DNA of 64,000 nt, taken from UHGV virus genome UHGV-0038492; one strand, 5' to 3'. The translations under genes and the position numbers were made by a program. Under the pieces are notes generated by a model. The model searched no databases, had not been told where the DNA came from, and saw nothing but the letters and a program-made list of their open reading frames with translations. Source of the DNA: a virus. Below are positions 1-64,000 of the stretch, piece after piece (positions within the stretch are counted from its first letter, which is position 1; each line of letters starts with the position of its first letter).

Positions 1-2
1 GT

Positions 3-317
3 GTAAGTTATTTCAATGCATCAACAGAGTCCATGGTACTAGGAGTATCCACACACGCAATCAGTCAAACTGAAACGGAATCTAAACGTAACAGCAAAGG
101 CGGTAAAACGGTTAACCTTAACGACCGTACGAAGCACGCTTCTGCATCGCACCTCGAATGCGGTAACGTTTATTACATTCCGAAGTCGTCCCCATTCAAA
201 TGGGGTGTCCTTAACCCGTATATGAAAACTAACCGTCAATTAGTGATGGTTCGTAATCCAAAACTTGACGAGTTAATCCAAGCAACCGAAGAAGACATTG
301 CGAAGATTGGCCGTTAA
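3..317 (+). CDS. hypothetical protein, 3' fragment (ORF open to window start)
   Basis: Frame is open from base 3 to the stop at 315-317; no RBS before the internal ATG at 33, so the gene probably starts upstream of the window. Confidence 0.4.
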   Translation, partial: VSYFNASTESMVLGVSTHAISQTETESKRNSKGGKTVNLNDRTKHASASHLECGNVYYIPKSSPFKWGVLNPYMKTNRQLVMVRNPKLDELIQATEEDIAKIGR

Positions 318-356
318 CCACGAAAGACGTATTAAGACCTATTAGGAGAATTAAGA

Positions 357-1967
357 ATGGCAAGCTACAGCGAAACTCGTGAATTTATCTTGAAAGTTTT
401 TATGGCTAAACAGGATCAGCTGTTGAACTATCTCGTCGACGCGATGAATGCGAAAGGGATAAAAGAAGATCCGTTTGTTAATGCAGCGTGTATTGTGGGT
501 AACTGGTATCTGCAAAACCGTCGTCCTAGCGACCAGACTAACGTTGCGGTTATCGAAACCTTTAAGGCAACGCTCTATAGCCGTCTGTTAGGTTTAGGTC
601 TGACCCCGTTGCAGCCGGACATTCATAGCGCGTTAGAGAAAGCGTTTGTGCTGGCGAATCAGCTTGCAGAAGAAGCTCGTCGTGCCGGGCAGGGTGGCTT
701 CGGTGTACGTACTGAACCGGTTAACTTCGGTATTCAGAATTCGCAAAATGCGCAACCAACTGCACCGATTCAGGGTTCTTCTGTACCAATGGCCAGCTAT
801 ACTCCGGCCGGTGTAACAGTGCAACCTGTACAACCCGCTCCGGTATTCGGTGGTACTCAGCAACCTCAACCTCAACCGCAAACACAGCCTGCTATTATTC
901 AGCCGACTGTTCCGCAGGAAGTGATGAACAAAAGCAAGCCTGTGGATATGAATAAGGAAACGATGGATGATATCATTCAACGTGCTAACCGTCCTCACCA
1001 TGACATTTTGCGGGTAGAAATTGTGGAAGACTATTTAGATCACGAGCTGAAAGAAAAGATTCAGCAAAACGTTGTTTCGCCGAAAGAAGCCAACACACGC
1101 GTCAAGAATTCTGTGTATGCAGAACATCGTGACTGGGGTGATAAGGTTAGTGAACTGGTTGAAGATAACGACAAACAATATTGCTCGTATGACGATGCGG
1201 GTATCATGGTGAAAGTCGAAAGCGAATATCGTCTGTATCCGATGGCACAGACTGAAACTTCTGCGGTGTATCTCCAGGAGTTTTATAGTTCGGTTCGCCA
1301 GATTATCGACGATCTCGATACCGTACGTGATATTGACGATATTGAAAAGCTGATGGAGCGTGTTTCTAATGACGTCTTCAGACTGCGTGATCTTGCACAA
1401 CGTTTGTTAATGTACTTCCTCACCAAATCTGATGAGAATGAAACGTATCGTAGCGAATGTTCAGCGTTTACTCGTCGTTTCATTGCAACATTAACTGTGC
1501 TGGTTCACAACGCCATCTCCGTGGCATCTGCTTATGGTAAAGACGTTCCGGGTACGAAATTCGTACAGTTGGAATGCTGCCTGGATGACATGACCTACTT
1601 TAAAGAGACGGTGTACGGTCGTACCATCGGTGAAAACGGCGTGAGCAAGTCTGCGGATTATTTCCGTGAAATGTTCCTGCTGATCGCGCGTTCTCTGCGT
1701 AAGCTGCACATTCGACTGACCTGCGATAATAAAGCCATTGAACTGTCTCAGGTAACGTACACGATTTCTCTGCAAGCAGATTATCAATCCGCTAACGATC
1801 GCCACATCGTGGAAATCTCATCATTTGGTAATAGCTTCGAACCGATTGTTTCAATCTACGAAGTCATTAACCAGAAAGCACCAGAAGCGTTCATTAAACT
1901 TAAGACCCCGTCTCACGTTTATTCGCTACTGAGCACAGGTGACGTTACTGCACCGGTTCGTTATTAA
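357..1967 (+). CDS. hypothetical protein with central Pro/Gln-rich linker
   Basis: 536-aa ORF; AGGAG RBS about 10 nt upstream of ATG; low-complexity linker PQPQPQTQP between two ordered halves; no catalytic motif recognised. Confidence 0.8.
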   Translation: MASYSETREFILKVFMAKQDQLLNYLVDAMNAKGIKEDPFVNAACIVGNWYLQNRRPSDQTNVAVIETFKATLYSRLLGLGLTPLQPDIHSALEKAFVLANQLAEEARRAGQGGFGVRTEPVNFGIQNSQNAQPTAPIQGSSVPMASYTPAGVTVQPVQPAPVFGGTQQPQPQPQTQPAIIQPTVPQEVMNKSKPVDMNKETMDDIIQRANRPHHDILRVEIVEDYLDHELKEKIQQNVVSPKEANTRVKNSVYAEHRDWGDKVSELVEDNDKQYCSYDDAGIMVKVESEYRLYPMAQTETSAVYLQEFYSSVRQIIDDLDTVRDIDDIEKLMERVSNDVFRLRDLAQRLLMYFLTKSDENETYRSECSAFTRRFIATLTVLVHNAISVASAYGKDVPGTKFVQLECCLDDMTYFKETVYGRTIGENGVSKSADYFREMFLLIARSLRKLHIRLTCDNKAIELSQVTYTISLQADYQSANDRHIVEISSFGNSFEPIVSIYEVINQKAPEAFIKLKTPSHVYSLLSTGDVTAPVRY

Positions 1968-2011
1968 GTTTGGATTGGGGGTGGAAACATCCCCATTTTT
2001 AAGGAGTGCGT

Positions 2012-2260
2012 ATGGCCGCTTATGTTGATTACAGTAAAGCCAAGATAGAGCTAAACGTAATTGATACCGTAGAGCGTTTAAAGCAACAACTTTCTTTGGA
2101 GTTATATCAACTTCGCGTCCGTATTCACGAGCGTGAACAACTTATTGAGAAACGTCCATTATTTATCGACGAGAAGCAGGTAAAACTTATCACTGCGGAG
2201 TTAGAAGTTATGGCCGCAGAGAAACTGTTACTCGAAGAACGTATCGCTGCTATTGGTTAA
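2012..2260 (+). CDS. small coiled-coil protein
   Basis: AAGGAG RBS 5 nt upstream of ATG at 2012 (track start 2006 is a GTG inside the RBS); heptad-like Leu/Glu-rich sequence; followed by hairpin terminator. Confidence 0.6.
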   Translation: MAAYVDYSKAKIELNVIDTVERLKQQLSLELYQLRVRIHEREQLIEKRPLFIDEKQVKLITAELEVMAAEKLLLEERIAAIG

Positions 2261-2270
2261 TCACCACACA

Positions 2271-2302
2271 AGGAGAGCCTAGGCTCTCCTCCTTTCTTTT
2301 TT
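2271..2302 (+). terminator. intrinsic terminator
   Basis: AGGAGAGCCTAGGCTCTCCT stem-loop followed by a T-run. Confidence 0.7.
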
Positions 2303-2344
2303 ATTCCCAAATTTATTATAGTACCCACTCATTAGGGAATTAAG

Positions 2345-2644
2345 ATGATTAAGTATATTGCAATCAATGTAAACTACGAACGTAACCCACGTTTTCGTTT
2401 TGAGTTACCTGAAACCAAAGCAACCATGGAGTTTAATCGTTACCTGTTAGAACATTCAAACACCAAAATCAATCACGGTAGATACTGGCTTATCTACTAT
2501 AATGCCCGTAATGAGTTACTGAAAGCCGTCAAGAAATCAGGTCAGTCAGAACTGTTAGCGAAACTGATGGCGTTTGATGGCGATCCTTTAGCAATAGGAA
2601 TTATGTTAGACCTTGCTATCAATAAAGACGAAATAGCATGGTGA
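2345..2644 (+). CDS. hypothetical protein
   Basis: 99-aa ORF with ATG and weak GGGA RBS; followed by bidirectional terminator. Confidence 0.55.
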   Translation: MIKYIAINVNYERNPRFRFELPETKATMEFNRYLLEHSNTKINHGRYWLIYYNARNELLKAVKKSGQSELLAKLMAFDGDPLAIGIMLDLAINKDEIAW

Positions 2645-2657
2645 AAAAAAGAAAGCT

Positions 2658-2704
2658 ACTCCGACCCCAGAAGGGTCGGAGTAAGCTCGAATTATTTTTT
2701 TTTT
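2658..2704. terminator. bidirectional terminator between convergent genes
   Basis: CTCCGACCC-CAGAA-GGGTCGGAG hairpin flanked by an A-run upstream and T11 downstream. Confidence 0.7.
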
Positions 2705-2709
2705 GCTAT

Positions 2710-5379
2710 TTAGAGAGTTTCATCGGTGTTGTCGTCTGTACCGGTATCCGTCTCGTCCGTGCCCTCAGTTGAAACTTCTTCTTCCGTTGTCGTATCGGTT
2801 TCCGTCGTTTCATCATCGGTCATGTCCAAGTCTTCATCACCGCCCAGATCGTCGCCACCAAAGTCGTTGCCCCCGCCGAAGTTATTGGCGTCTTCAGGAT
2901 TCAAATCAGCCGCTTTTGCTATCGTCTGAACTTTACCGGTCGCACGTTTTGCTAACTGAATCAGCGTCTTCGATGCTGCTGCAATTTCATCAGAAATCAT
3001 CTTGACGTTTTCACCACGTTTATCTTCATCGTAGATCAAATCAAACAGATCGGTTTCGATGCCCTGATTACGTAGCCAGTTGCGCGCGTAGAAGGTCTTA
3101 ACCATCGTCTTGAGGTCATCAGGTGACATTTCAATACCTTCGTTCTGAAGCATATTAGCAATGTCGTCCGTGACCACCAGATCTGCAAGTTTCTCGATAA
3201 ATTCATAGCGTTTATCGAAGAGATCAGCTTGAGATGCTGTTGCAGAAGTATCAGGCGGCGGCAAGGTGACCTTCATACCGTTTATAAACTTCGCCATATA
3301 CTCTGACGTTTGTTTTGTCATCTCTTCGCTAGTTACATTCGGATTCTGCTCACGGATATACTCAACGATAATACGGATGAGTTCTGCTTGCAGTTTCGGT
3401 GAAGCTTGCAGACTGTTTGTAACGTAGCGCGTAAGCGGGGTTGAGAGGATTTCCTGTTTCTTCACAATCTGTTGAGTAACCAACAGCGATTTAGAATAAA
3501 TCTGAGAAGCAAACTCCAGGTTCTCCGGGGTAAGTACAAGGTCAGGATCAACACACGCGATGTGACATGTACGGCGTAACAGGTTCTCGTCAATTTGTTG
3601 ATCAGGAACTTTATACTCCGGCGTGGTATCAGACACAGATACTTTGTGGCTGGCGTAGTAATCGTTACCCGTTACGTTAAAGGCAATCCCCGCGTTAGCC
3701 CCCATTGACCAGGCGTCGTTGATATCACCCCACATCGGCAGGCGACGATTGTAGGAATTAAGGATATCTGATTTAACTTGGTCAACAGTTTTTTGACCGT
3801 TTGCATCATCTGGTGACAGCTCAATGTCGTACTGCATGTGACGTGCCGAGTTCAGTACAGATGAGTTCATCGTTGCGAACAGCAGCGCCATCCTGACAGT
3901 AGAGATAATAAAGGAGCGCTCAGTAATAGAAACCCCGATACCGTCTTCGTTAAAGTCCGTTGCAAAATAGCACAAGTTATTAACCGGAATGTAAACCACC
4001 TGAGTATGACGTTTTGCGAGATGCCGCGCTAACAGAATACGACCGAATGTTTCGGTAATATTCATGCTGATTTCTGCGCCACCTAGTGCCTGACTTAATG
4101 CGCGTGCAAATTCGTTTTCAGCGATTTCACCACAACGTGTACTTAAACGGTTGGCGATTTCCGGGGTAATACGAGAAGTGTTCCCTAAGCCCAGATTAGA
4201 ACGGTTAATGATGCTGTCCGTCATCCCGTCGTTATTCAGGTAGTTCATAAAGTTCGCATCGCCGTACAGCGAGGAGCGAGCATTGATGAAGTTACCCATG
4301 TCATCTACGATGGTCAGATAACCGATAGGGTTACGAACGTCATCGCCAATTACCAGTGGCAGCGTTGACTCTGCGGGCAGTAAACGTTCGATGTATTCGA
4401 TTTTGTTATTCTCATCCATTGAGATAATAGGAATATCACCGTACGTTTGTGTTTTCGGTGTTGACTTATACGCCTCGTTTAAATCACCCAAGTTAATGAA
4501 CCCTTTTTCAGCAGCGTCACGCTGACGGTCATCGAAAGATTGATTAGGGTCGAACGGACTGCCACCGTTTGGTGTAGACGGCTTTTCATATGCGGCTTGC
4601 TCTAATTGCCCGTACAATCCCGTACGTGCGTTCTCATGCGCAATACGACGATACAAATCCGGCAGCATGGTAATGCGCGGGTTATCGGTAATCGTGATTT
4701 CCATCTGGAATTTATCCGAGAACATCGAATCGTGCTTACCGAAATCGATTTTCAATGTTTGTGGACCAGTAACGGCTCCGCGTAAACGGTTGAGAATTGA
4801 TTCTACACCAACTCGCTGCCCTTCTTTCGGCGCATTAATAGGCCCGAGGATACCAAGCTGTTGTTCGAAGAACGCCGTTTGAGAACGACGAATAGATTCA
4901 GTAGCGACCTTTGTATTCAGACCGAATAATTGGTCGAAGCCGGTATCCGAGATTATCATCACTGGACTTGCGCCTTTGGTTTTTAACGCATCGTAAATCC
5001 ACTGATATAATTTCTTAGGTAGCTGACGAATGTTATCGTGATAATCACGGGTCGGTGTCAGTAGCGCGTTACGCAGATCAATGGGGATGTCCGCGAAGTT
5101 GTCGTAAATCAACGTCGTGTTGATTAAGTCTTTTGTTGATAGCAGGCTCGAAGTTGCAATAGTAACGATTGTTTCGAGTTCAGGTAACGCATCAAAGATA
5201 CGTTCCGCATTTTTGATAGTACGAATACGTGAACTCGCAATTGCCGTGAGTTCTTGACGTGTTGGCGTAGAACCACCCTCGCTACGCGTACCGCGTTGTT
5301 GCTGAGGTGCTGGGCCCGTAGTTTTACGAAGAATTGCAGCTACGGCGGGGTCGCCCGTTAATTTACTAATATCGTCCAT
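2710..5379 (-). CDS. large hypothetical protein with strongly acidic C-terminal tail (possible virion protein)
   Basis: 889-aa ORF; last ~55 residues almost entirely D/E/T/G; no P-loop seen; a virion/portal-like role is speculation only. Confidence 0.8.
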   Translation of the reverse strand: MDDISKLTGDPAVAAILRKTTGPAPQQQRGTRSEGGSTPTRQELTAIASSRIRTIKNAERIFDALPELETIVTIATSSLLSTKDLINTTLIYDNFADIPIDLRNALLTPTRDYHDNIRQLPKKLYQWIYDALKTKGASPVMIISDTGFDQLFGLNTKVATESIRRSQTAFFEQQLGILGPINAPKEGQRVGVESILNRLRGAVTGPQTLKIDFGKHDSMFSDKFQMEITITDNPRITMLPDLYRRIAHENARTGLYGQLEQAAYEKPSTPNGGSPFDPNQSFDDRQRDAAEKGFINLGDLNEAYKSTPKTQTYGDIPIISMDENNKIEYIERLLPAESTLPLVIGDDVRNPIGYLTIVDDMGNFINARSSLYGDANFMNYLNNDGMTDSIINRSNLGLGNTSRITPEIANRLSTRCGEIAENEFARALSQALGGAEISMNITETFGRILLARHLAKRHTQVVYIPVNNLCYFATDFNEDGIGVSITERSFIISTVRMALLFATMNSSVLNSARHMQYDIELSPDDANGQKTVDQVKSDILNSYNRRLPMWGDINDAWSMGANAGIAFNVTGNDYYASHKVSVSDTTPEYKVPDQQIDENLLRRTCHIACVDPDLVLTPENLEFASQIYSKSLLVTQQIVKKQEILSTPLTRYVTNSLQASPKLQAELIRIIVEYIREQNPNVTSEEMTKQTSEYMAKFINGMKVTLPPPDTSATASQADLFDKRYEFIEKLADLVVTDDIANMLQNEGIEMSPDDLKTMVKTFYARNWLRNQGIETDLFDLIYDEDKRGENVKMISDEIAAASKTLIQLAKRATGKVQTIAKAADLNPEDANNFGGGNDFGGDDLGGDEDLDMTDDETTETDTTTEEEVSTEGTDETDTGTDDNTDETL

Positions 5380-5390
5380 TGGGGTCTCCG

Positions 5391-7574
5391 ATGCAGAGAT
5401 TTAACATATTTCGTGAACAGAACATCGCGTTGGCGAAATCACTGATTATTAAATCAGAATCAATCGCACAACAGATGAATCTGGCAATAACCGAGAACGG
5501 CGGTTTCGTTTCCGATAACCGAAGTACGTGGCGATACTACCTGCATTTAGCAGGACAACGTCACGAATGGGATAAGCCCATTTACATAACGTCGCTCGAC
5601 ACGCAAGAGCAGATAGAATTAACGACAGCCAACCTGTCCCGTCATAAAAAGACCTCAAACGTATTTCGTTCGAACGGCGAGTACATTGAGGAGCTGATCA
5701 GAACGTATCCTGACTACGCGATTTATATCCGGGGTGTGTTTAATCCGGTGGATATAAACTACGCCATCCGTGTGGCTGACTGCTCTATCCTCTATTACGA
5801 CAGTTCATTAGTGGAGTCGCAAGAGACGTCGCTGATGTCGAGATTGGAAGACAGAATAAGGGCAGCTCACGTTCGCTATATGTCAGAAGGGTGGAAAGTT
5901 CACAACGATGCGTTCGTGTTAGCATTCTACTGTATTCTGTATCCGCAGCTACCCGGCATTATCGGCTATATCCGTTCTTCTTTACAGCATACCACGGAAA
6001 CACATTCTTTTTACGTGACCGAGTTCTTAGCATCACACCAAGAACTTCACGAGTTTATGCCTTATCTGACCCAGAAACAGAAATTCATTCTGTATCGGAA
6101 TATTCGTTACTGGGAGCGTAATTCAGGGAAAGAGGAGATTTTCGACTGGCAGATTGATGCGCTACTGACAGGTTGGGGGATGCCTGCGGTCGGGTATAAT
6201 GTTGCGCAGCAGATACACGAACCGAAGGATGATGACGATTCCACGTTAACACCGTTACCGATTGGTTATCAGCAATCGCTTAACTATACGGAAAAGGATT
6301 CTGGTCGAGACCTTGACATTGTAACGACGACGGACATTATCCAGAAGGAAGTCGCGTTAGCGTACAATAACCCGGCGTACGAACCGGAGTATCAAGAAGA
6401 CTTAGATACCCGTTTAAGTTTAACGCAATACCCTAACCTAAAAACCAAACTCATTGAAGTTACAGCAGTCGATCCAGAAGCGATTGAGCGCTTCGAGTAT
6501 CTGCATAACCTCTTTAACGAATGGGTACATCTCGTCGCGAAAGGGAAATACAACATTTACCACGAGATTCTTAACCCAACAAACGGGGATACCTTAAAGC
6601 TTAGCTCAAAAGAGTTATTGGCGCTGTTCTTGTACGCGGCGTATAAAGGGTATTCTGACGTTGCGTTAGAAGAGATTCCTGTGTTCAACGTATTCGGGGT
6701 GTTAATCAAACGCTGGGTTCCATTCGATGAAATGGAACAACATTTAATCCCGAGCTGGGAAAACCGTTTCGATGCGTTGATTAACTATTATACCGATACG
6801 CACACAGAAGTCGTCGGAACGATTCTTAGTGCTGATGAACTTTACGACACGGTTAATGAAATCATTACCCAGAAACGCCGTCGTTGGCGTTATAGCCAAA
6901 ACCGTCGGAAGATTCCTGACCGCGCTGCGGGCTTGATGCTGTTTAACTACCATTATCGTGATTATCGTTGCGATTTAAAACTGAACTACCGTAACTACGA
7001 TGAGTTCTTTAAAACGTTTGGGTTAGACTATACGTTGGTTTCGGCGGAGACGTGGCAAGACATTGCTATTGATGCGTTTAACACCGCAACTAACCTGGAA
7101 ACCCGCGCAACGATTTCACAGTCTGAGATTCAGCGTGCGATGGTACGACTGATGACGAAGCTGTCATCCTACACCGTACATTTTGCTGCACGAATGGGGT
7201 CAGATTCTTACGACGTTATGGACCCGCTCTGTCCTATCTTAGGGGATATCCCTATGAGTGGGGAGGGGACAATTACAATTATTGAACCCCTCTTAGGCGT
7301 ACAGCAAGTTACGCGTCACCAGTATATGTCCACCGACACTGTGTTACCGGCAGCGCCTGTTATTAAAGAACTGTCGATGCCACAGCACATCAAACTCAGG
7401 ATGAACATTTACATGGGTATCCGAGTGAAAGTAACACAGCAGGTTGTGGTGGATATTAACGAGCCGACTACCGGGGTTGTTAAAGTGAAATCTTCGCTTG
7501 ACGATTGGACGTTAAACGAACAGGTGAAAATTAACGATCTGGACGGCTTCACGCTTGACCAGCTACCTAAGTGA
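5391..7574 (+). CDS. hypothetical protein
   Basis: 727-aa ORF from ATG 5391 (track start 5379 is a TTG); diverges from the 889-aa gene with no intergenic space; no Walker motif seen. Confidence 0.75.
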   Translation: MQRFNIFREQNIALAKSLIIKSESIAQQMNLAITENGGFVSDNRSTWRYYLHLAGQRHEWDKPIYITSLDTQEQIELTTANLSRHKKTSNVFRSNGEYIEELIRTYPDYAIYIRGVFNPVDINYAIRVADCSILYYDSSLVESQETSLMSRLEDRIRAAHVRYMSEGWKVHNDAFVLAFYCILYPQLPGIIGYIRSSLQHTTETHSFYVTEFLASHQELHEFMPYLTQKQKFILYRNIRYWERNSGKEEIFDWQIDALLTGWGMPAVGYNVAQQIHEPKDDDDSTLTPLPIGYQQSLNYTEKDSGRDLDIVTTTDIIQKEVALAYNNPAYEPEYQEDLDTRLSLTQYPNLKTKLIEVTAVDPEAIERFEYLHNLFNEWVHLVAKGKYNIYHEILNPTNGDTLKLSSKELLALFLYAAYKGYSDVALEEIPVFNVFGVLIKRWVPFDEMEQHLIPSWENRFDALINYYTDTHTEVVGTILSADELYDTVNEIITQKRRRWRYSQNRRKIPDRAAGLMLFNYHYRDYRCDLKLNYRNYDEFFKTFGLDYTLVSAETWQDIAIDAFNTATNLETRATISQSEIQRAMVRLMTKLSSYTVHFAARMGSDSYDVMDPLCPILGDIPMSGEGTITIIEPLLGVQQVTRHQYMSTDTVLPAAPVIKELSMPQHIKLRMNIYMGIRVKVTQQVVVDINEPTTGVVKVKSSLDDWTLNEQVKINDLDGFTLDQLPK

Positions 7575-7581
7575 GAAAACC

Positions 7582-8109
7582 ATGGCATATCGCGTCGACT
7601 TAACGAAAACTCCGAAACAAATTCTGGTAGATCGTATTAACTACGTTTTCGGGGTATCCTATACCACTGATAACATCGATTTTAACGATAAAGGTGTGCA
7701 ACCACTGACGAAAGACGAAGCCCGTCGTTACGGACTGGAATCGAAAGTGGCCGCTGACTTTAAAAACGGTGTTACAGGGAACCAGGAATTCATCTTAACC
7801 CGTGTTGACCTGGCAACGTTCTTAGCTGACGAACCGGTTACGGTACCGAAAGGCGAAGTAACCAGCAGCCAAGAACTGGCAGACTATATCGTTGCCCAGA
7901 CCGGTATTGATTTGACCCAAGACGACATTATGATCGAGCCTATCAGTGAGGAACTCGATTCTTATGATGTTCGCTTAGTCCCGAATCACTTATCTTTTAA
8001 AGGAACGATTCCGGTCGTATTTACTGACCCCACACCACGCACGTTGGCGTCTCTCGTGACGAAACTTGCGCTGGACGGGTTCCGCCCTGGAGAATTAATC
8101 AATGTCTAA
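7582..8109 (+). CDS. hypothetical protein, distant member of the fibre-associated small-protein family
   Basis: ATG at 7582; contains the motif ELADYIVAQTGIDLTQDDI resembling the xNLxPxDL motif of ORFs at 27860, 38024, 47326 and 48188. Confidence 0.6.
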   Translation: MAYRVDLTKTPKQILVDRINYVFGVSYTTDNIDFNDKGVQPLTKDEARRYGLESKVAADFKNGVTGNQEFILTRVDLATFLADEPVTVPKGEVTSSQELADYIVAQTGIDLTQDDIMIEPISEELDSYDVRLVPNHLSFKGTIPVVFTDPTPRTLASLVTKLALDGFRPGELINV

Positions 8110-8989
8110 TGTCAAAGTTTACGACGGTAAACTCTCGACGGTAACACTTAATGCGATGCGTCTGGCTACCGCATTAATTACCGGTGCCGATGTGCAATAC
8201 CCACAGAAGTCCACACTGAATGAGTTTTATAAACTCATGCAAACCCCAGTGCCGGACGGTAAAGCACGTCCCCATTTGCAGTACATGGCGATTGGTAACC
8301 GTGGCCATATGGTCGACACATCAGACGTTGTTGCTGATGTTGTTCCTGTAGCTAAAGAACCTATCGCGTCCGGGATGTTTTCACGCGTTCCGTTTGTCCT
8401 GCGTACTAAAGACAACGATTTGTCTGATGAACAGCGTAAGAACTACGCTTTCCGTACTCTGGAAACCATCAACAAACGTGAGTATTGGGCGTACTACTTA
8501 AAACGCATTGACATGCGTGCAGTAAAAACTACCGACTACGACATTAAGCGTGAGAACGGTGTTGAAACTGTAGAAGACTTTGTCTATACGGATACTGAAC
8601 TGAACCCGGTACCGAAAGTGTTGCCGGACTACGATTACGATGATGACGGTACCGTTGCAATTCCTGACGGCCGTTATGTGGAATCAGGTGCAGACCTGGT
8701 TATTCCGTGGACGGACTTTGACGTTCAGGAGTACATGAACGTGACCAGCATTATGCGCGGTAGCCCTCGTAGTTCGATTATCTCTGAACTGGCACTGTGC
8801 TCTGGCTTAGACCAGGTAACGTCCGGTGACTCTGCTACAGGTTCGAAGTTCAGCTACACTGAAGCTATCGGTGTACAAGCCCTGTATTACATTTCGATGT
8901 TTACTAACCTGGCGCAGACGAACGATAAACTGTCACTGACAATCCGTATCGGTCAACCTGCACCGTTCTTCTTAGGGACAGCGAATTAA
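8102..8989 (+). CDS. hypothetical protein
   Basis: 295-aa ORF, GGAGAA RBS, start overlaps upstream stop. Confidence 0.7.
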   Translation: MSNVKVYDGKLSTVTLNAMRLATALITGADVQYPQKSTLNEFYKLMQTPVPDGKARPHLQYMAIGNRGHMVDTSDVVADVVPVAKEPIASGMFSRVPFVLRTKDNDLSDEQRKNYAFRTLETINKREYWAYYLKRIDMRAVKTTDYDIKRENGVETVEDFVYTDTELNPVPKVLPDYDYDDDGTVAIPDGRYVESGADLVIPWTDFDVQEYMNVTSIMRGSPRSSIISELALCSGLDQVTSGDSATGSKFSYTEAIGVQALYYISMFTNLAQTNDKLSLTIRIGQPAPFFLGTAN

Positions 8990-9633
8990 TGTTGATTCCT
9001 GAGCCGAGACTTCCCGATAAAATGGTCAGGATCGCGGCGATAGACCCCGGTACGAGCCATCTCGGGATGGCGGTGCTGGATTGGGAATATGGCAGCGACC
9101 AAGCCGAAGTGGTGTGGGCTGATACCATGCACGTATTAGACCCAACACATCCAAGTGCGTTTGCAGAGTGTGTCGGTAAACGCGACGATCGCTTAGTAAA
9201 ACTCGAAGCGTGCTACCGTGAGTTTCTTCGGATTGCGCGTCCGACGTTTGTTGCAACAGAAACGCCGTTTATGCGGCGGGCAAAACTCTCCGCGTATGAG
9301 TCTGGTGTAGAGTTACAGCTGATGTTAAGACGGGCGTTATGGGACGTGTTTCCAGAGAAAGTGTTACACGGGTTCAATCCGATTATTGTAAAATCATTCG
9401 TCGGTGTGGAAGCGAAAGGAACGGACAAAACAGATATGTTTCGTGCCGTAACGAAGTTGTATCGCGACCACGCGTTGTTTGACATTACAACGTTGGATGA
9501 GCACAGTATCGATGCCGTGGCGGTGGGGAATATCTTTGTCAGGGTAAACCTGTTAAACTTGAATAGTCTCCTACCGCCAAAACAAAAGTCTGCTAAGACA
9601 GCAAAACGGCGGAGAAGACGTCGGAGGAAATAG
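8989..9633 (+). CDS. RuvC/RNase-H-fold protein (putative Holliday-junction resolvase) with poly-Arg C-terminal tail
   Basis: N-terminal RIAAIDPGTSHLGMAVLD resembles the first catalytic strand of RuvC-family resolvases; C-terminus KRRRRRRRK. Confidence 0.5.
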   Translation: MLIPEPRLPDKMVRIAAIDPGTSHLGMAVLDWEYGSDQAEVVWADTMHVLDPTHPSAFAECVGKRDDRLVKLEACYREFLRIARPTFVATETPFMRRAKLSAYESGVELQLMLRRALWDVFPEKVLHGFNPIIVKSFVGVEAKGTDKTDMFRAVTKLYRDHALFDITTLDEHSIDAVAVGNIFVRVNLLNLNSLLPPKQKSAKTAKRRRRRRRK

Positions 9634-9635
9634 CG

Positions 9636-10214
9636 ATGTCGCAACCAACACAAGACGTGTCAGCCGCAATTCTTGACATTCTTATCCAAGCAGGGAACAG
9701 AAAGTTAAGTAAAGAGCAGTCCGAAGAACTGTCTAAGATTCTCAAAGACAACTTCGGTGATGATGTCTCTGTAGACGTAACGCGGTCGGGTACAAAGATT
9801 CTGTCGGAGCTACGCCCAACGCTTCTTGAGAACATTGGAAAGATGGCGGAAAACTTTCAGCAGCAAGCCACAAATGCTGTAGAGAGTTTAGGTGACGAAG
9901 TAAGCAAAGAAACGATGTTGACACTGTGGCCGAAACTTGCCGGTGCACAGAAGTTCATTATTGTTCTGCTTGCACTCGCCACTGTGGTCGTGACAGGCTT
10001 CTTAGCGTACGACACGCATCAGAACTATCCAACAGACAGTATGGAAGTGTTGTTTGTATCCTTACTTCCGCTGTTCGGACTGGTAGTATTTGCAACGTGG
10101 CCGATTAAAACGTTGGCTTACAAGTCGTTGGAGATTGCTACCAAAGTTGTCGAGAAGAAACTTGAGAAATCAGGTCAGGTCGTCGCGAAGACGGAAACAA
10201 AGACAACGAAATAA
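9636..10214 (+). CDS. membrane protein (two predicted TM helices)
   Basis: GGAGG RBS; hydrophobic segments FIIVLLALATVVVTGFLAY and LFVSLLPLFGLVVFATW; followed by terminator. Confidence 0.65.
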   Translation: MSQPTQDVSAAILDILIQAGNRKLSKEQSEELSKILKDNFGDDVSVDVTRSGTKILSELRPTLLENIGKMAENFQQQATNAVESLGDEVSKETMLTLWPKLAGAQKFIIVLLALATVVVTGFLAYDTHQNYPTDSMEVLFVSLLPLFGLVVFATWPIKTLAYKSLEIATKVVEKKLEKSGQVVAKTETKTTK

Positions 10215-10220
10215 AACCAA

Positions 10221-10255
10221 CCTCTACCTTCGGGTAGAGGTTTTCTTCTTTTTAT
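10221..10255 (+). terminator. intrinsic terminator (UUCG tetraloop)
   Basis: CCTCTACC-TTCG-GGTAGAGG followed by T-rich tract. Confidence 0.75.
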
Positions 10256-10302
10256 TTTACAATTTTTGATCATACTGTGAGACTTGAACAAGGAGACTTA
10301 TC

Positions 10303-10956
10303 ATGGAACCACTACGTTTAATGACCAGAACGCTACTGATTCCTATCTGGGAATTGAAGCTTGCCCCATTGTCTGCCTCTAATGGGGAGGTCATTGATTT
10401 TATTAAAGACGAAGAATTTGTGTTGACGGCTTTCCAGGAGACGCTGCATCGTTATTATAATGCAGTGCCTTTATCTGGCGGATTAGATTGCCCTGGTGTA
10501 GAAGGGAGTACGTCTGCGTTAATCGCAGAGTATTTAGAACAGAAAGGAATCGGGGTTGGGAAAGGCCGGGTTTATGTGGACGCCGATAAACTGAGGAGTT
10601 ACCAGATTGAGCTGACGTTTCAGATAAGAAAATTACTTACCCGCTACGGTCTTTTCTCGATTAACTGTAAGGTTGATGACGTACGGATGTTAGACCACGG
10701 TTTTACCACTGTCCTCAAAACCTGTCGCGGTAAAAGATTCGTACAGTTTGCGTGGTGGGTACCAGTATTGCGTGGTGAGAGAAAAACGGTGGAGGGGTTG
10801 TACGGCTGGGCGCTATGGAGCGAAGTTCCAGTAAATAAACTCGATGCAGTTATTCCAAAGCACCGAAACGTTCCGCTTAGCAGTTTATTTACTTCCGGCG
10901 AGAACACTACGTGGGCTGAATTCGTTAATAACGTTATGTCAATTGGGGAACAATAA
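10303..10956 (+). CDS. hypothetical protein
   Basis: 217-aa ORF, AAGGAG RBS. Confidence 0.65.
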   Translation: MEPLRLMTRTLLIPIWELKLAPLSASNGEVIDFIKDEEFVLTAFQETLHRYYNAVPLSGGLDCPGVEGSTSALIAEYLEQKGIGVGKGRVYVDADKLRSYQIELTFQIRKLLTRYGLFSINCKVDDVRMLDHGFTTVLKTCRGKRFVQFAWWVPVLRGERKTVEGLYGWALWSEVPVNKLDAVIPKHRNVPLSSLFTSGENTTWAEFVNNVMSIGEQ

Positions 10957-11432
10957 TGCAGCAATTAGATATTACCGAAGACAAAATCTCCGCTAAATTT
11001 CCACAATTACGTGAATACATCAAAGACTTAAATTCGATACGCGAAACACCGGTCCGCATTACCTTAGCGGTAGAAGATGACATTACACACGGTATTGCGA
11101 TTTGGGAACCGGGCAATCTTATCTATTTGGTGGTGGCGGAAGGTTCTCGACGTTTCGGTGTGGGTTCGTTCTTATTGCAGTACGTTCAGTTGAATTCCGA
11201 TCGTCAAATGGTGACGTGTCGTGTCCACCCTTCGAACATTGACGGCCTGTGTTTCTTTTCGAAAAAAGGCTACCAGATTGACCGTTGGTATATCGCCAGC
11301 GACTCTCGTCGGTATTTTCGTATGACGAACGGTAACGTTGTTTCGTCATACGCCCCGCCGGAAGAAGGATATTTGGTGGATTTTATCGAAAACACGCCCA
11401 TCTTTCTCTCTGTTGCGGATAAAATTTATTAA
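10956..11432 (+). CDS. hypothetical protein, possible GNAT-like fold
   Basis: 158-aa ORF; segment GIAIWEPGNLIYLVVAEGSRRFGVGSFLL loosely resembles a GNAT acetyl-CoA binding core. Confidence 0.45.
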   Translation: MQQLDITEDKISAKFPQLREYIKDLNSIRETPVRITLAVEDDITHGIAIWEPGNLIYLVVAEGSRRFGVGSFLLQYVQLNSDRQMVTCRVHPSNIDGLCFFSKKGYQIDRWYIASDSRRYFRMTNGNVVSSYAPPEEGYLVDFIENTPIFLSVADKIY

Positions 11433-11448
11433 CCGTTGAGAGTCTAAA

Positions 11449-11925
11449 ATGATACGTGTCGAATATGAGACGCGGTGCTTAGAAGACAATCGAGCAAAAG
11501 CATTACGTTGTGTTGAAATCGTCCCCGAGCACGAACTGGATATCCAAGCTGGTAAGGTTCGGGGCGTTCCGGTTAAGATCGTACAACATAGCCATTGTTC
11601 GCAATATAAAGAGAAAGCTGTCCCAGTAGTACGTTCCAGTAAACGAGAAGACTTTTCAGAACTCCGTAAGTGTTTTCAACGACACTACCGTCGGAGTAAA
11701 TGGAAAGTGTTGGTATTAATGTTAGTCGACGATTTCATTAAAGACCTGGTTTGGGAAGAAGTGCTTAAAGAGCGTGGTTTTCAACCCAAACCGTTCTCGT
11801 ATCACTGGGAACGTTTCAAAAAGAAATACCACGAGTCATTGCGTTGGTCTCCGAACACCCGGAATATGATGCCACGTTTGGAATCAATGCCTTGGCTTCG
11901 TGTTTATCTCGATGAGGTAAACTGA
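11449..11925 (+). CDS. hypothetical protein
   Basis: 158-aa ORF with ATG start. Confidence 0.6.
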   Translation: MIRVEYETRCLEDNRAKALRCVEIVPEHELDIQAGKVRGVPVKIVQHSHCSQYKEKAVPVVRSSKREDFSELRKCFQRHYRRSKWKVLVLMLVDDFIKDLVWEEVLKERGFQPKPFSYHWERFKKKYHESLRWSPNTRNMMPRLESMPWLRVYLDEVN

Positions 11926-12314
11926 TGAAACGTTTTATTACTCCATTTCTAATGTTACTTTCGTTTTCTGTATTAGCTGATTTTAAACCTTACGATATCA
12001 GTCGTTACGAACCCGCTGTCCCTGGCGATAAACCGGTTGTGTTTAAAGCAGACGACCAACCCGTCACTGCGGTTCAAAACGATGAGTTTGCAGTGGTGAA
12101 TTACGGCAAAACGGACTTATGTCCTGCGGGTGGATTTTATCTGGTGAACATCAAACGTCGGACTTACCAGTTTGTTGATCCGGGTAGCTGCTCTGCAATG
12201 GTTAAGGTGACGTTAGAAACCGTACCTTACACGAATAAAAACATTAATATACAACGTTTAACCTTTTATGCGGGTGATGAAATCACAGCACGTTATCCGT
12301 TATACGGGTATTAG
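11925..12314 (+). CDS. secreted protein with N-terminal signal peptide
   Basis: MKRFITPFLMLLSFSVLADF has the n/h/c organisation of a Sec signal peptide; ATG overlaps upstream stop. Confidence 0.6.
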   Translation: MKRFITPFLMLLSFSVLADFKPYDISRYEPAVPGDKPVVFKADDQPVTAVQNDEFAVVNYGKTDLCPAGGFYLVNIKRRTYQFVDPGSCSAMVKVTLETVPYTNKNINIQRLTFYAGDEITARYPLYGY

Positions 12315-12337
12315 TGATTAGCCCCCACGGAGTTCGT

Positions 12338-12976
12338 ATGTCTTTTGTAATTGATTTCGACGTTGGCCACAGACAGAACTTACTTAATCTCGTTAGTTAT
12401 TGTAACAGTGACAGTGTACGGAAAAAGCTTTCGGCTGAAAAGGTAGACGTTACGCTCGTCGGTGCCCCAACACCGGAAGGACGCTATAAGGTAAAGTTAA
12501 CGAACCGTAACGACATAAACGATGCGGTACTGATTACCTACACAAAGCTTCAACTGAACGACTTCCTTGAGATTCCTGCCAAGTATCTGGATTGGTTTGA
12601 TTTCGAAAACGGTCAACCTAAGAACTACGATACGTGGGCAGCTTCCGCTAAAGTCGCTGTAGAGAAAATGTGCCAAGACCGAGGTATGGTGATATCTCGC
12701 GCTTGGGACACCGGTTCACAGTGTCACATTGAGTTTGACGAGTCTATCGAACGGTATGTGGTTGTCTACGAGTGCGACTCTTTTATTTATAGTGCGAGAA
12801 ACCGATTCATCTTACCTCTACACTTAGGGCAGGTGATCAACGACACGACATTAGACGGTCTTGATTACAATAACGAACTGAACAAGAAACCATTGGCGGA
12901 TTTGGACGGTGAGTTAGAAGTGTGGATGGGTCAGGCGTTGGTTGAGACAGTCGTCTTAAGCGGCCTGGAAGTATAA
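12338..12976 (+). CDS. hypothetical protein
   Basis: GGAG RBS 6 nt upstream of ATG at 12338 (track start 12314 is a GTG without RBS); terminator downstream. Confidence 0.65.
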   Translation: MSFVIDFDVGHRQNLLNLVSYCNSDSVRKKLSAEKVDVTLVGAPTPEGRYKVKLTNRNDINDAVLITYTKLQLNDFLEIPAKYLDWFDFENGQPKNYDTWAASAKVAVEKMCQDRGMVISRAWDTGSQCHIEFDESIERYVVVYECDSFIYSARNRFILPLHLGQVINDTTLDGLDYNNELNKKPLADLDGELEVWMGQALVETVVLSGLEV

Positions 12977-12986
12977 TAGTAACGGC

Positions 12987-13030
12987 GGGTAGAGAGAGCT
13001 TTCGGGCTCTCTCTACTTTTCTTTTTTTTC
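12987..13030 (+). terminator. intrinsic terminator
   Basis: GGGTAGAGAGAGC...GCTCTCTCTAC hairpin then T9. Confidence 0.75.
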
Positions 13031-13059
13031 CATTATCGACGGTCTTTATGGAGGTGACC

Positions 13060-13614
13060 ATGAAAGACTATAGAATTGCAATCATCGGGTCTCGAGAAAC
13101 ACCGGAAGACGTTATGCAGGAAATGTTAGACACGTTACGGGAAGGGTTTCGAATCTTACGAAAGAAAGGCTACACGATTACCACCCGTTCTGGCGGGTGT
13201 TATAAAGGCCCAGACCAGCTTCAGTTTATGATAGCACGTACCGAGGACGTTAAGAGCGTTTGTTATCTGCCGGATGAAAAGAAAATGTGGTTAGGGAAAA
13301 TACACCCTAAGGTAGAGTTTCGTTATATCCCACAAGACGTTCAGTACCGAGCGATAGTTGCTTCACTTCACCCAAATCCAGATAAGCTCTCACCGATTGC
13401 CTGGGCGCTACACGGCCGTAATCTGAATATCATCGCAGGTGACTGCTTAGACGAACCGGTAGACGCAGTCTATTACTTTAGCGACCACGACAAACACGGA
13501 AACGCAAAAGGTGGTACTGCGATGGGTGTAAAATACGCGAAGTCAATCGACGTTCCTTGTTACTACCATACCGTCGATCGGGATAAGTGGTTGGAAAGTC
13601 TTCGTTTATTATGA
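13060..13614 (+). CDS. SLOG/DprA-like Rossmann-fold protein (tentative)
   Basis: GGAGG RBS 5 nt upstream of ATG at 13060; IAIIGSR followed by RSGGCYKG resembles the glycine-rich strand-loop of DprA/LOG-type Rossmann domains. Confidence 0.45.
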   Translation: MKDYRIAIIGSRETPEDVMQEMLDTLREGFRILRKKGYTITTRSGGCYKGPDQLQFMIARTEDVKSVCYLPDEKKMWLGKIHPKVEFRYIPQDVQYRAIVASLHPNPDKLSPIAWALHGRNLNIIAGDCLDEPVDAVYYFSDHDKHGNAKGGTAMGVKYAKSIDVPCYYHTVDRDKWLESLRLL

Positions 13615-13737
13615 ACTTGACTTTAACCGCGTAGTTGAGTTCAGCGATTCACCGTGCGATGGGAACAGAAGTTACTGTGTATCCGTTAGCAGGGTGAACT
13701 GGGTAAAAGTAAGATCAAAGCAAACGAGTAAATTATC

Positions 13738-14871
13738 ATGTCAACGTTAGATAGCGACTTAGAAGTGCTTTGTGACGATTACGACCGACTCGTAGCGTTA
13801 GAATCCATTGGAGTAAAAGACAATTATCCGGCTATCGTTGCTATCCGTAAACGTTGGCTTTTGGATGATGTGGTTGTTGCGTCAGAGTCTGCGGCCATGA
13901 TGCACCGTGCACAGTTTTTGTCAGACACGGAACCTGATAAAGGGATAGGCAAAGCGGCGGCACGACTCACCGGACGTGCGGTTCGTGGCGTAAGTCGGGT
14001 AGCAGGACGTGCTGCCAGTGCAGGTGCAAAAGCATCGGCGAACTTCGCAGGTAAACATTCCAAACAACTTGCTTTACGTTTTGTGGATTTTGCTGAGGCT
14101 GCGGGTAAAGAAGTCATTAAGGAATTAAAAGAAGCGACGTCTAAAGCGACGACCTTAGAGCGCAAACTGCAAAAGTTAAATGCACGTCTAAATTTAATCG
14201 GTGACAAAGACACCTTAAAACCGGTTGACTGCGACACGGGAAGCTGGACGACCAAAGTTTGTTTAGAAGACAAACCTAACGTAAAAGCGTGTATTGAGTT
14301 CAGTAAGAACCTGAACGCAATGGATGCGATGGTCAACGAGTATACCGTTAAAACGCGCACCATTATCGGTAAGAGCAAGAAAGTTACTGAGAGTGGCTTG
14401 GAGAAAGTAGGTCGCTCAACGAACTGGGCGATTAAACGTAGTGCAGGGCTGTTCGGTATTATCGATCCGTTTAAAACGGTGAAAGCGTATCCGTGGCCAG
14501 GTAACGTGGTGGTCGTTGAACACGACAACGGTAAGATTGAGTGGGCGATTGCCCGTGATGGTGATTTTGGCCACTCAATCAAATCTCTGAACTTACACGA
14601 AATCGGTTCGGCTCTCGAAGCCGTTGAAAAAATTATCCGAGCTTTACGTCAGCGTGGTACGAAGCGACGTAGCGTTGGTTATACCGGTATTTACGATGAA
14701 GTTCAGCGAATGAAAAAAGAGCTGAAGTCGTTAGACGGTCGTGAGTTACGCGATGCTACCGTTCGGTATAAGAACGCACTGCGTTTAGAAGATGCGTTTA
14801 CTACCTCGTTAGTGCGTGTTGCGGAAGGCTTACTGGAATGGTGCAGGTTGTCGCTGATTGAGGTTAAATAA
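13738..14871 (+). CDS. hypothetical protein
   Basis: 377-aa ORF; Ala/Arg-rich low-complexity segment near residue 80. Confidence 0.7.
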   Translation: MSTLDSDLEVLCDDYDRLVALESIGVKDNYPAIVAIRKRWLLDDVVVASESAAMMHRAQFLSDTEPDKGIGKAAARLTGRAVRGVSRVAGRAASAGAKASANFAGKHSKQLALRFVDFAEAAGKEVIKELKEATSKATTLERKLQKLNARLNLIGDKDTLKPVDCDTGSWTTKVCLEDKPNVKACIEFSKNLNAMDAMVNEYTVKTRTIIGKSKKVTESGLEKVGRSTNWAIKRSAGLFGIIDPFKTVKAYPWPGNVVVVEHDNGKIEWAIARDGDFGHSIKSLNLHEIGSALEAVEKIIRALRQRGTKRRSVGYTGIYDEVQRMKKELKSLDGRELRDATVRYKNALRLEDAFTTSLVRVAEGLLEWCRLSLIEVK

Positions 14872-15338
14872 TGCGTATTACTATTATTCTCAAACCCGAC
14901 AGTAAATACGGAAAGTTATACGGCGACCAGGTACTCAAACTGCACAACATGTTGTTCGCAGAAGAGAAAGTGCGTATTAGTCAGTTAACTGGACGTGACA
15001 CGTTCAACCCCATCGAACGTTTAGAAGAGATTTGGCCTCAAGACTATCTCTGTGCGTGTGCGGTGGGTGACAACGAACAGCTTCTGGGATTTATGACGTT
15101 CTCATTGGGTTCTTGCTCAAAAGACACGTTTGTTTACATCGGGAATTACTATGTGATTCCTGAAGCACGTTCTCAAGGGGTAGGGCGTGCGCTTATGGAC
15201 AAAGTCCGTGAATACGGAAAGTCCAAAGGTTGTGGTTGGATGAGTCTGGATGTGTTAGACAACAACGTTAAAGCTATCTCCTTGTATGAGAAAATGGGAT
15301 TCCGTACCGAATGCAGGGAAATGATAAAGGAAATCTAA
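14871..15338 (+). CDS. GNAT-family N-acetyltransferase
   Basis: YVIPEARSQGVGRALMDKVREYGKSKG matches the GNAT motif A (Q/RxxGxG/A acetyl-CoA loop); ATG overlaps upstream stop. Confidence 0.65.
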   Translation: MRITIILKPDSKYGKLYGDQVLKLHNMLFAEEKVRISQLTGRDTFNPIERLEEIWPQDYLCACAVGDNEQLLGFMTFSLGSCSKDTFVYIGNYYVIPEARSQGVGRALMDKVREYGKSKGCGWMSLDVLDNNVKAISLYEKMGFRTECREMIKEI

Positions 15339-15339
15339 A

Positions 15340-15972
15340 ATGGCTGCAAGATTCGTACCGTTTCATGACGGGTCTAGATATACTTTTGGTGTAGAGCGTT
15401 ACGCTGTGGGTTTTCGTCCTGGTTGGAGAGTGGTACGAATCGATAAAGCGTGTTGGTGTTTACCGACCGGCATTTTTGATTACTTTACGCCTGAAGCTTT
15501 AACGCGGTTTGTTTCTCTGGGTTCTCCCACGCAACGTGCTGCGTGGGAAAAGAATATTCGTTGCCGTTATTTGGGTAAAACACGAAACGCGACGGTACGT
15601 GGTGTTTATCACGTAGGGAGTCGTTGGTTACACGTTGAGCCAACACATCCCCGTTGTGCCGTCACACCCTTTAACGGTGAATATCGCGGTCAGGTGTACA
15701 CGGGGTTACATTTTGCGTTCCCGGATAACCCTGACCTTAATTATTTTCTGGCTACCCCGAAAGACGTTACATTAGCCACGTTCTATAAATACCTTTTGTT
15801 CTATCCTGCCTACGTCGTTGCAGAATACGAACACAAAGCATTTCCTCTGCCTTACGGTAGAGACAGGAGATTAGCAGGATGTTCTATCGAGAACTTCAGC
15901 AATACACCGACGCTCTCCGAAAAGCGACCATTGATGCTCACAACAACCTCAGAGATGTCGTTAGCGTTATAG
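15340..15972 (+). CDS. hypothetical protein
   Basis: 210-aa ORF; 3' end overlaps next ORF by 94 nt in another frame. Confidence 0.6.
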   Translation: MAARFVPFHDGSRYTFGVERYAVGFRPGWRVVRIDKACWCLPTGIFDYFTPEALTRFVSLGSPTQRAAWEKNIRCRYLGKTRNATVRGVYHVGSRWLHVEPTHPRCAVTPFNGEYRGQVYTGLHFAFPDNPDLNYFLATPKDVTLATFYKYLLFYPAYVVAEYEHKAFPLPYGRDRRLAGCSIENFSNTPTLSEKRPLMLTTTSEMSLAL

Positions 15973-16250
15973 AACAGTGTTCGGATGTATTGTATGCGGA
16001 AACGATTGAAACGCCAACCCACGACGGTGTGAAATCGCTCCAGCTACACGTTTGTAGTAAACACGGCAGTCTGTCGTTAAACTTCCGTGTAGGTTTAGAT
16101 TATTACATGGTTCGTAAGAGCTATTTAAGTTGTGACGGTGACCTTTATCCGGTTGTCTGGAACAACGATTATTCTAAGTTTGTTTATCCACTTGAAGAAC
16201 ACCGACGCACGGTTTATGAATTTGTGAAAGCTGTTCTCGAGGGGTTCTAA
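15879..16250 (+). CDS. hypothetical protein
   Basis: 123-aa ORF with GGAG-type RBS; overlaps upstream ORF by 94 nt. Confidence 0.5.
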   Translation: MFYRELQQYTDALRKATIDAHNNLRDVVSVIEQCSDVLYAETIETPTHDGVKSLQLHVCSKHGSLSLNFRVGLDYYMVRKSYLSCDGDLYPVVWNNDYSKFVYPLEEHRRTVYEFVKAVLEGF

Positions 16251-16263
16251 AGAGGGTATTGTG

Positions 16264-16869
16264 ATGTCAGAGATGATTCTCGACTCATTACTGCTGATTA
16301 CGGTGGCGTATATCAACAAAACCGGTAAGCTACCAAAGCGTGGGGTGACGATTGAACGGGAGGGGTTTAAGCACCGCTACCCGTTAACGAAAGTTCTCGA
16401 TTTGGCAGCGCGGTTAGCGAAGATGCGTAGACCGACGTCAGACGCAGCACCGAAGTACGTCTTAGTGGTACTCCAACGTGCGATTTCTGAAGTCCGTCGT
16501 GCGCGTCGTCGTGCCTCGTTTCGCTTTTATCCAAACTCTACGCAGCAGGTTGTGGGGGTCTATAACGAAATGGTTGTTGATTTACGTACCGAACACTGTA
16601 ACGTTACAGGACTTGCGTATAACCGCCTCAAACGCATTCTGGACGACTCAGACGCGTTTACCACACCGCAAGAAGGTCAAGCGGCTTTAGCGCTTCTACG
16701 AGGCGCTGAGCTCGTTATTGTGGACACCGCAGTACAGGCCGCAAGAATGCAGCACTATCTTGCTAAGCAAGGATTAGTTTTACTGTGTGTTCCGTCTGCA
16801 CAGGCTGCTAATCTTACCGCACCGGAAACGTCAGAAGTGTGGAGTGGTCCGATTGTTGACCATCAATAA
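16264..16869 (+). CDS. hypothetical protein
   Basis: GAGGG RBS before ATG at 16264; terminator downstream. Confidence 0.65.
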   Translation: MSEMILDSLLLITVAYINKTGKLPKRGVTIEREGFKHRYPLTKVLDLAARLAKMRRPTSDAAPKYVLVVLQRAISEVRRARRRASFRFYPNSTQQVVGVYNEMVVDLRTEHCNVTGLAYNRLKRILDDSDAFTTPQEGQAALALLRGAELVIVDTAVQAARMQHYLAKQGLVLLCVPSAQAANLTAPETSEVWSGPIVDHQ

Positions 16870-16874
16870 AACCT

Positions 16875-16911
16875 TACCCCTACCTATCGGTAGGGGCGGG
16901 TTTCTTTTTTT
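16875..16911 (+). terminator. intrinsic terminator
   Basis: CCCCTACC-TATC-GGTAGGGG then T-run. Confidence 0.75.
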
Positions 16912-17008
16912 ATCCTAAAATTTATTACAACCAATAGCTATTATGTGAACGCCGGTATGGAATAAAGAAGTATCGGTTTAAATTTTTGTGCGTAAAGGTA
17001 AAACGATA

Positions 17009-17632
17009 ATGCTTAAGACAGTGTCTATTGATGGCCCTGACTTTTCTGGGAAATCGACGTTGTGCAAAATAGTAAAAGGTATGCTGGAATCTGCGGGGTT
17101 AAAGGTCTGCATCCGTAATCACCCTACGACGGAGACCGAAGCGGGTATCCGCGCACGCAGTTTAGTCGTTCAGTCCGCAGCAAAAGCAAAAATTGCCGAA
17201 GCGATGTGCGACGATTTCCTTCACACGTTAGACCATGTTGTTGACGATTACGATGTTGTTATTTTCGACAGGTTCTGTCCCTCTACAATCGTTTACCAGG
17301 GTGTCGACGGTAAAGACGAAGTTTTCCGACGTAAGCTAACGCGTCATTTCCACGCACCAGATTTGTACGTTTGGACGGACGTGGATTACGACGGCGCAGT
17401 AGCACGCTTTAAGAAACGGGTAGAAGAACAAGGTAAGAATTGGGACGACGAGGTTCTTACCGTTAAGTATTTAAAAGACAACCAAAGTTGGGAAGCGTTA
17501 CGTGACCACTACCGCTTTGCCCACCACATCCTCACTGAAGGCGGTTGTCTGCACCATTTATTACCCGTGAAGCAAGACGACGATTACCGTTTGAAAGCGG
17601 CTGAAATCGTTGCTTGTATTTTAGAGAATTAA
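17009..17632 (+). CDS. P-loop nucleoside-monophosphate kinase (thymidylate-kinase-like)
   Basis: N-terminal IDGPDFSGKSTL matches the xDGxDGxGKST P-loop of thymidylate/dNMP kinases; start moved to ATG 17009. Confidence 0.6.
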   Translation: MLKTVSIDGPDFSGKSTLCKIVKGMLESAGLKVCIRNHPTTETEAGIRARSLVVQSAAKAKIAEAMCDDFLHTLDHVVDDYDVVIFDRFCPSTIVYQGVDGKDEVFRRKLTRHFHAPDLYVWTDVDYDGAVARFKKRVEEQGKNWDDEVLTVKYLKDNQSWEALRDHYRFAHHILTEGGCLHHLLPVKQDDDYRLKAAEIVACILEN

Positions 17633-17640
17633 TCACATAC

Positions 17641-17674
17641 CCCTACCTTCGGGTAGGGGATTATTTAATTTTTT
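17641..17674 (+). terminator. intrinsic terminator (UUCG tetraloop)
   Basis: CCCTACC-TTCG-GGTAGGG then T-rich tract; immediately upstream of promoter-like motif. Confidence 0.65.
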
Positions 17675-17715
17675 CTCAGATATATATTACCTTAGTGAGA
17701 TTACACAGTAATCTC
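17671..17715 (+). promoter_or_regulatory. promoter-like motif TTTTCTCAGATATATATTACCTTAG followed by hairpin (copy 1)
   Basis: Near-identical 20-nt AT-rich element recurs at 39209 and 43638; hairpin GAGATTA-CACAG-TAATCTC follows; sits just after a terminator and ~55 nt before the HTH gene. Confidence 0.55.
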
Positions 17716-17750
17716 TTTACGACTTGTTCTACAGATTAGGATTAAATATC

Positions 17751-18110
17751 ATGGCTTACAATCACAACTCTATTGTTTTAGCAAAACGTAAATTCGGTCT
17801 TCATCTTTCTTACGTGATTCGTCATTTGACAGCGAAAGACATTACACAGCGTGAACTTGCCCAGCTTGCGAAAGTTTCACAGCCGGTTATTTCATCTATT
17901 AAGAACGATCATAGCGAACGCCTGAGTCTACCAATAATGATGAAGGTTGCTGATGCAATTCGTCTGAAATATCAGATTACGTTTAATTCTGTTAAAGGGC
18001 GTTGCTCAGTAACGGTTCACGTAGAGTCTGCGTTGGACTACGTTGCAAATACGTCCCTTAAACGTACAGCGAAAAATATTCGTTTTGTTACTAACAGCGC
18101 AACACACTAA
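17751..18110 (+). CDS. helix-turn-helix DNA-binding protein (XRE/Cro-like)
   Basis: ITQRELAQLAKVSQPVISSIKN is a typical HTH; gene lies about 55 nt downstream of a promoter-like motif; ATG at 17751. Confidence 0.55.
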   Translation: MAYNHNSIVLAKRKFGLHLSYVIRHLTAKDITQRELAQLAKVSQPVISSIKNDHSERLSLPIMMKVADAIRLKYQITFNSVKGRCSVTVHVESALDYVANTSLKRTAKNIRFVTNSATH

Positions 18111-18131
18111 TCAACCTAAAGGAGTATTATC

Positions 18132-18815
18132 ATGGCACCGAAAACTAAGAAAACTGAAGTTAAAGAAACTGTAGAAAAGCCGACTGATACTAAGGAAGCG
18201 GAAGTTAAGCAGACTGGGCCTAGCAAGAAGCTTGCGCTTATGCCACCCACCACAGAAATACACGGGGATAAAATCTTAAGTTACACTCCGCGCGCGAGTT
18301 TAACGATGGATATTTACCATTACCCGGTATTCGACCTGTACACGCTTGTCTGTCGACTCGACGATGAGATACTGGCAGTCGTTCCAGGTATCCACAAAGA
18401 AAAACTGCTTACGGGTTCAGTCATTAGCGAGATTTTCCTGCGCTTGATGTTTAAATCAGACGATAAGATGATCAGCCAGATTGCTAGTAAATTGACTGAC
18501 TTCTTTGTTGAGGCTTCAACGTGGTTAGGCTTTCACCCAACGGCTTATTTCATTTTCGACACCAAAATGTTGTATGCTGAAATGGGCGATAGCGTTAAGT
18601 ATCCTATCTTGCTTAATGAAGAAGTCGTTCCGTTTTCCCTTACCAGTCCTAACAAACATCTTCGCTTTCATCCTGCGTTAGAAAACCTGATTGAATACAA
18701 TCGGTTGGAAAAATATTACGCTTATCATCGCATGTTCTTTGAACTTCTGCGTGATAAATTAAGAGGCAAAGTTCCAGATTCTAGTGCAGCATTCACTAGT
18801 TCTAAGCTTTGGTAG
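18132..18815 (+). CDS. hypothetical protein with basic Lys/Glu-rich N-terminus
   Basis: AAAGGAG RBS; 227-aa ORF; terminator downstream. Confidence 0.65.
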   Translation: MAPKTKKTEVKETVEKPTDTKEAEVKQTGPSKKLALMPPTTEIHGDKILSYTPRASLTMDIYHYPVFDLYTLVCRLDDEILAVVPGIHKEKLLTGSVISEIFLRLMFKSDDKMISQIASKLTDFFVEASTWLGFHPTAYFIFDTKMLYAEMGDSVKYPILLNEEVVPFSLTSPNKHLRFHPALENLIEYNRLEKYYAYHRMFFELLRDKLRGKVPDSSAAFTSSKLW

Positions 18816-18828
18816 TTTGTAACAAACA

Positions 18829-18856
18829 GGGAGCTTCGGCTCCCTTTTTCTTTTTA
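18829..18856 (+). terminator. intrinsic terminator (UUCG tetraloop)
   Basis: GGGAGC-TTCG-GCTCCC then T-run. Confidence 0.7.
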
Positions 18857-18901
18857 CAACTTTTTCTTTTGTTGTGAGGAAAGCCGATAAGGAGTATTAA
18901 A

Positions 18902-19888
18902 ATGGTATATCGTAAAACGATAGAAAGAACCTCTTCTGATTTAACCGTAGGACGCTTAACCCGTAGAGATATTCGCAATCCTCAGCTTCAGGCATGTTTA
19001 ACGGGGCCTAACGGTGCGGTGATTCGAGAAGCACTGTGTAATACCGAGCTGAATACGTTCTCTTTACAAAAAGGAAAAACAATCCAAGGGTTTATCATCA
19101 CAAAACACATTTACGGCGACCCAACGTTACACTGCTTGTATATGCACGAAATTGTACCTGGGTGTTTGAACAAACTGAGCCTTCTATTGGTACTTGACTA
19201 TACGGGTTTTACGTACCTTAACCGAATTGCCAGAGGTGTGGAAGAAATCGCCGAGCTTAACGATTTAGGGTTTAGACATACCCACACAGCATATCGTTTA
19301 GGTACACGTAAGTTACTGGATGTCACTTTACCGACGAACGTGAAGAACGTCTCCGACGACTTCTATAAAGACTTAACCGGAGCACAACGTGAACAGCTTA
19401 TGATGTTGCTTGGCACTAGCGTCGTTGAAAACATCAATGCTGACCCTGTAACGCGTTCTCGACAAATAATGCCACAAGTTGAAACATTGGTGGAATTAGT
19501 GCGGCACGTCAATCACTACACTTACGTTTGGATGGACGGTAATGACGTTGTGGGTGTGGTGCAAGTTAAATCACGCAATCTTAGCGAGTGCGAACTAAAA
19601 GCCATTGCGGTAAGTGAAACACACCGGGGCCGTGGGATTGGGCGTGCGTTGTTGTACCGTGCTTTACAGATTGCATCGACAACAGCGGCACCATTAGAAA
19701 TAGGGTGTTACAATAACAACCCAGCATTTAGACACCTGGCCGTAGATTTGTTTAAATTCCGTCCCTACGAGTACGAATTTGTTTTAGTGCGCGACGACGA
19801 TGTCGTCAGTTGGGAGCGTCGGAAAAACCGCGTCGAGTTAGTGTTAGGCGACGAAATGTCATCGTTACAAGGCGGAATTAATGCATAA
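18902..19888 (+). CDS. protein with C-terminal GNAT acetyltransferase domain
   Basis: AAGGAG RBS; C-terminal VVGVVQVKS...AIAVSETHRGRGIGRALLYRALQIA matches the GNAT acetyl-CoA loop. Confidence 0.6.
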   Translation: MVYRKTIERTSSDLTVGRLTRRDIRNPQLQACLTGPNGAVIREALCNTELNTFSLQKGKTIQGFIITKHIYGDPTLHCLYMHEIVPGCLNKLSLLLVLDYTGFTYLNRIARGVEEIAELNDLGFRHTHTAYRLGTRKLLDVTLPTNVKNVSDDFYKDLTGAQREQLMMLLGTSVVENINADPVTRSRQIMPQVETLVELVRHVNHYTYVWMDGNDVVGVVQVKSRNLSECELKAIAVSETHRGRGIGRALLYRALQIASTTAAPLEIGCYNNNPAFRHLAVDLFKFRPYEYEFVLVRDDDVVSWERRKNRVELVLGDEMSSLQGGINA

Positions 19889-20696
19889 ACCAATTATAAA
19901 GTGGATGGGTGGCAAATCGCGGATTATCGACACCTTACTACAAGTCTTACCTGAACGTACCACTTTCGTTGAACCGTTTGTTGGCGCAGGGTCAGTGTTT
20001 TTGAACACACGTTATAAACGTTACATTCTTGCTGACTCTAACCCTGACTTAATCCAGTTGCTGAATGTAGCGAAAGACCAACCTGAAGAACTTATCTTGA
20101 AGTCGAAACCGCTATTCGAAGACGGTAACGATTGTATTAAGTATATGGAGAGACGAGAACTGTTTAATCGCGAAACGGATATGGCTCCGTTAGACCGGGC
20201 AGCAATGTTTCTGTACTTAATGCGTCACGGTTTTAACGGGATGTGTCGTTACAACGGCAGCGGGGGTTTTAACGTTCCGTTTGGTCGCTATCCTAACGGT
20301 GTGTATTACCCGTTAGAAGAGATTCGTGGTTGGGCTAAACGTTGTCAAGAACCGGAATACTTAGAAATTGTTTGTGAAGATTTCCGAACAGTTTTAGAGC
20401 GTACGCCGGAAGACAGTGTGATTTACGCAGACCCACCGTATATACCGCTCTCAGAGACCGCTAAACACGCGCAATACCATCGGAAGGAGTTTTCCCAGGC
20501 CGACCATCGGGAACTCGCCAGAGCGCTGTTTAAGCAGGTTGAGAAGGGGAATAGCGTTGTGTTGTCCAATGCGGATACGTTACTAACGCGTGAGATTTAT
20601 TACGGGTTCGAATGGCGTTCTGTGGAAGTTGGCCGATACATGGGTGCGTCAGGTGCTGCTCGTAAAACGGTAACGGAATTGTTAGGAGTGCTCTAA
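19881..20696 (+). CDS. DNA N6-adenine methyltransferase (Dam/D12 class)
   Basis: N-terminal KWMGGK (SAM-binding motif I of Dam/T4 Dam) and catalytic DPPY in VIYADPPYIPL. Confidence 0.8.
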   Translation: MHKPIIKWMGGKSRIIDTLLQVLPERTTFVEPFVGAGSVFLNTRYKRYILADSNPDLIQLLNVAKDQPEELILKSKPLFEDGNDCIKYMERRELFNRETDMAPLDRAAMFLYLMRHGFNGMCRYNGSGGFNVPFGRYPNGVYYPLEEIRGWAKRCQEPEYLEIVCEDFRTVLERTPEDSVIYADPPYIPLSETAKHAQYHRKEFSQADHRELARALFKQVEKGNSVVLSNADTLLTREIYYGFEWRSVEVGRYMGASGAARKTVTELLGVL

Positions 20697-21469
20697 TGCG
20701 TATAGTGGATATCCACGATTATCGTAATGACCATTTAGCGATTGGTGTAGAAGGTAAGATGGTTTCGTTAACCCGTGTACGCAAAGGGTTAATGGAAAAG
20801 GAGATCATTCGGGAGTCCGAAGACCCTACCTTTATCATCCTTTCGAACACTAATCAGTTACAGGGCATCTTTTCAGGGCGTGCTGACGGTAAGATTTTCT
20901 ATATGTCCGCAATCGTTGTGTTTGCGAAGAAGAACATCAACTTTGCCCAACTCAAACGTTTGTTAAACGTGAAGATGTTTGATGTCACCTACCCTGCTAA
21001 TGACCTAAAACGTCGTGATCAGTTAATGGCGTTTTTGGGTATGCAGCCAACGTCAATCGATTATGACCTTACGATTACTGAAAAGCCGGAAGTACGTACT
21101 GACTTACCTGACGTGGTCGACGTTGAATCCCTAACGTTAGAAGAGACGTTTACGATTCCTAAGGTTGTTAATGTCAACCTGGACACGCACTGTTTAGGGT
21201 TGTTAGCCGTAGGTGCAGCAGAAGGGTTGTGTTGTCGTAAAGACGGTAAGGTTGAAGGAATCTTAGTCTATTCGAAAATCAACGAAAAGACGTTTGCCAC
21301 CGAAGGCTTTTTCTATAACGACTGTACTTACGGAAACGCACTACTAACCACGTATTTCCGTATTGCTTATCTGAAAGGCGCAACTGTACGCCTCACGTTT
21401 CCATACACAGCTCCACCGTCTATGGGTGGAGTTGAGGTAGAACCATTAACCGGCCACTTTATCTTTTAA
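20696..21469 (+). CDS. hypothetical protein
   Basis: 257-aa ORF, ATG overlaps upstream stop. Confidence 0.65.
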   Translation: MRIVDIHDYRNDHLAIGVEGKMVSLTRVRKGLMEKEIIRESEDPTFIILSNTNQLQGIFSGRADGKIFYMSAIVVFAKKNINFAQLKRLLNVKMFDVTYPANDLKRRDQLMAFLGMQPTSIDYDLTITEKPEVRTDLPDVVDVESLTLEETFTIPKVVNVNLDTHCLGLLAVGAAEGLCCRKDGKVEGILVYSKINEKTFATEGFFYNDCTYGNALLTTYFRIAYLKGATVRLTFPYTAPPSMGGVEVEPLTGHFIF

Positions 21470-21478
21470 GGATGATGA

Positions 21479-21706
21479 ATGGAAATCAAACGTATTGTAA
21501 CCAAAAACAAACAGATTGTTTACGTCGCAGGTGATAACGAATTCTCGGCGGTAATCAACAGCGAAAATGTGCTCGTTATCGGTTATCCGGGTAAAGTTAT
21601 TACGCGCAGTCACCAACGTGTGATTGACAAACTTATCGCAAAAGCGAAAGCGCGTGACGGTGTTGGTTCAGTACAAACCCACACGGGGTTAACGCTGGCC
21701 CTCTAG
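21479..21706 (+). CDS. small hypothetical protein
   Basis: 75-aa ORF with AAGGA RBS. Confidence 0.5.
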   Translation: MEIKRIVTKNKQIVYVAGDNEFSAVINSENVLVIGYPGKVITRSHQRVIDKLIAKAKARDGVGSVQTHTGLTLAL

Positions 21707-21745
21707 TCAGCAGGTAATATGACCTCTTAACTGGAGACTTTAATA

Positions 21746-22252
21746 ATGAGTGAGACTCTGGATTTTAATCAGCTCGAACAACACGATTTCGACCTCGGTG
21801 TTCGTGATATCGATGCTGATCATGAAACACGTTGTAAAGAGCTGTTTAACCGTTACGGTCAGCTCATCACCGGTGCCTCTGATGACACCGAATTCAGTTT
21901 AGATGAGTTTGAAAAAGTTCTGTCGTGTTTTATCACTGACTGTCTGGCGAAGAAAGCGTTGCTGGTCGAACTGAACTTAGACTCCGTCGAACCTACTGAT
22001 GCCCATGCGGTGTTGAAAGAATCCATTATCCCAACTGATGAGATTATGGACACTGTCGCAGGTATTCGCGGTACGTTTGAAACTGCCGTAGAAGAATACA
22101 CGGAACAGCTTCGTGAATCAGGACTGACGTTGTGTGCGCCAGCAGGTGAGCCTTTACCGTCCGACGAAGAAACTGAAGAAGCGCGTAGTCGCTTAGCGCG
22201 TTATGTTATTACGTCTATCTTGGTAGATGATCGCGAAGAGAATCTGCTATAA
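21746..22252 (+). CDS. acidic hypothetical protein
   Basis: 168-aa ORF, strongly acidic; terminator downstream. Confidence 0.6.
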   Translation: MSETLDFNQLEQHDFDLGVRDIDADHETRCKELFNRYGQLITGASDDTEFSLDEFEKVLSCFITDCLAKKALLVELNLDSVEPTDAHAVLKESIIPTDEIMDTVAGIRGTFETAVEEYTEQLRESGLTLCAPAGEPLPSDEETEEARSRLARYVITSILVDDREENLL

Positions 22253-22256
22253 GCTG

Positions 22257-22294
22257 CCCCTCTCTCCGTTTGGAGAGAGGGTGTATTTATTTTT
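22257..22294 (+). terminator. intrinsic terminator
   Basis: CCCCTCTCTCCG-TTT-GGAGAGAGGG then T-rich tract; near-identical to the hairpin at 23304. Confidence 0.7.
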
Positions 22295-22350
22295 ACGCGT
22301 ATAGCCGTAGTTATGCACAAGTAAACAAAATTAATTGAGGAAACAATCTG

Positions 22351-22668
22351 ATGTGGTTAAGTGCTATTCACCGTGATTTGCCAAAACGTGAAGTGTCGTT
22401 TACTGTTGAGGACGCACCGATTGAGGTAGGCGTCGCGAAATTCGAAAGAATCGAAGAAGGGCAGTTTGTTGTAATGGATGACAACGACAACGAATTTATG
22501 TTGTTCCATCCGGAAGTTGACACGTCTGAAATTTGTGACGGTGTTCTTTTGTTGTCTTGGCAAAACCCTGAAACCAAAGAATGGATGTGGTGTGTTGCTA
22601 AACCGACAAATGAAGCCGAAACTGCATACGTGTTTGGGGAAATTTATGTCGAGCCAGAACCGCACTAA
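22351..22668 (+). CDS. hypothetical protein
   Basis: GAGG RBS; 105-aa ORF. Confidence 0.55.
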   Translation: MWLSAIHRDLPKREVSFTVEDAPIEVGVAKFERIEEGQFVVMDDNDNEFMLFHPEVDTSEICDGVLLLSWQNPETKEWMWCVAKPTNEAETAYVFGEIYVEPEPH

Positions 22669-22957
22669 TACTGATGAGTCCAATATACAGCGCTTGCAAC
22701 GGGCACTAACTGCGCCTCTAGGCGGCGAGATTCACGATCGTTGGGTAATTGCGAGGGTGGTAGAGATTGATTATTCTCAGGGACAGTTAATGTTAAATAA
22801 CTGCTCGACGAACGTGCCTTTCACGTTACCGCGCGATATATTCCGTCTTACGCCCAACGTTGATGAAATACTGACAATTGACAGGAAACTTCTATCGATA
22901 GAACTTCAGCATTTCCCCCTGCCTGGTAAGTCGGTTAACATTGCTTTGTCCAGTTAA
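22646..22957 (+). CDS. hypothetical protein
   Basis: ATG at 22646 overlapping the end of the upstream gene; track start 22478 would overlap most of the upstream ORF. Confidence 0.5.
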   Translation: MSSQNRTNTDESNIQRLQRALTAPLGGEIHDRWVIARVVEIDYSQGQLMLNNCSTNVPFTLPRDIFRLTPNVDEILTIDRKLLSIELQHFPLPGKSVNIALSS

Positions 22958-22966
22958 CGGTCTAAA

Positions 22967-23003
22967 AAATTTAAGATATATTTCATCTATGTGAGAATTC
23001 TCA
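22967..23003 (+). promoter_or_regulatory. variant of the promoter-like motif (TTTAAGATATATTTCATCTATG) with palindrome GTGAGAATTCTCAC
   Basis: Shares AGATATAT and the downstream GTGAGA...CTCAC hairpin and CTCACTTAACTAAA leader with the copy at 43638. Confidence 0.4.
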
Positions 23004-23027
23004 CTTAACTAAATGGAGTAATCTAAA

Positions 23028-23297
23028 ATGGCTAAGATTTACATTGTTGAAAAACGTTCAGGTAATGTTATTTCTTATCACGAAGAAGGTAAACCTGAAA
23101 AAGTTAAAACACTCAAGCTTGAAGGTTTTGATGTGAAAAGCCTGCGTAAAGGCGTGAAGATTACTTTCAAAGGTTTGATTCGTGCAGGTAACTTACACAT
23201 CATCAAAACAGATGGAACGATGGTTGCGTTAGCACCGGCTACCGCTGCGAAAACGACAGCCGGTCGTGGTTGCTACGGCAGCAGTCGTAAGTTTTAA
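23028..23297 (+). CDS. small basic hypothetical protein
   Basis: 89-aa ORF about 25 nt after a promoter-like motif variant and hairpin; terminator downstream. Confidence 0.55.
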   Translation: MAKIYIVEKRSGNVISYHEEGKPEKVKTLKLEGFDVKSLRKGVKITFKGLIRAGNLHIIKTDGTMVALAPATAAKTTAGRGCYGSSRKF

Positions 23298-23303
23298 GCA
23301 GTG

Positions 23304-23342
23304 CCCCTCTCTCCGCTAGGAGAGAGGGTACTTTTATTTTTC
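23304..23342 (+). terminator. intrinsic terminator
   Basis: CCCCTCTCTCCG-CTA-GGAGAGAGGG then T-run. Confidence 0.7.
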
Positions 23343-23355
23343 TTCGAGGTGTGTG

Positions 23356-23844
23356 ATGACAACGGTATTAGTAACAAAGGATTACATTTTAGCCGATCGG
23401 TTGGTTGATTACGGCGGTACAGTTAAAGAGCTTCCTAAATTACACAAATACAAAAACAAATTCGTTGTTTACACTGGGGAACGTGTATTGGACTCTGATC
23501 TCTGGAAAACGATGATAATGTCCGCAGCAGAAAAATATTTAATTGAAGAAAAGCGAACTAAGGTTGAAGGGATATTTAAAGATCTTATCGAAAAAGAACG
23601 ACTTTTCGATCAGGTTATTATTTTTACAGCTAAGGAAACGTTTTGGCTAGGGTTGGTAGCAGATAAATTTGAAGCCCACACATTGAATAAAAACACGGTT
23701 TGGACAACGGGTTCAGGTCAAGGTTTTGCTCGAGCAGCATGGGCATCAGGCATAGCCGAAAAGAATATCGTCCCCTTAGTAGGTTCGATCGATACAGCGA
23801 CATCACAGTCTTACGACTTGTTTTACAGGAAGCATTTACGATGA
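23356..23844 (+). CDS. hypothetical protein
   Basis: 162-aa ORF; ATG at 23356. Confidence 0.6.
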   Translation: MTTVLVTKDYILADRLVDYGGTVKELPKLHKYKNKFVVYTGERVLDSDLWKTMIMSAAEKYLIEEKRTKVEGIFKDLIEKERLFDQVIIFTAKETFWLGLVADKFEAHTLNKNTVWTTGSGQGFARAAWASGIAEKNIVPLVGSIDTATSQSYDLFYRKHLR

Positions 23845-24362
23845 AAATAAATGCGGTTTTAATTGGCGAAGAAATATTCGTGAATACAAAAACACAATAC
23901 TTGTGCTACGAAGGCATTACTGTAATAGATGACTATTACGGTAAGTACGGTTGGTGGATTCCGTCACCTAACTCTTTGCGATTAGAAGAAGCAATAACTG
24001 CCGAAGAAAACAAACTGGATGATGAATGGACTTATATCAGCTCCGTAATTGACGTTAGCGGACGAATTAAAGACGTCTTCTGGGCTAAAGGTATAGGGTG
24101 GCGTGTTACGCTACATCAAGCCACACCGGTAAGATTGTTGTACGACCACACTGACACTTCGGAGTTAGCGTTTACCATTGAGACGCTCTCAGTGCGTAAA
24201 GATTTAGATAACGTAGGTAAAGGGAAGTGGTCGATTGAACGTATAGAGGAAATTCTCAGTCACTTTAAAGCCAACAACCAATTTAAACGTTGGTGTACGC
24301 TACCTGAGTTAGTAGAAGAGTTGAAAAAGCGGGATTGCAAGCCGCTACCTTTTAATCCGTAA
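23841..24362 (+). CDS. hypothetical protein
   Basis: ATGA start/stop overlap with upstream gene; 173 aa. Confidence 0.6.
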   Translation: MKINAVLIGEEIFVNTKTQYLCYEGITVIDDYYGKYGWWIPSPNSLRLEEAITAEENKLDDEWTYISSVIDVSGRIKDVFWAKGIGWRVTLHQATPVRLLYDHTDTSELAFTIETLSVRKDLDNVGKGKWSIERIEEILSHFKANNQFKRWCTLPELVEELKKRDCKPLPFNP

Positions 24363-24406
24363 CTTTTTACGAATGCAGCTATTTTAATGATTAGGAGAAT
24401 ATAGAG

Positions 24407-24802
24407 ATGACAGCAATACTAGGTGTAATGGCAAGAAAAGCCGACATCATTGAAACGTTTATTGAGCAATACAACAACTCGCCGTATACGCGTTTTAGAT
24501 TACATAAACCGAAGAATAGTACAGAATGGGTTCGCTGGTTCAGGATTTGGGATAAAACAATAAGTAAAATTGATCCGTTATTTAGAATAACGGTTGAACC
24601 TGCTTATTGGATTGTAATGGAAATTTCGCTATTACGTATTATCGAAAAACGTCCGATTGACACTATGACGATGTTTGGGAAAGATACGTATAAAATGTTG
24701 ACCAATGGTTTTGTGGGTAATGGGGAACACACGTTGTATCAGGCGATGCTGGAAATGTGTTTGTTCGATTTAGTTACTTACGAATTGGGGATTTCAAAAT
24801 GA
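24407..24802 (+). CDS. hypothetical protein
   Basis: GGAGAA RBS; 131 aa. Confidence 0.6.
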   Translation: MTAILGVMARKADIIETFIEQYNNSPYTRFRLHKPKNSTEWVRWFRIWDKTISKIDPLFRITVEPAYWIVMEISLLRIIEKRPIDTMTMFGKDTYKMLTNGFVGNGEHTLYQAMLEMCLFDLVTYELGISK

Positions 24803-25263
24803 ATTGCTTCGAATCTAAAGAAATTGTTGAGTTGTTTAAGCAACGTGAGAAAACAACATTCCGTGACCTGTACGATTCCGATTACCGTCCTCTGTTTGCG
24901 GTATTGTTGAAACTGGATAAAGAACCCGAAATCGCACTAGCAGAAGTTCAGCATCATCACATCAGTTTCGTGTTAACTGAAAACAAGGAACGTTGGGTAG
25001 ATGACATACTGGGTCGTATTGCGCTTTTGGAAACGCCGCATCGCTGGGAAGTGGTTATTCAGAAATCGTTGTTCCCGCGTGAAGACATTTTCAACAATTA
25101 TCGTCCGAAACAGTATTACAACCACGACGGGTCACCAAAACGTGCTTTTCTGGCACCCCAGCATTTCGTAACCTACGTAACGTTGCGTTACAAAGACACC
25201 GTGGTACCGTTTGACACCTACCTGGAAATGCGTGAGATAATTTTAGGGAAGAATCCAACATGA
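24799..25263 (+). CDS. hypothetical protein
   Basis: ATGA overlap coupling with upstream gene; 154 aa. Confidence 0.6.
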   Translation: MNCFESKEIVELFKQREKTTFRDLYDSDYRPLFAVLLKLDKEPEIALAEVQHHHISFVLTENKERWVDDILGRIALLETPHRWEVVIQKSLFPREDIFNNYRPKQYYNHDGSPKRAFLAPQHFVTYVTLRYKDTVVPFDTYLEMREIILGKNPT

Positions 25264-25742
25264 TTCAATTTTCTGTTGACGCAGAAAGACTGGCGTCGTT
25301 TAAAGAACGTGCTCAGTCTGCAACTAAAAACGGCTATATCGAGAAAGGTGTTCGTGATACCTGTAAACTAATTAACGACCATCCGCACCTGGCGACAATG
25401 TGGAGCTGTGAAGGTCACGGTATGTATTCTAAGTCACCTGGAAATCTGCATATCGTTTTTGCAACAGACGCTATTGGAAGTCAGATTCCAATGCAGGTTA
25501 TGTCCGAACTTGCAAAATCGGATTTACCTAATTTTTGGAATCTTAGTTTGTGTCGTCTTTATATACCAGATTCATACACGGATTTGGTATATCTTGAACC
25601 TGACTATGGGCTAAACACCGACGACACGTCTTACTGGGCTTGGAAAATCGGATACATGTGCTTGATTAATCGGCCAGCATTAATTGAGACACGTCAAGCT
25701 CTTTACAAAGCATTTCACACAGTATTAGTTGAGAATAAATAA
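25260..25742 (+). CDS. hypothetical protein
   Basis: ATGA overlap; 160 aa. Confidence 0.6.
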   Translation: MIQFSVDAERLASFKERAQSATKNGYIEKGVRDTCKLINDHPHLATMWSCEGHGMYSKSPGNLHIVFATDAIGSQIPMQVMSELAKSDLPNFWNLSLCRLYIPDSYTDLVYLEPDYGLNTDDTSYWAWKIGYMCLINRPALIETRQALYKAFHTVLVENK

Positions 25743-26434
25743 TGGCTACCAAACAAAAGAAACCTCGTAACAAAAAGTATAACCCGAAAGCGGCTGCTAA
25801 CCGTACTGCGCACACCATTGCTGAAAATGCGCTAAACCGTATTACTTTCGTCGGTAGCTCTATTCGTCCTATTGGTCCGTACGCAGGCCGTGGTTTCCAG
25901 TTCACAACGTCACCGCGTATGCGCATGGCAGCGACTGATATGTTAATCGGTGGTTTGTTTGACGAACCACGTAACTGGAAACTCTGGGTTGCGCATCTGT
26001 ACGAAACGGATAATGGTGTACAAGCAGAAACCGTCGTGGCAACGCTTGACGACTACACGTTAAGTGACTTCTGTCAACACGGCGACAAAATCATCAAGTC
26101 GTTACGTGAGACAGAAGAAAACTACTTCGGTTACGCTTTCGTTGCTGCACCTAACGAACGCTATGATTTCGACCAGGGAGAAGAACGCTTACTGGAAAAC
26201 TTCATGCATTCTGGACTGTTAGACAAATCCTTACACTTACCTGAAGAAGAACTGATGGTTTCGCGTAAGGATATGGTAACGTTGCTGTTAGCCGACCGTG
26301 GTCGTTTTGATATCACCGAGCCACATGTACGTAAGGTACAGAAACTCGTGGATAAGGTAGACGAAACTGACCTGGACACTAATGAAGTCGCAACGCGTAT
26401 TCAAAGTGTAGTAAACCAGATTGAGGATTACTAA
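25742..26434 (+). CDS. hypothetical protein
   Basis: 230-aa ORF, basic N-terminus, acidic C-terminal half. Confidence 0.65.
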   Translation: MATKQKKPRNKKYNPKAAANRTAHTIAENALNRITFVGSSIRPIGPYAGRGFQFTTSPRMRMAATDMLIGGLFDEPRNWKLWVAHLYETDNGVQAETVVATLDDYTLSDFCQHGDKIIKSLRETEENYFGYAFVAAPNERYDFDQGEERLLENFMHSGLLDKSLHLPEEELMVSRKDMVTLLLADRGRFDITEPHVRKVQKLVDKVDETDLDTNEVATRIQSVVNQIEDY

Positions 26435-26436
26435 AC

Positions 26437-26967
26437 GTGATAGCACGACTTGTGGGTTGGTTTAAGCAACGTCGTGCAAAGGCGGTCGAATGGCCGCCTA
26501 TTACGCATGACGAGAAAGTGGCTCTTTTTTTGGGGTATAACAAAGACTTGGGGAGATTAGGCGAGTTAATGCACTTAACGGAACGCCAGGTTTTTGCTAA
26601 GATTTCGAGCAGCGAGTTGCGTAAAGAAGTAATTCCCCACCTATCCTTTTTAGGGCAGGTTTATGCAAAGACGACAGAGGAATTTTTATCAACCCAAGGT
26701 AGCGAACGGCCACATATTCGGTTTTCCGTCGTAGGTGAACCTGATACGGTAGGTGAAATCGATTTTAAGATGCTGTATCGCAGAATAAAAGATGATGGGT
26801 TTATACATGTTAAACGATTATCAGAAACTTCTGTGGTGATTTATCATCGCACTGATCAGGATTTGTTAGGGTGTGTTATAAAGCTATCAAATTTACATAG
26901 TTTTTACGTTGATTTACTTACGGACTTTTATCCAGAACCTTGGTGCTTTATAGATGAAAATAAATGA
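26437..26967 (+). CDS. hypothetical protein
   Basis: 176-aa ORF with GTG start. Confidence 0.55.
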   Translation: MIARLVGWFKQRRAKAVEWPPITHDEKVALFLGYNKDLGRLGELMHLTERQVFAKISSSELRKEVIPHLSFLGQVYAKTTEEFLSTQGSERPHIRFSVVGEPDTVGEIDFKMLYRRIKDDGFIHVKRLSETSVVIYHRTDQDLLGCVIKLSNLHSFYVDLLTDFYPEPWCFIDENK

Positions 26968-27166
26968 CGGATATATCATTTCAGCAATCGTTTCAACTGC
27001 GTTGATTGTAGCGATGTTGATGTTCTACGTTAAGACGTCTGACGAATCACGTAGAGACTCCCTTTATCGTGAATGTATGTCAGGCACTACTGTAGATAGC
27101 CCACGTTACGCTGAATTAGTAATGGCGTGTACGGAATACGCTAATCGAATGGGAGGAGGGAAATGA
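26954..27166 (+). CDS. small membrane protein (single N-terminal TM helix)
   Basis: 70 aa; IISAIVSTALIVAMLMFYV hydrophobic helix; paralogous to next ORF. Confidence 0.5.
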   Translation: MKINDGYIISAIVSTALIVAMLMFYVKTSDESRRDSLYRECMSGTTVDSPRYAELVMACTEYANRMGGGK

Positions 27167-27360
27167 AAATTTGGTTGCCGATTGTAGTTTTTATCGTTAT
27201 TGCAGGGGCTTTAGCGAATGCCGAGTACGACTCTCGTACTTTAGAAACGAAACGTGAATTGTACCAGGACTGTATAAAGGATTATACACCGGGCACAGAA
27301 CTTCATGCGCAAGCTGTAAAAAGCTGTGCGCTGATGGCTGAATCGCAGACTCGTTCCTAA
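27163..27360 (+). CDS. small membrane protein, tandem paralog
   Basis: 65 aa; WLPIVVFIVIAGALA helix; shares RxxLYxxC...C pattern with the previous ORF. Confidence 0.5.
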   Translation: MKIWLPIVVFIVIAGALANAEYDSRTLETKRELYQDCIKDYTPGTELHAQAVKSCALMAESQTRS

Positions 27361-27734
27361 TGCGTATCTGGACGCTACAACTCGCTAAGTGGCGGTTAGC
27401 TAAGCAGAAAGGATTTCACGCAGTGGATATCACTGTGAAGTCAGGGCGGAAGGAACTCGCCCCCGACTGGGATTTCCTAATGGCGTATAAAAACTCTGCC
27501 CAAGACGCCGCCGCTGAGCGTGAATACACGATAAAGTATTTGTACAAGCTCGAACGACTGTTAGATGCCGATGCCGAAACGTTGGTCTCGTTGCTTAGAC
27601 ACGAAGATTTGGTTTTGATGTGTTATTGTCCCGCAGGTAAGTTTTGTCATCGTCACCTACTGGCGAGCAAACTTCAAGAAGTAGGAATGATGTTCGGTAT
27701 CGATGTTGAGTTGTGTGGCGAATTAACCGAATGA
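27360..27734 (+). CDS. hypothetical protein with Cys/His cluster
   Basis: 124 aa; CYCPAGKFCHRH could be a metal-binding site; terminator downstream. Confidence 0.55.
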   Translation: MRIWTLQLAKWRLAKQKGFHAVDITVKSGRKELAPDWDFLMAYKNSAQDAAAEREYTIKYLYKLERLLDADAETLVSLLRHEDLVLMCYCPAGKFCHRHLLASKLQEVGMMFGIDVELCGELTE

Positions 27735-27796
27735 AAAACTTTATCAAAACCTTCCGAAAATCACCAATCGTTCTTGATTTTTAAGTACAGAATAGT

Positions 27797-27843
27797 CTCC
27801 TACCGCCCGATTCTATGGGCGGTAGGTGTTTTATTTTTTTTTC
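27797..27843 (+). terminator. intrinsic terminator
   Basis: CTACCGCCC...GGGCGGTAG hairpin then T10. Confidence 0.75.
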
Positions 27844-27859
27844 GATCTTGGAGGGTTAA

Positions 27860-28423
27860 GTGGCCACATCTTACGTACCTGATTTGAGTCTGACCTCAGC
27901 AGAGCTAGTGGTCGCTTTAATCAATCATGATAACGGGTTACAGCTTACACTAAACGAAATCCGTATTAGCGGAACTGTAACAAACCCATCCCCAACAACT
28001 TCGCGACGTAACACTATCACCGAAATCAGTAAAATCAGAAAACCAGATGGTGCGTCTGTTGTGGTTTACTACGACAGACTTGACGCCGATGAGGTATTAA
28101 CGTCCGAACCTATTTTGATTTCGTTAGACGGTACCGAAGCGAACATTCGTGATGTGCTTAGTGTTGTAAATGAATACTGCGGTACGAATTTACAACCTGA
28201 GGACTTACGTGCCTCAGATATTACTTCAGGTAATGATCCTATTGCTATTAACGTTGCTGACGATTCTCCTGCCTGGATGAATGCGTTTATGGTGACGTTG
28301 TTTGATAAAACCGAACGTGCGTTAGCGAACGAAGAAGATGAAATCTTCTGCATCGGTGACGATAGCGTTCTTACATTCGAGGTTACAGATGGCGACAGCA
28401 CTGAAGAAGACGAGACTCCATGA
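27860..28423 (+). CDS. fibre-associated small protein, family member 1
   Basis: GTG start after GGAGGG; homologous to ORF 38024 (PDLSLTS..., ...NLQPEDL); directly precedes a fibre gene. Confidence 0.65.
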   Translation: MATSYVPDLSLTSAELVVALINHDNGLQLTLNEIRISGTVTNPSPTTSRRNTITEISKIRKPDGASVVVYYDRLDADEVLTSEPILISLDGTEANIRDVLSVVNEYCGTNLQPEDLRASDITSGNDPIAINVADDSPAWMNAFMVTLFDKTERALANEEDEIFCIGDDSVLTFEVTDGDSTEEDETP

Positions 28424-28850
28424 GCTCGAAAGCTACGCAGGCACACCCCAAGGCGGGGTACTGCTGTATAGCAAAGACAATAAAGAATATAAAATTGATG
28501 TTGATAAGTTAGCCCCGGTTGCGACAGTCACCACGGTTAACGGTTCGAATAATGCCGCCACGTTGGATTTCAATACCAGCACTGACATTATTCTGGTGTT
28601 AAACGATCCTAACACTACAGTGACGTTCGCAGCCCTTACCAACGTTGCAGAAAATACCCGTTTCGAAGTAATGCTAACGATTAAGCAAGGAACAGGGGCG
28701 AATAAAGTAACCTGGCCTGAAAACGTTAAATGGCCTCACGGTGCACAACCGGTTTTATCCTACGCGGCAAATGCGGAAGACACTCTGTCGCTTTATACCC
28801 TTGATGGGGGTGCCACCTGGAAAGGTTCTCTTCTTGCAGCGGGTTACTAA
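28389..28850 (+). CDS. short tail-fibre-like protein with conserved N-terminal anchor motif
   Basis: Internal ATG at 28389 with GAGG RBS gives MATALKKTRLHELESYAGTPQGGVLLYSKD, homologous to the N-termini of ORFs 31938 and 38539. Confidence 0.6.
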   Translation: MATALKKTRLHELESYAGTPQGGVLLYSKDNKEYKIDVDKLAPVATVTTVNGSNNAATLDFNTSTDIILVLNDPNTTVTFAALTNVAENTRFEVMLTIKQGTGANKVTWPENVKWPHGAQPVLSYAANAEDTLSLYTLDGGATWKGSLLAAGY

Positions 28851-31800
28851 ATGAGAAAACATTTTCAGCGTCACGCGATTAGCTACGCGTTATCGTTAGC
28901 TTACGGACACCAATCCTTCGTTACCCGGAATACGGGAACGACTCACGACGCGCACAACGAACACTATATTCAAAACGAAGAAGGTGTTCTGTCGAATAAC
29001 CGTCATTTCATTGCTGACACTATGGCGGAATACCAACCGAACGGGGATGCGACGACCGAGGGTCAGTCGTTACACGTTATTGGTTACTGCCACATGTATA
29101 TCGCGACGAAAGACGAAAGATGGTTAGATGCGGCGAAACGTGCCTGGGATGCGTACAACACGTACTTCTACGTCGGACAACCTATTCCGACCACACCCCA
29201 GCGTCGTATTTGTAACTGGTTGGTAAACGGGAAAGAACCGGTATTAGCACATTATCCAATACATCCTACAGAACCTACCCAAGGTGGGTATAAAAGCGTT
29301 CCTGTAAGGTTTACAAACGGACAGTGTAAAATACCGCATGGTGCACCGTTCTGGGGAGAGTATTTGGATACCTTTACGTTTGCGCATCGTGGTCACCCTG
29401 CCTGGGAAGCCATTAACGCAGACGTACAGATTATCAAGGAAGACAAAGAAGGGTCAATTAATTGGGAAGATGTTTTAACTCACGTTATTACCAATCCTGA
29501 TAAACCCTACGAGGCCAAAGCGTGGGTTGATTGGCCTACGTTATTAAACAACGCTACAGGGTACACCCCGCTTTGGGGTGGGAGCGCAACAAAAGCCCCT
29601 AAACACGACGTTGACTGGATAATTGCCTGGACAGGTAACAAAATCCAGGACAGTGAGATTATTGAAACAGGATTAGCAGATGCTGATAAAGGTACCGTAC
29701 AGTTAAAAGACACGCAGTTAAACGGTGTCTATTTGATTAACTACGCGGTAAAACTGCCTGTCGAACACGGTGGTTACGAGTTTAAACGTAACGAACCGTG
29801 GCACAACCGTCCAGTTCACACGCCGTTCTTAGGATCGAAAAACCAATACGGTAACGCCGCTGATGCTGAACTGTGGTTTATTGACGCCTGTTATTTGCTG
29901 TGGCGAATCACGGGTGAAGAGAAATACAAACAAGCATTAGACTGTACTTTCTACACAGCACACGAGTACACGTATATTGATGCGGTAGATAAATTCTTCC
30001 GTCGTTCTACCGCTGCGGAAACACCGTTTACGGACGGCATTTCGTACGACTTCAATTACCCGGACACCGTAAGTGCTACATACGGCCGTGATGAGAATGG
30101 GGATATTACCATCCATGTGCCTGAAGCGGCACAACACTTTATGGAGCAGAAAGCGGTTCGATTCAGGATTAACAAAGACTCCAAACTACGTGTCACGTAC
30201 GGCGGGGTTTGTAAGAACGGCGATCCTGTCTACTGTAAAGCAATGGTAAACATTAACCCTGTGAAAGCTGATACCGAGGAAGTAAACTGGTACGGTTTAA
30301 CTTTACCTCGGTCTACGGTAAATACCGTTAAGCAGTACGATGTTGACTTAGGCCAACTTGCCCGTATTAGCACCCCAGAAGGGGAAGATTACCTGATAGC
30401 TGATGACCGTGCGTGTTCGGACTATGGTGGTTGTACGTGGGAAGAACGTTTTGAGGACAGCATTTACGACGGTCGCGCGGGTACCGTTATAGAAGCTGAA
30501 TTTCCTGATGACGGTGCCGGGTTTATTATCGGGTTCTGGTTAACCGCTGAAGAGAAGGTAAAACCGGTTTCTATTGTCTACCGTGCGGACGCAGATTTTA
30601 ACCTGCGTTTAGCTGACAGCGATAAGTGGCGTTGGTGGTGGATGTTACCCAACACAAACAACGAATGGCGTCAGGTAACGTTAAATCCGGATGATGCCAC
30701 ACTTTCCAGTTATCAGCCGGACCACACAGACGACGACCCTAAACCGGCAGCGCCGAATTTCGATAAGGTGGATCAGGTCACGATTCTCCCTGACTCTACG
30801 GTTGACCATGCGCACTTTGCTTACTATTGTGTTAACGATGTTCCACCGCTCTTTAATAAAGACGACGGTTATATTCTCACCTTCCGTATTGGGTTACGCG
30901 GCGGTGGAGAGTTTGATGCGAAGGTCGGCGACTGTACGATCAAAGATTACCGTTTGGATTCGTTAGCGTATTGTCCGGGTACGATACCGTTCTCGAACAA
31001 CTATTCAGAAGGTTCAGAACAGTTAGGTGCTTGGCACGGGATGCCTTATCCGGGTTATCAGTATCCGTTTATGTACACTATCCACAAAGACGACCGGTAT
31101 AAGCTGTGGTTAGATAACCAGATTCAATTCATGTACGATTCGCAGTTGGCTTACCAACGGCAGCTCGGTGAATTAGGGCCTGGTTGTGCAGCTTATATTT
31201 GGAACCGTTGGGACAACTACACCTACGGAGAAGCGGATACCTGGACAACGTTCCATTGGAGCGACGACCATCCGTGGCCAGGGTATCAACCTCGTGCGTT
31301 TCATGCTGCGTGTCGTTGCTGGTACGAACTGAAACTAAGAGGTAAAGAGGTTCCTGAAGCGTTAACAAGCTATATTGAAAACTGGGTGAATTGGCTAGGT
31401 GGGTTTGTGGATCGGTTTAACGGACACACCCCTAACGAGTTTCCTACAGCACCGAATAAACCCGTTTGGGTGGAAGATGACTTCAACGCACATATGTGTG
31501 CGTTGTGGTTAGCAGGCTGTTGTTGGGCATTACTCGCTGGTGCAACGAATCCGAACTACGATAAGGTAGTTAATGCGGCAATTAAGGAGTTAGGTGAAGG
31601 GTTTACGATTACCTCAATTCCGAATAAGCCGATTAACGGGGCGTGGTCTCCAGCCGCTCGAGAGTCTTCCGATAACGGTATGGCTTTTGGGTTCTACAGT
31701 GGGGAAGCGTTCCGTGCGTTAGGTCTCTACGTTACTTACAAAACTTACGGAGCCAACGCTAATATTTATCGTGACTTAGCGATTACTGACCACAGTCAAG

Positions 31801-31856
31801 CGGTTTTAGACGTTACGTTAACGATAGAAGACGATGCATTAAAACCAGAGCAATAA
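28851..31856 (+). CDS. large tail-associated protein, possible glycan hydrolase/depolymerase
   Basis: 1001-aa ORF between two fibre genes; Trp/Tyr/Asp-rich composition typical of carbohydrate-active enzymes; no motif-level proof. Confidence 0.7.
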   Translation: MRKHFQRHAISYALSLAYGHQSFVTRNTGTTHDAHNEHYIQNEEGVLSNNRHFIADTMAEYQPNGDATTEGQSLHVIGYCHMYIATKDERWLDAAKRAWDAYNTYFYVGQPIPTTPQRRICNWLVNGKEPVLAHYPIHPTEPTQGGYKSVPVRFTNGQCKIPHGAPFWGEYLDTFTFAHRGHPAWEAINADVQIIKEDKEGSINWEDVLTHVITNPDKPYEAKAWVDWPTLLNNATGYTPLWGGSATKAPKHDVDWIIAWTGNKIQDSEIIETGLADADKGTVQLKDTQLNGVYLINYAVKLPVEHGGYEFKRNEPWHNRPVHTPFLGSKNQYGNAADAELWFIDACYLLWRITGEEKYKQALDCTFYTAHEYTYIDAVDKFFRRSTAAETPFTDGISYDFNYPDTVSATYGRDENGDITIHVPEAAQHFMEQKAVRFRINKDSKLRVTYGGVCKNGDPVYCKAMVNINPVKADTEEVNWYGLTLPRSTVNTVKQYDVDLGQLARISTPEGEDYLIADDRACSDYGGCTWEERFEDSIYDGRAGTVIEAEFPDDGAGFIIGFWLTAEEKVKPVSIVYRADADFNLRLADSDKWRWWWMLPNTNNEWRQVTLNPDDATLSSYQPDHTDDDPKPAAPNFDKVDQVTILPDSTVDHAHFAYYCVNDVPPLFNKDDGYILTFRIGLRGGGEFDAKVGDCTIKDYRLDSLAYCPGTIPFSNNYSEGSEQLGAWHGMPYPGYQYPFMYTIHKDDRYKLWLDNQIQFMYDSQLAYQRQLGELGPGCAAYIWNRWDNYTYGEADTWTTFHWSDDHPWPGYQPRAFHAACRCWYELKLRGKEVPEALTSYIENWVNWLGGFVDRFNGHTPNEFPTAPNKPVWVEDDFNAHMCALWLAGCCWALLAGATNPNYDKVVNAAIKELGEGFTITSIPNKPINGAWSPAARESSDNGMAFGFYSGEAFRALGLYVTYKTYGANANIYRDLAITDHSQAVLDVTLTIEDDALKPEQ

Positions 31857-31880
31857 TAACCCGCTTATAAAAAAAATATT

Positions 31881-31905
31881 GGGGGGGGGGTAAGCTACTC
31901 CCCCC
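31881..31905 (+). other. G10...C6 homopolymer hairpin upstream of the long fibre gene
   Basis: GGGGGGGGGG TAAGCTACT CCCCCC about 35 nt before ATG 31938. Confidence 0.6.
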
Positions 31906-31937
31906 GATCTTTAGCTCCCGATAGAGAACTTAATATC

Positions 31938-34900
31938 ATGGCAAAAGCGGTAAAGAAAATACGATTACATAATCTTAGACCATATACCGGTGATATCGGT
32001 GAAGGCGTTTTACTTTTCTCCAAGGATGAGAAAGATTATAAGTTACCAGTCCGTGAGATCATTGCGGATATTGACACCGTACGTAATGCGGTGGCTGAAG
32101 CACAGACAGCAGCAACACAATCACAAGAAGCTGCAACTCAGGCTACACAAGCAAAGAATTTAGCAGAAACAGCAAAACAACAAACTGACACCGTTGCAGC
32201 TACGGTTGCTCAACAAGCGCAAACTGTAACCGAAAAAGCAACTGAAGTCGGTACAAAACACACTGAAGTGTTAGCCGCGAAAACTGCGGTAGACGAAGTA
32301 TCAGTGTCGGTGAATGAGAAGGCTCAAGCTGTCGCCGCAAGCGAACAATCGGTGACGGCTGCTGCGGCTGATGTAACTAAGAAAGCAGAAACGGTTGCGC
32401 AACAGGCCGGACAAGTTCAACAGACGGCTACCAGCGTCGCAAATACTGCGGCATCAGTTGAGGCCAGTAAAGGTGCAGTGGAGAAAATTGCTGCGCAGGT
32501 CACGAAAGATAAAGAAACGTCGGAGGGCGCGGCTACCCGCTCAGAAGCGGCCGCACAACGTGCTGAGAAAATCGCCGCCCAAGGCTTAGTTGACGCTAGT
32601 ACGATCGGTAAAGGCATCGTTAAACTTAACGATACCCTGACTAGTGAATCCGTGACGGAGGCTGCCACGCCGTCCACGGTTAAACAGCTGAACGACGAAT
32701 TACAGTTAAAAGCCAATAAACATTCGCCGAATTTTACGGGTAAACCGACATCCCCAAAACCGCCGAAGGACTCGAATGACACGAGCATCTCCACAACGTC
32801 CTGGGTGCGTGACGCGATTGCTGAATTGGTTGGTTCCTCACCCGAGACGTTAAATACCTTAGCGGAATTAGCAGAGGCGTTAGGTAATGACCCTAACTTC
32901 GCAACAACGATCACTGAGGAGCTTGCGCAGAAGCAACCTATCAGCCCATTACTCACCGCAATCGCTGCGGTTACAAGTGCAGCAAACAAACTCCTGTATT
33001 TCACGGGCTCTAATAAAGTCGAGTTAACCGATTTTACAGAAACTGCCAGATCCTTGTTAGCGAAAGGGTCAACTGCGGATATTATTAACTTCCTGGGTTT
33101 GAAACCCACCGTTGATAAAGCAAACGGCGCACTACAGAAAAACTCTAACGGTGCTGATATCCCAAATAAAGAAACTTTTGCTCGCAACATCGGCCTATCT
33201 CCTGATACCTATCTGCGTTTCCGTGGCAAAATGCCTGTAGATGCTGATATTAACACATTTGCTCCAGATGCTAATTACACAGGAACGTGGTCTAAGTCGA
33301 CATCAACCAATGCGTCGATGGCAAAACACTTCCCAGAAGACGGTGCAGTCGGTTATCTGGAAGTGTATAAAGCGGGCAACTACAGTGGCGCGCAACGTTT
33401 TACCTGTCGTAATGGTAACGTGTACAACCGTATGTTGTCAGCCGCGTGGAACGGAACTAATGGCCCGTGGTCGCCGTGGAGAATGGTAACTACCGGTGTA
33501 CGCCCGTTATCTACATCGATTGATCTGAACTCTTTAGGCGGTGCCGAACACATGGGTAACTGGCGTAACTCGTCCAGTTCGTTAGCGGTGTTTGACAGAC
33601 ATTATCCTGAAGAGGGCGGTGGCGCTCAAGGTGTTCTGGAAGTCATGGAAGGTGGTCTTTACGGACGGTTGCAGCGATACACTACGCGTCGTGGCACAAT
33701 GTATGTCCGTGGTTTGACTGCAACATGGGATTCATCAAACCCACAATGGGAAGATTGGATTCAGGTTGGTTATCAGACTGACGGTGCTTTCTTTAAAGCC
33801 AATTTTAACGATCTCGTTAAACCGGGTCGTTTCAGTGTCACTGGTCAGGCAACTAACGGCCCACTTACCGGTTCTTCTGGCGAAACCATATTAGGCGTTT
33901 GTGAAGTTACCTTACGCTTAGACGGTACAGGGGTCGAACAGAATTATACCACATACGGCACGGGTGCAGAAACTAAAGGTCGTAAATTCCAACGTATCCG
34001 TACGGGTAACATTTGGAGCGATTGGCGTGAGGTTTTCACATCCTATTCGCTTCCGTTGGCCTTAGGTATCGGTGGGGTTGCTGCCAAGGTCGATCCGTTA
34101 GACTGGCAAACCTTCGACTTCGTTCCTGGCCAGATGATAAGCACACCGTTGAATACCATGAAAAACATTCCTGCGGGAATGGATTGGGGTGTTATTGACG
34201 GTAACTTGGTCACTATTCTTGTAGGGGCGTCGGAGGACACCGGTACTGGTCGGAGTATGTTGGTCTGGCGTGGTACAGTGTCTACTGCTAACTATCGCTT
34301 CTTTGCAGTACGTATCGCCGGTGAGAAGGGTAGCCGTACGATTACGCCACGACAGATGCCTGTGTTAAATGCAGCACACACTTGGGCCGAGAAACAAACG
34401 TTCTCTAAAGGCTTAGCGGGTGAATTGACAGGTAATGCGTCAACGGCAACGAAACTGAAAACAGCCCGTTTAATCGGTGGTGTAAGTTTCGACGGCACTA
34501 GCGACATTCCACTCCCTGGTGTTAACCAGCAAGGTAATCAAAACACCACTGGGAACGCGGGAACCGCAACCAAATTACAAACGGCTCGAAACATCAACGG
34601 TGTGAAATTCGATGGCTCTAGAGACATCAATATCAACACCTTGGTAGGACGTGGACGTGTTACTGCACTGACGGGATCAAACAAAGGTACGCCTGGTATT
34701 CAGATGTACGAAGTTTACAATAACGGTTATCCGACCGCTTATGGTAACTTATTGCATTTGGGTGGTGCTACTGCGCTAGGCGAAGGCGAGTTGTTAATCG
34801 GATGGTCGGGGACGAGTGGTGCGCACGCGCCAGTTTATATTCGTAGCCGACGTGATACGGCTGACGCGCCGTGGTCAGATTGGGCACAAGTTTATACTGC

Positions 34901-36497
34901 CCGTGACAGCATTCCTGGCGTAAATGCCACAGGTAATCAAGATACTACCGGCAATGCCGCTACCGCGACGAAACTGAAAACCGCTCGCAGAATTGGAGGC
35001 GTTACCTTTGACGGTACTGGGGATATCAATTTACCGGGGGTTAACCAAGCCGGTAACCAGAATACGTCAGGTAATGCTGCGACAGCGACTAAACTTCAGA
35101 CTGCGCGAAATATAGGCGGTGTGGCTTTTGATGGTACTAAAGACATCAGTTTACCTGGTGTAAACCAGACGGGTAATCAGTCGACTACCGGAAACGCAGC
35201 CACGGCCACAAAGTTGCAGACAGCTCGTACCATTAACGGTATCCCATTTGACGGCACTAGAAATATATCGTTAGGGCCTGCCGATATAGGTTGCCCGGCA
35301 TCACCTAGTGGTTGGTTAGAAACTGGCGCTGATGGCGCTGCAATAACTACAGCACAGCTAGTGACGTTATTGAAAAATAACGGCGCGTTTACCACAAGAT
35401 CGTGGGTTGCTCGCTGCGCATGGGCTTATGCCGCTAGTGCAAGTATACCTCATAGCGAGACGGGTTGTGGTGTTATTCCATTAGCTGGGGCTGTTATAGA
35501 AGTGATTAGTAACGGCAACAGCACAAACAACTACACGATCCGTATAACGACCGCCACAACGACGAGCGTCTCCGGCGCACTCACTAATGCGGAGTTTATC
35601 TACGTATTTAACGGCGATACTTACTCACCAGGTTGGCGTCGCGTGTACAATACGAGAAACAAGCCAACTGCTGCGGATGTTGGGGCGTTGCCATTATCTG
35701 GCGGTCAGTTGAATGGCGCGTTGGGTATTGGAACCACTAATGCTTTAGGTGGGAACTCCATAGTTTTAGGGGATAATGACACCGGCCTTAAGCAGAACGG
35801 GGATGGCGTTCTAGATGTTTACGCCAATAATGCTCATGTTTTACGCTTTACGAGTGGGGCTGTTCAAAGCAATAAACCTCTCAACGTTACCGGAGATATA
35901 AGAACCAATACTTGGGTTTATGCAAATAGATATTCTATTAACAGCAACTCAGGTTCTTGGATTAGCATGAGAGACCATAACGTTATTTTTGGTCTTAATC
36001 CGGTAGGAACTAGTTCTGCTCAGGCATTGTTAAGACAAGACCATGCTGATAGGAAATTTTTTGTTGGTGGTTTAGGTAACTATCAATTCGGCTTTTACAT
36101 GATAAACAACTCACGTACTGATAATGGCACCGATGCTAATGCTTATTTGCAAAACGACGGTACTTGGGTTTGTGGTGGGAACGGTAACTTTAACGACGTT
36201 TATATACGATCTGACGCCCGGCTGAAAAGTAATTTCTCTCCAATAACTAATGCATTGGAGAAGGTAAAGGAATTGTCAGGTTTAATATACGACAAAAAGG
36301 AGAACTTTAAATCCACTAATGTTCATCGTGAGGCTGGTGTTGTAGCGCAGACCTTACAAAAAGTGTTACCTGAAGCAGTTTCTACTTATAAAGACGCTAA
36401 TGGTGAGGACGTTTTGACGGTCTCTAACTCTGCACAAATAGCTCTACTTATTGAAGCAATAAAGGAGTTGGCGGAGATAATTGAGACCAAGTTATAA
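31938..36497 (+). CDS. long tail fibre protein with C-terminal intramolecular chaperone (peptidase S74-like) domain
   Basis: 1519 aa; conserved N-terminal anchor; Ala/Gln/Thr-rich helical stretch; four knob-like repeats ending W-x-x-W; five copies of the TGNAATATKLQTAR...FDG fibre repeat; C-terminal SDARLKSN motif of endosialidase/T5-fibre-type self-cleaving chaperones. Confidence 0.9.
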   Translation: MAKAVKKIRLHNLRPYTGDIGEGVLLFSKDEKDYKLPVREIIADIDTVRNAVAEAQTAATQSQEAATQATQAKNLAETAKQQTDTVAATVAQQAQTVTEKATEVGTKHTEVLAAKTAVDEVSVSVNEKAQAVAASEQSVTAAAADVTKKAETVAQQAGQVQQTATSVANTAASVEASKGAVEKIAAQVTKDKETSEGAATRSEAAAQRAEKIAAQGLVDASTIGKGIVKLNDTLTSESVTEAATPSTVKQLNDELQLKANKHSPNFTGKPTSPKPPKDSNDTSISTTSWVRDAIAELVGSSPETLNTLAELAEALGNDPNFATTITEELAQKQPISPLLTAIAAVTSAANKLLYFTGSNKVELTDFTETARSLLAKGSTADIINFLGLKPTVDKANGALQKNSNGADIPNKETFARNIGLSPDTYLRFRGKMPVDADINTFAPDANYTGTWSKSTSTNASMAKHFPEDGAVGYLEVYKAGNYSGAQRFTCRNGNVYNRMLSAAWNGTNGPWSPWRMVTTGVRPLSTSIDLNSLGGAEHMGNWRNSSSSLAVFDRHYPEEGGGAQGVLEVMEGGLYGRLQRYTTRRGTMYVRGLTATWDSSNPQWEDWIQVGYQTDGAFFKANFNDLVKPGRFSVTGQATNGPLTGSSGETILGVCEVTLRLDGTGVEQNYTTYGTGAETKGRKFQRIRTGNIWSDWREVFTSYSLPLALGIGGVAAKVDPLDWQTFDFVPGQMISTPLNTMKNIPAGMDWGVIDGNLVTILVGASEDTGTGRSMLVWRGTVSTANYRFFAVRIAGEKGSRTITPRQMPVLNAAHTWAEKQTFSKGLAGELTGNASTATKLKTARLIGGVSFDGTSDIPLPGVNQQGNQNTTGNAGTATKLQTARNINGVKFDGSRDININTLVGRGRVTALTGSNKGTPGIQMYEVYNNGYPTAYGNLLHLGGATALGEGELLIGWSGTSGAHAPVYIRSRRDTADAPWSDWAQVYTARDSIPGVNATGNQDTTGNAATATKLKTARRIGGVTFDGTGDINLPGVNQAGNQNTSGNAATATKLQTARNIGGVAFDGTKDISLPGVNQTGNQSTTGNAATATKLQTARTINGIPFDGTRNISLGPADIGCPASPSGWLETGADGAAITTAQLVTLLKNNGAFTTRSWVARCAWAYAASASIPHSETGCGVIPLAGAVIEVISNGNSTNNYTIRITTATTTSVSGALTNAEFIYVFNGDTYSPGWRRVYNTRNKPTAADVGALPLSGGQLNGALGIGTTNALGGNSIVLGDNDTGLKQNGDGVLDVYANNAHVLRFTSGAVQSNKPLNVTGDIRTNTWVYANRYSINSNSGSWISMRDHNVIFGLNPVGTSSAQALLRQDHADRKFFVGGLGNYQFGFYMINNSRTDNGTDANAYLQNDGTWVCGGNGNFNDVYIRSDARLKSNFSPITNALEKVKELSGLIYDKKENFKSTNVHREAGVVAQTLQKVLPEAVSTYKDANGEDVLTVSNSAQIALLIEAIKELAEIIETKL
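34428..35272 (+). repeat. in-frame tandem tail-fibre repeats (about 38 aa each), five copies interrupted by one knob-like domain
   Basis: Protein-level repeats GNQNTTGNAGTATKLQTARNINGVKFDGSRDI and variants; nucleotide copies are diverged. Confidence 0.8.
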
Positions 36498-36501
36498 TTA
36501 T

Positions 36502-36524
36502 CAGTGAGGGGTTCCCCCTCACTG
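36502..36524 (+). terminator. hairpin after the long fibre gene (no T-run)
   Basis: CAGTGAGGGG-TT-CCCCTCACTG perfect palindrome directly after the stop codon. Confidence 0.4.
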
Positions 36525-36544
36525 ACTCACAAGTACGTTATAAG

Positions 36545-37336
36545 GTGGTTATTTTGTCTGTATCAGCGACTCCCGGATGGATTGGTTCTTCAGCAAAAGC
36601 TGAAGCTGGTAATGGTTGGATGTCTGGCGCGATGCACACACTCGGTGTGCCAGTTCCAGGCTGGATGTCGCAATTGGCGGGAAAATCAAAAGAGGCTCAG
36701 TATTCGATCGGGGCTAATCACAATTACAATAAAGATACGCTTATTAACTATTTACGTTCCATAGGCTCTACTGCTGTCGTTGTGACCATTACAGGGGATT
36801 TAGTGTCTTATAGTAGCGGGGTTCCTTGTTTAGAGTTCCCTAGCAATCTTCCAAATTCGTATATTACCCTCATCATCAATCCTGGGGTTACAGTATACGG
36901 CAGAGGAGGCAACGGCGGTTCTAACTCACCAGGCGGTGCAGGTGGAACCGCAATACAGAACGGAATAGGAAACAGACTGCGTATAACCAACCGTGGCGCT
37001 ATTGCCGGAGGCGGTGGCGGCGGTGGCGGCGGTAACAGGGGTAGACTAATATTTGGTGGTGGCGGTGGTCGCCCATTCGGTGCTGGTGGGTCTTCCTCTC
37101 ATATGAGTTCCGGTGCGGCTGCTGGTACTATTTCCGCTCCTGGTAGAGGATCTGTTGGTGAGGGGTCTCTTAGTGCATATACAGGCGGTTCGGGTGGTAA
37201 TGTCGGTGCTGGTGGAGGAAGATGTAATACTCATGGTAACGGTACAGAATATAACGGCGGAGCAGCTGGTGCAGCTGTTACTGGTAATGCGCCAAGATGG
37301 GACGCAGTAGGTGCAATATACGGTTCACGTGTTTAA
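36545..37336 (+). CDS. glycine-rich fibre-associated protein
   Basis: 263 aa; run of nine Gly encoded by (GGN)9 and overall Gly/Ala/Ser-rich C-terminal part; N-terminus homologous to next ORF; start may be GTG 36545 or TTG 36554. Confidence 0.65.
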   Translation: MVILSVSATPGWIGSSAKAEAGNGWMSGAMHTLGVPVPGWMSQLAGKSKEAQYSIGANHNYNKDTLINYLRSIGSTAVVVTITGDLVSYSSGVPCLEFPSNLPNSYITLIINPGVTVYGRGGNGGSNSPGGAGGTAIQNGIGNRLRITNRGAIAGGGGGGGGGNRGRLIFGGGGGRPFGAGGSSSHMSSGAAAGTISAPGRGSVGEGSLSAYTGGSGGNVGAGGGRCNTHGNGTEYNGGAAGAAVTGNAPRWDAVGAIYGSRV

Positions 37337-37352
37337 TTAAAAAGGAGGGTAG

Positions 37353-37865
37353 ATGGGGGTAGCGTCAGGATGGGTCGGATCTTCAGCTAAGAATGAAACT
37401 GGCCAACAATGGATGAGCGCTGCGGGTAGTAAATTAGGATTGGGTAGACCTTTTATGATGAGCCAAATGGTAGGCAAGTCCGTAGGTTGCAAAATAGCAA
37501 CAGCTTATTATAAAACGTCAAATACTGATAAAGTAGAGAACTGGGGTGCTGTCGGAGCCGATTGGCCGTTGGTAGATAAGAACAAAGGAACGCTTTCTGG
37601 TGCCTCGAACTGTGGCTTAGGACGTTTAGTGGGGATCGTACTTACGCAAGCTCACTACATTTCTGGTGTTCCACCCACTGCGGCTTTATACATCGCAGGA
37701 GGAAGGGCAAGTAATATTACAGTAACAGTTGGTGGTGTTTCGCAAGCATTTACTTACGATAGTGTTATTAACGGTTTTCACTATTATTGGCAAGGAACGC
37801 CTAGTTCGGCCTTTATAGCGGCAATGAAGAAGACGGGTGTTACACAAGATTTGAAAGTTAGCTAA
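37353..37865 (+). CDS. paralog of the Gly-rich protein N-terminal domain
   Basis: AAAGGAGGG RBS; MGVASGWVGSSAKNETGQQWMSAAG aligns with SVSATPGWIGSSAKAEAGNGWMSGA of the upstream ORF. Confidence 0.65.
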   Translation: MGVASGWVGSSAKNETGQQWMSAAGSKLGLGRPFMMSQMVGKSVGCKIATAYYKTSNTDKVENWGAVGADWPLVDKNKGTLSGASNCGLGRLVGIVLTQAHYISGVPPTAALYIAGGRASNITVTVGGVSQAFTYDSVINGFHYYWQGTPSSAFIAAMKKTGVTQDLKVS

Positions 37866-38023
37866 CTAATTGGGGTAAAACGATAACTAAAACTAGTAAA
37901 ATAAGAGTTCGTGAATTCGTAATTCAATAATTTTTTATAGAAAGATTGATTTATTAGAATCGGAGGGGTGCGATGTTTTTAGCCAACATTTTACGTCTCC
38001 CCAATCATAGGAGGTAACCATAC

Positions 38024-38536
38024 GTGGAACAATTCACGCCAGATTTGTCGTTAACTTCACTTAACATGGTTATTTCACTGGTTAACCATGACCTCCAGCT
38101 TGACTTGCAAGAGAACGAGGTTGAAGTCAGCGACGTAAAGACCAGTAACGAAATGGATCGTGACACCACTGCTGTTGTAAAGATAAAACGTCCCGGTAAC
38201 AGAACGTTACAAATCTATTACAACCGTTTAACCGCAGAACGTTGGTTAAACCAGCAACCTATTCTGGTGCAAGTAACTGGAGAGGGGTTTAACACACACG
38301 ATTTAATCGATGCGATTAACGCAGCCTGTGGTAGTAACCTGCAACCCGAAGATCTTCAGGACGATTCATTTACAGTAGGAAAAGACGCTGTAACGTTACA
38401 GGTATCACCTAACTCCCTAAGTTATAAAGGCCAATTCTCTGTTTTGGTTTTTGGTAACGGCGAAGAGGCCGCAGTAACAAAAGATGACAACCTAATCGTT
38501 ACCGCAGATAATCGCGTCTTAACCTTTGGAGGTTAA
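38024..38536 (+). CDS. fibre-associated small protein, family member 2
   Basis: GTG start after AGGAGG; homologous to ORF 27860; precedes a fibre gene. Confidence 0.65.
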   Translation: MEQFTPDLSLTSLNMVISLVNHDLQLDLQENEVEVSDVKTSNEMDRDTTAVVKIKRPGNRTLQIYYNRLTAERWLNQQPILVQVTGEGFNTHDLIDAINAACGSNLQPEDLQDDSFTVGKDAVTLQVSPNSLSYKGQFSVLVFGNGEEAAVTKDDNLIVTADNRVLTFGG

Positions 38537-38538
38537 CA

Positions 38539-39159
38539 GTGGCTGAACTGGTAGGAAAGGTACGCATTCACGAGCTACCGTCACTTTCAGAAGACATTAC
38601 TGGTGTGGTGGTGTTAGCGTCTAAGGAACAAACCGAATACCAACTCCCGATTGAGAATTTAGGGGGTGGTGAGGTTACAGTGAGTCCGTCAGCGAATAAC
38701 ATCCTTAAGTCTAACAGCGATGGACTGTTTGTTGATGGCGCACATCCTATTGTACCGAAAATGGATGCAAAAACCTTATCGGGAAATATGGTGGTAGAAA
38801 AAACGCTGACAGGTGGTGCGGTAATCTGCAAAACAACGGTTGACGTTAATAATAGGCTGGGGATTTCGCAATTATCTGGGGTGTCAATTTATAGCCAGTG
38901 CCTGCTGGAAAATAAATTGGTTTACCTGGCAGAAGACGGCAGTATTATTGATGCGTACTTCTACATTAGTAATACAAAGAACACGGCCAGTACAATAACC
39001 CACACCATTCGGGTTGTCTTAGCGAAAGTACCTTCTAAAGTTGTCGATATCACCGATTTATCTGAAACTGAGGTGCAGTATCAGGATGCTAATTTGCCTG
39101 TTAAGATCGTTATTAAGCATCTTACAGGGACAACACTTTCCCAGAACGGAATGAAATAA
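38539..39159 (+). CDS. short tail-fibre-like protein with conserved N-terminal anchor motif
   Basis: GTG start after GGAGG; N-terminus MAELVGKVRIHELPSLSEDITGVVVLASKEQTEYQL homologous to ORFs 28389 and 31938; terminator downstream. Confidence 0.65.
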   Translation: MAELVGKVRIHELPSLSEDITGVVVLASKEQTEYQLPIENLGGGEVTVSPSANNILKSNSDGLFVDGAHPIVPKMDAKTLSGNMVVEKTLTGGAVICKTTVDVNNRLGISQLSGVSIYSQCLLENKLVYLAEDGSIIDAYFYISNTKNTASTITHTIRVVLAKVPSKVVDITDLSETEVQYQDANLPVKIVIKHLTGTTLSQNGMK

Positions 39160-39163
39160 GTTA

Positions 39164-39210
39164 TAGGTAGTAGGGGCTAAGCCCCTACTACCTTTCTTTT
39201 TTTTTATTTT
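39164..39210 (+). terminator. intrinsic terminator
   Basis: GTAGTAGGGGC-TAA-GCCCCTACTAC then T-run; ends the fibre module. Confidence 0.75.
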
Positions 39211-39258
39211 TTCTCAGATATATATTACCTAGAGGAGAGCGAAATTTACATTCGCTCT
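39209..39258 (+). promoter_or_regulatory. promoter-like motif TTTTCTCAGATATATATTACCTAG followed by hairpin (copy 2)
   Basis: Identical core to copy 1; hairpin AGAGCGAA...TTCGCTCT; sits after a terminator and ~50 nt before ORF 39286. Confidence 0.55.
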
Positions 39259-39285
39259 ATTAGTTATAGCCGAAAGGAGGATTAG

Positions 39286-40137
39286 ATGTATCACCCGTAT
39301 TATCTCCCGCACATTCTAGCAAATAGGGACCCTGATTACTACTACGAACAAACAAAAGGATCTTTTAATCGGCTCTACATTCGCGAATTTAATACCGATG
39401 AAATGACGGACGACCAGTATCTGGAGTATCTAAAAGACCTTTACGGTTTTTCAAAATCGAATAAAGGTGACTTTGGACGTTCCGCAGTCATTAGGGTTGG
39501 TGAATATCGACATTTGGCTAAGCCTGTTACGTATCCTATTGTTACACGCGCCTATACATCGGATAGGCAATATATTGCTGAACTAAAATTTCCTTTACGG
39601 ATAGACGGGCCCCAAATTAGCGCTATAGAAGTAGAGATTCAACCAATTGCTGAAGACTATATTGAAGACTACTTCAAGAAAGCTAAAGACGTACTCGAGG
39701 AGGGTTTAAGCTACTCTGAAGAAGGAACGATTTGTCTTCTCTCGTTACTCTCGAAGACTTATGTCACAGCAAATTTCCGTATCTCCGATTCCAGTAACTA
39801 CAATACACTTACCCCCTCTAAAACAAAACCTGTTTATTGGGACGATCGGTTAGTCGACAGACAACGCTGGCTTACTATCTTAGATAAAGTAAAATTCGAA
39901 CCCCCTAAACACACCGAAGACGATTTTATTTTATTGCACAACTTTGAACCAATTTATATTCCGACGCATTTTGATCAAGCCTTACGTCATCGGTTGAAGT
40001 ATGTGTTGGAATTACGGTACGGAAAGATAAACGGACTAACCTGTTCCGGTGAATTGGGTGAAGAAGAACGCGAGAAGATAAAAATCGTGTTTGATAAGTT
40101 GGTTGAAGATTACATTAAGAAGGAAGGACAAATATGA
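39286..40137 (+). CDS. hypothetical protein (first gene after promoter-like motif)
   Basis: AAAGGAGG RBS; 283 aa. Confidence 0.65.
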   Translation: MYHPYYLPHILANRDPDYYYEQTKGSFNRLYIREFNTDEMTDDQYLEYLKDLYGFSKSNKGDFGRSAVIRVGEYRHLAKPVTYPIVTRAYTSDRQYIAELKFPLRIDGPQISAIEVEIQPIAEDYIEDYFKKAKDVLEEGLSYSEEGTICLLSLLSKTYVTANFRISDSSNYNTLTPSKTKPVYWDDRLVDRQRWLTILDKVKFEPPKHTEDDFILLHNFEPIYIPTHFDQALRHRLKYVLELRYGKINGLTCSGELGEEEREKIKIVFDKLVEDYIKKEGQI

Positions 40138-40577
40138 AACCAAATACTACTAATGGCATTATGCTACTTTGTGATTCTGAAACGTTAGCAAACCGTATTC
40201 GTGGTTTGATGGAAGTACGTTGGAAGCAAAAGGTTCGCGTGGACTATGCTGCACCGTTTGTTCACGTTACTTGGTTACCAGAAGCTAACGATTTCAAAGA
40301 AAATATCACCACGAAAAGAATTAAAAATTGGTTAATGGCAATCATTAACAAACAGATTACCGTTATCAATTTCCAGTTGTTCGGTAGTAAAGAAGAACAT
40401 GAAACCTTAAAACGCTGTTTAAGGGGATTGGATCTTGCCTTTTCTGTTCGTGGAAACTGTTACACAGCGTTCTTCATCGGTTCTCTTGAGTTATTTCAGG
40501 GAACATTAAACATTCAACTAAAAGAAGATTACGGGATTGTAAATAAGATTGATTTCGAATTCCCAGCAATGATTTAA
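40134..40577 (+). CDS. hypothetical protein
   Basis: ATGA overlap; 147 aa. Confidence 0.6.
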   Translation: MKPNTTNGIMLLCDSETLANRIRGLMEVRWKQKVRVDYAAPFVHVTWLPEANDFKENITTKRIKNWLMAIINKQITVINFQLFGSKEEHETLKRCLRGLDLAFSVRGNCYTAFFIGSLELFQGTLNIQLKEDYGIVNKIDFEFPAMI

Positions 40578-40588
40578 GGAGTAGTAAC

Positions 40589-41431
40589 ATGTTTCAGTTC
40601 GAACTAACCGAAGAAGAAAAGGTTATCAACAAGTTTAAAATTTCCCCTATCCCTACTGAAGAACAAATTAAGGAAATCGCTGAGCTACAAAACACGTACA
40701 CGTTTTACTATAAAGTTAAATCAGAAGCGTTTAACATTTTCTGGGTAGAAGGCGAGGTCGATTTCCCTAACAAGCTCATTAGTGCGGTTATGGATATTTT
40801 AGTACGGCCTGTTGAGACGCCTAAAGATCCAGAAATTCCGGATCAAATGACTTGTAGGCTAAAAGACAAGCCAACTGCGAAAGACGTCGCTTACTTCACA
40901 GACGAGATTCTACTTACCCCAAAACAAGCAGGCAAAGTTGAACCAATAATAGACCTTTTTTTCAGTGACGAATTCACTTATGTGGCTGAAGACAACAAGC
41001 TAAAAGTGAGCTATGAGAGTGCTTGTTGTCACTCTCTTTTAAAAGATCTATTGGAAGACATAGAGGATGAAAGAATTCTGCTATTTACCGTTGAAAATAT
41101 TACCGAACTCGATGCTGATGTATTTATCCACGACGTGGATGATGAAATTGGACGTTTTGTAATGGCAATTTGTCAACAAAAATATCTTGAAGGTAACTTG
41201 CATCTCTTGGTCAAAAACGAACCACGGGTTCTTAAAGTTTTGAAGTCCCATGTACGGAAAATTAAGAGAAATAATGAATTATATAAACGTGTTTTCGAGA
41301 AATACGAAAAGGAAGTCAGACAACGTTTTTCACGCCATTGTTCCGGCTGGTTCGAAAATCACGGTGTGGAACTCGCCCAGCTGTTTGATCAGTTTTATAA
41401 TGAGATGAGGAAGATTCAAGATCTTAAATAA
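40589..41431 (+). CDS. hypothetical protein
   Basis: AAGGAG RBS; 280 aa. Confidence 0.65.
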   Translation: MFQFELTEEEKVINKFKISPIPTEEQIKEIAELQNTYTFYYKVKSEAFNIFWVEGEVDFPNKLISAVMDILVRPVETPKDPEIPDQMTCRLKDKPTAKDVAYFTDEILLTPKQAGKVEPIIDLFFSDEFTYVAEDNKLKVSYESACCHSLLKDLLEDIEDERILLFTVENITELDADVFIHDVDDEIGRFVMAICQQKYLEGNLHLLVKNEPRVLKVLKSHVRKIKRNNELYKRVFEKYEKEVRQRFSRHCSGWFENHGVELAQLFDQFYNEMRKIQDLK

Positions 41432-41465
41432 AGGGTTGAAACCCACTTTCGATAATTATTAAACA

Positions 41466-41487
41466 GGGGAATTTACCCCCCCCCTCC
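41466..41487 (+). other. GGGGA...C9 homopolymer hairpin
   Basis: GGGGAATTTACCCCCCCCC about 30 nt before ATG 41518. Confidence 0.5.
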
Positions 41488-41517
41488 ACATAGAGTAAAT
41501 CCCTAAAGGAGCATTAA

Positions 41518-42033
41518 ATGTCTGTAACAATCAACATGAATCTTTATACCAAACGTGAACGTCAAATCTTGGCTAATCAGCCAGGCGTTACTACTATCGA
41601 CGGTAAACCTATCGACCCATTAAAAGTCGTTGTCGCACACAACTGTTTCGAGAAAGACTGGGACATCATGTATTTCCGTTGCCGTTCTGTCGCAAACGCA
41701 CTTACCCAGCTCTCGAATTATCATCCTGGTCCAGTATTAAAAGACTGGGTTTGGTTAGTCCCTAAAACACCTTCAGCGATTGAGTATCCGTCGGGTATGG
41801 TCTATATTCGTCCTGTCGCTTATCCAGAACGTTTAAAAGAATATCTGGAGGTTATCTGGGACCGACCTCGTAAAGAGCTGGTGACGATTATCCGTTTACT
41901 TCAAATGTGCGATATCCCCAATGTTTCGAATCTGAAACTTACGTCTCGCGATGTTAACCAGGCTTACTGGGAACTGGAGTGGACTGAAATGAAATTCGAA
42001 AACACTAACCGCATTTTCTTGCACCGGGGGTAA
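41518..42033 (+). CDS. hypothetical protein
   Basis: AAAGGAG RBS; 171 aa. Confidence 0.65.
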   Translation: MSVTINMNLYTKRERQILANQPGVTTIDGKPIDPLKVVVAHNCFEKDWDIMYFRCRSVANALTQLSNYHPGPVLKDWVWLVPKTPSAIEYPSGMVYIRPVAYPERLKEYLEVIWDRPRKELVTIIRLLQMCDIPNVSNLKLTSRDVNQAYWELEWTEMKFENTNRIFLHRG

Positions 42034-42035
42034 AA

Positions 42036-42317
42036 ATGTTAGATTGGTTGTTGGGCTTAATTAACTCACGTCAACAGGAGCTTTATAAAGAAAACACGCG
42101 GTTACGGCAGCAGCTTAGTAACAATCGTCAAACCAAACGACAATTAATTCGGATGGTAAAACAACAGGCGCGCTGTATACGCGATATCGATTATCAGTAT
42201 CACCGTCTGAATACCTTAGACCCAACAACAAAAGCTTTAGGTAGTACGATTGGACACGCACGTAAAGTCAGTCACGATGCGTTAGTTCGAATCGATACAG
42301 TCGAAGAGAAACTGTGA
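42036..42317 (+). CDS. small coiled-coil protein
   Basis: 93 aa, Gln/Arg-rich helical; hairpin downstream. Confidence 0.55.
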   Translation: MLDWLLGLINSRQQELYKENTRLRQQLSNNRQTKRQLIRMVKQQARCIRDIDYQYHRLNTLDPTTKALGSTIGHARKVSHDALVRIDTVEEKL

Positions 42318-42321
42318 TTAG

Positions 42322-42348
42322 CTCTCCCTCGGGATTACCGAGGGAGAT
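42322..42348 (+). terminator. hairpin (no T-run)
   Basis: CTCTCCCTCGG-GATTA-CCGAGGGAGA. Confidence 0.35.
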
Positions 42349-42360
42349 AAGGCGATTTAC

Positions 42361-42750
42361 ATGATGCGTTTATCTTACATTAAAAGACGTTTGTTACTAA
42401 AAGCTCAACTGTATGCTAACGGGAAAGTTAAAAACTGGCTATGCGGTGAAAGGGTACAACGTATCGTTAGTGAGGGCGACTGGTATACAGAAATCGTGGT
42501 TTCACCAAACGGTGAGCTTATAAACGTTACTATTCGTGACGTTTTAGTTAAGATTGGCAGGGCAGGTGGCCTGCTGTTTGAATCGGAAACTACAAAAGTC
42601 GTTGCTAAACAATTGAAAGAAGGTCGGGTTATATTCAATGTCACCGCCCAGAAATATTACGACCATTTATTCGAATGTCAACGAGCTTTGGACAGAATGA
42701 CCCGTGAGATGCGAAGAATGCACATCACGGAGATCACTATAGGGGTTTAA
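42361..42750 (+). CDS. hypothetical protein
   Basis: 129-aa ORF. Confidence 0.6.
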   Translation: MMRLSYIKRRLLLKAQLYANGKVKNWLCGERVQRIVSEGDWYTEIVVSPNGELINVTIRDVLVKIGRAGGLLFESETTKVVAKQLKEGRVIFNVTAQKYYDHLFECQRALDRMTREMRRMHITEITIGV

Positions 42751-43061
42751 TGATGGAAAGTAAAATCACGAACACAACGACACCTGAGAACATTGTCAAC
42801 TACATTCTCAGTGGCGGGTTATTAGAAGACAACAAAGAAACGTGCGATAAACTCGTTTCTCAACTACTGCCGATTCGTTCAGAATACTGCGAAGTCGTTA
42901 TCCTGGGTTCTGAGTATTGCGTACGTTCCTACTGTCGTCGTTTCGAAGCCTTACGTGTTCCACGTACGTTAGGTGGCGTGATACTCTTAGTCTCTAACTT
43001 TCACAATGCACACGTTCGTGTTGCAACCTGGATTGCTAACGGTGGTGACAATGGTTTTTAA
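42750..43061 (+). CDS. hypothetical protein
   Basis: 103 aa; ATG overlaps upstream stop. Confidence 0.55.
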   Translation: MMESKITNTTTPENIVNYILSGGLLEDNKETCDKLVSQLLPIRSEYCEVVILGSEYCVRSYCRRFEALRVPRTLGGVILLVSNFHNAHVRVATWIANGGDNGF

Positions 43062-43359
43062 ATTGTTAGGTTTCGGAAAATGCAAAGAGTGCGCAAAGCA
43101 CGAAGAATATATCAAGTTATTAGAAGAAACGGTTGAAACGCAAAAAGAACTTATCTCTGAATACCGCGCGAAAACCGGTTCAGTGGAATATCTGACCATC
43201 CTTGTTTGTGCTATTGCTGAATTGGGTTGTGAGGGAAAATTACCTAAAGAAGAGATATTAAAATTATTAAAAGAAAAAACAGAGTTCTACCGTAAAGAAA
43301 TTGATGATTATAAACGTGAAGTTATAAGAGCGAATTGGGAGGTTATTAATGAAGCGTGA
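43051..43359 (+). CDS. hypothetical protein
   Basis: ATG at 43051 overlapping upstream gene end; 102 aa. Confidence 0.55.
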   Translation: MVFKLLGFGKCKECAKHEEYIKLLEETVETQKELISEYRAKTGSVEYLTILVCAIAELGCEGKLPKEEILKLLKEKTEFYRKEIDDYKREVIRANWEVINEA

Positions 43360-43630
43360 AACAGTTGTATTTCGTAGCAACGGTGATGTGGTTTTGTATC
43401 GTGGTAAGAAACGTATTCGTACGTTAGAATACCGAGAAGCAAAACGTTTTGTTGAAGAGTGTGCATGGTTAATGCATTACGAAGGGAACTATCGAGCTAT
43501 CTTAGAAGCACCGCGTTTAGAACGTGCGGTTGCACAGATGGCAATAGGTAATCCTAAGAACTGTTACCTGGCACGTAAGCCAAAATACCTACAGCGGCTT
43601 TCGTTAGGCAGCTTTATTGCTGGATTTTAA
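43349..43630 (+). CDS. hypothetical protein
   Basis: 93 aa; overlaps upstream gene end. Confidence 0.55.
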   Translation: MKRETVVFRSNGDVVLYRGKKRIRTLEYREAKRFVEECAWLMHYEGNYRAILEAPRLERAVAQMAIGNPKNCYLARKPKYLQRLSLGSFIAGF

Positions 43631-43637
43631 TAAAAAT

Positions 43638-43682
43638 AATTTCAGATATATATTACCTAGGTGAGAGTTCAGCTACTCTCAC
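43638..43682 (+). promoter_or_regulatory. promoter-like motif ATTTCAGATATATATTACCTAG followed by hairpin (copy 3)
   Basis: Identical 18-nt core; hairpin GTGAGAG...CTCTCAC; ~50 nt before ORF 43712. Confidence 0.55.
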
Positions 43683-43711
43683 TTAACTAAACCATTTTAG
43701 GAGCATATACC

Positions 43712-44206
43712 ATGAACTTCACTAGACTTGATTACACTAACGAATTAGTTGACAAAGAAAAATACAAATTCACCGTTGATTTGGGTTACGGATTACTGGA
43801 CGTAGAAAAAGATGTTCTGCACAAAGAATTCCGTGAGCAGTTCGGTGCTTTGTTCTGCGCAGGTTTCCGCAGAAACACTATTGATATCGGCTATAGCGCA
43901 ACAGCGTATACCGACGAAGAAATGTTTAAGCTGGTAACACAGATTGTCGGAACGCGTGGAGCCAAACGACTCAACTATTCCAATGAGCTTGTTTCGAAAG
44001 AACATTACAAGTTCACCGTTAGACTACCTGTTCACCTCACAGAAGAAGATAAGAACATCCTCTATAAAGCTCTTCAAACCGAATTCGGTAAAACGCTCAA
44101 AGTAGGGTTCCGTAGTCGTAGTATCGACATCGGGATTAGTGTAGACGTATGCAGTGACGATGACCTTTACGAACTAGTTTCGGAAGTTATCGGAAAACAT
44201 CTTTAA
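43712..44206 (+). CDS. hypothetical protein built from two tandem ~78-aa repeats
   Basis: Two halves align (YTNELVDKEKYKFTVDLGYGLL...FRRNTIDIGYS versus YSNELVSKEHYKFTVRLPVHL...FRSRSIDIGIS); preceded by promoter-like motif. Confidence 0.65.
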   Translation: MNFTRLDYTNELVDKEKYKFTVDLGYGLLDVEKDVLHKEFREQFGALFCAGFRRNTIDIGYSATAYTDEEMFKLVTQIVGTRGAKRLNYSNELVSKEHYKFTVRLPVHLTEEDKNILYKALQTEFGKTLKVGFRSRSIDIGISVDVCSDDDLYELVSEVIGKHL

Positions 44207-44250
44207 CGTAAATTAACACTTCGACTTGTAAATCTAAAAGGAAAAATAAA

Positions 44251-45042
44251 ATGGCTACTTTAACTATTGCTAATACTCTTACTCCTCGTAAAATGAAACG
44301 TCTTACGACTTTTATCTCTCGCTGCACACCTAGCGTCAAATTGGAAACGACCTCTGACAAAATCACGTTTTGGACTTATAGTGACGTAGAACTTGAAACT
44401 GTGAAAGGGTTTGTTAATGGGCTAGTTGAAAATACCGCATCATCGCTCGTTATTAGCTTCACTAGCGAAAATAGCGAGATGAACGAAGCAACAATTTCGG
44501 ATGCAATCTATTACGCGACTGGCAATAATTTTGATACCGCCGACAGACTTAATCTTTCTAATAACCTTTGTAAAATCGACGACAAGACTTACATCCTATA
44601 TTTTAATAGTCCGTTCCCACAAATCGGAGGTTTTAAACATTATCTTTCAATGAAACCTATCTTGGGTATAGAAGTTTTCTCTACGGATCTTGAAGACAAT
44701 GTACAGCTAAACCGTATTCGTTATCGCGGTAAACGTCCAACCGAAACAGATTCTGAATACGGTGCTTGTGCTGAATATATTCTGGTTCATAAAGATCGCT
44801 TCGCTTACTACAACCAAGACGATATTGAACGTCTTGTAGAAGCCGTCAATTTATACACTCGTGATTTTGCATTCCGATTGGTTTATAACACTTATCCGAA
44901 TGGTGTAACGGCTTTCTATATCCCTCCCTACCTTTTCGACAAGGTTTATTGTATTCTGTCTAAAGAACTGGAAAAAATTAAACCGGTTTTCGTGGGCGAA
45001 GACGCTATGGCTTATATCAGGAGTGGTGCTAATGTCCTCTAA
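44251..45042 (+). CDS. hypothetical protein
   Basis: 263-aa ORF. Confidence 0.65.
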   Translation: MATLTIANTLTPRKMKRLTTFISRCTPSVKLETTSDKITFWTYSDVELETVKGFVNGLVENTASSLVISFTSENSEMNEATISDAIYYATGNNFDTADRLNLSNNLCKIDDKTYILYFNSPFPQIGGFKHYLSMKPILGIEVFSTDLEDNVQLNRIRYRGKRPTETDSEYGACAEYILVHKDRFAYYNQDDIERLVEAVNLYTRDFAFRLVYNTYPNGVTAFYIPPYLFDKVYCILSKELEKIKPVFVGEDAMAYIRSGANVL

Positions 45043-45463
45043 ACTTAAAGATGAATTGCGTGATTACATTCGTAAATACCCAGCCAGTATTCCGGTACTG
45101 GCTTCACTCTCTTTATCGGGTATGGACCTTAATACCTTAACGGTAGAAAAATTCCACGAAGTGGTAAAATCGTCGTATCAAATTGTTACCGATATGTCAG
45201 TGCGGAAACGTGCTGACTACCCAGACGGTGATTTCGGTACAGAGATGTTCACAGACTACGCAGTTGCGTATCTGATGGGACGTCACTTTATCGATAAGCT
45301 CAATACAGCTGTAGAAGGAGAAACCGTTACGGAAATTGTCAATGCTTGGCAACAACGTATTGTGAGTGACGCTTACTGTCGTCAAGCCTTAAAGAAAATG
45401 TCGGCGGTAGCATTAACCAACGACCAACGTGCTTTAGAGTTCCTTAAGCACAATTACGAATAA
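45032..45463 (+). CDS. hypothetical protein, paralog A
   Basis: GGAG RBS; paralogous to ORF 46727 (shared N-terminal L-K-D-x-(L/I)-R-(D/N)-Y-I-R-K/N motif). Confidence 0.6.
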   Translation: MSSKLKDELRDYIRKYPASIPVLASLSLSGMDLNTLTVEKFHEVVKSSYQIVTDMSVRKRADYPDGDFGTEMFTDYAVAYLMGRHFIDKLNTAVEGETVTEIVNAWQQRIVSDAYCRQALKKMSAVALTNDQRALEFLKHNYE

Positions 45464-45484
45464 TTTACCAAAAGGAAAAGTACC

Positions 45485-46657
45485 ATGTTTAATATTGAGA
45501 TTACACCGCTCGTTAAAACTGAAATCCGTCCGGTTCCTGAAGCACAGTTACTCGATCAACTTTATCGTATATTCCTGGATAAAGGTGTGCATTTCCGTGT
45601 AGAACAGGTCAATGACGAAAGCATCGTGTTCTACTGGACTCACAGCAACGATTATCTTTGCGATACTATCGCGAAAGAAATTGGTGAGTTGCTCAACCCA
45701 GCAGCCACGAACGCCAAGGTAGAAACGACCGAGACTGAACAACCGAAAGTCGAAGAACAGCAGTGGCCTGAAACCAGCGCCGACAACCCGCTCGTCTATC
45801 GGTATGGTGCCGAAACGAATGAGAAAATTAAAGAAACATTAGAGGCTCTCTATCCTGATTATTTAACCATCAGTCAACAATGCGACGTGTTAGTTATCTG
45901 GATGAATGATTTCGAACCCAAGCTCATTAAAGCTATTCGCATCACCGTTGCACTGATCGTCAAAGACGCCGTTCGCCTTATTTCGTTTGAAGGTATCGGT
46001 CGACGTGACGCGGATGATTTCATGCGTGATGTCGTTCACGAACACAAGGAGAAAATTCTTCGGTCTAATTATGTTGGTGACACTCTAATTGTGCTTGTTG
46101 ATAATGATCCCGTTATTATTAATCAGCTGAACATCCGTATGCGTAAGTTAACAAAGAAAATTTTTCTTAAAGGGGAGCAATCGCTTGAAGAGTCCAAAGT
46201 GTCTAAAGTCTTTACTTACACTGGTCCAGATGCCAAAGCGATTAACGATACTTTGGCAGCTTTCTATTCTAGCAAAGTAGAGACTAAACTCGAGGGCGAA
46301 GAACTCACCATTAAATGGAAATGGTGGGACATTGCTCTTGAAGAAGAAATTCATAGTCTTATTAAAGAGATTGTTGACAATCGTCTACGTCTTCTAACAA
46401 TCACTACTATCGGTGGAGAAGATGCCGATGCGTTTATAAGCGGGGTTCTTCGCGCGTATCCTGAGAAAGTCCGTCAATGGACTTACAATGACGATACACT
46501 TATCATCCTGCTCAACTATGAACCTGGCCTTATTGGGAAATTGAAGGATCGTCTACGCGATCTGTGGTACAAACGATTTCTTAAGGATGGGTCGAAAGAG
46601 CTCATTAAACGATTGTTTTCTGATTGCAACTGTCCTATATGTCAGAAGCATCGCTAA
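45485..46657 (+). CDS. hypothetical protein
   Basis: 390-aa ORF; C-terminal CNCPICQKH. Confidence 0.65.
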   Translation: MFNIEITPLVKTEIRPVPEAQLLDQLYRIFLDKGVHFRVEQVNDESIVFYWTHSNDYLCDTIAKEIGELLNPAATNAKVETTETEQPKVEEQQWPETSADNPLVYRYGAETNEKIKETLEALYPDYLTISQQCDVLVIWMNDFEPKLIKAIRITVALIVKDAVRLISFEGIGRRDADDFMRDVVHEHKEKILRSNYVGDTLIVLVDNDPVIINQLNIRMRKLTKKIFLKGEQSLEESKVSKVFTYTGPDAKAINDTLAAFYSSKVETKLEGEELTIKWKWWDIALEEEIHSLIKEIVDNRLRLLTITTIGGEDADAFISGVLRAYPEKVRQWTYNDDTLIILLNYEPGLIGKLKDRLRDLWYKRFLKDGSKELIKRLFSDCNCPICQKHR

Positions 46658-46674
46658 TTAACTAAATTCGTACA

Positions 46675-46710
46675 AGGGGTGGTTTACCACCCCTCTATTA
46701 TTGTATTTAC
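46675..46710 (+). terminator. intrinsic terminator (weak T tract)
   Basis: AGGGGTGG-TTTA-CCACCCCT. Confidence 0.5.
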
Positions 46711-46726
46711 CTAAAGGAGTATTAAA

Positions 46727-47158
46727 ATGTTTTTCGTATTAAAAGATGATATTCGTAACTACATTCGTAACAATCCGATTGCTCTAGGCGTTTTAGCAGG
46801 TTTCTGTCGTCCAAATACTGACTTCGATTTAGTTAAGTTAGAAGAATATCAAGAAATTGTGAATACTACCTACCTGCACATCTGTAGCTGGGGTAAACGT
46901 CCTCGTGAAGAGTACCCTGTGGGTGAGTTAGGTGACACCATGCACCGTGACCAGAATCTGATGCACGAATTCGTTGAATACACACTGGAAAATCTTAACT
47001 ATCCGCTCCTGGTCGACACTGTACCAGAAATGGTTGACGAATGGTTAAAACGTGTTTATAGCGATCCTACCGCCAACAAGTTACTGAGCCAGATGTCACA
47101 AACTTCTCGTGACATCGACACTCGTACGCTGATGTACTTAGCACATAATGTTCGCTAA
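46727..47158 (+). CDS. hypothetical protein, paralog B
   Basis: AAAGGAG RBS; paralog of ORF 45032; terminator downstream. Confidence 0.6.
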   Translation: MFFVLKDDIRNYIRNNPIALGVLAGFCRPNTDFDLVKLEEYQEIVNTTYLHICSWGKRPREEYPVGELGDTMHRDQNLMHEFVEYTLENLNYPLLVDTVPEMVDEWLKRVYSDPTANKLLSQMSQTSRDIDTRTLMYLAHNVR

Positions 47159-47165
47159 CCTCTTT

Positions 47166-47220
47166 CCGCTATAGGCTTCGGTCTATAGCGGAATTAATTT
47201 TCTTCCCCTTTTCTTTTTTT
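47166..47220 (+). terminator. intrinsic terminator
   Basis: CCGCTATAG...CTATAGCGG hairpin then T-rich tract. Confidence 0.6.
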
Positions 47221-47325
47221 GTTATTTTGACACCACTTTACTTACACCCTACCCGACTATTCCTATGCTGGCTGAGGGATGTAAAACGACCTCTTAAACC
47301 TTTTTACTTACTGTGAGTTAACGCG

Positions 47326-48174
47326 ATGTCTCTTACGTCAAAACAGAAACTGCTAAAACTCATCAACACTGAAAACAATATTATTCCACCGTTGACTTTC
47401 AGTGATGTTGAAATCGGGGAACCTACCGGTACTGGGGTTGATACCCAGGTGGTTCTGACCTCTAAACTTAAAGGCGATGAGTCTACTACTTTAACAGTGA
47501 CTTACCACCGTCGTAACTTACCTGACTACCTAACCGGTGAGTTGGTATTCGGTAACGACAGTGTGGTAACCGCATCAGATTTGCTTAATGCGATTAACGC
47601 AAAATACAACCTAAATATTTTACCCTCGGATATCGTTGACGCAAAAGTTGAAGGCGAAACCCATCAGCTTACCGCTAACGAGAAATCTTACGAGTGGTGC
47701 GGTGTAGTAACGCTTACGCTGCGCGATCCTATTGACCTGACTGAACTGTTACCGGTTACTCAATTAGAGAATCTGGTAGAGTATCCGTCCACGAAGAAAG
47801 GTAACGCGGCGGTTTATTCTCACCCGATTGATTTCACCGCAGAAAAAGATTACCTTGACCCGATTACTATCAACGACGCTGTAGACTTGGTAGAATTAGC
47901 TACTAAACTGGATAGCGTCGTTGACGAGAAATGGGTAAGCGTACCTAAGAACGCGGCTAACAACCTGTACGGAGCGAAGATTATTTACGATGGTCCAACC
48001 GCAGGTTACGAAGGCGCAAATACGAAGTTCACTCGTGTGTTGGTGCTAACACTCAGCCCGCTGTGTTCTAACCTGACCGGTAACCTGTTAATTCACTTTA
48101 ACGGGACCGATCGTCCGAAGTCGAAGATTGAATTAGCACAGACTAATCCGGTCTTACCGGGATTCTTAGATTAA
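47326..48174 (+). CDS. hypothetical protein, fibre-associated small-protein family (extended)
   Basis: 282 aa; contains SDLLNAINAKYNLNILPSDI matching the family motif. Confidence 0.65.
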   Translation: MSLTSKQKLLKLINTENNIIPPLTFSDVEIGEPTGTGVDTQVVLTSKLKGDESTTLTVTYHRRNLPDYLTGELVFGNDSVVTASDLLNAINAKYNLNILPSDIVDAKVEGETHQLTANEKSYEWCGVVTLTLRDPIDLTELLPVTQLENLVEYPSTKKGNAAVYSHPIDFTAEKDYLDPITINDAVDLVELATKLDSVVDEKWVSVPKNAANNLYGAKIIYDGPTAGYEGANTKFTRVLVLTLSPLCSNLTGNLLIHFNGTDRPKSKIELAQTNPVLPGFLD

Positions 48175-48187
48175 GAGGATTACAGTA

Positions 48188-48667
48188 ATGGCCAATCAAG
48201 AAACTATCTTCGACCTTATTAAAAAGGCTAACCCGGACGCTGAGTTCGACACCACCAAAGTCACACTGGGTGAACCGGTTGTGACCACCGGTACTTACAA
48301 TACCGAAATTACGGTTGCGTCGATTAAGAATCTCGGTTATGTTAATAAGCAAACGTTCCAGTATAACCGCATTGACGCAGGTTTGTATTTCCTGAACGTA
48401 TTACCGAAATTGTTGGTAGAATCTGCAACGACTACCGCTGACTTACTGCCCGTCATTAACGAGCAGTACAGCCTAACCCTTACAGAAGACGACGTGTGGG
48501 TAGAACAGGTTGGTGAGTTACCGTTAGACGGTAGCGCAATCGAACACGGTATTTTCTTCCGTCCTGAGTGTCTGACCTGGGTTGGTGGTTTTACAGTGCG
48601 TGTTGCGCGTAAACCGGCTGACGCCACACCGCCAAAGACGGCGTCTCGCGCTAAAAAGAAAAAATAA
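48188..48667 (+). CDS. hypothetical protein, same family
   Basis: 159 aa; ADLLPVINEQYSLTLTEDDV motif; Lys-rich C-terminus; terminator downstream. Confidence 0.6.
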   Translation: MANQETIFDLIKKANPDAEFDTTKVTLGEPVVTTGTYNTEITVASIKNLGYVNKQTFQYNRIDAGLYFLNVLPKLLVESATTTADLLPVINEQYSLTLTEDDVWVEQVGELPLDGSAIEHGIFFRPECLTWVGGFTVRVARKPADATPPKTASRAKKKK

Positions 48668-48671
48668 TCAC

Positions 48672-48706
48672 AGGGTGGGGTAATCCCCACCCTCTTTTCT
48701 TTTTTG
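48672..48706 (+). terminator. intrinsic terminator
   Basis: AGGGTGGGG-TAAT-CCCCACCCT then T-run. Confidence 0.75.
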
Positions 48707-48729
48707 TGTAAAATAGGAGTTAAACGAAA

Positions 48730-49320
48730 ATGGCCGAACGTTGGACTAAAGAAGGTATTATTGAATCCAAAACCGATTTGGAAGGTGGGTACGTCAACGA
48801 CCCTGACGACAAAGGTGGAGAAACCTGTCACGGGGTAACACTGACAACTGCACGCGAATACGGGTACAAAGGAAGAATGAAAGATCTGACCCGTGCGCAA
48901 GCGTTTGACATTTACGATCGTGGTTGGTGGAAGAAACTTAAACTCGATGAGATTTTCGCTATCTCGCCGATACTCGCCGACCGGATGTTTGATTTTGCTA
49001 TTAACTCTGGCCGTGTTAACTGTGTGAAGTCATTACAACGTATTCTCAACGTTTTAAATAACGAAGGGAAACTTTACGCAGATATTGACACCGACGGTGG
49101 TATGGGACCTAAAACACTAGGTGCTCTGAATGCTTATCTAAATTACCGTAAAGGCGAGGGATTAGGCATCTTAATCTTTGCGTTAATCTCACACCAGGTA
49201 ACCTACTACACGGAAATCTCCGAAAAGCGTAAGAAGAATGAAAAATTCGCTTACGGCTGGTACGGACGTGTGTACAGGGAAATGCCGGATTATGTAGTGA
49301 AGGCGGGGTTAGTAAAATGA
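48730..49320 (+). CDS. endolysin-like peptidoglycan hydrolase (GH108-type N-acetylmuramidase)
   Basis: N-terminal EGGYVNDPDDKGGETCHGVT matches the conserved GH108 signature (EGGYxNDPxDxGGxTxxG). Confidence 0.7.
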   Translation: MAERWTKEGIIESKTDLEGGYVNDPDDKGGETCHGVTLTTAREYGYKGRMKDLTRAQAFDIYDRGWWKKLKLDEIFAISPILADRMFDFAINSGRVNCVKSLQRILNVLNNEGKLYADIDTDGGMGPKTLGALNAYLNYRKGEGLGILIFALISHQVTYYTEISEKRKKNEKFAYGWYGRVYREMPDYVVKAGLVK

Positions 49321-49421
49321 ATTGGTTTGCTAAACTCTTAGCGTTATTGTGGAAAGCGTTAACGTCTGGTCGAAAACGTAAAGACGAAAAACGTGGGCAA
49401 GAATTCTTCTGGTTTTTGTAA
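49317..49421 (+). CDS. 34-aa amphipathic peptide (possible lysis accessory)
   Basis: ATGA overlap with endolysin stop; MNWFAKLLALLWKALTSGRKRKDEKRGQEFFWFL; too short for the ORF track. Confidence 0.3.
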   Translation: MNWFAKLLALLWKALTSGRKRKDEKRGQEFFWFL

Positions 49422-49436
49422 GGAAAGGTGTGGGTA

Positions 49437-50102
49437 ATGGAAAAGCTTCAATATAAACGTTTAGATGATAAGTGGTTTGTATTAACGGAGGATTACCATT
49501 ATCCGTTTACGTTACGTGAGATTTATCACGACCACGTACACTTAGACCGTGCGGTTTATTTAACCGGTGTATTACCTGACACGCAACTGTGGTTAACCGC
49601 TCCGAAAGGGTTCGTAACGGACTTAGCGTCGATACCCGAACACTTACAGGGAATTTTCCATCCTGACGGGCCTTGGGCACCGGCTGCGTGTATTCACGAC
49701 TTGTTATACCAGAAATGCAGTACGGAACGTAGCTACCCTATGACGCCCGGTGGAAACGTTTCTCGCATTATCGATAAAGAGTTCGCTGACTTAACGTTTC
49801 TGCGTATTATGCAGTCGTTAGAAATCTCACCGTATATCTGCCAAACGTTTTATAAAGCCGTTGTAGGATTCGGTTGGGATGCTTACGTAGACCCTAACGC
49901 GAAACCGTCTTATACCACTAACGACTACCGTACGTTAGATTACAATCGAAACTATTTGTTCGTTCGCGAGTTTAAGGAGCCTGCTATTCCTGACCACGAA
50001 CGAGTTGATATCACCACAGGTTGTCCCGTTAATGTCAAATACCTGAACATTAAACGGGCTTTTCTGTCTGGGAGGGAAGATGTTTCATCCAAATCCGAGT
50101 AA
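49437..50102 (+). CDS. hypothetical protein (DUF1353-like, tentative)
   Basis: AAGGAAAGG RBS before ATG 49437; segment GFVTDLASIP resembles DUF1353-type phage proteins. Confidence 0.55.
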   Translation: MEKLQYKRLDDKWFVLTEDYHYPFTLREIYHDHVHLDRAVYLTGVLPDTQLWLTAPKGFVTDLASIPEHLQGIFHPDGPWAPAACIHDLLYQKCSTERSYPMTPGGNVSRIIDKEFADLTFLRIMQSLEISPYICQTFYKAVVGFGWDAYVDPNAKPSYTTNDYRTLDYNRNYLFVREFKEPAIPDHERVDITTGCPVNVKYLNIKRAFLSGREDVSSKSE

Positions 50103-50595
50103 CTTTAAAATCAAAGAGTTAGTACCGCAATCGTACATCACCAAATACGGTGATTCTGCAATTCGGTTTATGAACCCGCTGTTAATGATTTCGCTACAGC
50201 AGATTCGTAACCGTTTCGGCAGAATGGTAATTAACTCGTCTGCTGCGCAACAACGTGGTTTAAGAACCTTAGACTTTTTCATCAACCAAGAAAAGCCTAA
50301 GGGTGGTAACTATAAACAACGTGCTTTACAACTCTATTCCGATTCAGGAAGTCAGCACAAGTTCGGTAACGCGTTCGACGCAACATTGTTAGATTCAACG
50401 GTAAAACAAGTCCACGATTACATCGCCGCCAATCCTGATGAGTTTCCGTTTATTCACTTTATTGAATGCGACATCAGTTGGTTACATATCGATGTTCGTA
50501 ACCAACCGAATATCACGTTCTGGTCACCGAATCGGGGTACTGTGAAAGTCGCGAAACAAAGCCCTATCGATTGGAGCGCCTTAGTTAAAATCTAA
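50080..50595 (+). CDS. peptidase M15-like (LAS-type zinc peptidoglycan peptidase)
   Basis: SQHKFGNAFD fits the SxHxxGxAxD zinc-binding motif and a later WLHID provides the second His. Confidence 0.5.
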   Translation: MFHPNPSNFKIKELVPQSYITKYGDSAIRFMNPLLMISLQQIRNRFGRMVINSSAAQQRGLRTLDFFINQEKPKGGNYKQRALQLYSDSGSQHKFGNAFDATLLDSTVKQVHDYIAANPDEFPFIHFIECDISWLHIDVRNQPNITFWSPNRGTVKVAKQSPIDWSALVKI

Positions 50596-50679
50596 GCGCA
50601 TATTCCTTAACTTAGGGTGATTGTACCTTATTTTGTATAAACCGTCTTAGAACGCGTTCTAGCGCGCTCTACGGACAAA

Positions 50680-50718
50680 ATAAACCTACCCTCCTGCTTA
50701 GCAGGAGGGTATTTATTA
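50680..50718. terminator. bidirectional terminator between convergent genes
   Basis: ACCCTCCTGC-TTA-GCAGGAGGGT flanked by A-rich and T-rich tracts. Confidence 0.7.
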
Positions 50719-51195
50719 TTCTACCGGGTGCAGCATAGTGCCGGTATCTGGAATGCTGCCTTCGTGACATCTGAAGAACGTTACACCTTTACCTTCACCT
50801 GTTTTGTAGTTGATGGTAGAATACGCAAACGTTGGGGTTTTCGACAGTAACCCGTTTACACGGTAATAGCGCTCACCGGTAACAACGTTTAAGTTACCGT
50901 CCACTTTACCTAACAGGTCTTTATAAAGTTGCGGAGATTCAATTTTACCTTCGTCCCATGTAGCGACCCAATTCGCTCCTGTATCCATGACTAACACCGA
51001 AAGGGGCATCAGTTTTAGGCTAGACGGTACCGGTTTAAAATCAGCGAATTCTTGAGAAGCACCTGTACAGGTGTAAATGACCATATCGTGTTGGTCAACA
51101 GGTACGGTGGAGAACTGACCTTCTGCGTTCGGCTGAATAGCACAACTTGCCAATGTCATTACAAAAGCAACGACCACGAGAATGCGTTTTAGCAT
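50716..51195 (-). CDS. lipoprotein (signal peptide with lipobox LASC)
   Basis: AAGGATGAG RBS before ATG at 51195; MLKRILVVVAFVMTLASC; lone minus-strand gene between two plus-strand blocks with terminators on both sides. Confidence 0.65.
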   Translation of the reverse strand: MLKRILVVVAFVMTLASCAIQPNAEGQFSTVPVDQHDMVIYTCTGASQEFADFKPVPSSLKLMPLSVLVMDTGANWVATWDEGKIESPQLYKDLLGKVDGNLNVVTGERYYRVNGLLSKTPTFAYSTINYKTGEGKGVTFFRCHEGSIPDTGTMLHPVE

Positions 51196-51334
51196 AATCT
51201 CATCCTTATTAAAATTAAGAAAAATTAATTTTTTCAGGTTAGCGCTTACTGCCAACCGTCATATCTATATTTTAGGAAATGTCTAAAATAACATTCTTAT
51301 GCAATCCACCCCTGCCACTTACGAGGTAAAAACG

Positions 51335-51871
51335 ATGGCTAAAGCCTTCAAACAGCAGCTCATCGAAGCTGTAATTGCTAAAAACTCAGAAACCGCTTCT
51401 AATCTGACGGTTGCTGATGTTGATTTTGGCGCTGTTGCTGAGTTCAGCGGAGACGCTGGCCGCAACACTAAAATTACCCTGACCGCCAAGGCAGAAAGCC
51501 AGAACTTCAAAGGCGAGAAAGAATTCCACTACATTCGTCTGGCTTCTCAAGACCTGATCGGTGCTAAAGCTTACGAACAAGCCGGTAGCCTCGATCTGGA
51601 AAACTCTGCCATTGTAACCAAACTGAACGAAGAAATGGTTACTAAAGGTTATGTCGATGACGAGTTTGCAGAGAGCGAACTGTCCATTGAGAAATCCGAA
51701 GGCGACAGCGGTGCTAAAGTTTACACTGTCAAAGTAAGCGAAGGTCACATCAAATTCCTGGCTGGTACCATTGCCACCTTCACTTATTCCAACCCAGCTC
51801 CTGAGAAGGTAGCACTGAGCGGTCTGGAAGGTGAACTTGATGGCTTCACTGCGCCGGGTGTCGGTGGCTAA
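51335..51871 (+). CDS. hypothetical protein, paralog 1 (C-terminal GELDGFTA motif)
   Basis: GAGGT RBS before ATG 51335; host-like high-expression codon choice; paralogous to ORF 51943. Confidence 0.65.
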   Translation: MAKAFKQQLIEAVIAKNSETASNLTVADVDFGAVAEFSGDAGRNTKITLTAKAESQNFKGEKEFHYIRLASQDLIGAKAYEQAGSLDLENSAIVTKLNEEMVTKGYVDDEFAESELSIEKSEGDSGAKVYTVKVSEGHIKFLAGTIATFTYSNPAPEKVALSGLEGELDGFTAPGVGG

Positions 51872-51883
51872 GTAAGTTAAATC

Positions 51884-51904
51884 GGGGGGGGGGTGACCTC
51901 CCCC
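51884..51904 (+). other. G10...C5 homopolymer hairpin between the GELDGFTA paralogs
   Basis: ATCGGGGGGGGGG TGACCT CCCCCGAT about 40 nt before ATG 51943. Confidence 0.6.
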
Positions 51905-51942
51905 GATATTTCTTTAACTCGTATTATTAAGGACCTAAGATA

Positions 51943-52473
51943 ATGGCCGCTACTAACCAGATGATGTTGGTCGCGCTTTATAATGCTGCTAACACTGAGC
52001 TACCGCATCAGATTACAGATAAAGAAGTGTCCTTTGGTTTGCCTGCTGCGCTGGAAGGCGAAGGTAAGAATACCAAAGTTACCATGACCGCACTACCGGG
52101 TTCTGAGAATTTCAAAGGCGAAATCGAACTGCATTACGATCGTCTGGAGCCAGGTGTTGTAGGACGGATTGAACTAACTGACGATCTGTCTCGCTGGGTT
52201 CAAGAAAATGAACTCCGTGCTTGGTTACAGTATTACATCAACAAAGTAAAACCTGACGACGCTATCGCACCAGGCGACGTTGTGTACAACACCGAAGACC
52301 AGAAAGACGAACATGAAAACGTCACTCTGCGTACCGTGACGTGCACCGTTACTGAAAAGAACCTCCGTTATAAACCAGGTGTAATGGCAACTTTCGTAAT
52401 TACACCGAAGGTTGTCGATAATCGTATTGACCTGGCCACCACCAACGGTGAGTTGGACGGCTTTACTGCTTAA
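51943..52473 (+). CDS. hypothetical protein, paralog 2 (C-terminal GELDGFTA motif)
   Basis: AAGGA RBS; shares TK(I/V)T(L/M)TA...ENFKGE and the C-terminal motif with ORF 51335. Confidence 0.65.
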   Translation: MAATNQMMLVALYNAANTELPHQITDKEVSFGLPAALEGEGKNTKVTMTALPGSENFKGEIELHYDRLEPGVVGRIELTDDLSRWVQENELRAWLQYYINKVKPDDAIAPGDVVYNTEDQKDEHENVTLRTVTCTVTEKNLRYKPGVMATFVITPKVVDNRIDLATTNGELDGFTA

Positions 52474-52510
52474 TCGCTAAGTCAACTACTATAACAAAAA
52501 ATAATAAGTT

Positions 52511-52546
52511 TACCTACCTCCGTAAAGGAGGTAGGTATTTTTTTTT
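52511..52546. terminator. bidirectional terminator between convergent genes
   Basis: TACCTACCTCC-GTAAA-GGAGGTAGGTA flanked by an A-run and T9. Confidence 0.75.
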
Positions 52547-52554
52547 GCCGCTAA

Positions 52555-53226
52555 TTACAGCCCTTGCTCTAATGCAAACGCTTTAATTGAATCGTAATCA
52601 CGGGCTTCGGCCCAAGCTCTGACTTCTTTTTTCTGTTCCGTCATTGCCTGATGCAGTTGCTGGTCGCGTTGCACAATAGCACCCAGCAGTGTTTTGCACT
52701 GCTCTAACGTAAACGGTTCGATACGGGTGTTGTTGGCCGTTAACCAATACGCTGGCGCGGTTTCTGACTGAATATAACGACTCAGTGCTACCTGTGACTT
52801 CTCATCTGCCTGGAAAGTGAAATCACCCACTTGAATCTCGGCATACCGCGCATCCTGATAACGGAATTCCAATGCGCTTAGGATTTTCTGAACATCGGTA
52901 AAGATATACCGCACAGTGGAGCGTAAACCCGTACGAATCTCTTCCAGGTCAATTCCCAACGTGTCGTTAACAAAGTCTTTCGCTTTCTGTAACGTAAATC
53001 GTGCTTCGATTTCAGACATGTCGTAGTTACGCATTTGTTCCAATGCTTCACGATCGGACATCCCATCAATCAATTTATAGTGCAGTAACGCACAAAAACC
53101 CGTACGACCATGATCTTCGCTACCGATTTTTTCCATATAGTTACCATGGCGGTCAATCGGTAAATCGTGCTCAAAATAACGACGACGGATTTCTTCTTTC
53201 GTTAAGCCTTCACCAGTAGCAGACAT
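52555..53226 (-). CDS. hypothetical protein, last gene of the fibre/radical-SAM operon
   Basis: 223-aa ORF overlapping the upstream gene by 25 nt; terminator downstream. Confidence 0.6.
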   Translation of the reverse strand: MSATGEGLTKEEIRRRYFEHDLPIDRHGNYMEKIGSEDHGRTGFCALLHYKLIDGMSDREALEQMRNYDMSEIEARFTLQKAKDFVNDTLGIDLEEIRTGLRSTVRYIFTDVQKILSALEFRYQDARYAEIQVGDFTFQADEKSQVALSRYIQSETAPAYWLTANNTRIEPFTLEQCKTLLGAIVQRDQQLHQAMTEQKKEVRAWAEARDYDSIKAFALEQGL

Positions 53227-53774
53227 TCATCGTCTCCTTTAATCAATCCTAATTCGATTAACAGTTCAAAATCGATATGACGGAATCTTGTATCAAAATC
53301 CGATTCCCAATCGATGCGGATACCCTGGCACTCTTCTGATGTTAGCTCGGGAAAAATTACGGTATTAAATTTCTCACGCTCATCGTAAAACCCATCAATC
53401 GGTGAGTTCGGGTTACGCGTTGCGAAAATAGTAATACCAGGGAAAGATAATGCTAACACAGTGATAGATTCTGCGCTGGGCTCACTTAAAGAGCGGCGTA
53501 GAAACGCAATTTTGTGGCGTGGGAAGTCCAATACGCGTTCTTCAAACCCTGGATTACGTTTTTCGATTTCCGCTACCGACAGGTCAGTAAGTTCGGTGCA
53601 ATACATTGGGATGATTACAGTCACGCCGTGGCGAATCAGTAAACGTTTTACGTCATCGGTAAAATCTTCGCCGTTAATCATCACGTAACAACCGAACAGC
53701 TTACTGTTTTCCAGAAACTTATCCAGAAGTCGAATTCTACGCTTCGTAATATTGTTGATCAGAATTGGTTTCAT
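53202..53774 (-). CDS. hypothetical protein co-operonic with radical-SAM enzymes
   Basis: 190-aa ORF overlapping both neighbours. Confidence 0.6.
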   Translation of the reverse strand: MKPILINNITKRRIRLLDKFLENSKLFGCYVMINGEDFTDDVKRLLIRHGVTVIIPMYCTELTDLSVAEIEKRNPGFEERVLDFPRHKIAFLRRSLSEPSAESITVLALSFPGITIFATRNPNSPIDGFYDEREKFNTVIFPELTSEECQGIRIDWESDFDTRFRHIDFELLIELGLIKGDDECLLLVKA

Positions 53775-55059
53775 CTTTGGCTTCTCTTAATAATTTTTCC
53801 TTTTGGGCGCGTTCACGAACACAGCGTGGGCAATAACACATACTCGTGTCGTGGAACGCTTTTGCTGACGTCGTACCCATCTTCTGTTTCCAGTATTCCG
53901 CCACCATCAGTTTCGCTGTCGTCCACCCGCACTGACGTCGCTCAGCGTGATACGCTTTACGGTCTTCCAGTGTCCCTTCACCGTTTTCGTAAGAAGCCGC
54001 AGCGCAGCTACCACAAGCGTGTTTCATCGGACAACCTAAGCACGTCTCTGGATAGTTGGTATATTGTGTTTGAATCTCTTCTAACAATTTACCGTTGTCC
54101 AGGCTGACGAATTCCCGACCTACCAACTCAAATACCGCAGAACGTGATGTTACGGTTGACATAAAGCGATTGCAACCGAAGATCTTACGGTCAAAACCTA
54201 AACACGTCATGTGTGTTAATGTCCCACAGAACGGACGTAAACGTTCTGGGTTCAACCGCACCGTGTCATTATAAAGTAATTGATCACGCCAGTTCGGTTC
54301 CCAAATCGTATCGAAATCCAACCCTTCTGGGATGATGTGCGATAAGATATTACGTGGGTTGGTGTGTAATCCTTTCTCGACCCAATAATCAATCACATCC
54401 ATCATCTGCAATGCAATTGAAGTAGCCATCCCACGTGGCATAATGTCTTCGAAGGTTACGTTGCCGGAGATAGTTCCGCCACCAGTAATATCAATTAATG
54501 ACTTCATTCCGGCAGCATAGTACGGTAACGTTTCTAACGTAAAGGTCGCCTTTACGCCAAGCTCTGCAATGCCAACCTCTTTTAAGTAGTTATAGCCTCG
54601 TACTGCGGCTTCGTAAGAACCCTGGCGCGTCGTTGTAAAGATACGATAACGGTCATGGGACTCAGGTAAGCCGTCAATTGAAACCCCAACCGAAAGTTTG
54701 TCTTTCCAACGCTCTACGATCTCACGGTTCAACGGGCGATCTAACAACGTCCCGTTTGTGGAAATACTAAACATAAACGGCCGATTATGTTCTTTACACA
54801 ACTGCTCGGCGGTTTCAAATGCAGCCAGCAGCAACTTAGGCTGCATGAACGGTTCACCACCGATAATGTCAATAATAACTTCAACATTCGGTTCGTTTTT
54901 ATCGCGTTCAAAACAGGCGTGCAAGAAATCAACAATATCTGCCGCTTTGTTGTTACGCGGGTACTTACGTTCGTAACAATATTCGCAGTCCAGGTTACAC
55001 GAAAGGTTCGTTACAATCTGATACGTTAGCTGCTTAGGGAATTCATTTACCTGACTCAT
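53737..55059 (-). CDS. radical SAM enzyme with C-terminal SPASM-like Cys cluster (anSME/peptide-maturase-like)
   Basis: N-terminal CNLDCEYC (CxxxCxxC), GGEPFM SAM-binding motif, and C-terminal cysteines (CLGCPMKHACGSC...CYCPRC) typical of auxiliary Fe-S clusters. Confidence 0.75.
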   Translation of the reverse strand: MSQVNEFPKQLTYQIVTNLSCNLDCEYCYERKYPRNNKAADIVDFLHACFERDKNEPNVEVIIDIIGGEPFMQPKLLLAAFETAEQLCKEHNRPFMFSISTNGTLLDRPLNREIVERWKDKLSVGVSIDGLPESHDRYRIFTTTRQGSYEAAVRGYNYLKEVGIAELGVKATFTLETLPYYAAGMKSLIDITGGGTISGNVTFEDIMPRGMATSIALQMMDVIDYWVEKGLHTNPRNILSHIIPEGLDFDTIWEPNWRDQLLYNDTVRLNPERLRPFCGTLTHMTCLGFDRKIFGCNRFMSTVTSRSAVFELVGREFVSLDNGKLLEEIQTQYTNYPETCLGCPMKHACGSCAAASYENGEGTLEDRKAYHAERRQCGWTTAKLMVAEYWKQKMGTTSAKAFHDTSMCYCPRCVRERAQKEKLLREAKDETNSDQQYYEA

Positions 55060-55966
55060 TTGCCGCCCCTCTATTACGACCTGCCATCACTACGCGACGA
55101 ATATATTCGTACGCCTCTACACCGATAGAGAAGGCCAGTTGGTTACACCCGGATTCCAGTACGTTAGGTGCGTTCTGGAGCTGGTGCTCACCACCGTCTG
55201 CATTAATCCAGAGACTTTCGCTGCAAACGTTACACCCTTCTTCAAACACTTTACTTACCGTAAAACCACATTCACGACTGTTTACTACATTCAGTCGTTC
55301 AATGTTGTCCTGAACCCGATAGTAGCCGTAAATAAAGTTCATGACGTGGTCAGGTGATAAAGGCTTTGGCATTTTCGCATCTAAGAGTAACGTCATTGCT
55401 CGGAAACCGTAATGGTAAATCGCGCTGTGCAGCTGAATAATATCTTCATGCCAACGTTTATCCCCCAAACGGTCCCGTGTCAAGACACCCCAAGTCTGGA
55501 CATTATCCAGCTCGTAGATCGTTTCCAGTGCTTCGTAACAGCCTTCGTCAATAAAGCGCATAAATGGACGCTCAGACGACTTAAACCCATCGATGCTAAC
55601 GTAGACATTGTCAAACTGTTTTAGCAACGGGAGATGCGATTTACGCATCTTTAAGCCATTGGTATACAACTGGTGTTTGAGTTCTGGACGAATCACTTTT
55701 AATTCGTCAACAAACGCCTCAATTTTACGGGTTGCCAATAGTGGCTCACCACCCGTCCACTGAATTTCGGTAATGGTTGGATTAGCTTCCAGCGCTTCCA
55801 AAATTCGCTCACGTTGAAACTCTCGCGGAGAATCTTCACGATTCATGTAATAGGCTCCACCGCAGAAGCTACAATCCAGGTTACACTTGGACGTAGCGAC
55901 TACGGACAATACGGTGGGTTTATCGTATAAACGATTCGATAACCTTGGTTCTGCATTGGTTGTCAT
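55043..55966 (-). CDS. radical SAM enzyme, paralog of the 440-aa enzyme
   Basis: CNLDCSFC and GGEPLL motifs; C-terminal Cys pairs (CGFTVSKVFEEGCNVC...GC); overlaps downstream gene by 17 nt. Confidence 0.75.
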   Translation of the reverse strand: MTTNAEPRLSNRLYDKPTVLSVVATSKCNLDCSFCGGAYYMNREDSPREFQRERILEALEANPTITEIQWTGGEPLLATRKIEAFVDELKVIRPELKHQLYTNGLKMRKSHLPLLKQFDNVYVSIDGFKSSERPFMRFIDEGCYEALETIYELDNVQTWGVLTRDRLGDKRWHEDIIQLHSAIYHYGFRAMTLLLDAKMPKPLSPDHVMNFIYGYYRVQDNIERLNVVNSRECGFTVSKVFEEGCNVCSESLWINADGGEHQLQNAPNVLESGCNQLAFSIGVEAYEYIRRVVMAGRNRGAANESGK

Positions 55967-55987
55967 TGCAGGTGACTCCGGTCGTTT

Positions 55988-56887
55988 TTAAATATAATCA
56001 ATGGCGAACAAAGGATCGTCGTCTACGTTAGCACCAGGGGTTAACAAGAATGGAGAGTTATACGCTTCCAAAATACGGTTAAGGTCTTTATAACGGACAT
56101 TTAAACGTTCTAAATCCGCTAACGTTACGTTACGGTCCAACACCGCCGACACTGCTGCTTTCTCTTCGTCAGTTAACGTGACTTTCGTCATTAAGAAACT
56201 AACGAGTTTTGCCAGATCCGCTTCTGTTGACGGATGCTCGCCGATACGCGTTTGAATCAAATGCTGCATCCATGGTTTACGGATGCGTTTTGTGATCTCA
56301 TGTTCATCCGTTAGGGCAACCCACACGGAACGTTCACGATCCCACACGAACTTATAGCTATACGCCATTAAATCCGCTAAACAATTAATCCCTAAGGCTT
56401 CGTACCCTTCAATTTCAATATACGATTCCGTATCGAAATAGTTCTTCGTTTCTGGTGTTACCAGGGTAAAGAAATACGGGAACGAGCCCAAGTAATCTGG
56501 TGACCACCAACGACGGGCAACCGGTTTTGCACCCATTTCTTCAAACGGGGTAAAGAACAATTCCATATCCACGGAGTTATTCAAAATCCCATCACTAAAG
56601 AAATATTTACCTGCAACCAATTTACCACGCAACTCAGAGTCACCGGTAAATACCACTACACTTTCTGCCGTCAGATCACGAATCTTAAACGTATTTTCTA
56701 CACGATAGTTTTTACGATCGGTAAAGAAACGTCCGCGCACTTTAGGCCATTCGCCTGGCAATTGCGTCAGCAGACGAACTTCATCTGCTAAGTGTGCACG
56801 TACGGAATCAGGGGAAGAAATGTGAAGTGGATGATTGAAAATCGTTTTGTACGCTAAATGTAAATCATTCTTCATTGATTGCTCCAA
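55988..56887 (-). CDS. hypothetical protein between Cys-rich proteins and radical-SAM enzymes
   Basis: 299-aa ORF; no motif recognised. Confidence 0.6.
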   Translation of the reverse strand: MEQSMKNDLHLAYKTIFNHPLHISSPDSVRAHLADEVRLLTQLPGEWPKVRGRFFTDRKNYRVENTFKIRDLTAESVVVFTGDSELRGKLVAGKYFFSDGILNNSVDMELFFTPFEEMGAKPVARRWWSPDYLGSFPYFFTLVTPETKNYFDTESYIEIEGYEALGINCLADLMAYSYKFVWDRERSVWVALTDEHEITKRIRKPWMQHLIQTRIGEHPSTEADLAKLVSFLMTKVTLTDEEKAAVSAVLDRNVTLADLERLNVRYKDLNRILEAYNSPFLLTPGANVDDDPLFAIDYI

Positions 56888-56910
56888 CTATTTTACGGTC
56901 AAACGGACGT

Positions 56911-57120
56911 TCAGGGTATAGAACCCACCCCGCCATTGTCTGCCGGTAACTTGAAACTCAGCAGTAAACCCATTCGATTTACTCGGTTGCTGGTTAATCG
57001 CCATACTACCGCCGGAATTCTTAAAACCTCTAAAGAGATAGAAGCAGAAGTCGCATTACCGATTGAGTCTATCTTAAAACTAGCCGCATCTGTAAAATTG
57101 ACAGTAATACCATCACCCAT
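56911..57120 (-). CDS. possible small ORF filling the gap in the operon
   Basis: 69-aa ORF spaced about 22 nt from both neighbours in a tightly packed operon; weak RBS. Confidence 0.3.
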   Translation of the reverse strand: MGDGITVNFTDAASFKIDSIGNATSASISLEVLRIPAVVWRLTSNRVNRMGLLLSFKLPADNGGVGSIP

Positions 57121-57142
57121 CGCAACTCGGGGAAAGGCTTAC

Positions 57143-57349
57143 TTACCGCCCCCCTGCTCCCTTACTACAGCTACCGCTGCACGACCAGCTACATCCACCG
57201 TTACAGTTGTAGTGGCTTAAAGGTAAACCGGCAAGGTTATTGGTTGAAGACACGGTACCCTGGTTTGCAATATAGTTGTTTGCGTTAGCGGTCGTAATAT
57301 ACCCTTCCGCTGTTACTAAACGATCACGAAGGTTCTTAAGGCTAATCAC
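57143..57349 (-). CDS. Cys-rich protein, short copy 3
   Basis: GTG start 6 nt after GGGAGG (which is also the last two codons of the upstream gene); leader ISLKNLRDRL... then NCNGGCSWSCSGSCSKGAGGR. Confidence 0.55.
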   Translation of the reverse strand: MISLKNLRDRLVTAEGYITTANANNYIANQGTVSSTNNLAGLPLSHYNCNGGCSWSCSGSCSKGAGGR

Positions 57350-57351
57350 AA

Positions 57352-57750
57352 TTACCTCCCAGAACACCCACCGGAACAAGAACCTGAACAGCCTGAAGAA
57401 CAGTTCCCTGTACACGCGTTAGAACAGCTCCCCGTGCAACTTCCTGAACACCCACCGGAGCAGGTATTCGAACATCCGCTACAGCCCGCGCTACAACCTG
57501 ATACGCAGTTTGCAGAACACGAGGAACCACAACCACCGGATGCGTTTCCTGTGCAGCCACCAGAACAACTCGAACACGTCCAGCTACAACTACCTCCGCA
57601 GTCGTAGTGATTGCGGGCCTGTCCTCCGAATAAGTCTGCGTTGTTTGTCGCTTTCCCGCGAATATAGTTTTGTACTGCACCCGTATTCTTCAATGCAGTG
57701 CTGTCAATGTTATTTAACCGCGCTTGTAGCGCAGGTAATCCAATTGCCAT
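57352..57750 (-). CDS. Cys/Gly/Ser-rich protein, copy 2
   Basis: 132 aa; ~50-aa N-terminal leader-like region ending DCGG, then about 80 residues with 20 Cys in a C-x2-3 periodicity. Confidence 0.7.
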   Translation of the reverse strand: MAIGLPALQARLNNIDSTALKNTGAVQNYIRGKATNNADLFGGQARNHYDCGGSCSWTCSSCSGGCTGNASGGCGSSCSANCVSGCSAGCSGCSNTCSGGCSGSCTGSCSNACTGNCSSGCSGSCSGGCSGR

Positions 57751-57760
57751 TTTTCACCTC

Positions 57761-58156
57761 TTAGGTTGGGCCAGAACAGCCGCCAGAGCAGGCACCAGAA
57801 CAACCCGTAGAACAACGGCCTGAGCAAGCACCCCCACAGGTTCCGCTACAACCTGAACACCCACCTGAACACGTTGAGCTACATCCAGTACATTGGTTAC
57901 CGCACGCAGAGGAGCAGCTGCCTACACACACAGACGTACAAGTACCCGAACAGCTCGTACAACCATGCGTACAGCCGTTTGAGCACGTCCAGCTACAACT
58001 ACCTCCGCAGTCTAACCGGTTTGGCGTCCAACCCGAAAATGTGTCGGCTGCATTATGTGCTTTCGACGCAACTTGCGGATCAACACGTGGGCCAGTTGCC
58101 ATTTGGTTCTCTACGTTGGTGATTCGGTCACGTACGTTTTTAACACTGATCGCCAT
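57761..58156 (-). CDS. Cys/Gly/Ser-rich protein, copy 1
   Basis: AAGGA RBS before ATG 58156; leader MAISVKNVRDRITNV...LDCGG then 21 Cys in about 80 residues. Confidence 0.7.
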   Translation of the reverse strand: MAISVKNVRDRITNVENQMATGPRVDPQVASKAHNAADTFSGWTPNRLDCGGSCSWTCSNGCTHGCTSCSGTCTSVCVGSCSSACGNQCTGCSSTCSGGCSGCSGTCGGACSGRCSTGCSGACSGGCSGPT

Positions 58157-58223
58157 CACGTATCCTTAAAATAAAAAAGAATGGAGGACTACGTCCATAA
58201 ACATAGTTCCTCCTGTAATTAAA

Positions 58224-59429
58224 TTATTTCGTACCCGCTTCCGCCTGTACGTCATCACGAGACGTCAGGTTAGCGTTAACGTGTACTGCGGCCTGAACCA
58301 CGCCACCGTATTTCTTGTGGAGATAACCGGTGTGTGGGTTATCTGCCGCAATGTGGTTTTGTAGGTTTTGGTTCGCTTGACTGATTGCGTTCGTGTTATT
58401 GTTAACCTGCTGTTTAAGCGCATCCAGGCTTTGTTGTACCTGATTGATTTTCTGATCGGTTTCTTGACCCTGTTGCTCTAACGCGTCAACACGCTGAATA
58501 ACCTGATTCAGTTTTGTGTTTAAATCGTTGATGTTCTTTTGCAGCTGTAACACTAACGAGTTCAGGTTCGCTAACGCTAAGGCCATTTTCTGGTAGTTTT
58601 GAGCAACCACGTTAAGTTGGTCGTTCCACGCTTCCAGAGAGTTGACAACAGCGTCAATACGTTTACCTAAAGCTTCGTCCGCTTTCTTCAGTGCATTGAT
58701 TTCCGTAATCGTTGCATCGATAGCAGACTGAACGTCACGAATAAGCGCACGGATTTCAGTTTCTCTTAACCCGTTAACCTGGTGAATATCAAGATGGTGA
58801 ACGTTACCCGTTGCGTTGATGTGTGCATTTAAAGCATCTAAGAAGTCATTTTTCAGACTTTCTAAAATCGCTTTAATGTTCTCTAACTGTACCGCGTCAC
58901 CAGAACTGATCGCATCTTTAATCCCCGCCAATACGGTGATGATATATTCAAAACCGTAGATGTCACCCACGTCTTTATACGTCGGTGCAGACGGGAATGT
59001 ATCCGGTACGTTACGTAAGTCTTTAAACGCAATCGTACGGTTATCGAGGTTTAACTCAGCAATCGCCTGTTCGATAGCCACGATGTTCGCAGACTGTGGA
59101 CCACCAACGACCTGCGCAGATACCGTAATATCTGTTGGAATCGCTGTGTTAGTGACCACCACCGCCATAACAATCTCGCGGTTTTTAGTCAGCTTTTCAT
59201 AAGTCGGGTGTGCAAAAATCAACTCATAATCGGTACCACGTTCGTAGGTTGCTTCCGGTCGGTTAGCAACGCGTAAACGGAACGTGTCCGCAAAGAACGG
59301 ACCATCAGGAAAAGCAAAAGCACGGTTTACTTTACCTGTACCTAACGTAATCTGACGCTCCACAGCGTTAGACGTTAGCGAGCCCGTTAAATCTAAAGGA
59401 TATTGATAAACAATGGAGGCCATGGCCAC
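58224..59429 (-). CDS. tail fibre protein with long coiled-coil
   Basis: 401 aa; central heptad-rich Asn/Gln/Leu region typical of fibre shafts. Confidence 0.7.
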   Translation of the reverse strand: MAMASIVYQYPLDLTGSLTSNAVERQITLGTGKVNRAFAFPDGPFFADTFRLRVANRPEATYERGTDYELIFAHPTYEKLTKNREIVMAVVVTNTAIPTDITVSAQVVGGPQSANIVAIEQAIAELNLDNRTIAFKDLRNVPDTFPSAPTYKDVGDIYGFEYIITVLAGIKDAISSGDAVQLENIKAILESLKNDFLDALNAHINATGNVHHLDIHQVNGLRETEIRALIRDVQSAIDATITEINALKKADEALGKRIDAVVNSLEAWNDQLNVVAQNYQKMALALANLNSLVLQLQKNINDLNTKLNQVIQRVDALEQQGQETDQKINQVQQSLDALKQQVNNNTNAISQANQNLQNHIAADNPHTGYLHKKYGGVVQAAVHVNANLTSRDDVQAEAGTK

Positions 59430-59463
59430 TCTCCTTTATTCGAGACGTCCTTGTCCCGAGTCA

Positions 59464-62400
59464 TTAAGATGTAAACATAAGATTGAACTGGAGTTTGTCG
59501 ATATCGCGAGTTTCTGCTGGATTCACACCATCGTACGCGGTCGCTACGTAAACCGTTAGCGTGCCGTTAGCGTAAGACGATTTCACCGGTGGGTTAGTTC
59601 CAGTCTGACCATCTCGCACAATGAGTGTAGGTTCACTTGGGAGATTATCAAACTGACCCTTGACCGCTTTATACACCAAACCAGATTGCGCAGACAGTTC
59701 AGTGTCCGTAAAGACAAAGAACGGTGTGTCGATATCAGCCTGTTTAATCGTGGTACCGGTCTCGACGTCAATCAACTGTACCGCCCCAAACTTCGTACGA
59801 TAACTTTCATACTCGTTCTTCGGAATAACGAACGTGACGTGAACGCGAACCTCCTCGGCAGGTTTAAACCCAGCGTGCTCTTTTTCCAGGTACTGGTTGG
59901 CGGTTAACGTGACGTCCTGCTCTTTCATCGTACCACCGGCCTGGTTTAATGCATAGCGAGCTTCAACAATACCGGTTGGCGCAGCAAGTCGCAGTTTCAG
60001 AGCACGATTTGCCGTTCCTGGATTACCTGGCACCTGAACGCGCAAACTCAATGCTAAGTAAACATTCGTTCCGGTAGTCGGTTTCGTATACGCACCAATC
60101 CATTTCATGTTCGCAGACGCTGCCTGCGTGTTCTCAGAAGCAGTGGCTGTCGCAATGTTAGCAGCTACCGCTTTCTGCCAGAATTGGTCAGCGCAGTTCT
60201 CATACGCTACCCTGGCCACGCTCTTATAACCCGAATACGTTTCCTGAATTGGTAACTTAGGACGCGTCGTAATACCAGACAATGAACCCCATTTTTGACC
60301 GTCAACATACCCTTCGCCCTTCGACGCAGACGCCGTAGGCGCTTTAACGGGTTTGTTAACCAGTGTTAATAGAGGACCCGTCTTTCTGTCAAACGCTGCT
60401 GCAACATCATGTTGGTCGATAATTGCTGCGTGGTCTTCCAGTTCTTTCACACGACCCAAACGTTTTACTTTGTCGATGTTGATACCAGTAATACGGCTGG
60501 AATCGGTGGTTACTGACCCGACGAACAGTCTTGTTGAAGTGTCAGCTAACTGCTCCAAACCGATACGGTATTGCGCAGTAGAACCTGACACCTCAGCGTG
60601 CACGTAGAACGTCTGGTTAGCGTGGTTAGACGGGAATTCGCTGCTTAAATCCACAGACCACGTTGGGAGTGTGTAACTGCTGCTACCGAAGTCTAACTTG
60701 ACTTCTTCTGTCAAATACAGAATCCAGCCTTCTGCTGTCTCCACACCGGCAATAATAACAGCCTGACCTCCGGTTGAGAACCTCGTGTCGTTAACGAACT
60801 CTGCGGCTGTATACGCGTTACCTGAACAGAAAACACGGTCAGCTTTAGAGTAAATCAACGCCATCTTGTCCCAATTACCCGCACCCATATAGCACCCAGA
60901 TTCTGGGTTATGTGCAGGGGCCATCTGTCGTAACTGTGACTTACCAGGAACGCGAGACCAACCTGAACCTGGGTCGTAGGTATACTTCGCGGCGTAACCT
61001 AGTGCATTTAAGTCCCCGATATTTCGGATAGTTAACGTATAAGGTAGCCAAATACCGAAGTTTACACCGTCGGCAGAAGCAAAAATTGGCTGACCGACAC
61101 GTCGTGTTTTATTACCCGCTTCTTCCCTCAGAGACTGATAACTTAAACCATAATCGAGGTCTAAGAACCAGTCCACCAACTTAAAGGTGGCTGAGTTGAA
61201 ACGTAAGTAGCCGTTCTCTTTAGATGGACTCACCATGAAGTAATAGATGTCAAGAATTCGACGTCCGTTACTTGAGGTTTTCATGCACGAAACTTGCAAC
61301 AAGTCAAATTCGCACACGGTGTTGATACCCAACATCCAAAGAGCAAACAGTGCATTACCGGTTTGATGTGCAGCACTGATGCGCTCATTCGCGTAACCAT
61401 TTGCTTGACCAGATGGCGCACCGTCAACGATCATCCGAATCATTTTCTGACGATCGGCTTCTTCTAGCGTTAAGCGTTCGGAAGACAATGCGAAATTACC
61501 GTAGATGTTACGATACGGGAACGTTTCTGCTTTGGTCAAATACCAACCGTTTAGCTGCCCGTGACGCTCCTCAGGAGTCATGCACGCAGCCATACAGCTA
61601 AGCTGCTCGTAGAGCGTTGGATCGACTTCACGACGGTTGTTGTTCGGACCGTATCCGCTATAACCCGGAACATCGTAAGGTTTGTTCGGATCAACTTCTA
61701 CTTCGATGGTGTAACGGTTACGTGGGTTAGACAACCACACTTTATTCGAACCGCCTATTCCGACAGGATGGGAAAGACCGATGGTGTAAATAGAACCGCG
61801 ACCTTTATCCCAGGTAAACGTTCCTTCGCCCGAGGTGTTGTTTGGGTTATCGTAACGCAGATAATCGAAAAGCTCTTTGCCTTGTGTACCCTTAATAGAA
61901 ACATTAGGCATTTGGTCCGCATCGTTAATCTGCCAGCAGGAAAGCATCATTCCTGTACCGTTAGGTTTTGCATACGTCGCGAAACAACGGTTGTTTGCCT
62001 GACCACCACCCCACTTACGACTGGTTTCTACAGTTGAACCATCCGCGAACGAGAGTGCAGTAGCATCAGCCTTGATGGGGAAGCGTTCGCGGCCTTCTAA
62101 CGTAACCTTGCCCGTCAACGTATCGATTGTAAAACTTGTTGCCCATTGACGAAAGTTAATTTGTGAGCTGTCGGCCGCTGCAAACCACACAGTAGGCATA
62201 TGGTTCACACGAATCACGCTTTCGCGTACCGCACACGCGTGGTTACATTCTGGCCCGTGAACAAAGTTGTGGCCAATTGTCCATTTAGCCCGTGCTTCCG
62301 GCGTCAAATACGTAAAGAATTGACCCGTCTGCGACTCTTCGGTTTTCTGGCCAATACGTAGGCAGAGGTTATCTCCGAATTGTCCCATTTCACCGGTTAG

Positions 62401-64000
62401 TGTTACACGTTCAAATTCTAACGTAGTGTTAGTAGACAAATCGTCTTTACGTAAGCGCCATGCTGCAACAGCGTAAGCAGAGTTATTTACCGTGGAGCGG
62501 AGAAGATAAACATAGTCCTCAACCAACACAACGTCATCGGCTTCTGGCCACGGATTCCAGGTTTGTTCTGTAGTACCGCTGGGGTTACCGTTACGGTACA
62601 TAGGCATCGTGACACGACATACCACCGTGTGTTTAGTGTGGTCCATCGAACCATTAAACAGCACCAAATAACGATTATTGTCAGAACCCAGGCAAATAAT
62701 CGCTTCCTGACCACCGATCAATATCGCTTTTAGGGTCACTCCAGGATATTTACTCATCCCGGCAGGGTGATATTTCACTGAGGTCTGCTGCGGATTTACA
62801 AACGCGTTTGAGGTGTTAATGTCCGCGTAGCCGTAATAAATGGCTTCTGTACCCGGCACGCCATTAGAACCGTTACGTAGCGAATAAACCTTACCCTGCT
62901 GATACCCAACAACCCCTTTCTGGTAAGACTGGTTTTTGGTATAGCCCGCGTAGTTACCTAACGCTGGGATAGGTAAGAAGTTCTTATTACCGAACTTCGC
63001 ACCGCCTACCGTCCATGCCGGTAAGATGGTATTCAGTTTATCAGAGACTTTCTTAATCTCTTTTGCGAACAACCACCCTTGACGTGACGTGACAGCTTTA
63101 TCATTAGTGGTGTCAATTGCATCCCACAGCTGTAAGACACCGTCAACCGTTGCACTACCAATTGGGACGTTATCCAAGTCAGCAGTGGTGTGGGTGTGCG
63201 TTTTCAAACTCTTGTTTTTCAACACGTTCGTTAACGCTTTTGTCACAGGCTTAGCACTCGGTATGGTGTTATCCATCTTATCGATACCGAAATCGGTTTT
63301 CGTTAAGGTTAACACCATCTTGTCGCCCGTCTTAACAAACCCTTTACCGTTAACGGTATAGTCATCGTCAACGTACAGGTCCAAACGGTCTTTTAGTTCG
63401 GTTACGGCTTTCTGGGAGATGGCAGTACCTAACGCCGCAGACGTAGAGATGTTCGTAATCGAGAACAACCCATAAACTGATTCGGACGCTGTGGGAATAT
63501 TCGCGTTTAACGTGACCGGGTTAGTCTGTTTTGCAGTACCGTACGGTTTTACGGTGTCTGACGCTTTGAAATACGCGTTTGCTTCAAGCAACGTTACTGA
63601 CGTCAGATACATGTTCACCATTTCTGGCGTGACCAGGTACACGGAGTTATAAACCGGTGCTAATACATCCTGTTCTGACCCCGAGTGAACCCAAAGCGTA
63701 TTCAGACCCGCACTAAACTCCACCGCTAAACCTGATTCGTTATTGTCCTGGTCTGCTTTAATCACTAACGGTTGCGGTGAGGTAATTAACCACTTATCAC
63801 CACGAATACTGATGATGTGACCACCTGACGTTTTAAACGTTAATTCATTACCGTTCGTGGTACCCCATCGACCGTAAACAGTACCGAGGGCTTCACCCAT
63901 TAACTGATCAACGTCGGATTGCTCGATACCCGCTGAACCCATCAGCGTAGCCAATTCGTCAATCGTCAACCCAAATGCTTTTGTGGCGTCAACAGCGCGT
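59464..64000 (-). CDS. very large tail fibre/receptor-binding protein, 5' end outside window
   Basis: More than 1500 codons open to the window edge (track start at 63969 is a TTG and the frame stays open); Thr/Ser/Gly/Asn-rich beta-type composition. Confidence 0.8.
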   Translation of the reverse strand, partial: RAVDATKAFGLTIDELATLMGSAGIEQSDVDQLMGEALGTVYGRWGTTNGNELTFKTSGGHIISIRGDKWLITSPQPLVIKADQDNNESGLAVEFSAGLNTLWVHSGSEQDVLAPVYNSVYLVTPEMVNMYLTSVTLLEANAYFKASDTVKPYGTAKQTNPVTLNANIPTASESVYGLFSITNISTSAALGTAISQKAVTELKDRLDLYVDDDYTVNGKGFVKTGDKMVLTLTKTDFGIDKMDNTIPSAKPVTKALTNVLKNKSLKTHTHTTADLDNVPIGSATVDGVLQLWDAIDTTNDKAVTSRQGWLFAKEIKKVSDKLNTILPAWTVGGAKFGNKNFLPIPALGNYAGYTKNQSYQKGVVGYQQGKVYSLRNGSNGVPGTEAIYYGYADINTSNAFVNPQQTSVKYHPAGMSKYPGVTLKAILIGGQEAIICLGSDNNRYLVLFNGSMDHTKHTVVCRVTMPMYRNGNPSGTTEQTWNPWPEADDVVLVEDYVYLLRSTVNNSAYAVAAWRLRKDDLSTNTTLEFERVTLTGEMGQFGDNLCLRIGQKTEESQTGQFFTYLTPEARAKWTIGHNFVHGPECNHACAVRESVIRVNHMPTVWFAAADSSQINFRQWATSFTIDTLTGKVTLEGRERFPIKADATALSFADGSTVETSRKWGGGQANNRCFATYAKPNGTGMMLSCWQINDADQMPNVSIKGTQGKELFDYLRYDNPNNTSGEGTFTWDKGRGSIYTIGLSHPVGIGGSNKVWLSNPRNRYTIEVEVDPNKPYDVPGYSGYGPNNNRREVDPTLYEQLSCMAACMTPEERHGQLNGWYLTKAETFPYRNIYGNFALSSERLTLEEADRQKMIRMIVDGAPSGQANGYANERISAAHQTGNALFALWMLGINTVCEFDLLQVSCMKTSSNGRRILDIYYFMVSPSKENGYLRFNSATFKLVDWFLDLDYGLSYQSLREEAGNKTRRVGQPIFASADGVNFGIWLPYTLTIRNIGDLNALGYAAKYTYDPGSGWSRVPGKSQLRQMAPAHNPESGCYMGAGNWDKMALIYSKADRVFCSGNAYTAAEFVNDTRFSTGGQAVIIAGVETAEGWILYLTEEVKLDFGSSSYTLPTWSVDLSSEFPSNHANQTFYVHAEVSGSTAQYRIGLEQLADTSTRLFVGSVTTDSSRITGINIDKVKRLGRVKELEDHAAIIDQHDVAAAFDRKTGPLLTLVNKPVKAPTASASKGEGYVDGQKWGSLSGITTRPKLPIQETYSGYKSVARVAYENCADQFWQKAVAANIATATASENTQAASANMKWIGAYTKPTTGTNVYLALSLRVQVPGNPGTANRALKLRLAAPTGIVEARYALNQAGGTMKEQDVTLTANQYLEKEHAGFKPAEEVRVHVTFVIPKNEYESYRTKFGAVQLIDVETGTTIKQADIDTPFFVFTDTELSAQSGLVYKAVKGQFDNLPSEPTLIVRDGQTGTNPPVKSSYANGTLTVYVATAYDGVNPAETRDIDKLQFNLMFTS

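Follow-up and report, generated by a model that had tools for sequence, protein, structure and literature searches.

Three tandem Cys-rich genes of a jumbo phage appear, on balance, to encode proteins of a tail-fiber module whose Cys-rich ends are modified, probably with thioether cross-links, by phage-encoded enzymes of the RiPP type. Radical SAM (rSAM) peptide maturases have been described in natural-product (RiPP) pathways and for a few enzyme subunits. Here, domains built of C-[S/T]-G-x units are linked genetically to a dedicated downstream set, consisting of a fold-orphan accessory protein and two rSAM enzymes, one of them of the SPASM type, and homology searches have shown the same four-part module in unrelated phage tail regions. 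Because the relatives of the Cys-rich proteins are the tips of phage tail fibers, the process is probably the enzymatic maturation of a virion fiber rather than the production of a secreted peptide. The rSAM maturase machinery appears to be wired into the tail-fiber modules of jumbo myoviruses, a P2-like prophage, and a siphovirus-like prophage.

The phage and its Cys-rich locus

The window, a stretch of 64,000 nucleotides from virus genome UHGV-0038492, derives from a jumbo relative of Salmonella phage SPN3US. DNA identity to SPN3US is ~71%, a value that applies only to the part of the region that aligns, and identity of the large rSAM protein is 82%; no relative closer than SPN3US was found in the phage collection searched. 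All relevant genes of the locus lie on the minus strand, and they are transcribed in the order giant protein, coiled-coil fiber protein, Cys-rich copies 1 to 3, accessory protein, rSAM-2, rSAM-1, and two small genes:

59464-63969, minus strand: giant protein, 1501 aa
58224-59429, minus strand: coiled-coil fiber protein, 401 aa, directly upstream of the Cys-rich trio; orthologue of SPN3US gp167
58183-58213, minus strand: terminator-like hairpin with U-run, between the fiber gene and copy 1
57761-58156, minus strand: Cys-rich copy 1, 131 aa, 21 Cys, ATG start; phrog_6085 (E 1.7e-40)
57352-57750, minus strand: Cys-rich copy 2, 132 aa, 20 Cys, layout as in copy 1; phrog_6085
57143-57349, minus strand: Cys-rich copy 3, 68 aa, 5 Cys, GTG start at 57349, stop at 57143; phrog_6085 (E 2.3e-24)
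55988-56875, minus strand: accessory protein, 295 aa, ATG start as in homologues; phrog_8030
55043-55966, minus strand: radical SAM enzyme 2 (rSAM-2), 307 aa; PF04055 (E 6e-14), phrog_1802
53737-55059, minus strand: radical SAM/SPASM enzyme 1 (rSAM-1), 440 aa; matches to TIGR04115 and PapB
52555-53774, minus strand: two small syntenic genes of 190 aa (phrog_7988) and 223 aa (phrog_8169)

The three Cys-rich genes (68-132 aa) lie upstream of the two rSAM genes, within ~1.2 kb and on the same strand, and the tandem arrangement given in a preliminary description of this DNA held for both coordinates and lengths in an ORF check (131, 132, and 68 aa here). The trio is flanked by orthologues of SPN3US gp167 and gp168, which are tail virion proteins, and by DUF4376- and chaperone-like genes. 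Synteny of the two small downstream genes is kept, and the SPN3US orthologue of the 223-aa gene is annotated as a DUF4376-domain protein with weak likeness to tail-fiber proteins. The hairpin ahead of copy 1 is predicted to fold with -20.9 kcal/mol (z -2.3); its UUUAUGG loop is conserved, and its stem co-varies across eight phages. Copies 1 and 2 are separated by a gap of 10 nt that contains GAGGTG, while the proposed overlap of the copy 3 Shine-Dalgarno sequence with the last codons of copy 2 can be read directly from the DNA (GGG AGG TAA tt GTG). For the accessory protein, the ORF list places a TTG start four codons before the ATG.

Layout of the Cys-rich proteins

The two-part layout proposed for these proteins, a conserved N-terminal segment followed by a Cys-rich part, is real, and the resemblance of the N-terminal segments is not compositional. 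When profiles of the N-termini, free of Cys, were aligned among the three paralogue groups, the ~49 residues proved truly homologous, with hhalign E values of 5e-12, 7.5e-9, and 2.4e-9 over 45-48 columns. Pairwise BLASTP relates copy 1 to copy 2 (4e-6) and copy 1 to copy 3 (1e-5), and it gives no significant match between copies 2 and 3; a single PHROG of unknown function, phrog_6085, takes in all three proteins.

Copy 1 consists of an N-terminal helix, a pre-junction motif, the junction C-G-G-S-C-S-W, and ~20 C-[S/T]-G-x units. The pre-junction motif reads (K)ATNNADxLGGxxxxHY, and in copy 2 it is KATNNADLFGGQARNHYD; the motif is shared with a fiber-like protein of a Deferribacter prophage. 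The junction itself, C-x-G-x-C-S-W, is invariant and is followed by the C-[S/T]-G-x repeats. In the long copies the core comprises ~20 such units, mostly of CX3 spacing with a few of CX2, and its composition is dominated by Ser (30%), Cys (25%), and Gly (25%); Asp and Glu are nearly absent, falling outside the 12 commonest residues of cores of the window type. Copy 3 has the same N-terminus and junction as copies 1 and 2, with only ~20 residues beyond the first Cys. At the DNA level, Tandem Repeats Finder reports a single weak 12-nt repeat (2.8 copies, 80% matches), and the repetition therefore resides in the protein rather than in the DNA.

None of the three proteins matches Pfam, the window trio shows no fiber-family match of its own and no recognizable fiber shaft, and a whole-protein profile searched against PDB sequences returned only insignificant matches, to nematocyst Cys-rich repeats. 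An AlphaFold2 model of the copy 1 monomer has a pLDDT of 45 and cannot be used.

Conservation among SPN3US-like jumbo phages

The gene order is common to eight SPN3US-like jumbo phages of six genera, namely SPN3US, Proteus phage 7, pEa_SNUABM_29, phiEaH2, Machina, Kwan, CR5, and Phobos. The comparison of copy number and core length shows a constant 130/133/68-aa trio: in each of the eight phages, two genes encode long proteins of 127-142 aa and a third encodes a short one of 68-69 aa. The Cys count of copy 1 is exactly 21 in every phage and its spacing string hardly varies, and copy 2 has 20-23 Cys. The short copy is the best conserved, with 90% amino acid identity to SPN3US versus 69-74% for the long copies. 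Synonymous sites have reached saturation, and dN lies at 0.1-0.3 for the closer relatives, rising to ~0.9 for the most distant ones. In comparisons that allow an estimate of dS, dN/dS is ~0.1-0.3 (~0.13-0.2 for copy 1), with the exception of one 20-codon core comparison at 0.72.

These observations speak against two evolutionary claims of the preliminary description. The short third gene had been regarded as a product of copy-number decay, yet it measures 68-69 aa in 8/8 phages, is the best conserved of the three, and has dN far below dS where the latter is estimable; recent duplication followed by decay is ruled out, as each copy has its own orthologues in six genera. The core had likewise been viewed as a substrate for in-frame expansion and contraction, and slippage-driven length variation is ruled out by the fixed Cys count and nearly fixed spacing of copy 1, together with DNA that is barely repetitive. 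The three Cys-rich genes are old and separately maintained, not a decaying array. Cassettes that look divergent in several SPFM phage records reflect a database artefact, with the sequence of the SPFM14 record scrambled in blocks of 60 nt.

The radical SAM enzymes and the accessory protein

The best matches of rSAM-1 among NCBIfam families are TIGR04115 (116.9 bits, 343 of 359 model positions aligned) and PapB (115.9 bits), with a further match of 61 bits to TIGR03906 (QhpD-type). These scores lie far below the curated cut-offs, at 117 versus 350 bits for TIGR04115, 116 versus 340 for PapB, and 58 versus 425 for the SCIFF maturase. For rSAM-1 and most of its phage homologues, no family scores higher than TIGR04115; the phage and prophage homologues reach 144-174 bits, and the phage enzymes make up a branch of their own under the family cut-offs. 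The nearest solved structure for rSAM-1 is CteB (5wgg, E 1.3e-13), a thioether-forming SCIFF maturase, and for rSAM-2 it is SkfB (E 3e-6).

Cluster motifs are present in both enzymes. In rSAM-1, the CX3CX2C motif is CNLDCEYC at residues 21-28, with no N-terminal extension ahead of it; a SPASM-type CX2CX5CX2C motif, CLGCPMKHACGSC, occupies residues 340-352, and more Cys are found at 278, 286, 296, and 377. In rSAM-2, the CX3CX2C motif is CNLDCSFC at residues 28-35, and four C-terminal Cys leave room for one auxiliary cluster. PF04055 scores above its cut-off in rSAM-2; for rSAM-1, the assignment comes from the precomputed annotation of an identical database protein, P0070.

The targets can be compared with a family as well. 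TIGR04114, the CXXX target repeat, has a cut-off of 20 bits, which is reached by copy 2 (20.7) and also by the relative P0069; copy 1 scores 14.5, and copy 3 has no match.

The 295-aa accessory protein is restricted to the SPN3US-like phage clade, and its position is always between the CXXX protein or proteins and the rSAM genes, or beside them. Its structural model is confident (pLDDT 86), and no structural neighbor was found for that model, for which reason it is termed a fold-orphan here.

The module in other phages and prophages

A profile built from the N-terminus and junction retrieved 28 proteins among 1.84 billion representatives. Four of these, of 185-258 aa, carry the pre-junction motif, the junction, and CXXX repeats at the C-terminal end, with longer N-terminal parts ahead, and in two of the four (P0065 and P0068) the N-terminus matches phrog_5073, 'tail fiber'. 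The contigs that encode these four proteins show the module as well; on one of them, L011, the gene order is CXXX protein, small rSAM, phrog_8030-like protein, and SPASM rSAM.

Further cases were found by starting from distant rSAM-1 homologues. One example is seen in a P2-like prophage of Campylobacter pinnipediorum, where a PF12571 tail-fiber protein has ...CNGCSGSCSGSCSSGCTACSGCSGSCSG... at its C-terminus; its gene, a gene for a 250-aa protein, and two rSAM genes follow one another in the interval bounded by Tail_P2_I and the sheath gene. In another example, a prophage of Deferribacter abyssi encodes, after GpJ, a 302-aa protein with fiber-type HDxRYYTE repeats that ends in KATNADQLGGQAGSYYRCSDCSWTCSSSC... 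and contains 29 Cys; next come a homologue of the accessory protein (hhalign 97%, E 9e-12) and two rSAMs. Finally, the 140-kb metagenomic contig L020 encodes a 271-aa coiled-coil protein with a CXXX end, followed by the same helper trio. Two more distant rSAM homologues lie in phage tail regions with no CXXX protein nearby.

Linkage of the CXXX protein to the rSAMs is thus kept in five lineages (the eight jumbo phages, L011, L020, and the Deferribacter and Campylobacter prophages), and in the jumbo phages and the four other lineages alike the module is always set in a block of tail genes. The repeat-bearing relatives with the same junction range from 185 to 385 aa and include tail-fiber parts. 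Outside the Cys-rich part, the window N-termini match these fiber-like relatives over ~18 residues at 2-10 bits, and a profile of the N-terminus by itself gave weak matches to its last ~18 residues only when compared with the distant relatives. As the match is limited to ~18 residues, the whole segment that had been called a leader is not claimed to be a fiber domain; the claim made here is only that the ~18-residue motif and the repeats belong to fiber-type proteins in other lineages.

Virion proteins and missing annotations

Proteomic work on SPN3US has identified gp167 to gp173 as virion proteins outside the head, with gp168 being a tail protein (PMC5105663; PMC5694885 Supplementary Table 1), and mass spectrometry found gp167 to be an abundant non-head virion protein (PMC5694885 Supplementary Table 1). 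Conversely, the virion proteome lacks gp163 to gp165, which correspond to the accessory protein and both enzymes (PMC5105663; PMC5694885 Supplementary Table 1). The absence of the rSAMs and accessory protein from the particle, and the presence of gp167 to gp173 in it, fit a division between enzymes and structure.

The Cys-rich trio is unannotated in SPN3US, and gp166 as annotated there is an ORF read out of frame within copy 2; the corrected ORFs occupy 143191-143397, 143413-143817, and 143828-144220 on the minus strand. The genes were outside the search database for this reason, and the virion proteome could not have detected their products. More generally, the trio is missing or mis-framed in most public annotations, that of SPN3US included, so existing proteomic and structural work could not have seen it.

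A proposed maturation pathway

In the mechanism that we favor, modeled on PapB, CteB, and SkfB, the rSAM enzymes would abstract hydrogen from residues of the repeats and join Cys sulfur to carbon, forming thioethers. Such cross-linking could turn a floppy chain of Gly, Ser, and Cys into a rigid rod or knob that resists proteases and heat. The N-terminal helix and the (K)ATNNADxLGGxxxxHY motif may form the handle by which the maturation proteins recognize their substrate, and may also act as an assembly or docking segment that would stay on the protein rather than be removed like a leader. The paralogues, two long and one short, would function jointly, perhaps as a single hetero-oligomer located on a gp167-type fiber or at its end. 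Cys-derived cross-links installed by the rSAMs in the CXXX repeats are, by analogy with the characterized maturases, the most likely modification; recognition and assembly are the most likely functions of the N-terminal segment, and the products most likely stay with the fiber. The kinship of enzymes and targets with the TIGR04115/TIGR04114 pair, the linkage in five lineages, the fiber identity of the relatives, and the strong constraint on the trio, with 21 Cys fixed in copy 1, spacing kept, and dN far below dS, count in favor of the fiber-module reading. On the other side stand cores with almost no Asp or Glu as acceptors, rSAM-1 scores far below the cut-offs, window proteins that lack a fiber shaft and match fiber-like relatives weakly over ~18 residues outside the Cys part, an uninformative monomer model, and the two more distant rSAM homologues in tail regions that have no CXXX protein nearby.

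It is tempting to generalize, and we offer tentatively the idea that, in several unrelated tail types, a dedicated rSAM pair and a fold-orphan partner weld the Cys-rich ends of fiber proteins into a rod or knob held by covalent cross-links, which in the jumbo phages would be split off as three small subunits that co-evolve.

Leader removal and alternative functions

The preliminary description presented the trio as RiPP precursors, with a leader, a Gly-Gly-type junction, and a modified core. Parts of that proposal stand, including the layout and the position of the genes directly upstream of two rSAMs, the SPASM member of which is closest to RiPP maturases; what is not supported is the Gly-Gly-type junction and a disposable leader. 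The N-terminus is indeed conserved, free of Cys, and distinct from the core, as a leader would be, but the pre-junction motif sits inside longer tail-fiber-like proteins in the relatives, and hence the segment is not simply a disposable leader. The Gly-Gly pair falls within the first CXXX unit and is not conserved, being part of C-[G/N]-G-x-C in the jumbo phages and replaced by an S-D spacer (C-S-D-C) in the distant Deferribacter relative, and a double-glycine leader is therefore rejected.

A true phage RiPP, in which a ~49-residue leader guides the rSAMs and is then removed, with the cross-linked cores being freed at lysis or acting inside the cell as a toxin, metal binder, or signal, is accordingly regarded as unlikely, although it is the strongest of the alternatives. 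It would account for the most conserved motif adjoining the core, for several small, precursor-sized genes beside RiPP-type maturases, for their translational coupling, and for a trio that is unreported in the SPN3US virion, where it was in any case undetectable. Against it, the cassette genes searched, both in the window and in the distant modules examined, gave no match to peptidase or exporter families, and neither the unconserved Gly-Gly, nor the tail-gene setting of every module, nor the occurrence of the same junction and repeats at the ends of 185- to 385-aa proteins with tail-fiber parts, a P2-type fiber among them, would be expected of a released peptide.

Less probable still is a role as assembly factors outside the virion, whereby the rSAM-modified proteins would serve as a transient scaffold, chaperone, or redox-metal donor for neighboring fibers without entering the particle. 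The genes occupy the position of the fiber chaperone in P2-like phages, DUF4376- and chaperone-like genes are neighbors, and the proteins are small; however, the repeats are part of a fiber-like polypeptide in Campylobacter, Deferribacter, L020, and L011, and the fixed number of 21 Cys, together with the conservation of all three paralogues, points to a defined final structure. Finally, it is very improbable that these are unmodified proteins whose Cys repeats coordinate Zn, Fe, or Cu or pair up as disulfides on their own while the rSAMs act elsewhere: the Cys/Gly/Ser composition resembles that of metallothioneins, there is a weak, non-significant likeness to the Cys-rich repeats of nematocyst walls, and the T4 gp37 and gp12 fibers do hold metal ions, but CXXX proteins are linked to the same rSAM pair and accessory protein across five very different lineages, and the families closest to the rSAM are ones whose definition rests on Cys-rich peptide targets.

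Implications of the proposed fiber maturation

Should both the cross-linking and the virion location of the trio prove true, this would be the first instance of RiPP-type radical chemistry building a part of a virion, with the CXXX rod as a structural element of a new type. The cross-linking, if real, would provide an enzymatic route to very stable receptor-binding or fiber structures as well as a biological role for the orphan 'CXXX-repeat' radical SAM family, and it would yield compact scaffolds of ~80 residues that are genetically encoded and heavily cross-linked. The pairing of CXXX repeats with an rSAM already exists as a computational NCBIfam family, and literature searches found no paper on this module, on the chemistry of the CXXX family, or on a link to phage tails.

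Comparison with known systems

The closest counterpart is the computationally defined pair TIGR04114 ('Cys-rich (CXXX) repeat-containing protein') and TIGR04115 ('radical SAM peptide maturase, CXXX-repeat target family'), in which, as here, a target with CX3 repeats lies beside an SPASM rSAM that lacks an N-terminal extension. The phage systems differ in scoring at only a third to half of the cut-off (117-174 versus 350 bits), in having two rSAMs and an orphan accessory protein, and in placing their targets in phage tail modules, where some are full tail fibers.

The ranthipeptide systems PapB/PapA (freyrasin) and CteB/SCIFF likewise employ SPASM enzymes on Cys-rich peptides. The thioether link (sactionine or ranthionine) is a covalent S-C bond, each of which lowers the mass by 2 Da, and PapB forms i-to-i+4 thioether rings in repeated CX3D units of similar period to those of the phage cores. 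Asp and Glu are the acceptors used by both PapB and QhpD. In contrast, the phage cores are without Asp and Glu acceptors (Thr or Ser might take that role), they are 5-10 times longer by Cys count, no leader peptidase or exporter was found with them, and their context is that of phage structural genes.

QhpD/QhpC provides a precedent of another sort, in that an SPASM rSAM installs several Cys thioethers within a small protein that remains part of a larger assembly as a structural subunit. It is unlike the phage module in its low similarity, its use of Asp/Glu acceptors, its setting in a bacterial periplasmic enzyme, and a leader that is cut by a dedicated protease.

Finally, the fibers of tailed phages are known to mature with the aid of chaperones, such as T4 gp57A and gp38 and P2 gpG, or of C-terminal chaperone domains that cleave themselves. 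The accessory protein and two rSAMs of the Campylobacter prophage fill this chaperone slot after the fiber gene; unlike those systems, which fold fibers without covalent chemistry, the helpers here are radical enzymes.

Hairpins bordering the Cys-rich genes and their cassette

The three tandem Cys-rich genes are separated from the upstream fibre gene, which encodes a coiled-coil protein orthologous to SPN3US gp167, by the following element:

58168-58213, minus strand: hairpin and trailing U-run in the spacer that separates the fibre gene from copy 1

Both the hairpin and the U-run that follows its stem have been kept in all eight related phages, where the stem carries compensatory changes and UAUG is conserved as the core of the loop, which reads UUUAUGG in the window phage. 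The element looks like a terminator, and it may possibly play an additional role as a late-promoter or processing signal, splitting the trio from the fibre transcript.

A second hairpin lies at the other end of the cassette, beyond the two small genes that follow the radical SAM enzymes:

52511-52537: GC-rich hairpin with a perfect 11-bp stem, between convergent genes; only its plus strand carries a T-run

This hairpin marks the point at which the transcription unit of the cassette ends downstream.

Annotation and integrity of public records

The trio is absent or miscalled in most public records (L001, i.e., SPN3US, NC_027402.1 143191-144220; L003, L006, L007 and L008). SPN3US gp166 (ACQ60_gp100), for example, is an out-of-frame ORF within copy 2, and opposite-strand ORFs have been annotated in several Erwinia and Cronobacter phage records. 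Machina is the sole record with all three Cys-rich genes (gp177/176/175).

The record of Salmonella phage SPFM14 (L022; LR535912.1 93138-107434) is shuffled in blocks of ~60 nt, each aligning to SPN3US in one orientation with the block order opposite, a pattern that reversing the line order of a sequence file would give. This scrambling has generated false "divergent" proteins (P0037-41 and P0150-158), and other SPFM records with only fragmentary matches probably suffer from the same scrambling.

Distant homologues and flanking genes

Remoter SPASM-enzyme homologues, at 28-37% identity, occur amid phage tail genes in two metagenome/MAG contigs (L019 and L021), with no CXXX-repeat protein nearby. 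Tail-module radical SAM enzymes may have further targets besides CXXX-repeat proteins.

The cassette itself is flanked by plus-strand genes:

47326-48667 and 51299-52473, plus strand: several genes, products of ~160-280 aa

Compared by eye, the N-terminal halves are alike in at least the 51299-51871 and 51943-52473 products. These flanking genes may be counterparts of the SPN3US head "paralog family B", which includes gp160.

Follow-up and report, generated by a model that had tools for sequence, protein, structure and literature searches.

What is the very long open frame that runs off the end of this DNA, and does it lead the radical-SAM genes that lie beyond it? The window, that is, the whole stretch of 64,000 nucleotides analysed here, belongs to the virus genome UHGV-0038492, a phage whose source is human-gut metagenomes, and a sequence-only reading had seen at positions 59,464 to 64,000 a very large minus-strand fibre gene, promoter-proximal in an operon ending with Cys-rich and radical-SAM genes. 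The region is a real but ordinary structural gene, and we think it probable that an uncultivated phiKZ-like jumbo phage of the human gut makes from it a baseplate fibre protein of the gp168 type, which is anchored in the baseplate and contacts the host; of its 1,727 residues the C-terminal 1,511 are encoded in the window.

59464..64000, minus strand: gp168-like baseplate fibre protein, partial CDS (C-terminal 1,511 of 1,727 codons, and the stop).

Minus-strand translation from 63999 to 59464 yields 1,511 sense codons before a single stop (TAA, 59464-59466), with zero in-frame stops up to the window edge, which bears out the more than 1500 codons first announced (an ORF listing opens the frame at its first TTG and for this reason alone gives 59464..63969). 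In the other five frames of 59464-64000 the longest open stretches span 55-160 codons; the longest antisense frame, a 158-aa ORF at 61561-62037 on the plus strand, was rejected as a gene, as stops break it in close relatives and it is therefore not conserved. Contigs of relatives were found by an exact-protein look-up that used the 440-aa radical-SAM enzyme; this protein is indexed in 99 collection blocks, 22 contigs were read, and the phage recurs in human-gut metagenomes. Two contigs (L005 and L008), 97-98% identical to the window over 12 kb, carry a 1,727-aa version of the gene, so that 216 N-terminal residues are missing from the window, as had been anticipated when the N-terminus was placed outside it. 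Read from these near-identical contigs, the sequence 5' of the window shows no stop just beyond the edge and continues with 216 further codons up to an ATG with a ribosome-binding site.

When the region was compared by megablast with 50,697 phage records, no nucleotide match appeared; the relationship is visible at the protein level only. There, full-length similarity extends to 51 phage records, tblastn covering 100% of the query at 46-53.5% identity, with 38 full-length homologs of 1,642-1,901 aa; the match to phrog_7449 scores 1,500.9 bits and spans positions 213-1708 of the 1714 in the profile. Judged by sequence, the protein is a member of the orthologous group (phrog_7449) of gp168 from Salmonella phage SPN3US, to which it is 46% identical, while gp188 of Erwinia phage Asesino is 53.5% identical; both are full-length orthologs and share the length of 1,727 aa, but the C-terminal 300 residues are only 11-37% identical, against 28-65% in the middle region. 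SPN3US gp168 was represented by 65 unique peptides in purified virions and was absent from tailless particles; a member of 'paralog family C' with gp169 and gp170, it is annotated as a baseplate or fibre candidate (PMC5105663, PMC5694885). Table 4 of PMC5105663 lists a homology to phiKZ ORF145; hhalign did not recover it (probability 0.2%), and homology to phiKZ gp146 was rejected at the same value.

It could be asked whether the frame is a gene at all and not a chance ORF, or whether it encodes something non-structural, such as a replication or host-takeover protein. Searches of Pfam and NCBIfam with the fibre protein found 0 families in either, and sequence searches of the PDB, with the single sequence and with a 39-sequence profile, returned nothing significant. 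Yet the 1,511-codon frame is kept at full length in dozens of phages, and mass spectrometry finds the ortholog in virions, while it is missing from tailless particles; this effectively refutes both readings, and we give them a negligible chance of being right. All PHROG matches of the protein are labelled 'unknown' or 'virion structural protein'.

The way in which such a protein would be held in the virion is suggested by its N-terminal region. The family profile aligns over positions 10-261 with residues 23-237 of phiKZ gp131 (hhalign probability 93.9%, E 1.6e-7), and blastp links the full-length protein of the 98%-identical contigs to the gp131 N-domain (E 3e-4). The homologous part, common to phiKZ gp131, gp133, gp134 and gp135, is an N-terminal region of some 230-260 residues that includes an H...N-P-H motif. 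The N-domain proper lies outside the window, which keeps only the last 50 or so residues of the homologous region.

63850..63999, minus strand: tail end of the phiKZ gp131-homologous region (residues 1-50 of the window part; the other 216 aa lie beyond the window).

58224..59429, minus strand: gp167-like fibre-family paralog, a 401-aa ORF; the N-terminal domain is gp131-like and the C-terminal half coiled-coil.

The phiKZ gp131-type N-terminal domain is common to four adjacent paralogs (gp170-, gp169-, gp168- and gp167-like), all of which blastp links to phiKZ gp131/133/134/135, the divergent neighbour being linked to gp130. In contig L010, for example, the proteins g1440, g1400, g1727 and g399 all match these N-domains, and the divergent g420, on the minus strand, matches gp130 (E 2e-11); paralogy also relates residues 20-491 of g1727 to residues 28-504 of g1400 (E 4e-19), and HxH motifs occur in all three giants. 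Likewise, phiKZ has several adjacent paralogs beside the divergently transcribed gp130. Its cryo-EM atlas describes a virion with 12 peripheral fibres, whose attachment consists of six gp131-like N-domains and a six-helix bundle beneath gp130 (PMC13250141). In contrast to the 1,727 aa found here, however, the gp131-family proteins of phiKZ have 457-771 aa; no sequence similarity is detectable past the N-terminal region, and no radical-SAM/CXXX cassette lies downstream in phiKZ. When the family profile was searched against the PDB, the domain of the gp131 crystal structure was not retrieved. The C-terminal domain of gp131 is a seven-bladed beta-propeller, and a propeller-type fold is predicted, with low scores, distal to the anchor here.

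The part of the protein encoded in the window may be divided as follows.

62995..63849, minus strand: presumed oligomeric shaft (residues 51-335), the best conserved part, with a low-confidence model (pLDDT 27-66).

60850..62982, minus strand: predicted tandem beta-propeller-like domains (residues 340-1050), about 50 strands, high-confidence beta-rich.

60475..60825, minus strand: small conserved beta domain (residues 1059-1175), also in the upstream 1,440-aa paralog and in phrog_7557/phrog_3573.

60259..60465, minus strand: helical linker, low-confidence (residues 1179-1247), with invariant H1190 and H1197 in 'LEDHAAIIDQHDVAAAF'.

59467..60255, minus strand: predicted C-terminal beta-sandwich region (residues 1249-1511), the most divergent part between genera.

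The shaft carries an invariant motif, H268-T-H270 (nt 63190-63198), and contains a long helix that spans residues 301-325; as far as about residue 275 the upstream 1,400-aa paralog shares it. AlphaFold2 models assign 33% helix and 17% strand to residues 1-335, and 46-48% strand from residue 336 on. The beta-rich character first ascribed to the product is thus supported from residue 336, while its Thr/Ser/Gly/Asn bias is modest: these four residues make up 30.7% (T 9.3, G 8.5, S 6.7, N 6.2%), where the window's other long ORFs have about 25.4%. In the linker, we read LEDHAAIIDQHDVAAAF as resembling the recurring H...N-x-H junction motif of the family. The propeller-like region is variable, and it is exchanged as a module between otherwise near-identical phages.

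A classical thin homotrimeric tail fibre, placed first in a single operon that continues past the coiled-coil gene into the Cys-rich and radical-SAM genes, would also account for the HxH and fibre-like motifs that are present. As regards the protein itself, about 1,100 of its 1,511 residues are predicted to form globular beta domains, and none of the curated tail-fibre models (Pfam, PHROG 'tail fiber') is matched by it, in contrast to the window gene at 31938-36497, which matches dozens of tail-fibre PHROGs. What survives of the very large fibre is therefore a structural gene of the tail-fibre or baseplate class, with a prediction that is mostly globular rather than that of a thin Thr/Ser/Gly/Asn fibre. 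The other half of this alternative, the single operon, is taken up below.

A second alternative keeps the same baseplate site while making the propeller region an enzyme, a glycosidase, sialidase-like protein or depolymerase, that would degrade surface polysaccharide instead of binding passively. A propeller-like fold class is indeed predicted for residues 340-1050 or so, with low scores and gp131 not among the listed matches, but non-enzymatic Kelch, WD40 and lectin propellers match equally well. Sequence searches detect no catalytic family, and no conserved acidic catalytic residues were identified, the invariant columns of the region being mostly G, P, W, Y, R and H. We consider an enzymatic function unlikely.

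The candidate for the distal host-binding domain is the C-terminal beta-sandwich. Its model resembles the receptor-binding protein of lactococcal phage p2 (2wzp) and the distal tail protein of phage Chi (8vjh), as well as GH2/GH78 sugar-binding domains and CBM61, but with only 6-14% identity over 110-140 aligned residues, so that this is a resemblance of fold class and not family membership. Searched deeply with HMMER, the C-terminal 263 residues retrieved only 5 representatives, all of the same family, so that this is no receptor-binding module of wide occurrence. The authors of the phiKZ atlas liken the fibres of that phage to the T4 short tail fibre gp12, and propose that they fix the baseplate to the cell surface (PMC13250141); for the present protein gp12 offers a functional analogy only, with a different domain organisation and no sequence or fold relationship found.

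Taking these observations together, we may picture the following arrangement, by homology with phiKZ. The N-terminal domain and the helix that follows it, both outside the window, would fit into the outer baseplate under the gp130/gp171-like protein, where six such domains would form the bundle that anchors a peripheral fibre. The window part would then project outward as the HxH shaft, the tandem propeller-like domains, the small beta domain, the linker and the C-terminal sandwich. The propeller and sandwich modules, whose variability is typical of host-range modules, would be exchangeable contacts with the host surface, most likely with polysaccharide, and this contact would hold the baseplate on the cell. 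A more speculative reading of the paralog family is that the three giants and gp167 may form hetero-oligomeric, not homotrimeric, fibres, with one six-N-domain socket in common.

Does the gene lead an operon? A coiled-coil fibre gene does follow it, as had been stated. This gp167-like gene lies 34-40 nt 3' of the big gene with no hairpin in between, and its start is more likely the ATG at 59423, giving 399 aa as in relatives, than the start of the 401-aa ORF; its protein matches phiKZ gp135 (blastp E 9e-15) and phrog_2163, a virion structural protein, and SPN3US gp167 is present in the virion (PMC5694885). Beyond it, two hairpins and the following genes have to be considered.

58183-58213, minus strand: conserved stem-loop with TATG in the loop, followed by a T-run at 58167-58181, between the gp167-like gene and the first Cys-rich gene.

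57761-58159 and 57352-57750, minus strand: two tandem 132-aa CXXX-repeat Cys/Gly/Ser proteins (phrog_6085).

57143-57415, minus strand: degenerate third CXXX-repeat copy.

52555..56887, minus strand: non-virion half of the conserved co-directional cluster, encoding a 299-aa protein (phrog_8030), two radical-SAM enzymes, a 190-aa protein and a 223-aa DUF4376 protein.

55043-55966 and 53737-55059, minus strand: the two radical-SAM enzymes, within 52555..56887.

52511..52537, no strand assigned: strong bidirectional hairpin of 11 bp, with a T-run on the plus strand, between convergent units.

The single operon could claim that from the window edge to 52555 every gene points the same way and the gaps are short, and that the hairpin at 52511-52537, which marks the end of the minus-strand cluster, is the only strong canonical terminator. 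A terminator-like hairpin is also conserved just 5' of the gp168-like gene in three lineages, so that a new unit could begin there. Yet the gene is directly preceded, in each of the relatives examined, by two giant paralogs in the same orientation, one of about 1,000-1,440 aa and one of about 1,350-1,400 aa. These start from a divergent region that they share with the phiKZ gp130-like gene, and in lineage L015 only 3 nt separate the gp168-like gene from the one upstream of it; the gene does not, therefore, hold the promoter-proximal position it had been given. No TATG-type motif, the late-promoter motif of phiKZ (PMC4666361), occurs in the 95-nt gap upstream of the gp168-like gene; instead, the divergent region upstream of the first giant contains an invariant block with TATG, ATAGTATGAA, which has no meaningful occurrence within the window.

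The hairpin at 58167..58213 has covarying stems and a TATG loop in 7 lineages, with the T-run in most of them, and we read it as a putative terminator of the fibre genes and/or a late promoter of the downstream cassette. TATG-in-loop hairpins are not enriched across the window (17 observed against 17.8 +/- 3.1 in shuffles), so that this hairpin is supported by its conservation and not by a genome-wide pattern. A sigma-70 promoter scan found fewer sites than in shuffles, a model of no relevance if the phage, as phiKZ, uses its own RNA polymerases. Since the conserved hairpins bracket the gp168-like/gp167-like pair, the Cys-rich/radical-SAM cassette probably has its own transcription start, and the proposal of one operon ending with the radical-SAM genes becomes doubtful, because a hairpin separates these from the fibre genes. 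With the predicted globular domains described above, this makes a classical fibre leading a single operon highly improbable; the gp168-type gene would belong to the late structural genes and be transcribed together with its paralogs, rather than head a radical-SAM operon.

The order gp171-like, gp170, gp169, gp168, gp167, Cys-rich, two radical SAM and DUF4376 is kept across lineages. SPN3US and Asesino have the divergent gp171-like gene, the two giant paralogs upstream and a 399-400-aa gp167-like gene downstream, then the Cys-rich, ~295-aa, two radical-SAM, ~190-aa and DUF4376 genes, and fibre genes and cassette stay linked in this order down to about 25-31% fibre-protein identity. The 132-aa protein shows a perfect period-4 C-x-x-x repeat (TIGR04114, 20.7 bits for a cut-off of 20); the 440-aa radical-SAM enzyme has its best match in TIGR04115, at 116.9 bits against a cut-off of 350, the PapB family reaching 115.9 against 340. 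The SPN3US counterparts, gp161-166, are missing from the virion list (PMC5694885), and comparison of the leader parts of the Cys-rich proteins with the fibre paralogs gave nothing significant (best E-value 0.087). One might speculate, at rather long odds, that in SPN3US-type jumbo phages a Cys/Gly/Ser CXXX-repeat protein is part of the peripheral fibres or is required to assemble them, and that phage-encoded radical-SAM enzymes cross-link it after translation, as in thioether formation in ranthipeptides. If true, a RiPP-style modification would serve to build a virion part, and the cross-linked component would have escaped trypsin-based virion proteomics.

A specialist would find nothing surprising in the fibre gene itself; of more interest is its neighbour, the rigidly linked CXXX-repeat/radical-SAM cassette, around which the transcription-unit picture is corrected here. 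A gut-phage ortholog is added to the known gp131/gp168-type family of baseplate fibres of phiKZ-like jumbo phages, and its domain map, in which anchor and shaft are conserved, the tandem-propeller module can be swapped and the C-terminal sandwich is specific to the lineage, may help in that it points to the likely location of host range in a gut-metagenome phage without a cultured host.

The minus-strand frame of the fibre gene, which resembles gp168 of the Salmonella phage SPN3US, is open over 1,511 codons, from base 63999 to a TAA at 59464-59466, with no in-frame stop between that codon and the window edge, as expected of the very large truncated gene proposed by the sequence-only reading. 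The ORF listing gives 59464..63969 for it, because that listing starts at the first TTG. None of the five remaining frames in this interval stays open for more than 160 codons; the antisense ORF at 61561-62037, the longest of its kind, was discarded, as stops interrupt it in close relatives. The composition stressed at the outset is only mildly biased, threonine, serine, glycine and asparagine making up 30.7% of residues vs about 25.4% in the other long ORFs of the window, while the beta-rich character is borne out by structure prediction from residue 336 of the window part onward (strand content 46-48%), residues 1-335 being more helical.

Where the missing start lies was settled by metagenomes. 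A nucleotide search of the region against 50,697 phage records gave no match; many contigs from human-gut metagenomes, about 220-223 kb long, encode an identical copy of the 440-aa radical-SAM protein found downstream. Two of them, L008 and L005, share 98.1% and 97.2% identity with the window across 12 kb, and in both the fibre gene has 1,727 codons, beginning with an ATG after TAGGAG, 95 nt past the stop of the upstream gene. It follows that exactly 216 N-terminal residues are absent from the window. Truncation is confirmed by phrog_7449, whose match (1,500 bits) begins at profile position 213. The structural-gene reading would have fallen had a stop lain close to the window edge in a gene for a non-structural protein; L005 and L008 show no such stop, and the SPN3US ortholog is a virion protein.

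Full-length tblastn matches occur in 51 jumbo-phage records, the best being gp188 of Erwinia phage Asesino (53.5%) and SPN3US_0168 (46%), both of 1,727 aa, and a search of 5.8 billion proteins yielded 38 full-length homologs of 1,642-1,901 aa. SPN3US gp168 is represented by 65 unique peptides in purified virions and is missing from tailless particles; together with gp169 and gp170 it forms 'paralog family C', and its published annotation is that of a baseplate/fibre protein with phiKZ gp131 as a relative (PMC5105663, PMC5694885). On sequence comparison, the fibre protein belongs to the gp168 orthologous group and to the wider gp131-like fibre family, and it displays the sequence and gene-context features of membership; its propeller is a low-scoring fold prediction, and location in the virion is known from the SPN3US ortholog. 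Family-model searches matched it to none of the classical tail-fibre families.

The relation to gp131 was borne out here: the family profile aligns with phiKZ gp131 residues 23-237 (hhalign probability 93.9%, E 1.6e-7). In L010, a contig that reaches further upstream, each of four co-oriented proteins (1,440, 1,400, 1,727 and 399 aa) has a match in the phiKZ gp131/133/134/135 N-terminal domains, which the four paralogs have in common, and the divergently transcribed 420-aa neighbour beside them matches phiKZ gp130. The 2026 cryo-EM atlas of phiKZ places six gp131-like N-domains and a six-helix bundle beneath gp130, an assembly that attaches each of twelve peripheral fibres (PMC13250141). From this homology and this placement, the anchor domain of the fibre protein is therefore identifiable; it sits just outside the window. 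A link to phiKZ ORF145, taken from a table in PMC5105663, was not reproduced when tested.

Two AlphaFold2 models, computed from a 39-sequence family alignment, divide the window part of the protein as follows.
Residues 1-335: low confidence yet the best conserved part, holding a long helix and an H-T-H motif (H268, H270) that is invariant; presumably an oligomeric shaft
Residues ~345-1150: confident and strand-rich, with some 50 strands in the stretch 336-1050
Residues 1059-1175: small beta domain, common to the 1,440-aa paralog
Residues 1179-1247: disordered or helical linker with two invariant histidines
Residues 1249-1511: confident beta-sandwich region, the most divergent part between genera

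Divergence between genera culminates in the C-terminal 300 residues (11-37% identity). For the C-terminal domain, a library of 1.84 billion proteins holds no more than five representatives. The relative P0006 is 92-99% identical over residues 1-300 and 77-93% in the C-terminal part, but only 13-43% over residues 376-1125, a difference that is a module swap. The middle predicted propeller module (60625-62874, minus strand, residues ~376-1125) is replaced in P0006/L004-type variants among otherwise near-identical gut phages, with flanks at 77-99% and the module itself at 13-43%; in contig L004 the blastn match is absent across q991-3334. A single fibre gene shows here a clean internal module exchange, and its variability fits that of host-interaction modules.

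Beyond the reading frame, orthology, paralog family, synteny and the virion and tail location of the SPN3US ortholog, all of which are established, the phiKZ assembly suggests by analogy that the N-terminal domain and its helix would fit into a six-membered socket, common to the paralogs, beneath the gp171/gp130-like protein. Judging from models and variability, the predicted propeller and sandwich modules would be turned towards the host, where they would bind, or possibly cleave, a glycan of its surface, a contact that would fix the baseplate to the cell. A second giant gene (31938-36497, plus strand; 1,519 aa) matches dozens of classical tail-fibre PHROGs, its product ending in a C-terminus that matches T4-type long-tail-fibre distal subunit models, and is preceded by a gene for a 1,001-aa 'tail protein' (28851-31856, plus strand). 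The phage appears to carry a canonical fibre besides those of gp131 type, and the role of primary receptor-binding protein need not fall to the gp168-like protein. Several small genes with DUF7941, proposed to form a peripheral-baseplate 'fibre cloud' (2026 Goslar preprint), lie at ~47326-52473 (plus strand) and at equivalent places in L004-L009, adjoining genes for a GH108-type endolysin (48730-49320) and a DUF1353/tail assembly chaperone (49428-50102).

Every lineage examined, even at 25-31% identity, keeps one gene order: gp171-like (divergent), giant, giant, gp168-like, 399-aa, Cys-rich, ~295-aa, radical SAM, radical SAM, ~190-aa and DUF4376. Since two giants precede it, the fibre gene is third in a co-directional series and not, as had been supposed, first. 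Three intergenic features were examined.
L010:1300-1366, L001:3286-3351, L002:3337-3403 (outside the window): divergent region from the gp171/gp130-like gene to the first giant
L005:317-411, L010:9906-10000, L001:11263-11352, L002:11261-11355 (outside the window): gap of 90-95 nt 5' of the gp168-like gene
58167-58213 (minus strand; in relatives L001 ~17785-17822, L002 ~17788-17835, also L010, L015-L017): stem-loop and T-run directly 3' of the gp167-like gene

The divergent region holds a 23-nt block, GTCATAGTATGAACTCGACGCCC, invariant in three phages and containing, about 30 nt 5' of the first-giant start codon, the TATG that the phiKZ late RNA polymerase requires (PMC4666361); it is a candidate late promoter for the series. 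The gap before the gp168-like gene has no TATG in its 95 nt. It carries two stem-loops conserved in three lineages (z = -5 vs shuffles), the second GC-rich, with a compensatory change and followed by a T-run, and we read the gap as an attenuator/terminator between paralogs or else as an element for RNA stability; in L015 it is just 3 nt and the stem-loops are absent. From the fibre gene to the gp167-like gene there are 34-40 nt, without a hairpin. The post-gp167 stem-loop, present in seven lineages with covarying stems, TATG in every loop and a T-run in most (not L015), is followed within ~20 nt by the first Cys-rich gene and may serve both as terminator and as promoter. Over the window as a whole, loop-TATG hairpins show no enrichment, and it is therefore conservation that carries this argument. 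Another hairpin of this sort, whose loop is TCTATGG and which also has a T-run, lies at 27799-27826 (plus strand), ahead of a gene starting at 27860. We infer that the four fibre paralogs are transcribed late as a single unit, which in some lineages would contain an attenuator, and that the Cys-rich/radical-SAM cassette has its own start; a single operon running from the fibre gene to the radical-SAM genes is accordingly doubtful. A strong bidirectional hairpin (52511-52537) ends the minus-strand cluster.

The cassette 3' of the fibre genes includes two groups of genes.
57143-58159 (minus strand): Cys-rich genes, two tandem 132-aa proteins and one degenerate third copy
53737-55966 (minus strand): two radical-SAM enzymes, 3' of the Cys-rich genes

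Each 132-aa protein consists of a leader of ~50 aa, then ~80 aa of perfect period-4 C-x-x-x repeats, for example CSGGCSGSCTGSCSNACTGNCSSGCSGSCSGGCSGR. The best NCBIfam matches of the radical-SAM enzymes, the CXXX-repeat-target maturase TIGR04115 and the PapB ranthipeptide maturase, are both well below curated cut-offs. Linkage of the cassette to the fibre genes holds in each lineage checked, and its first Cys-rich ORF is unannotated in SPN3US and Asesino. None of the SPN3US counterparts was found in virions (PMC5694885), which says little, since the repeat region is devoid of tryptic sites. A literature search found no paper on this cassette in phages. The fibre gene adds a new member to a kind of protein already known and is of low interest in itself; the cassette next door is the more unusual of the two.
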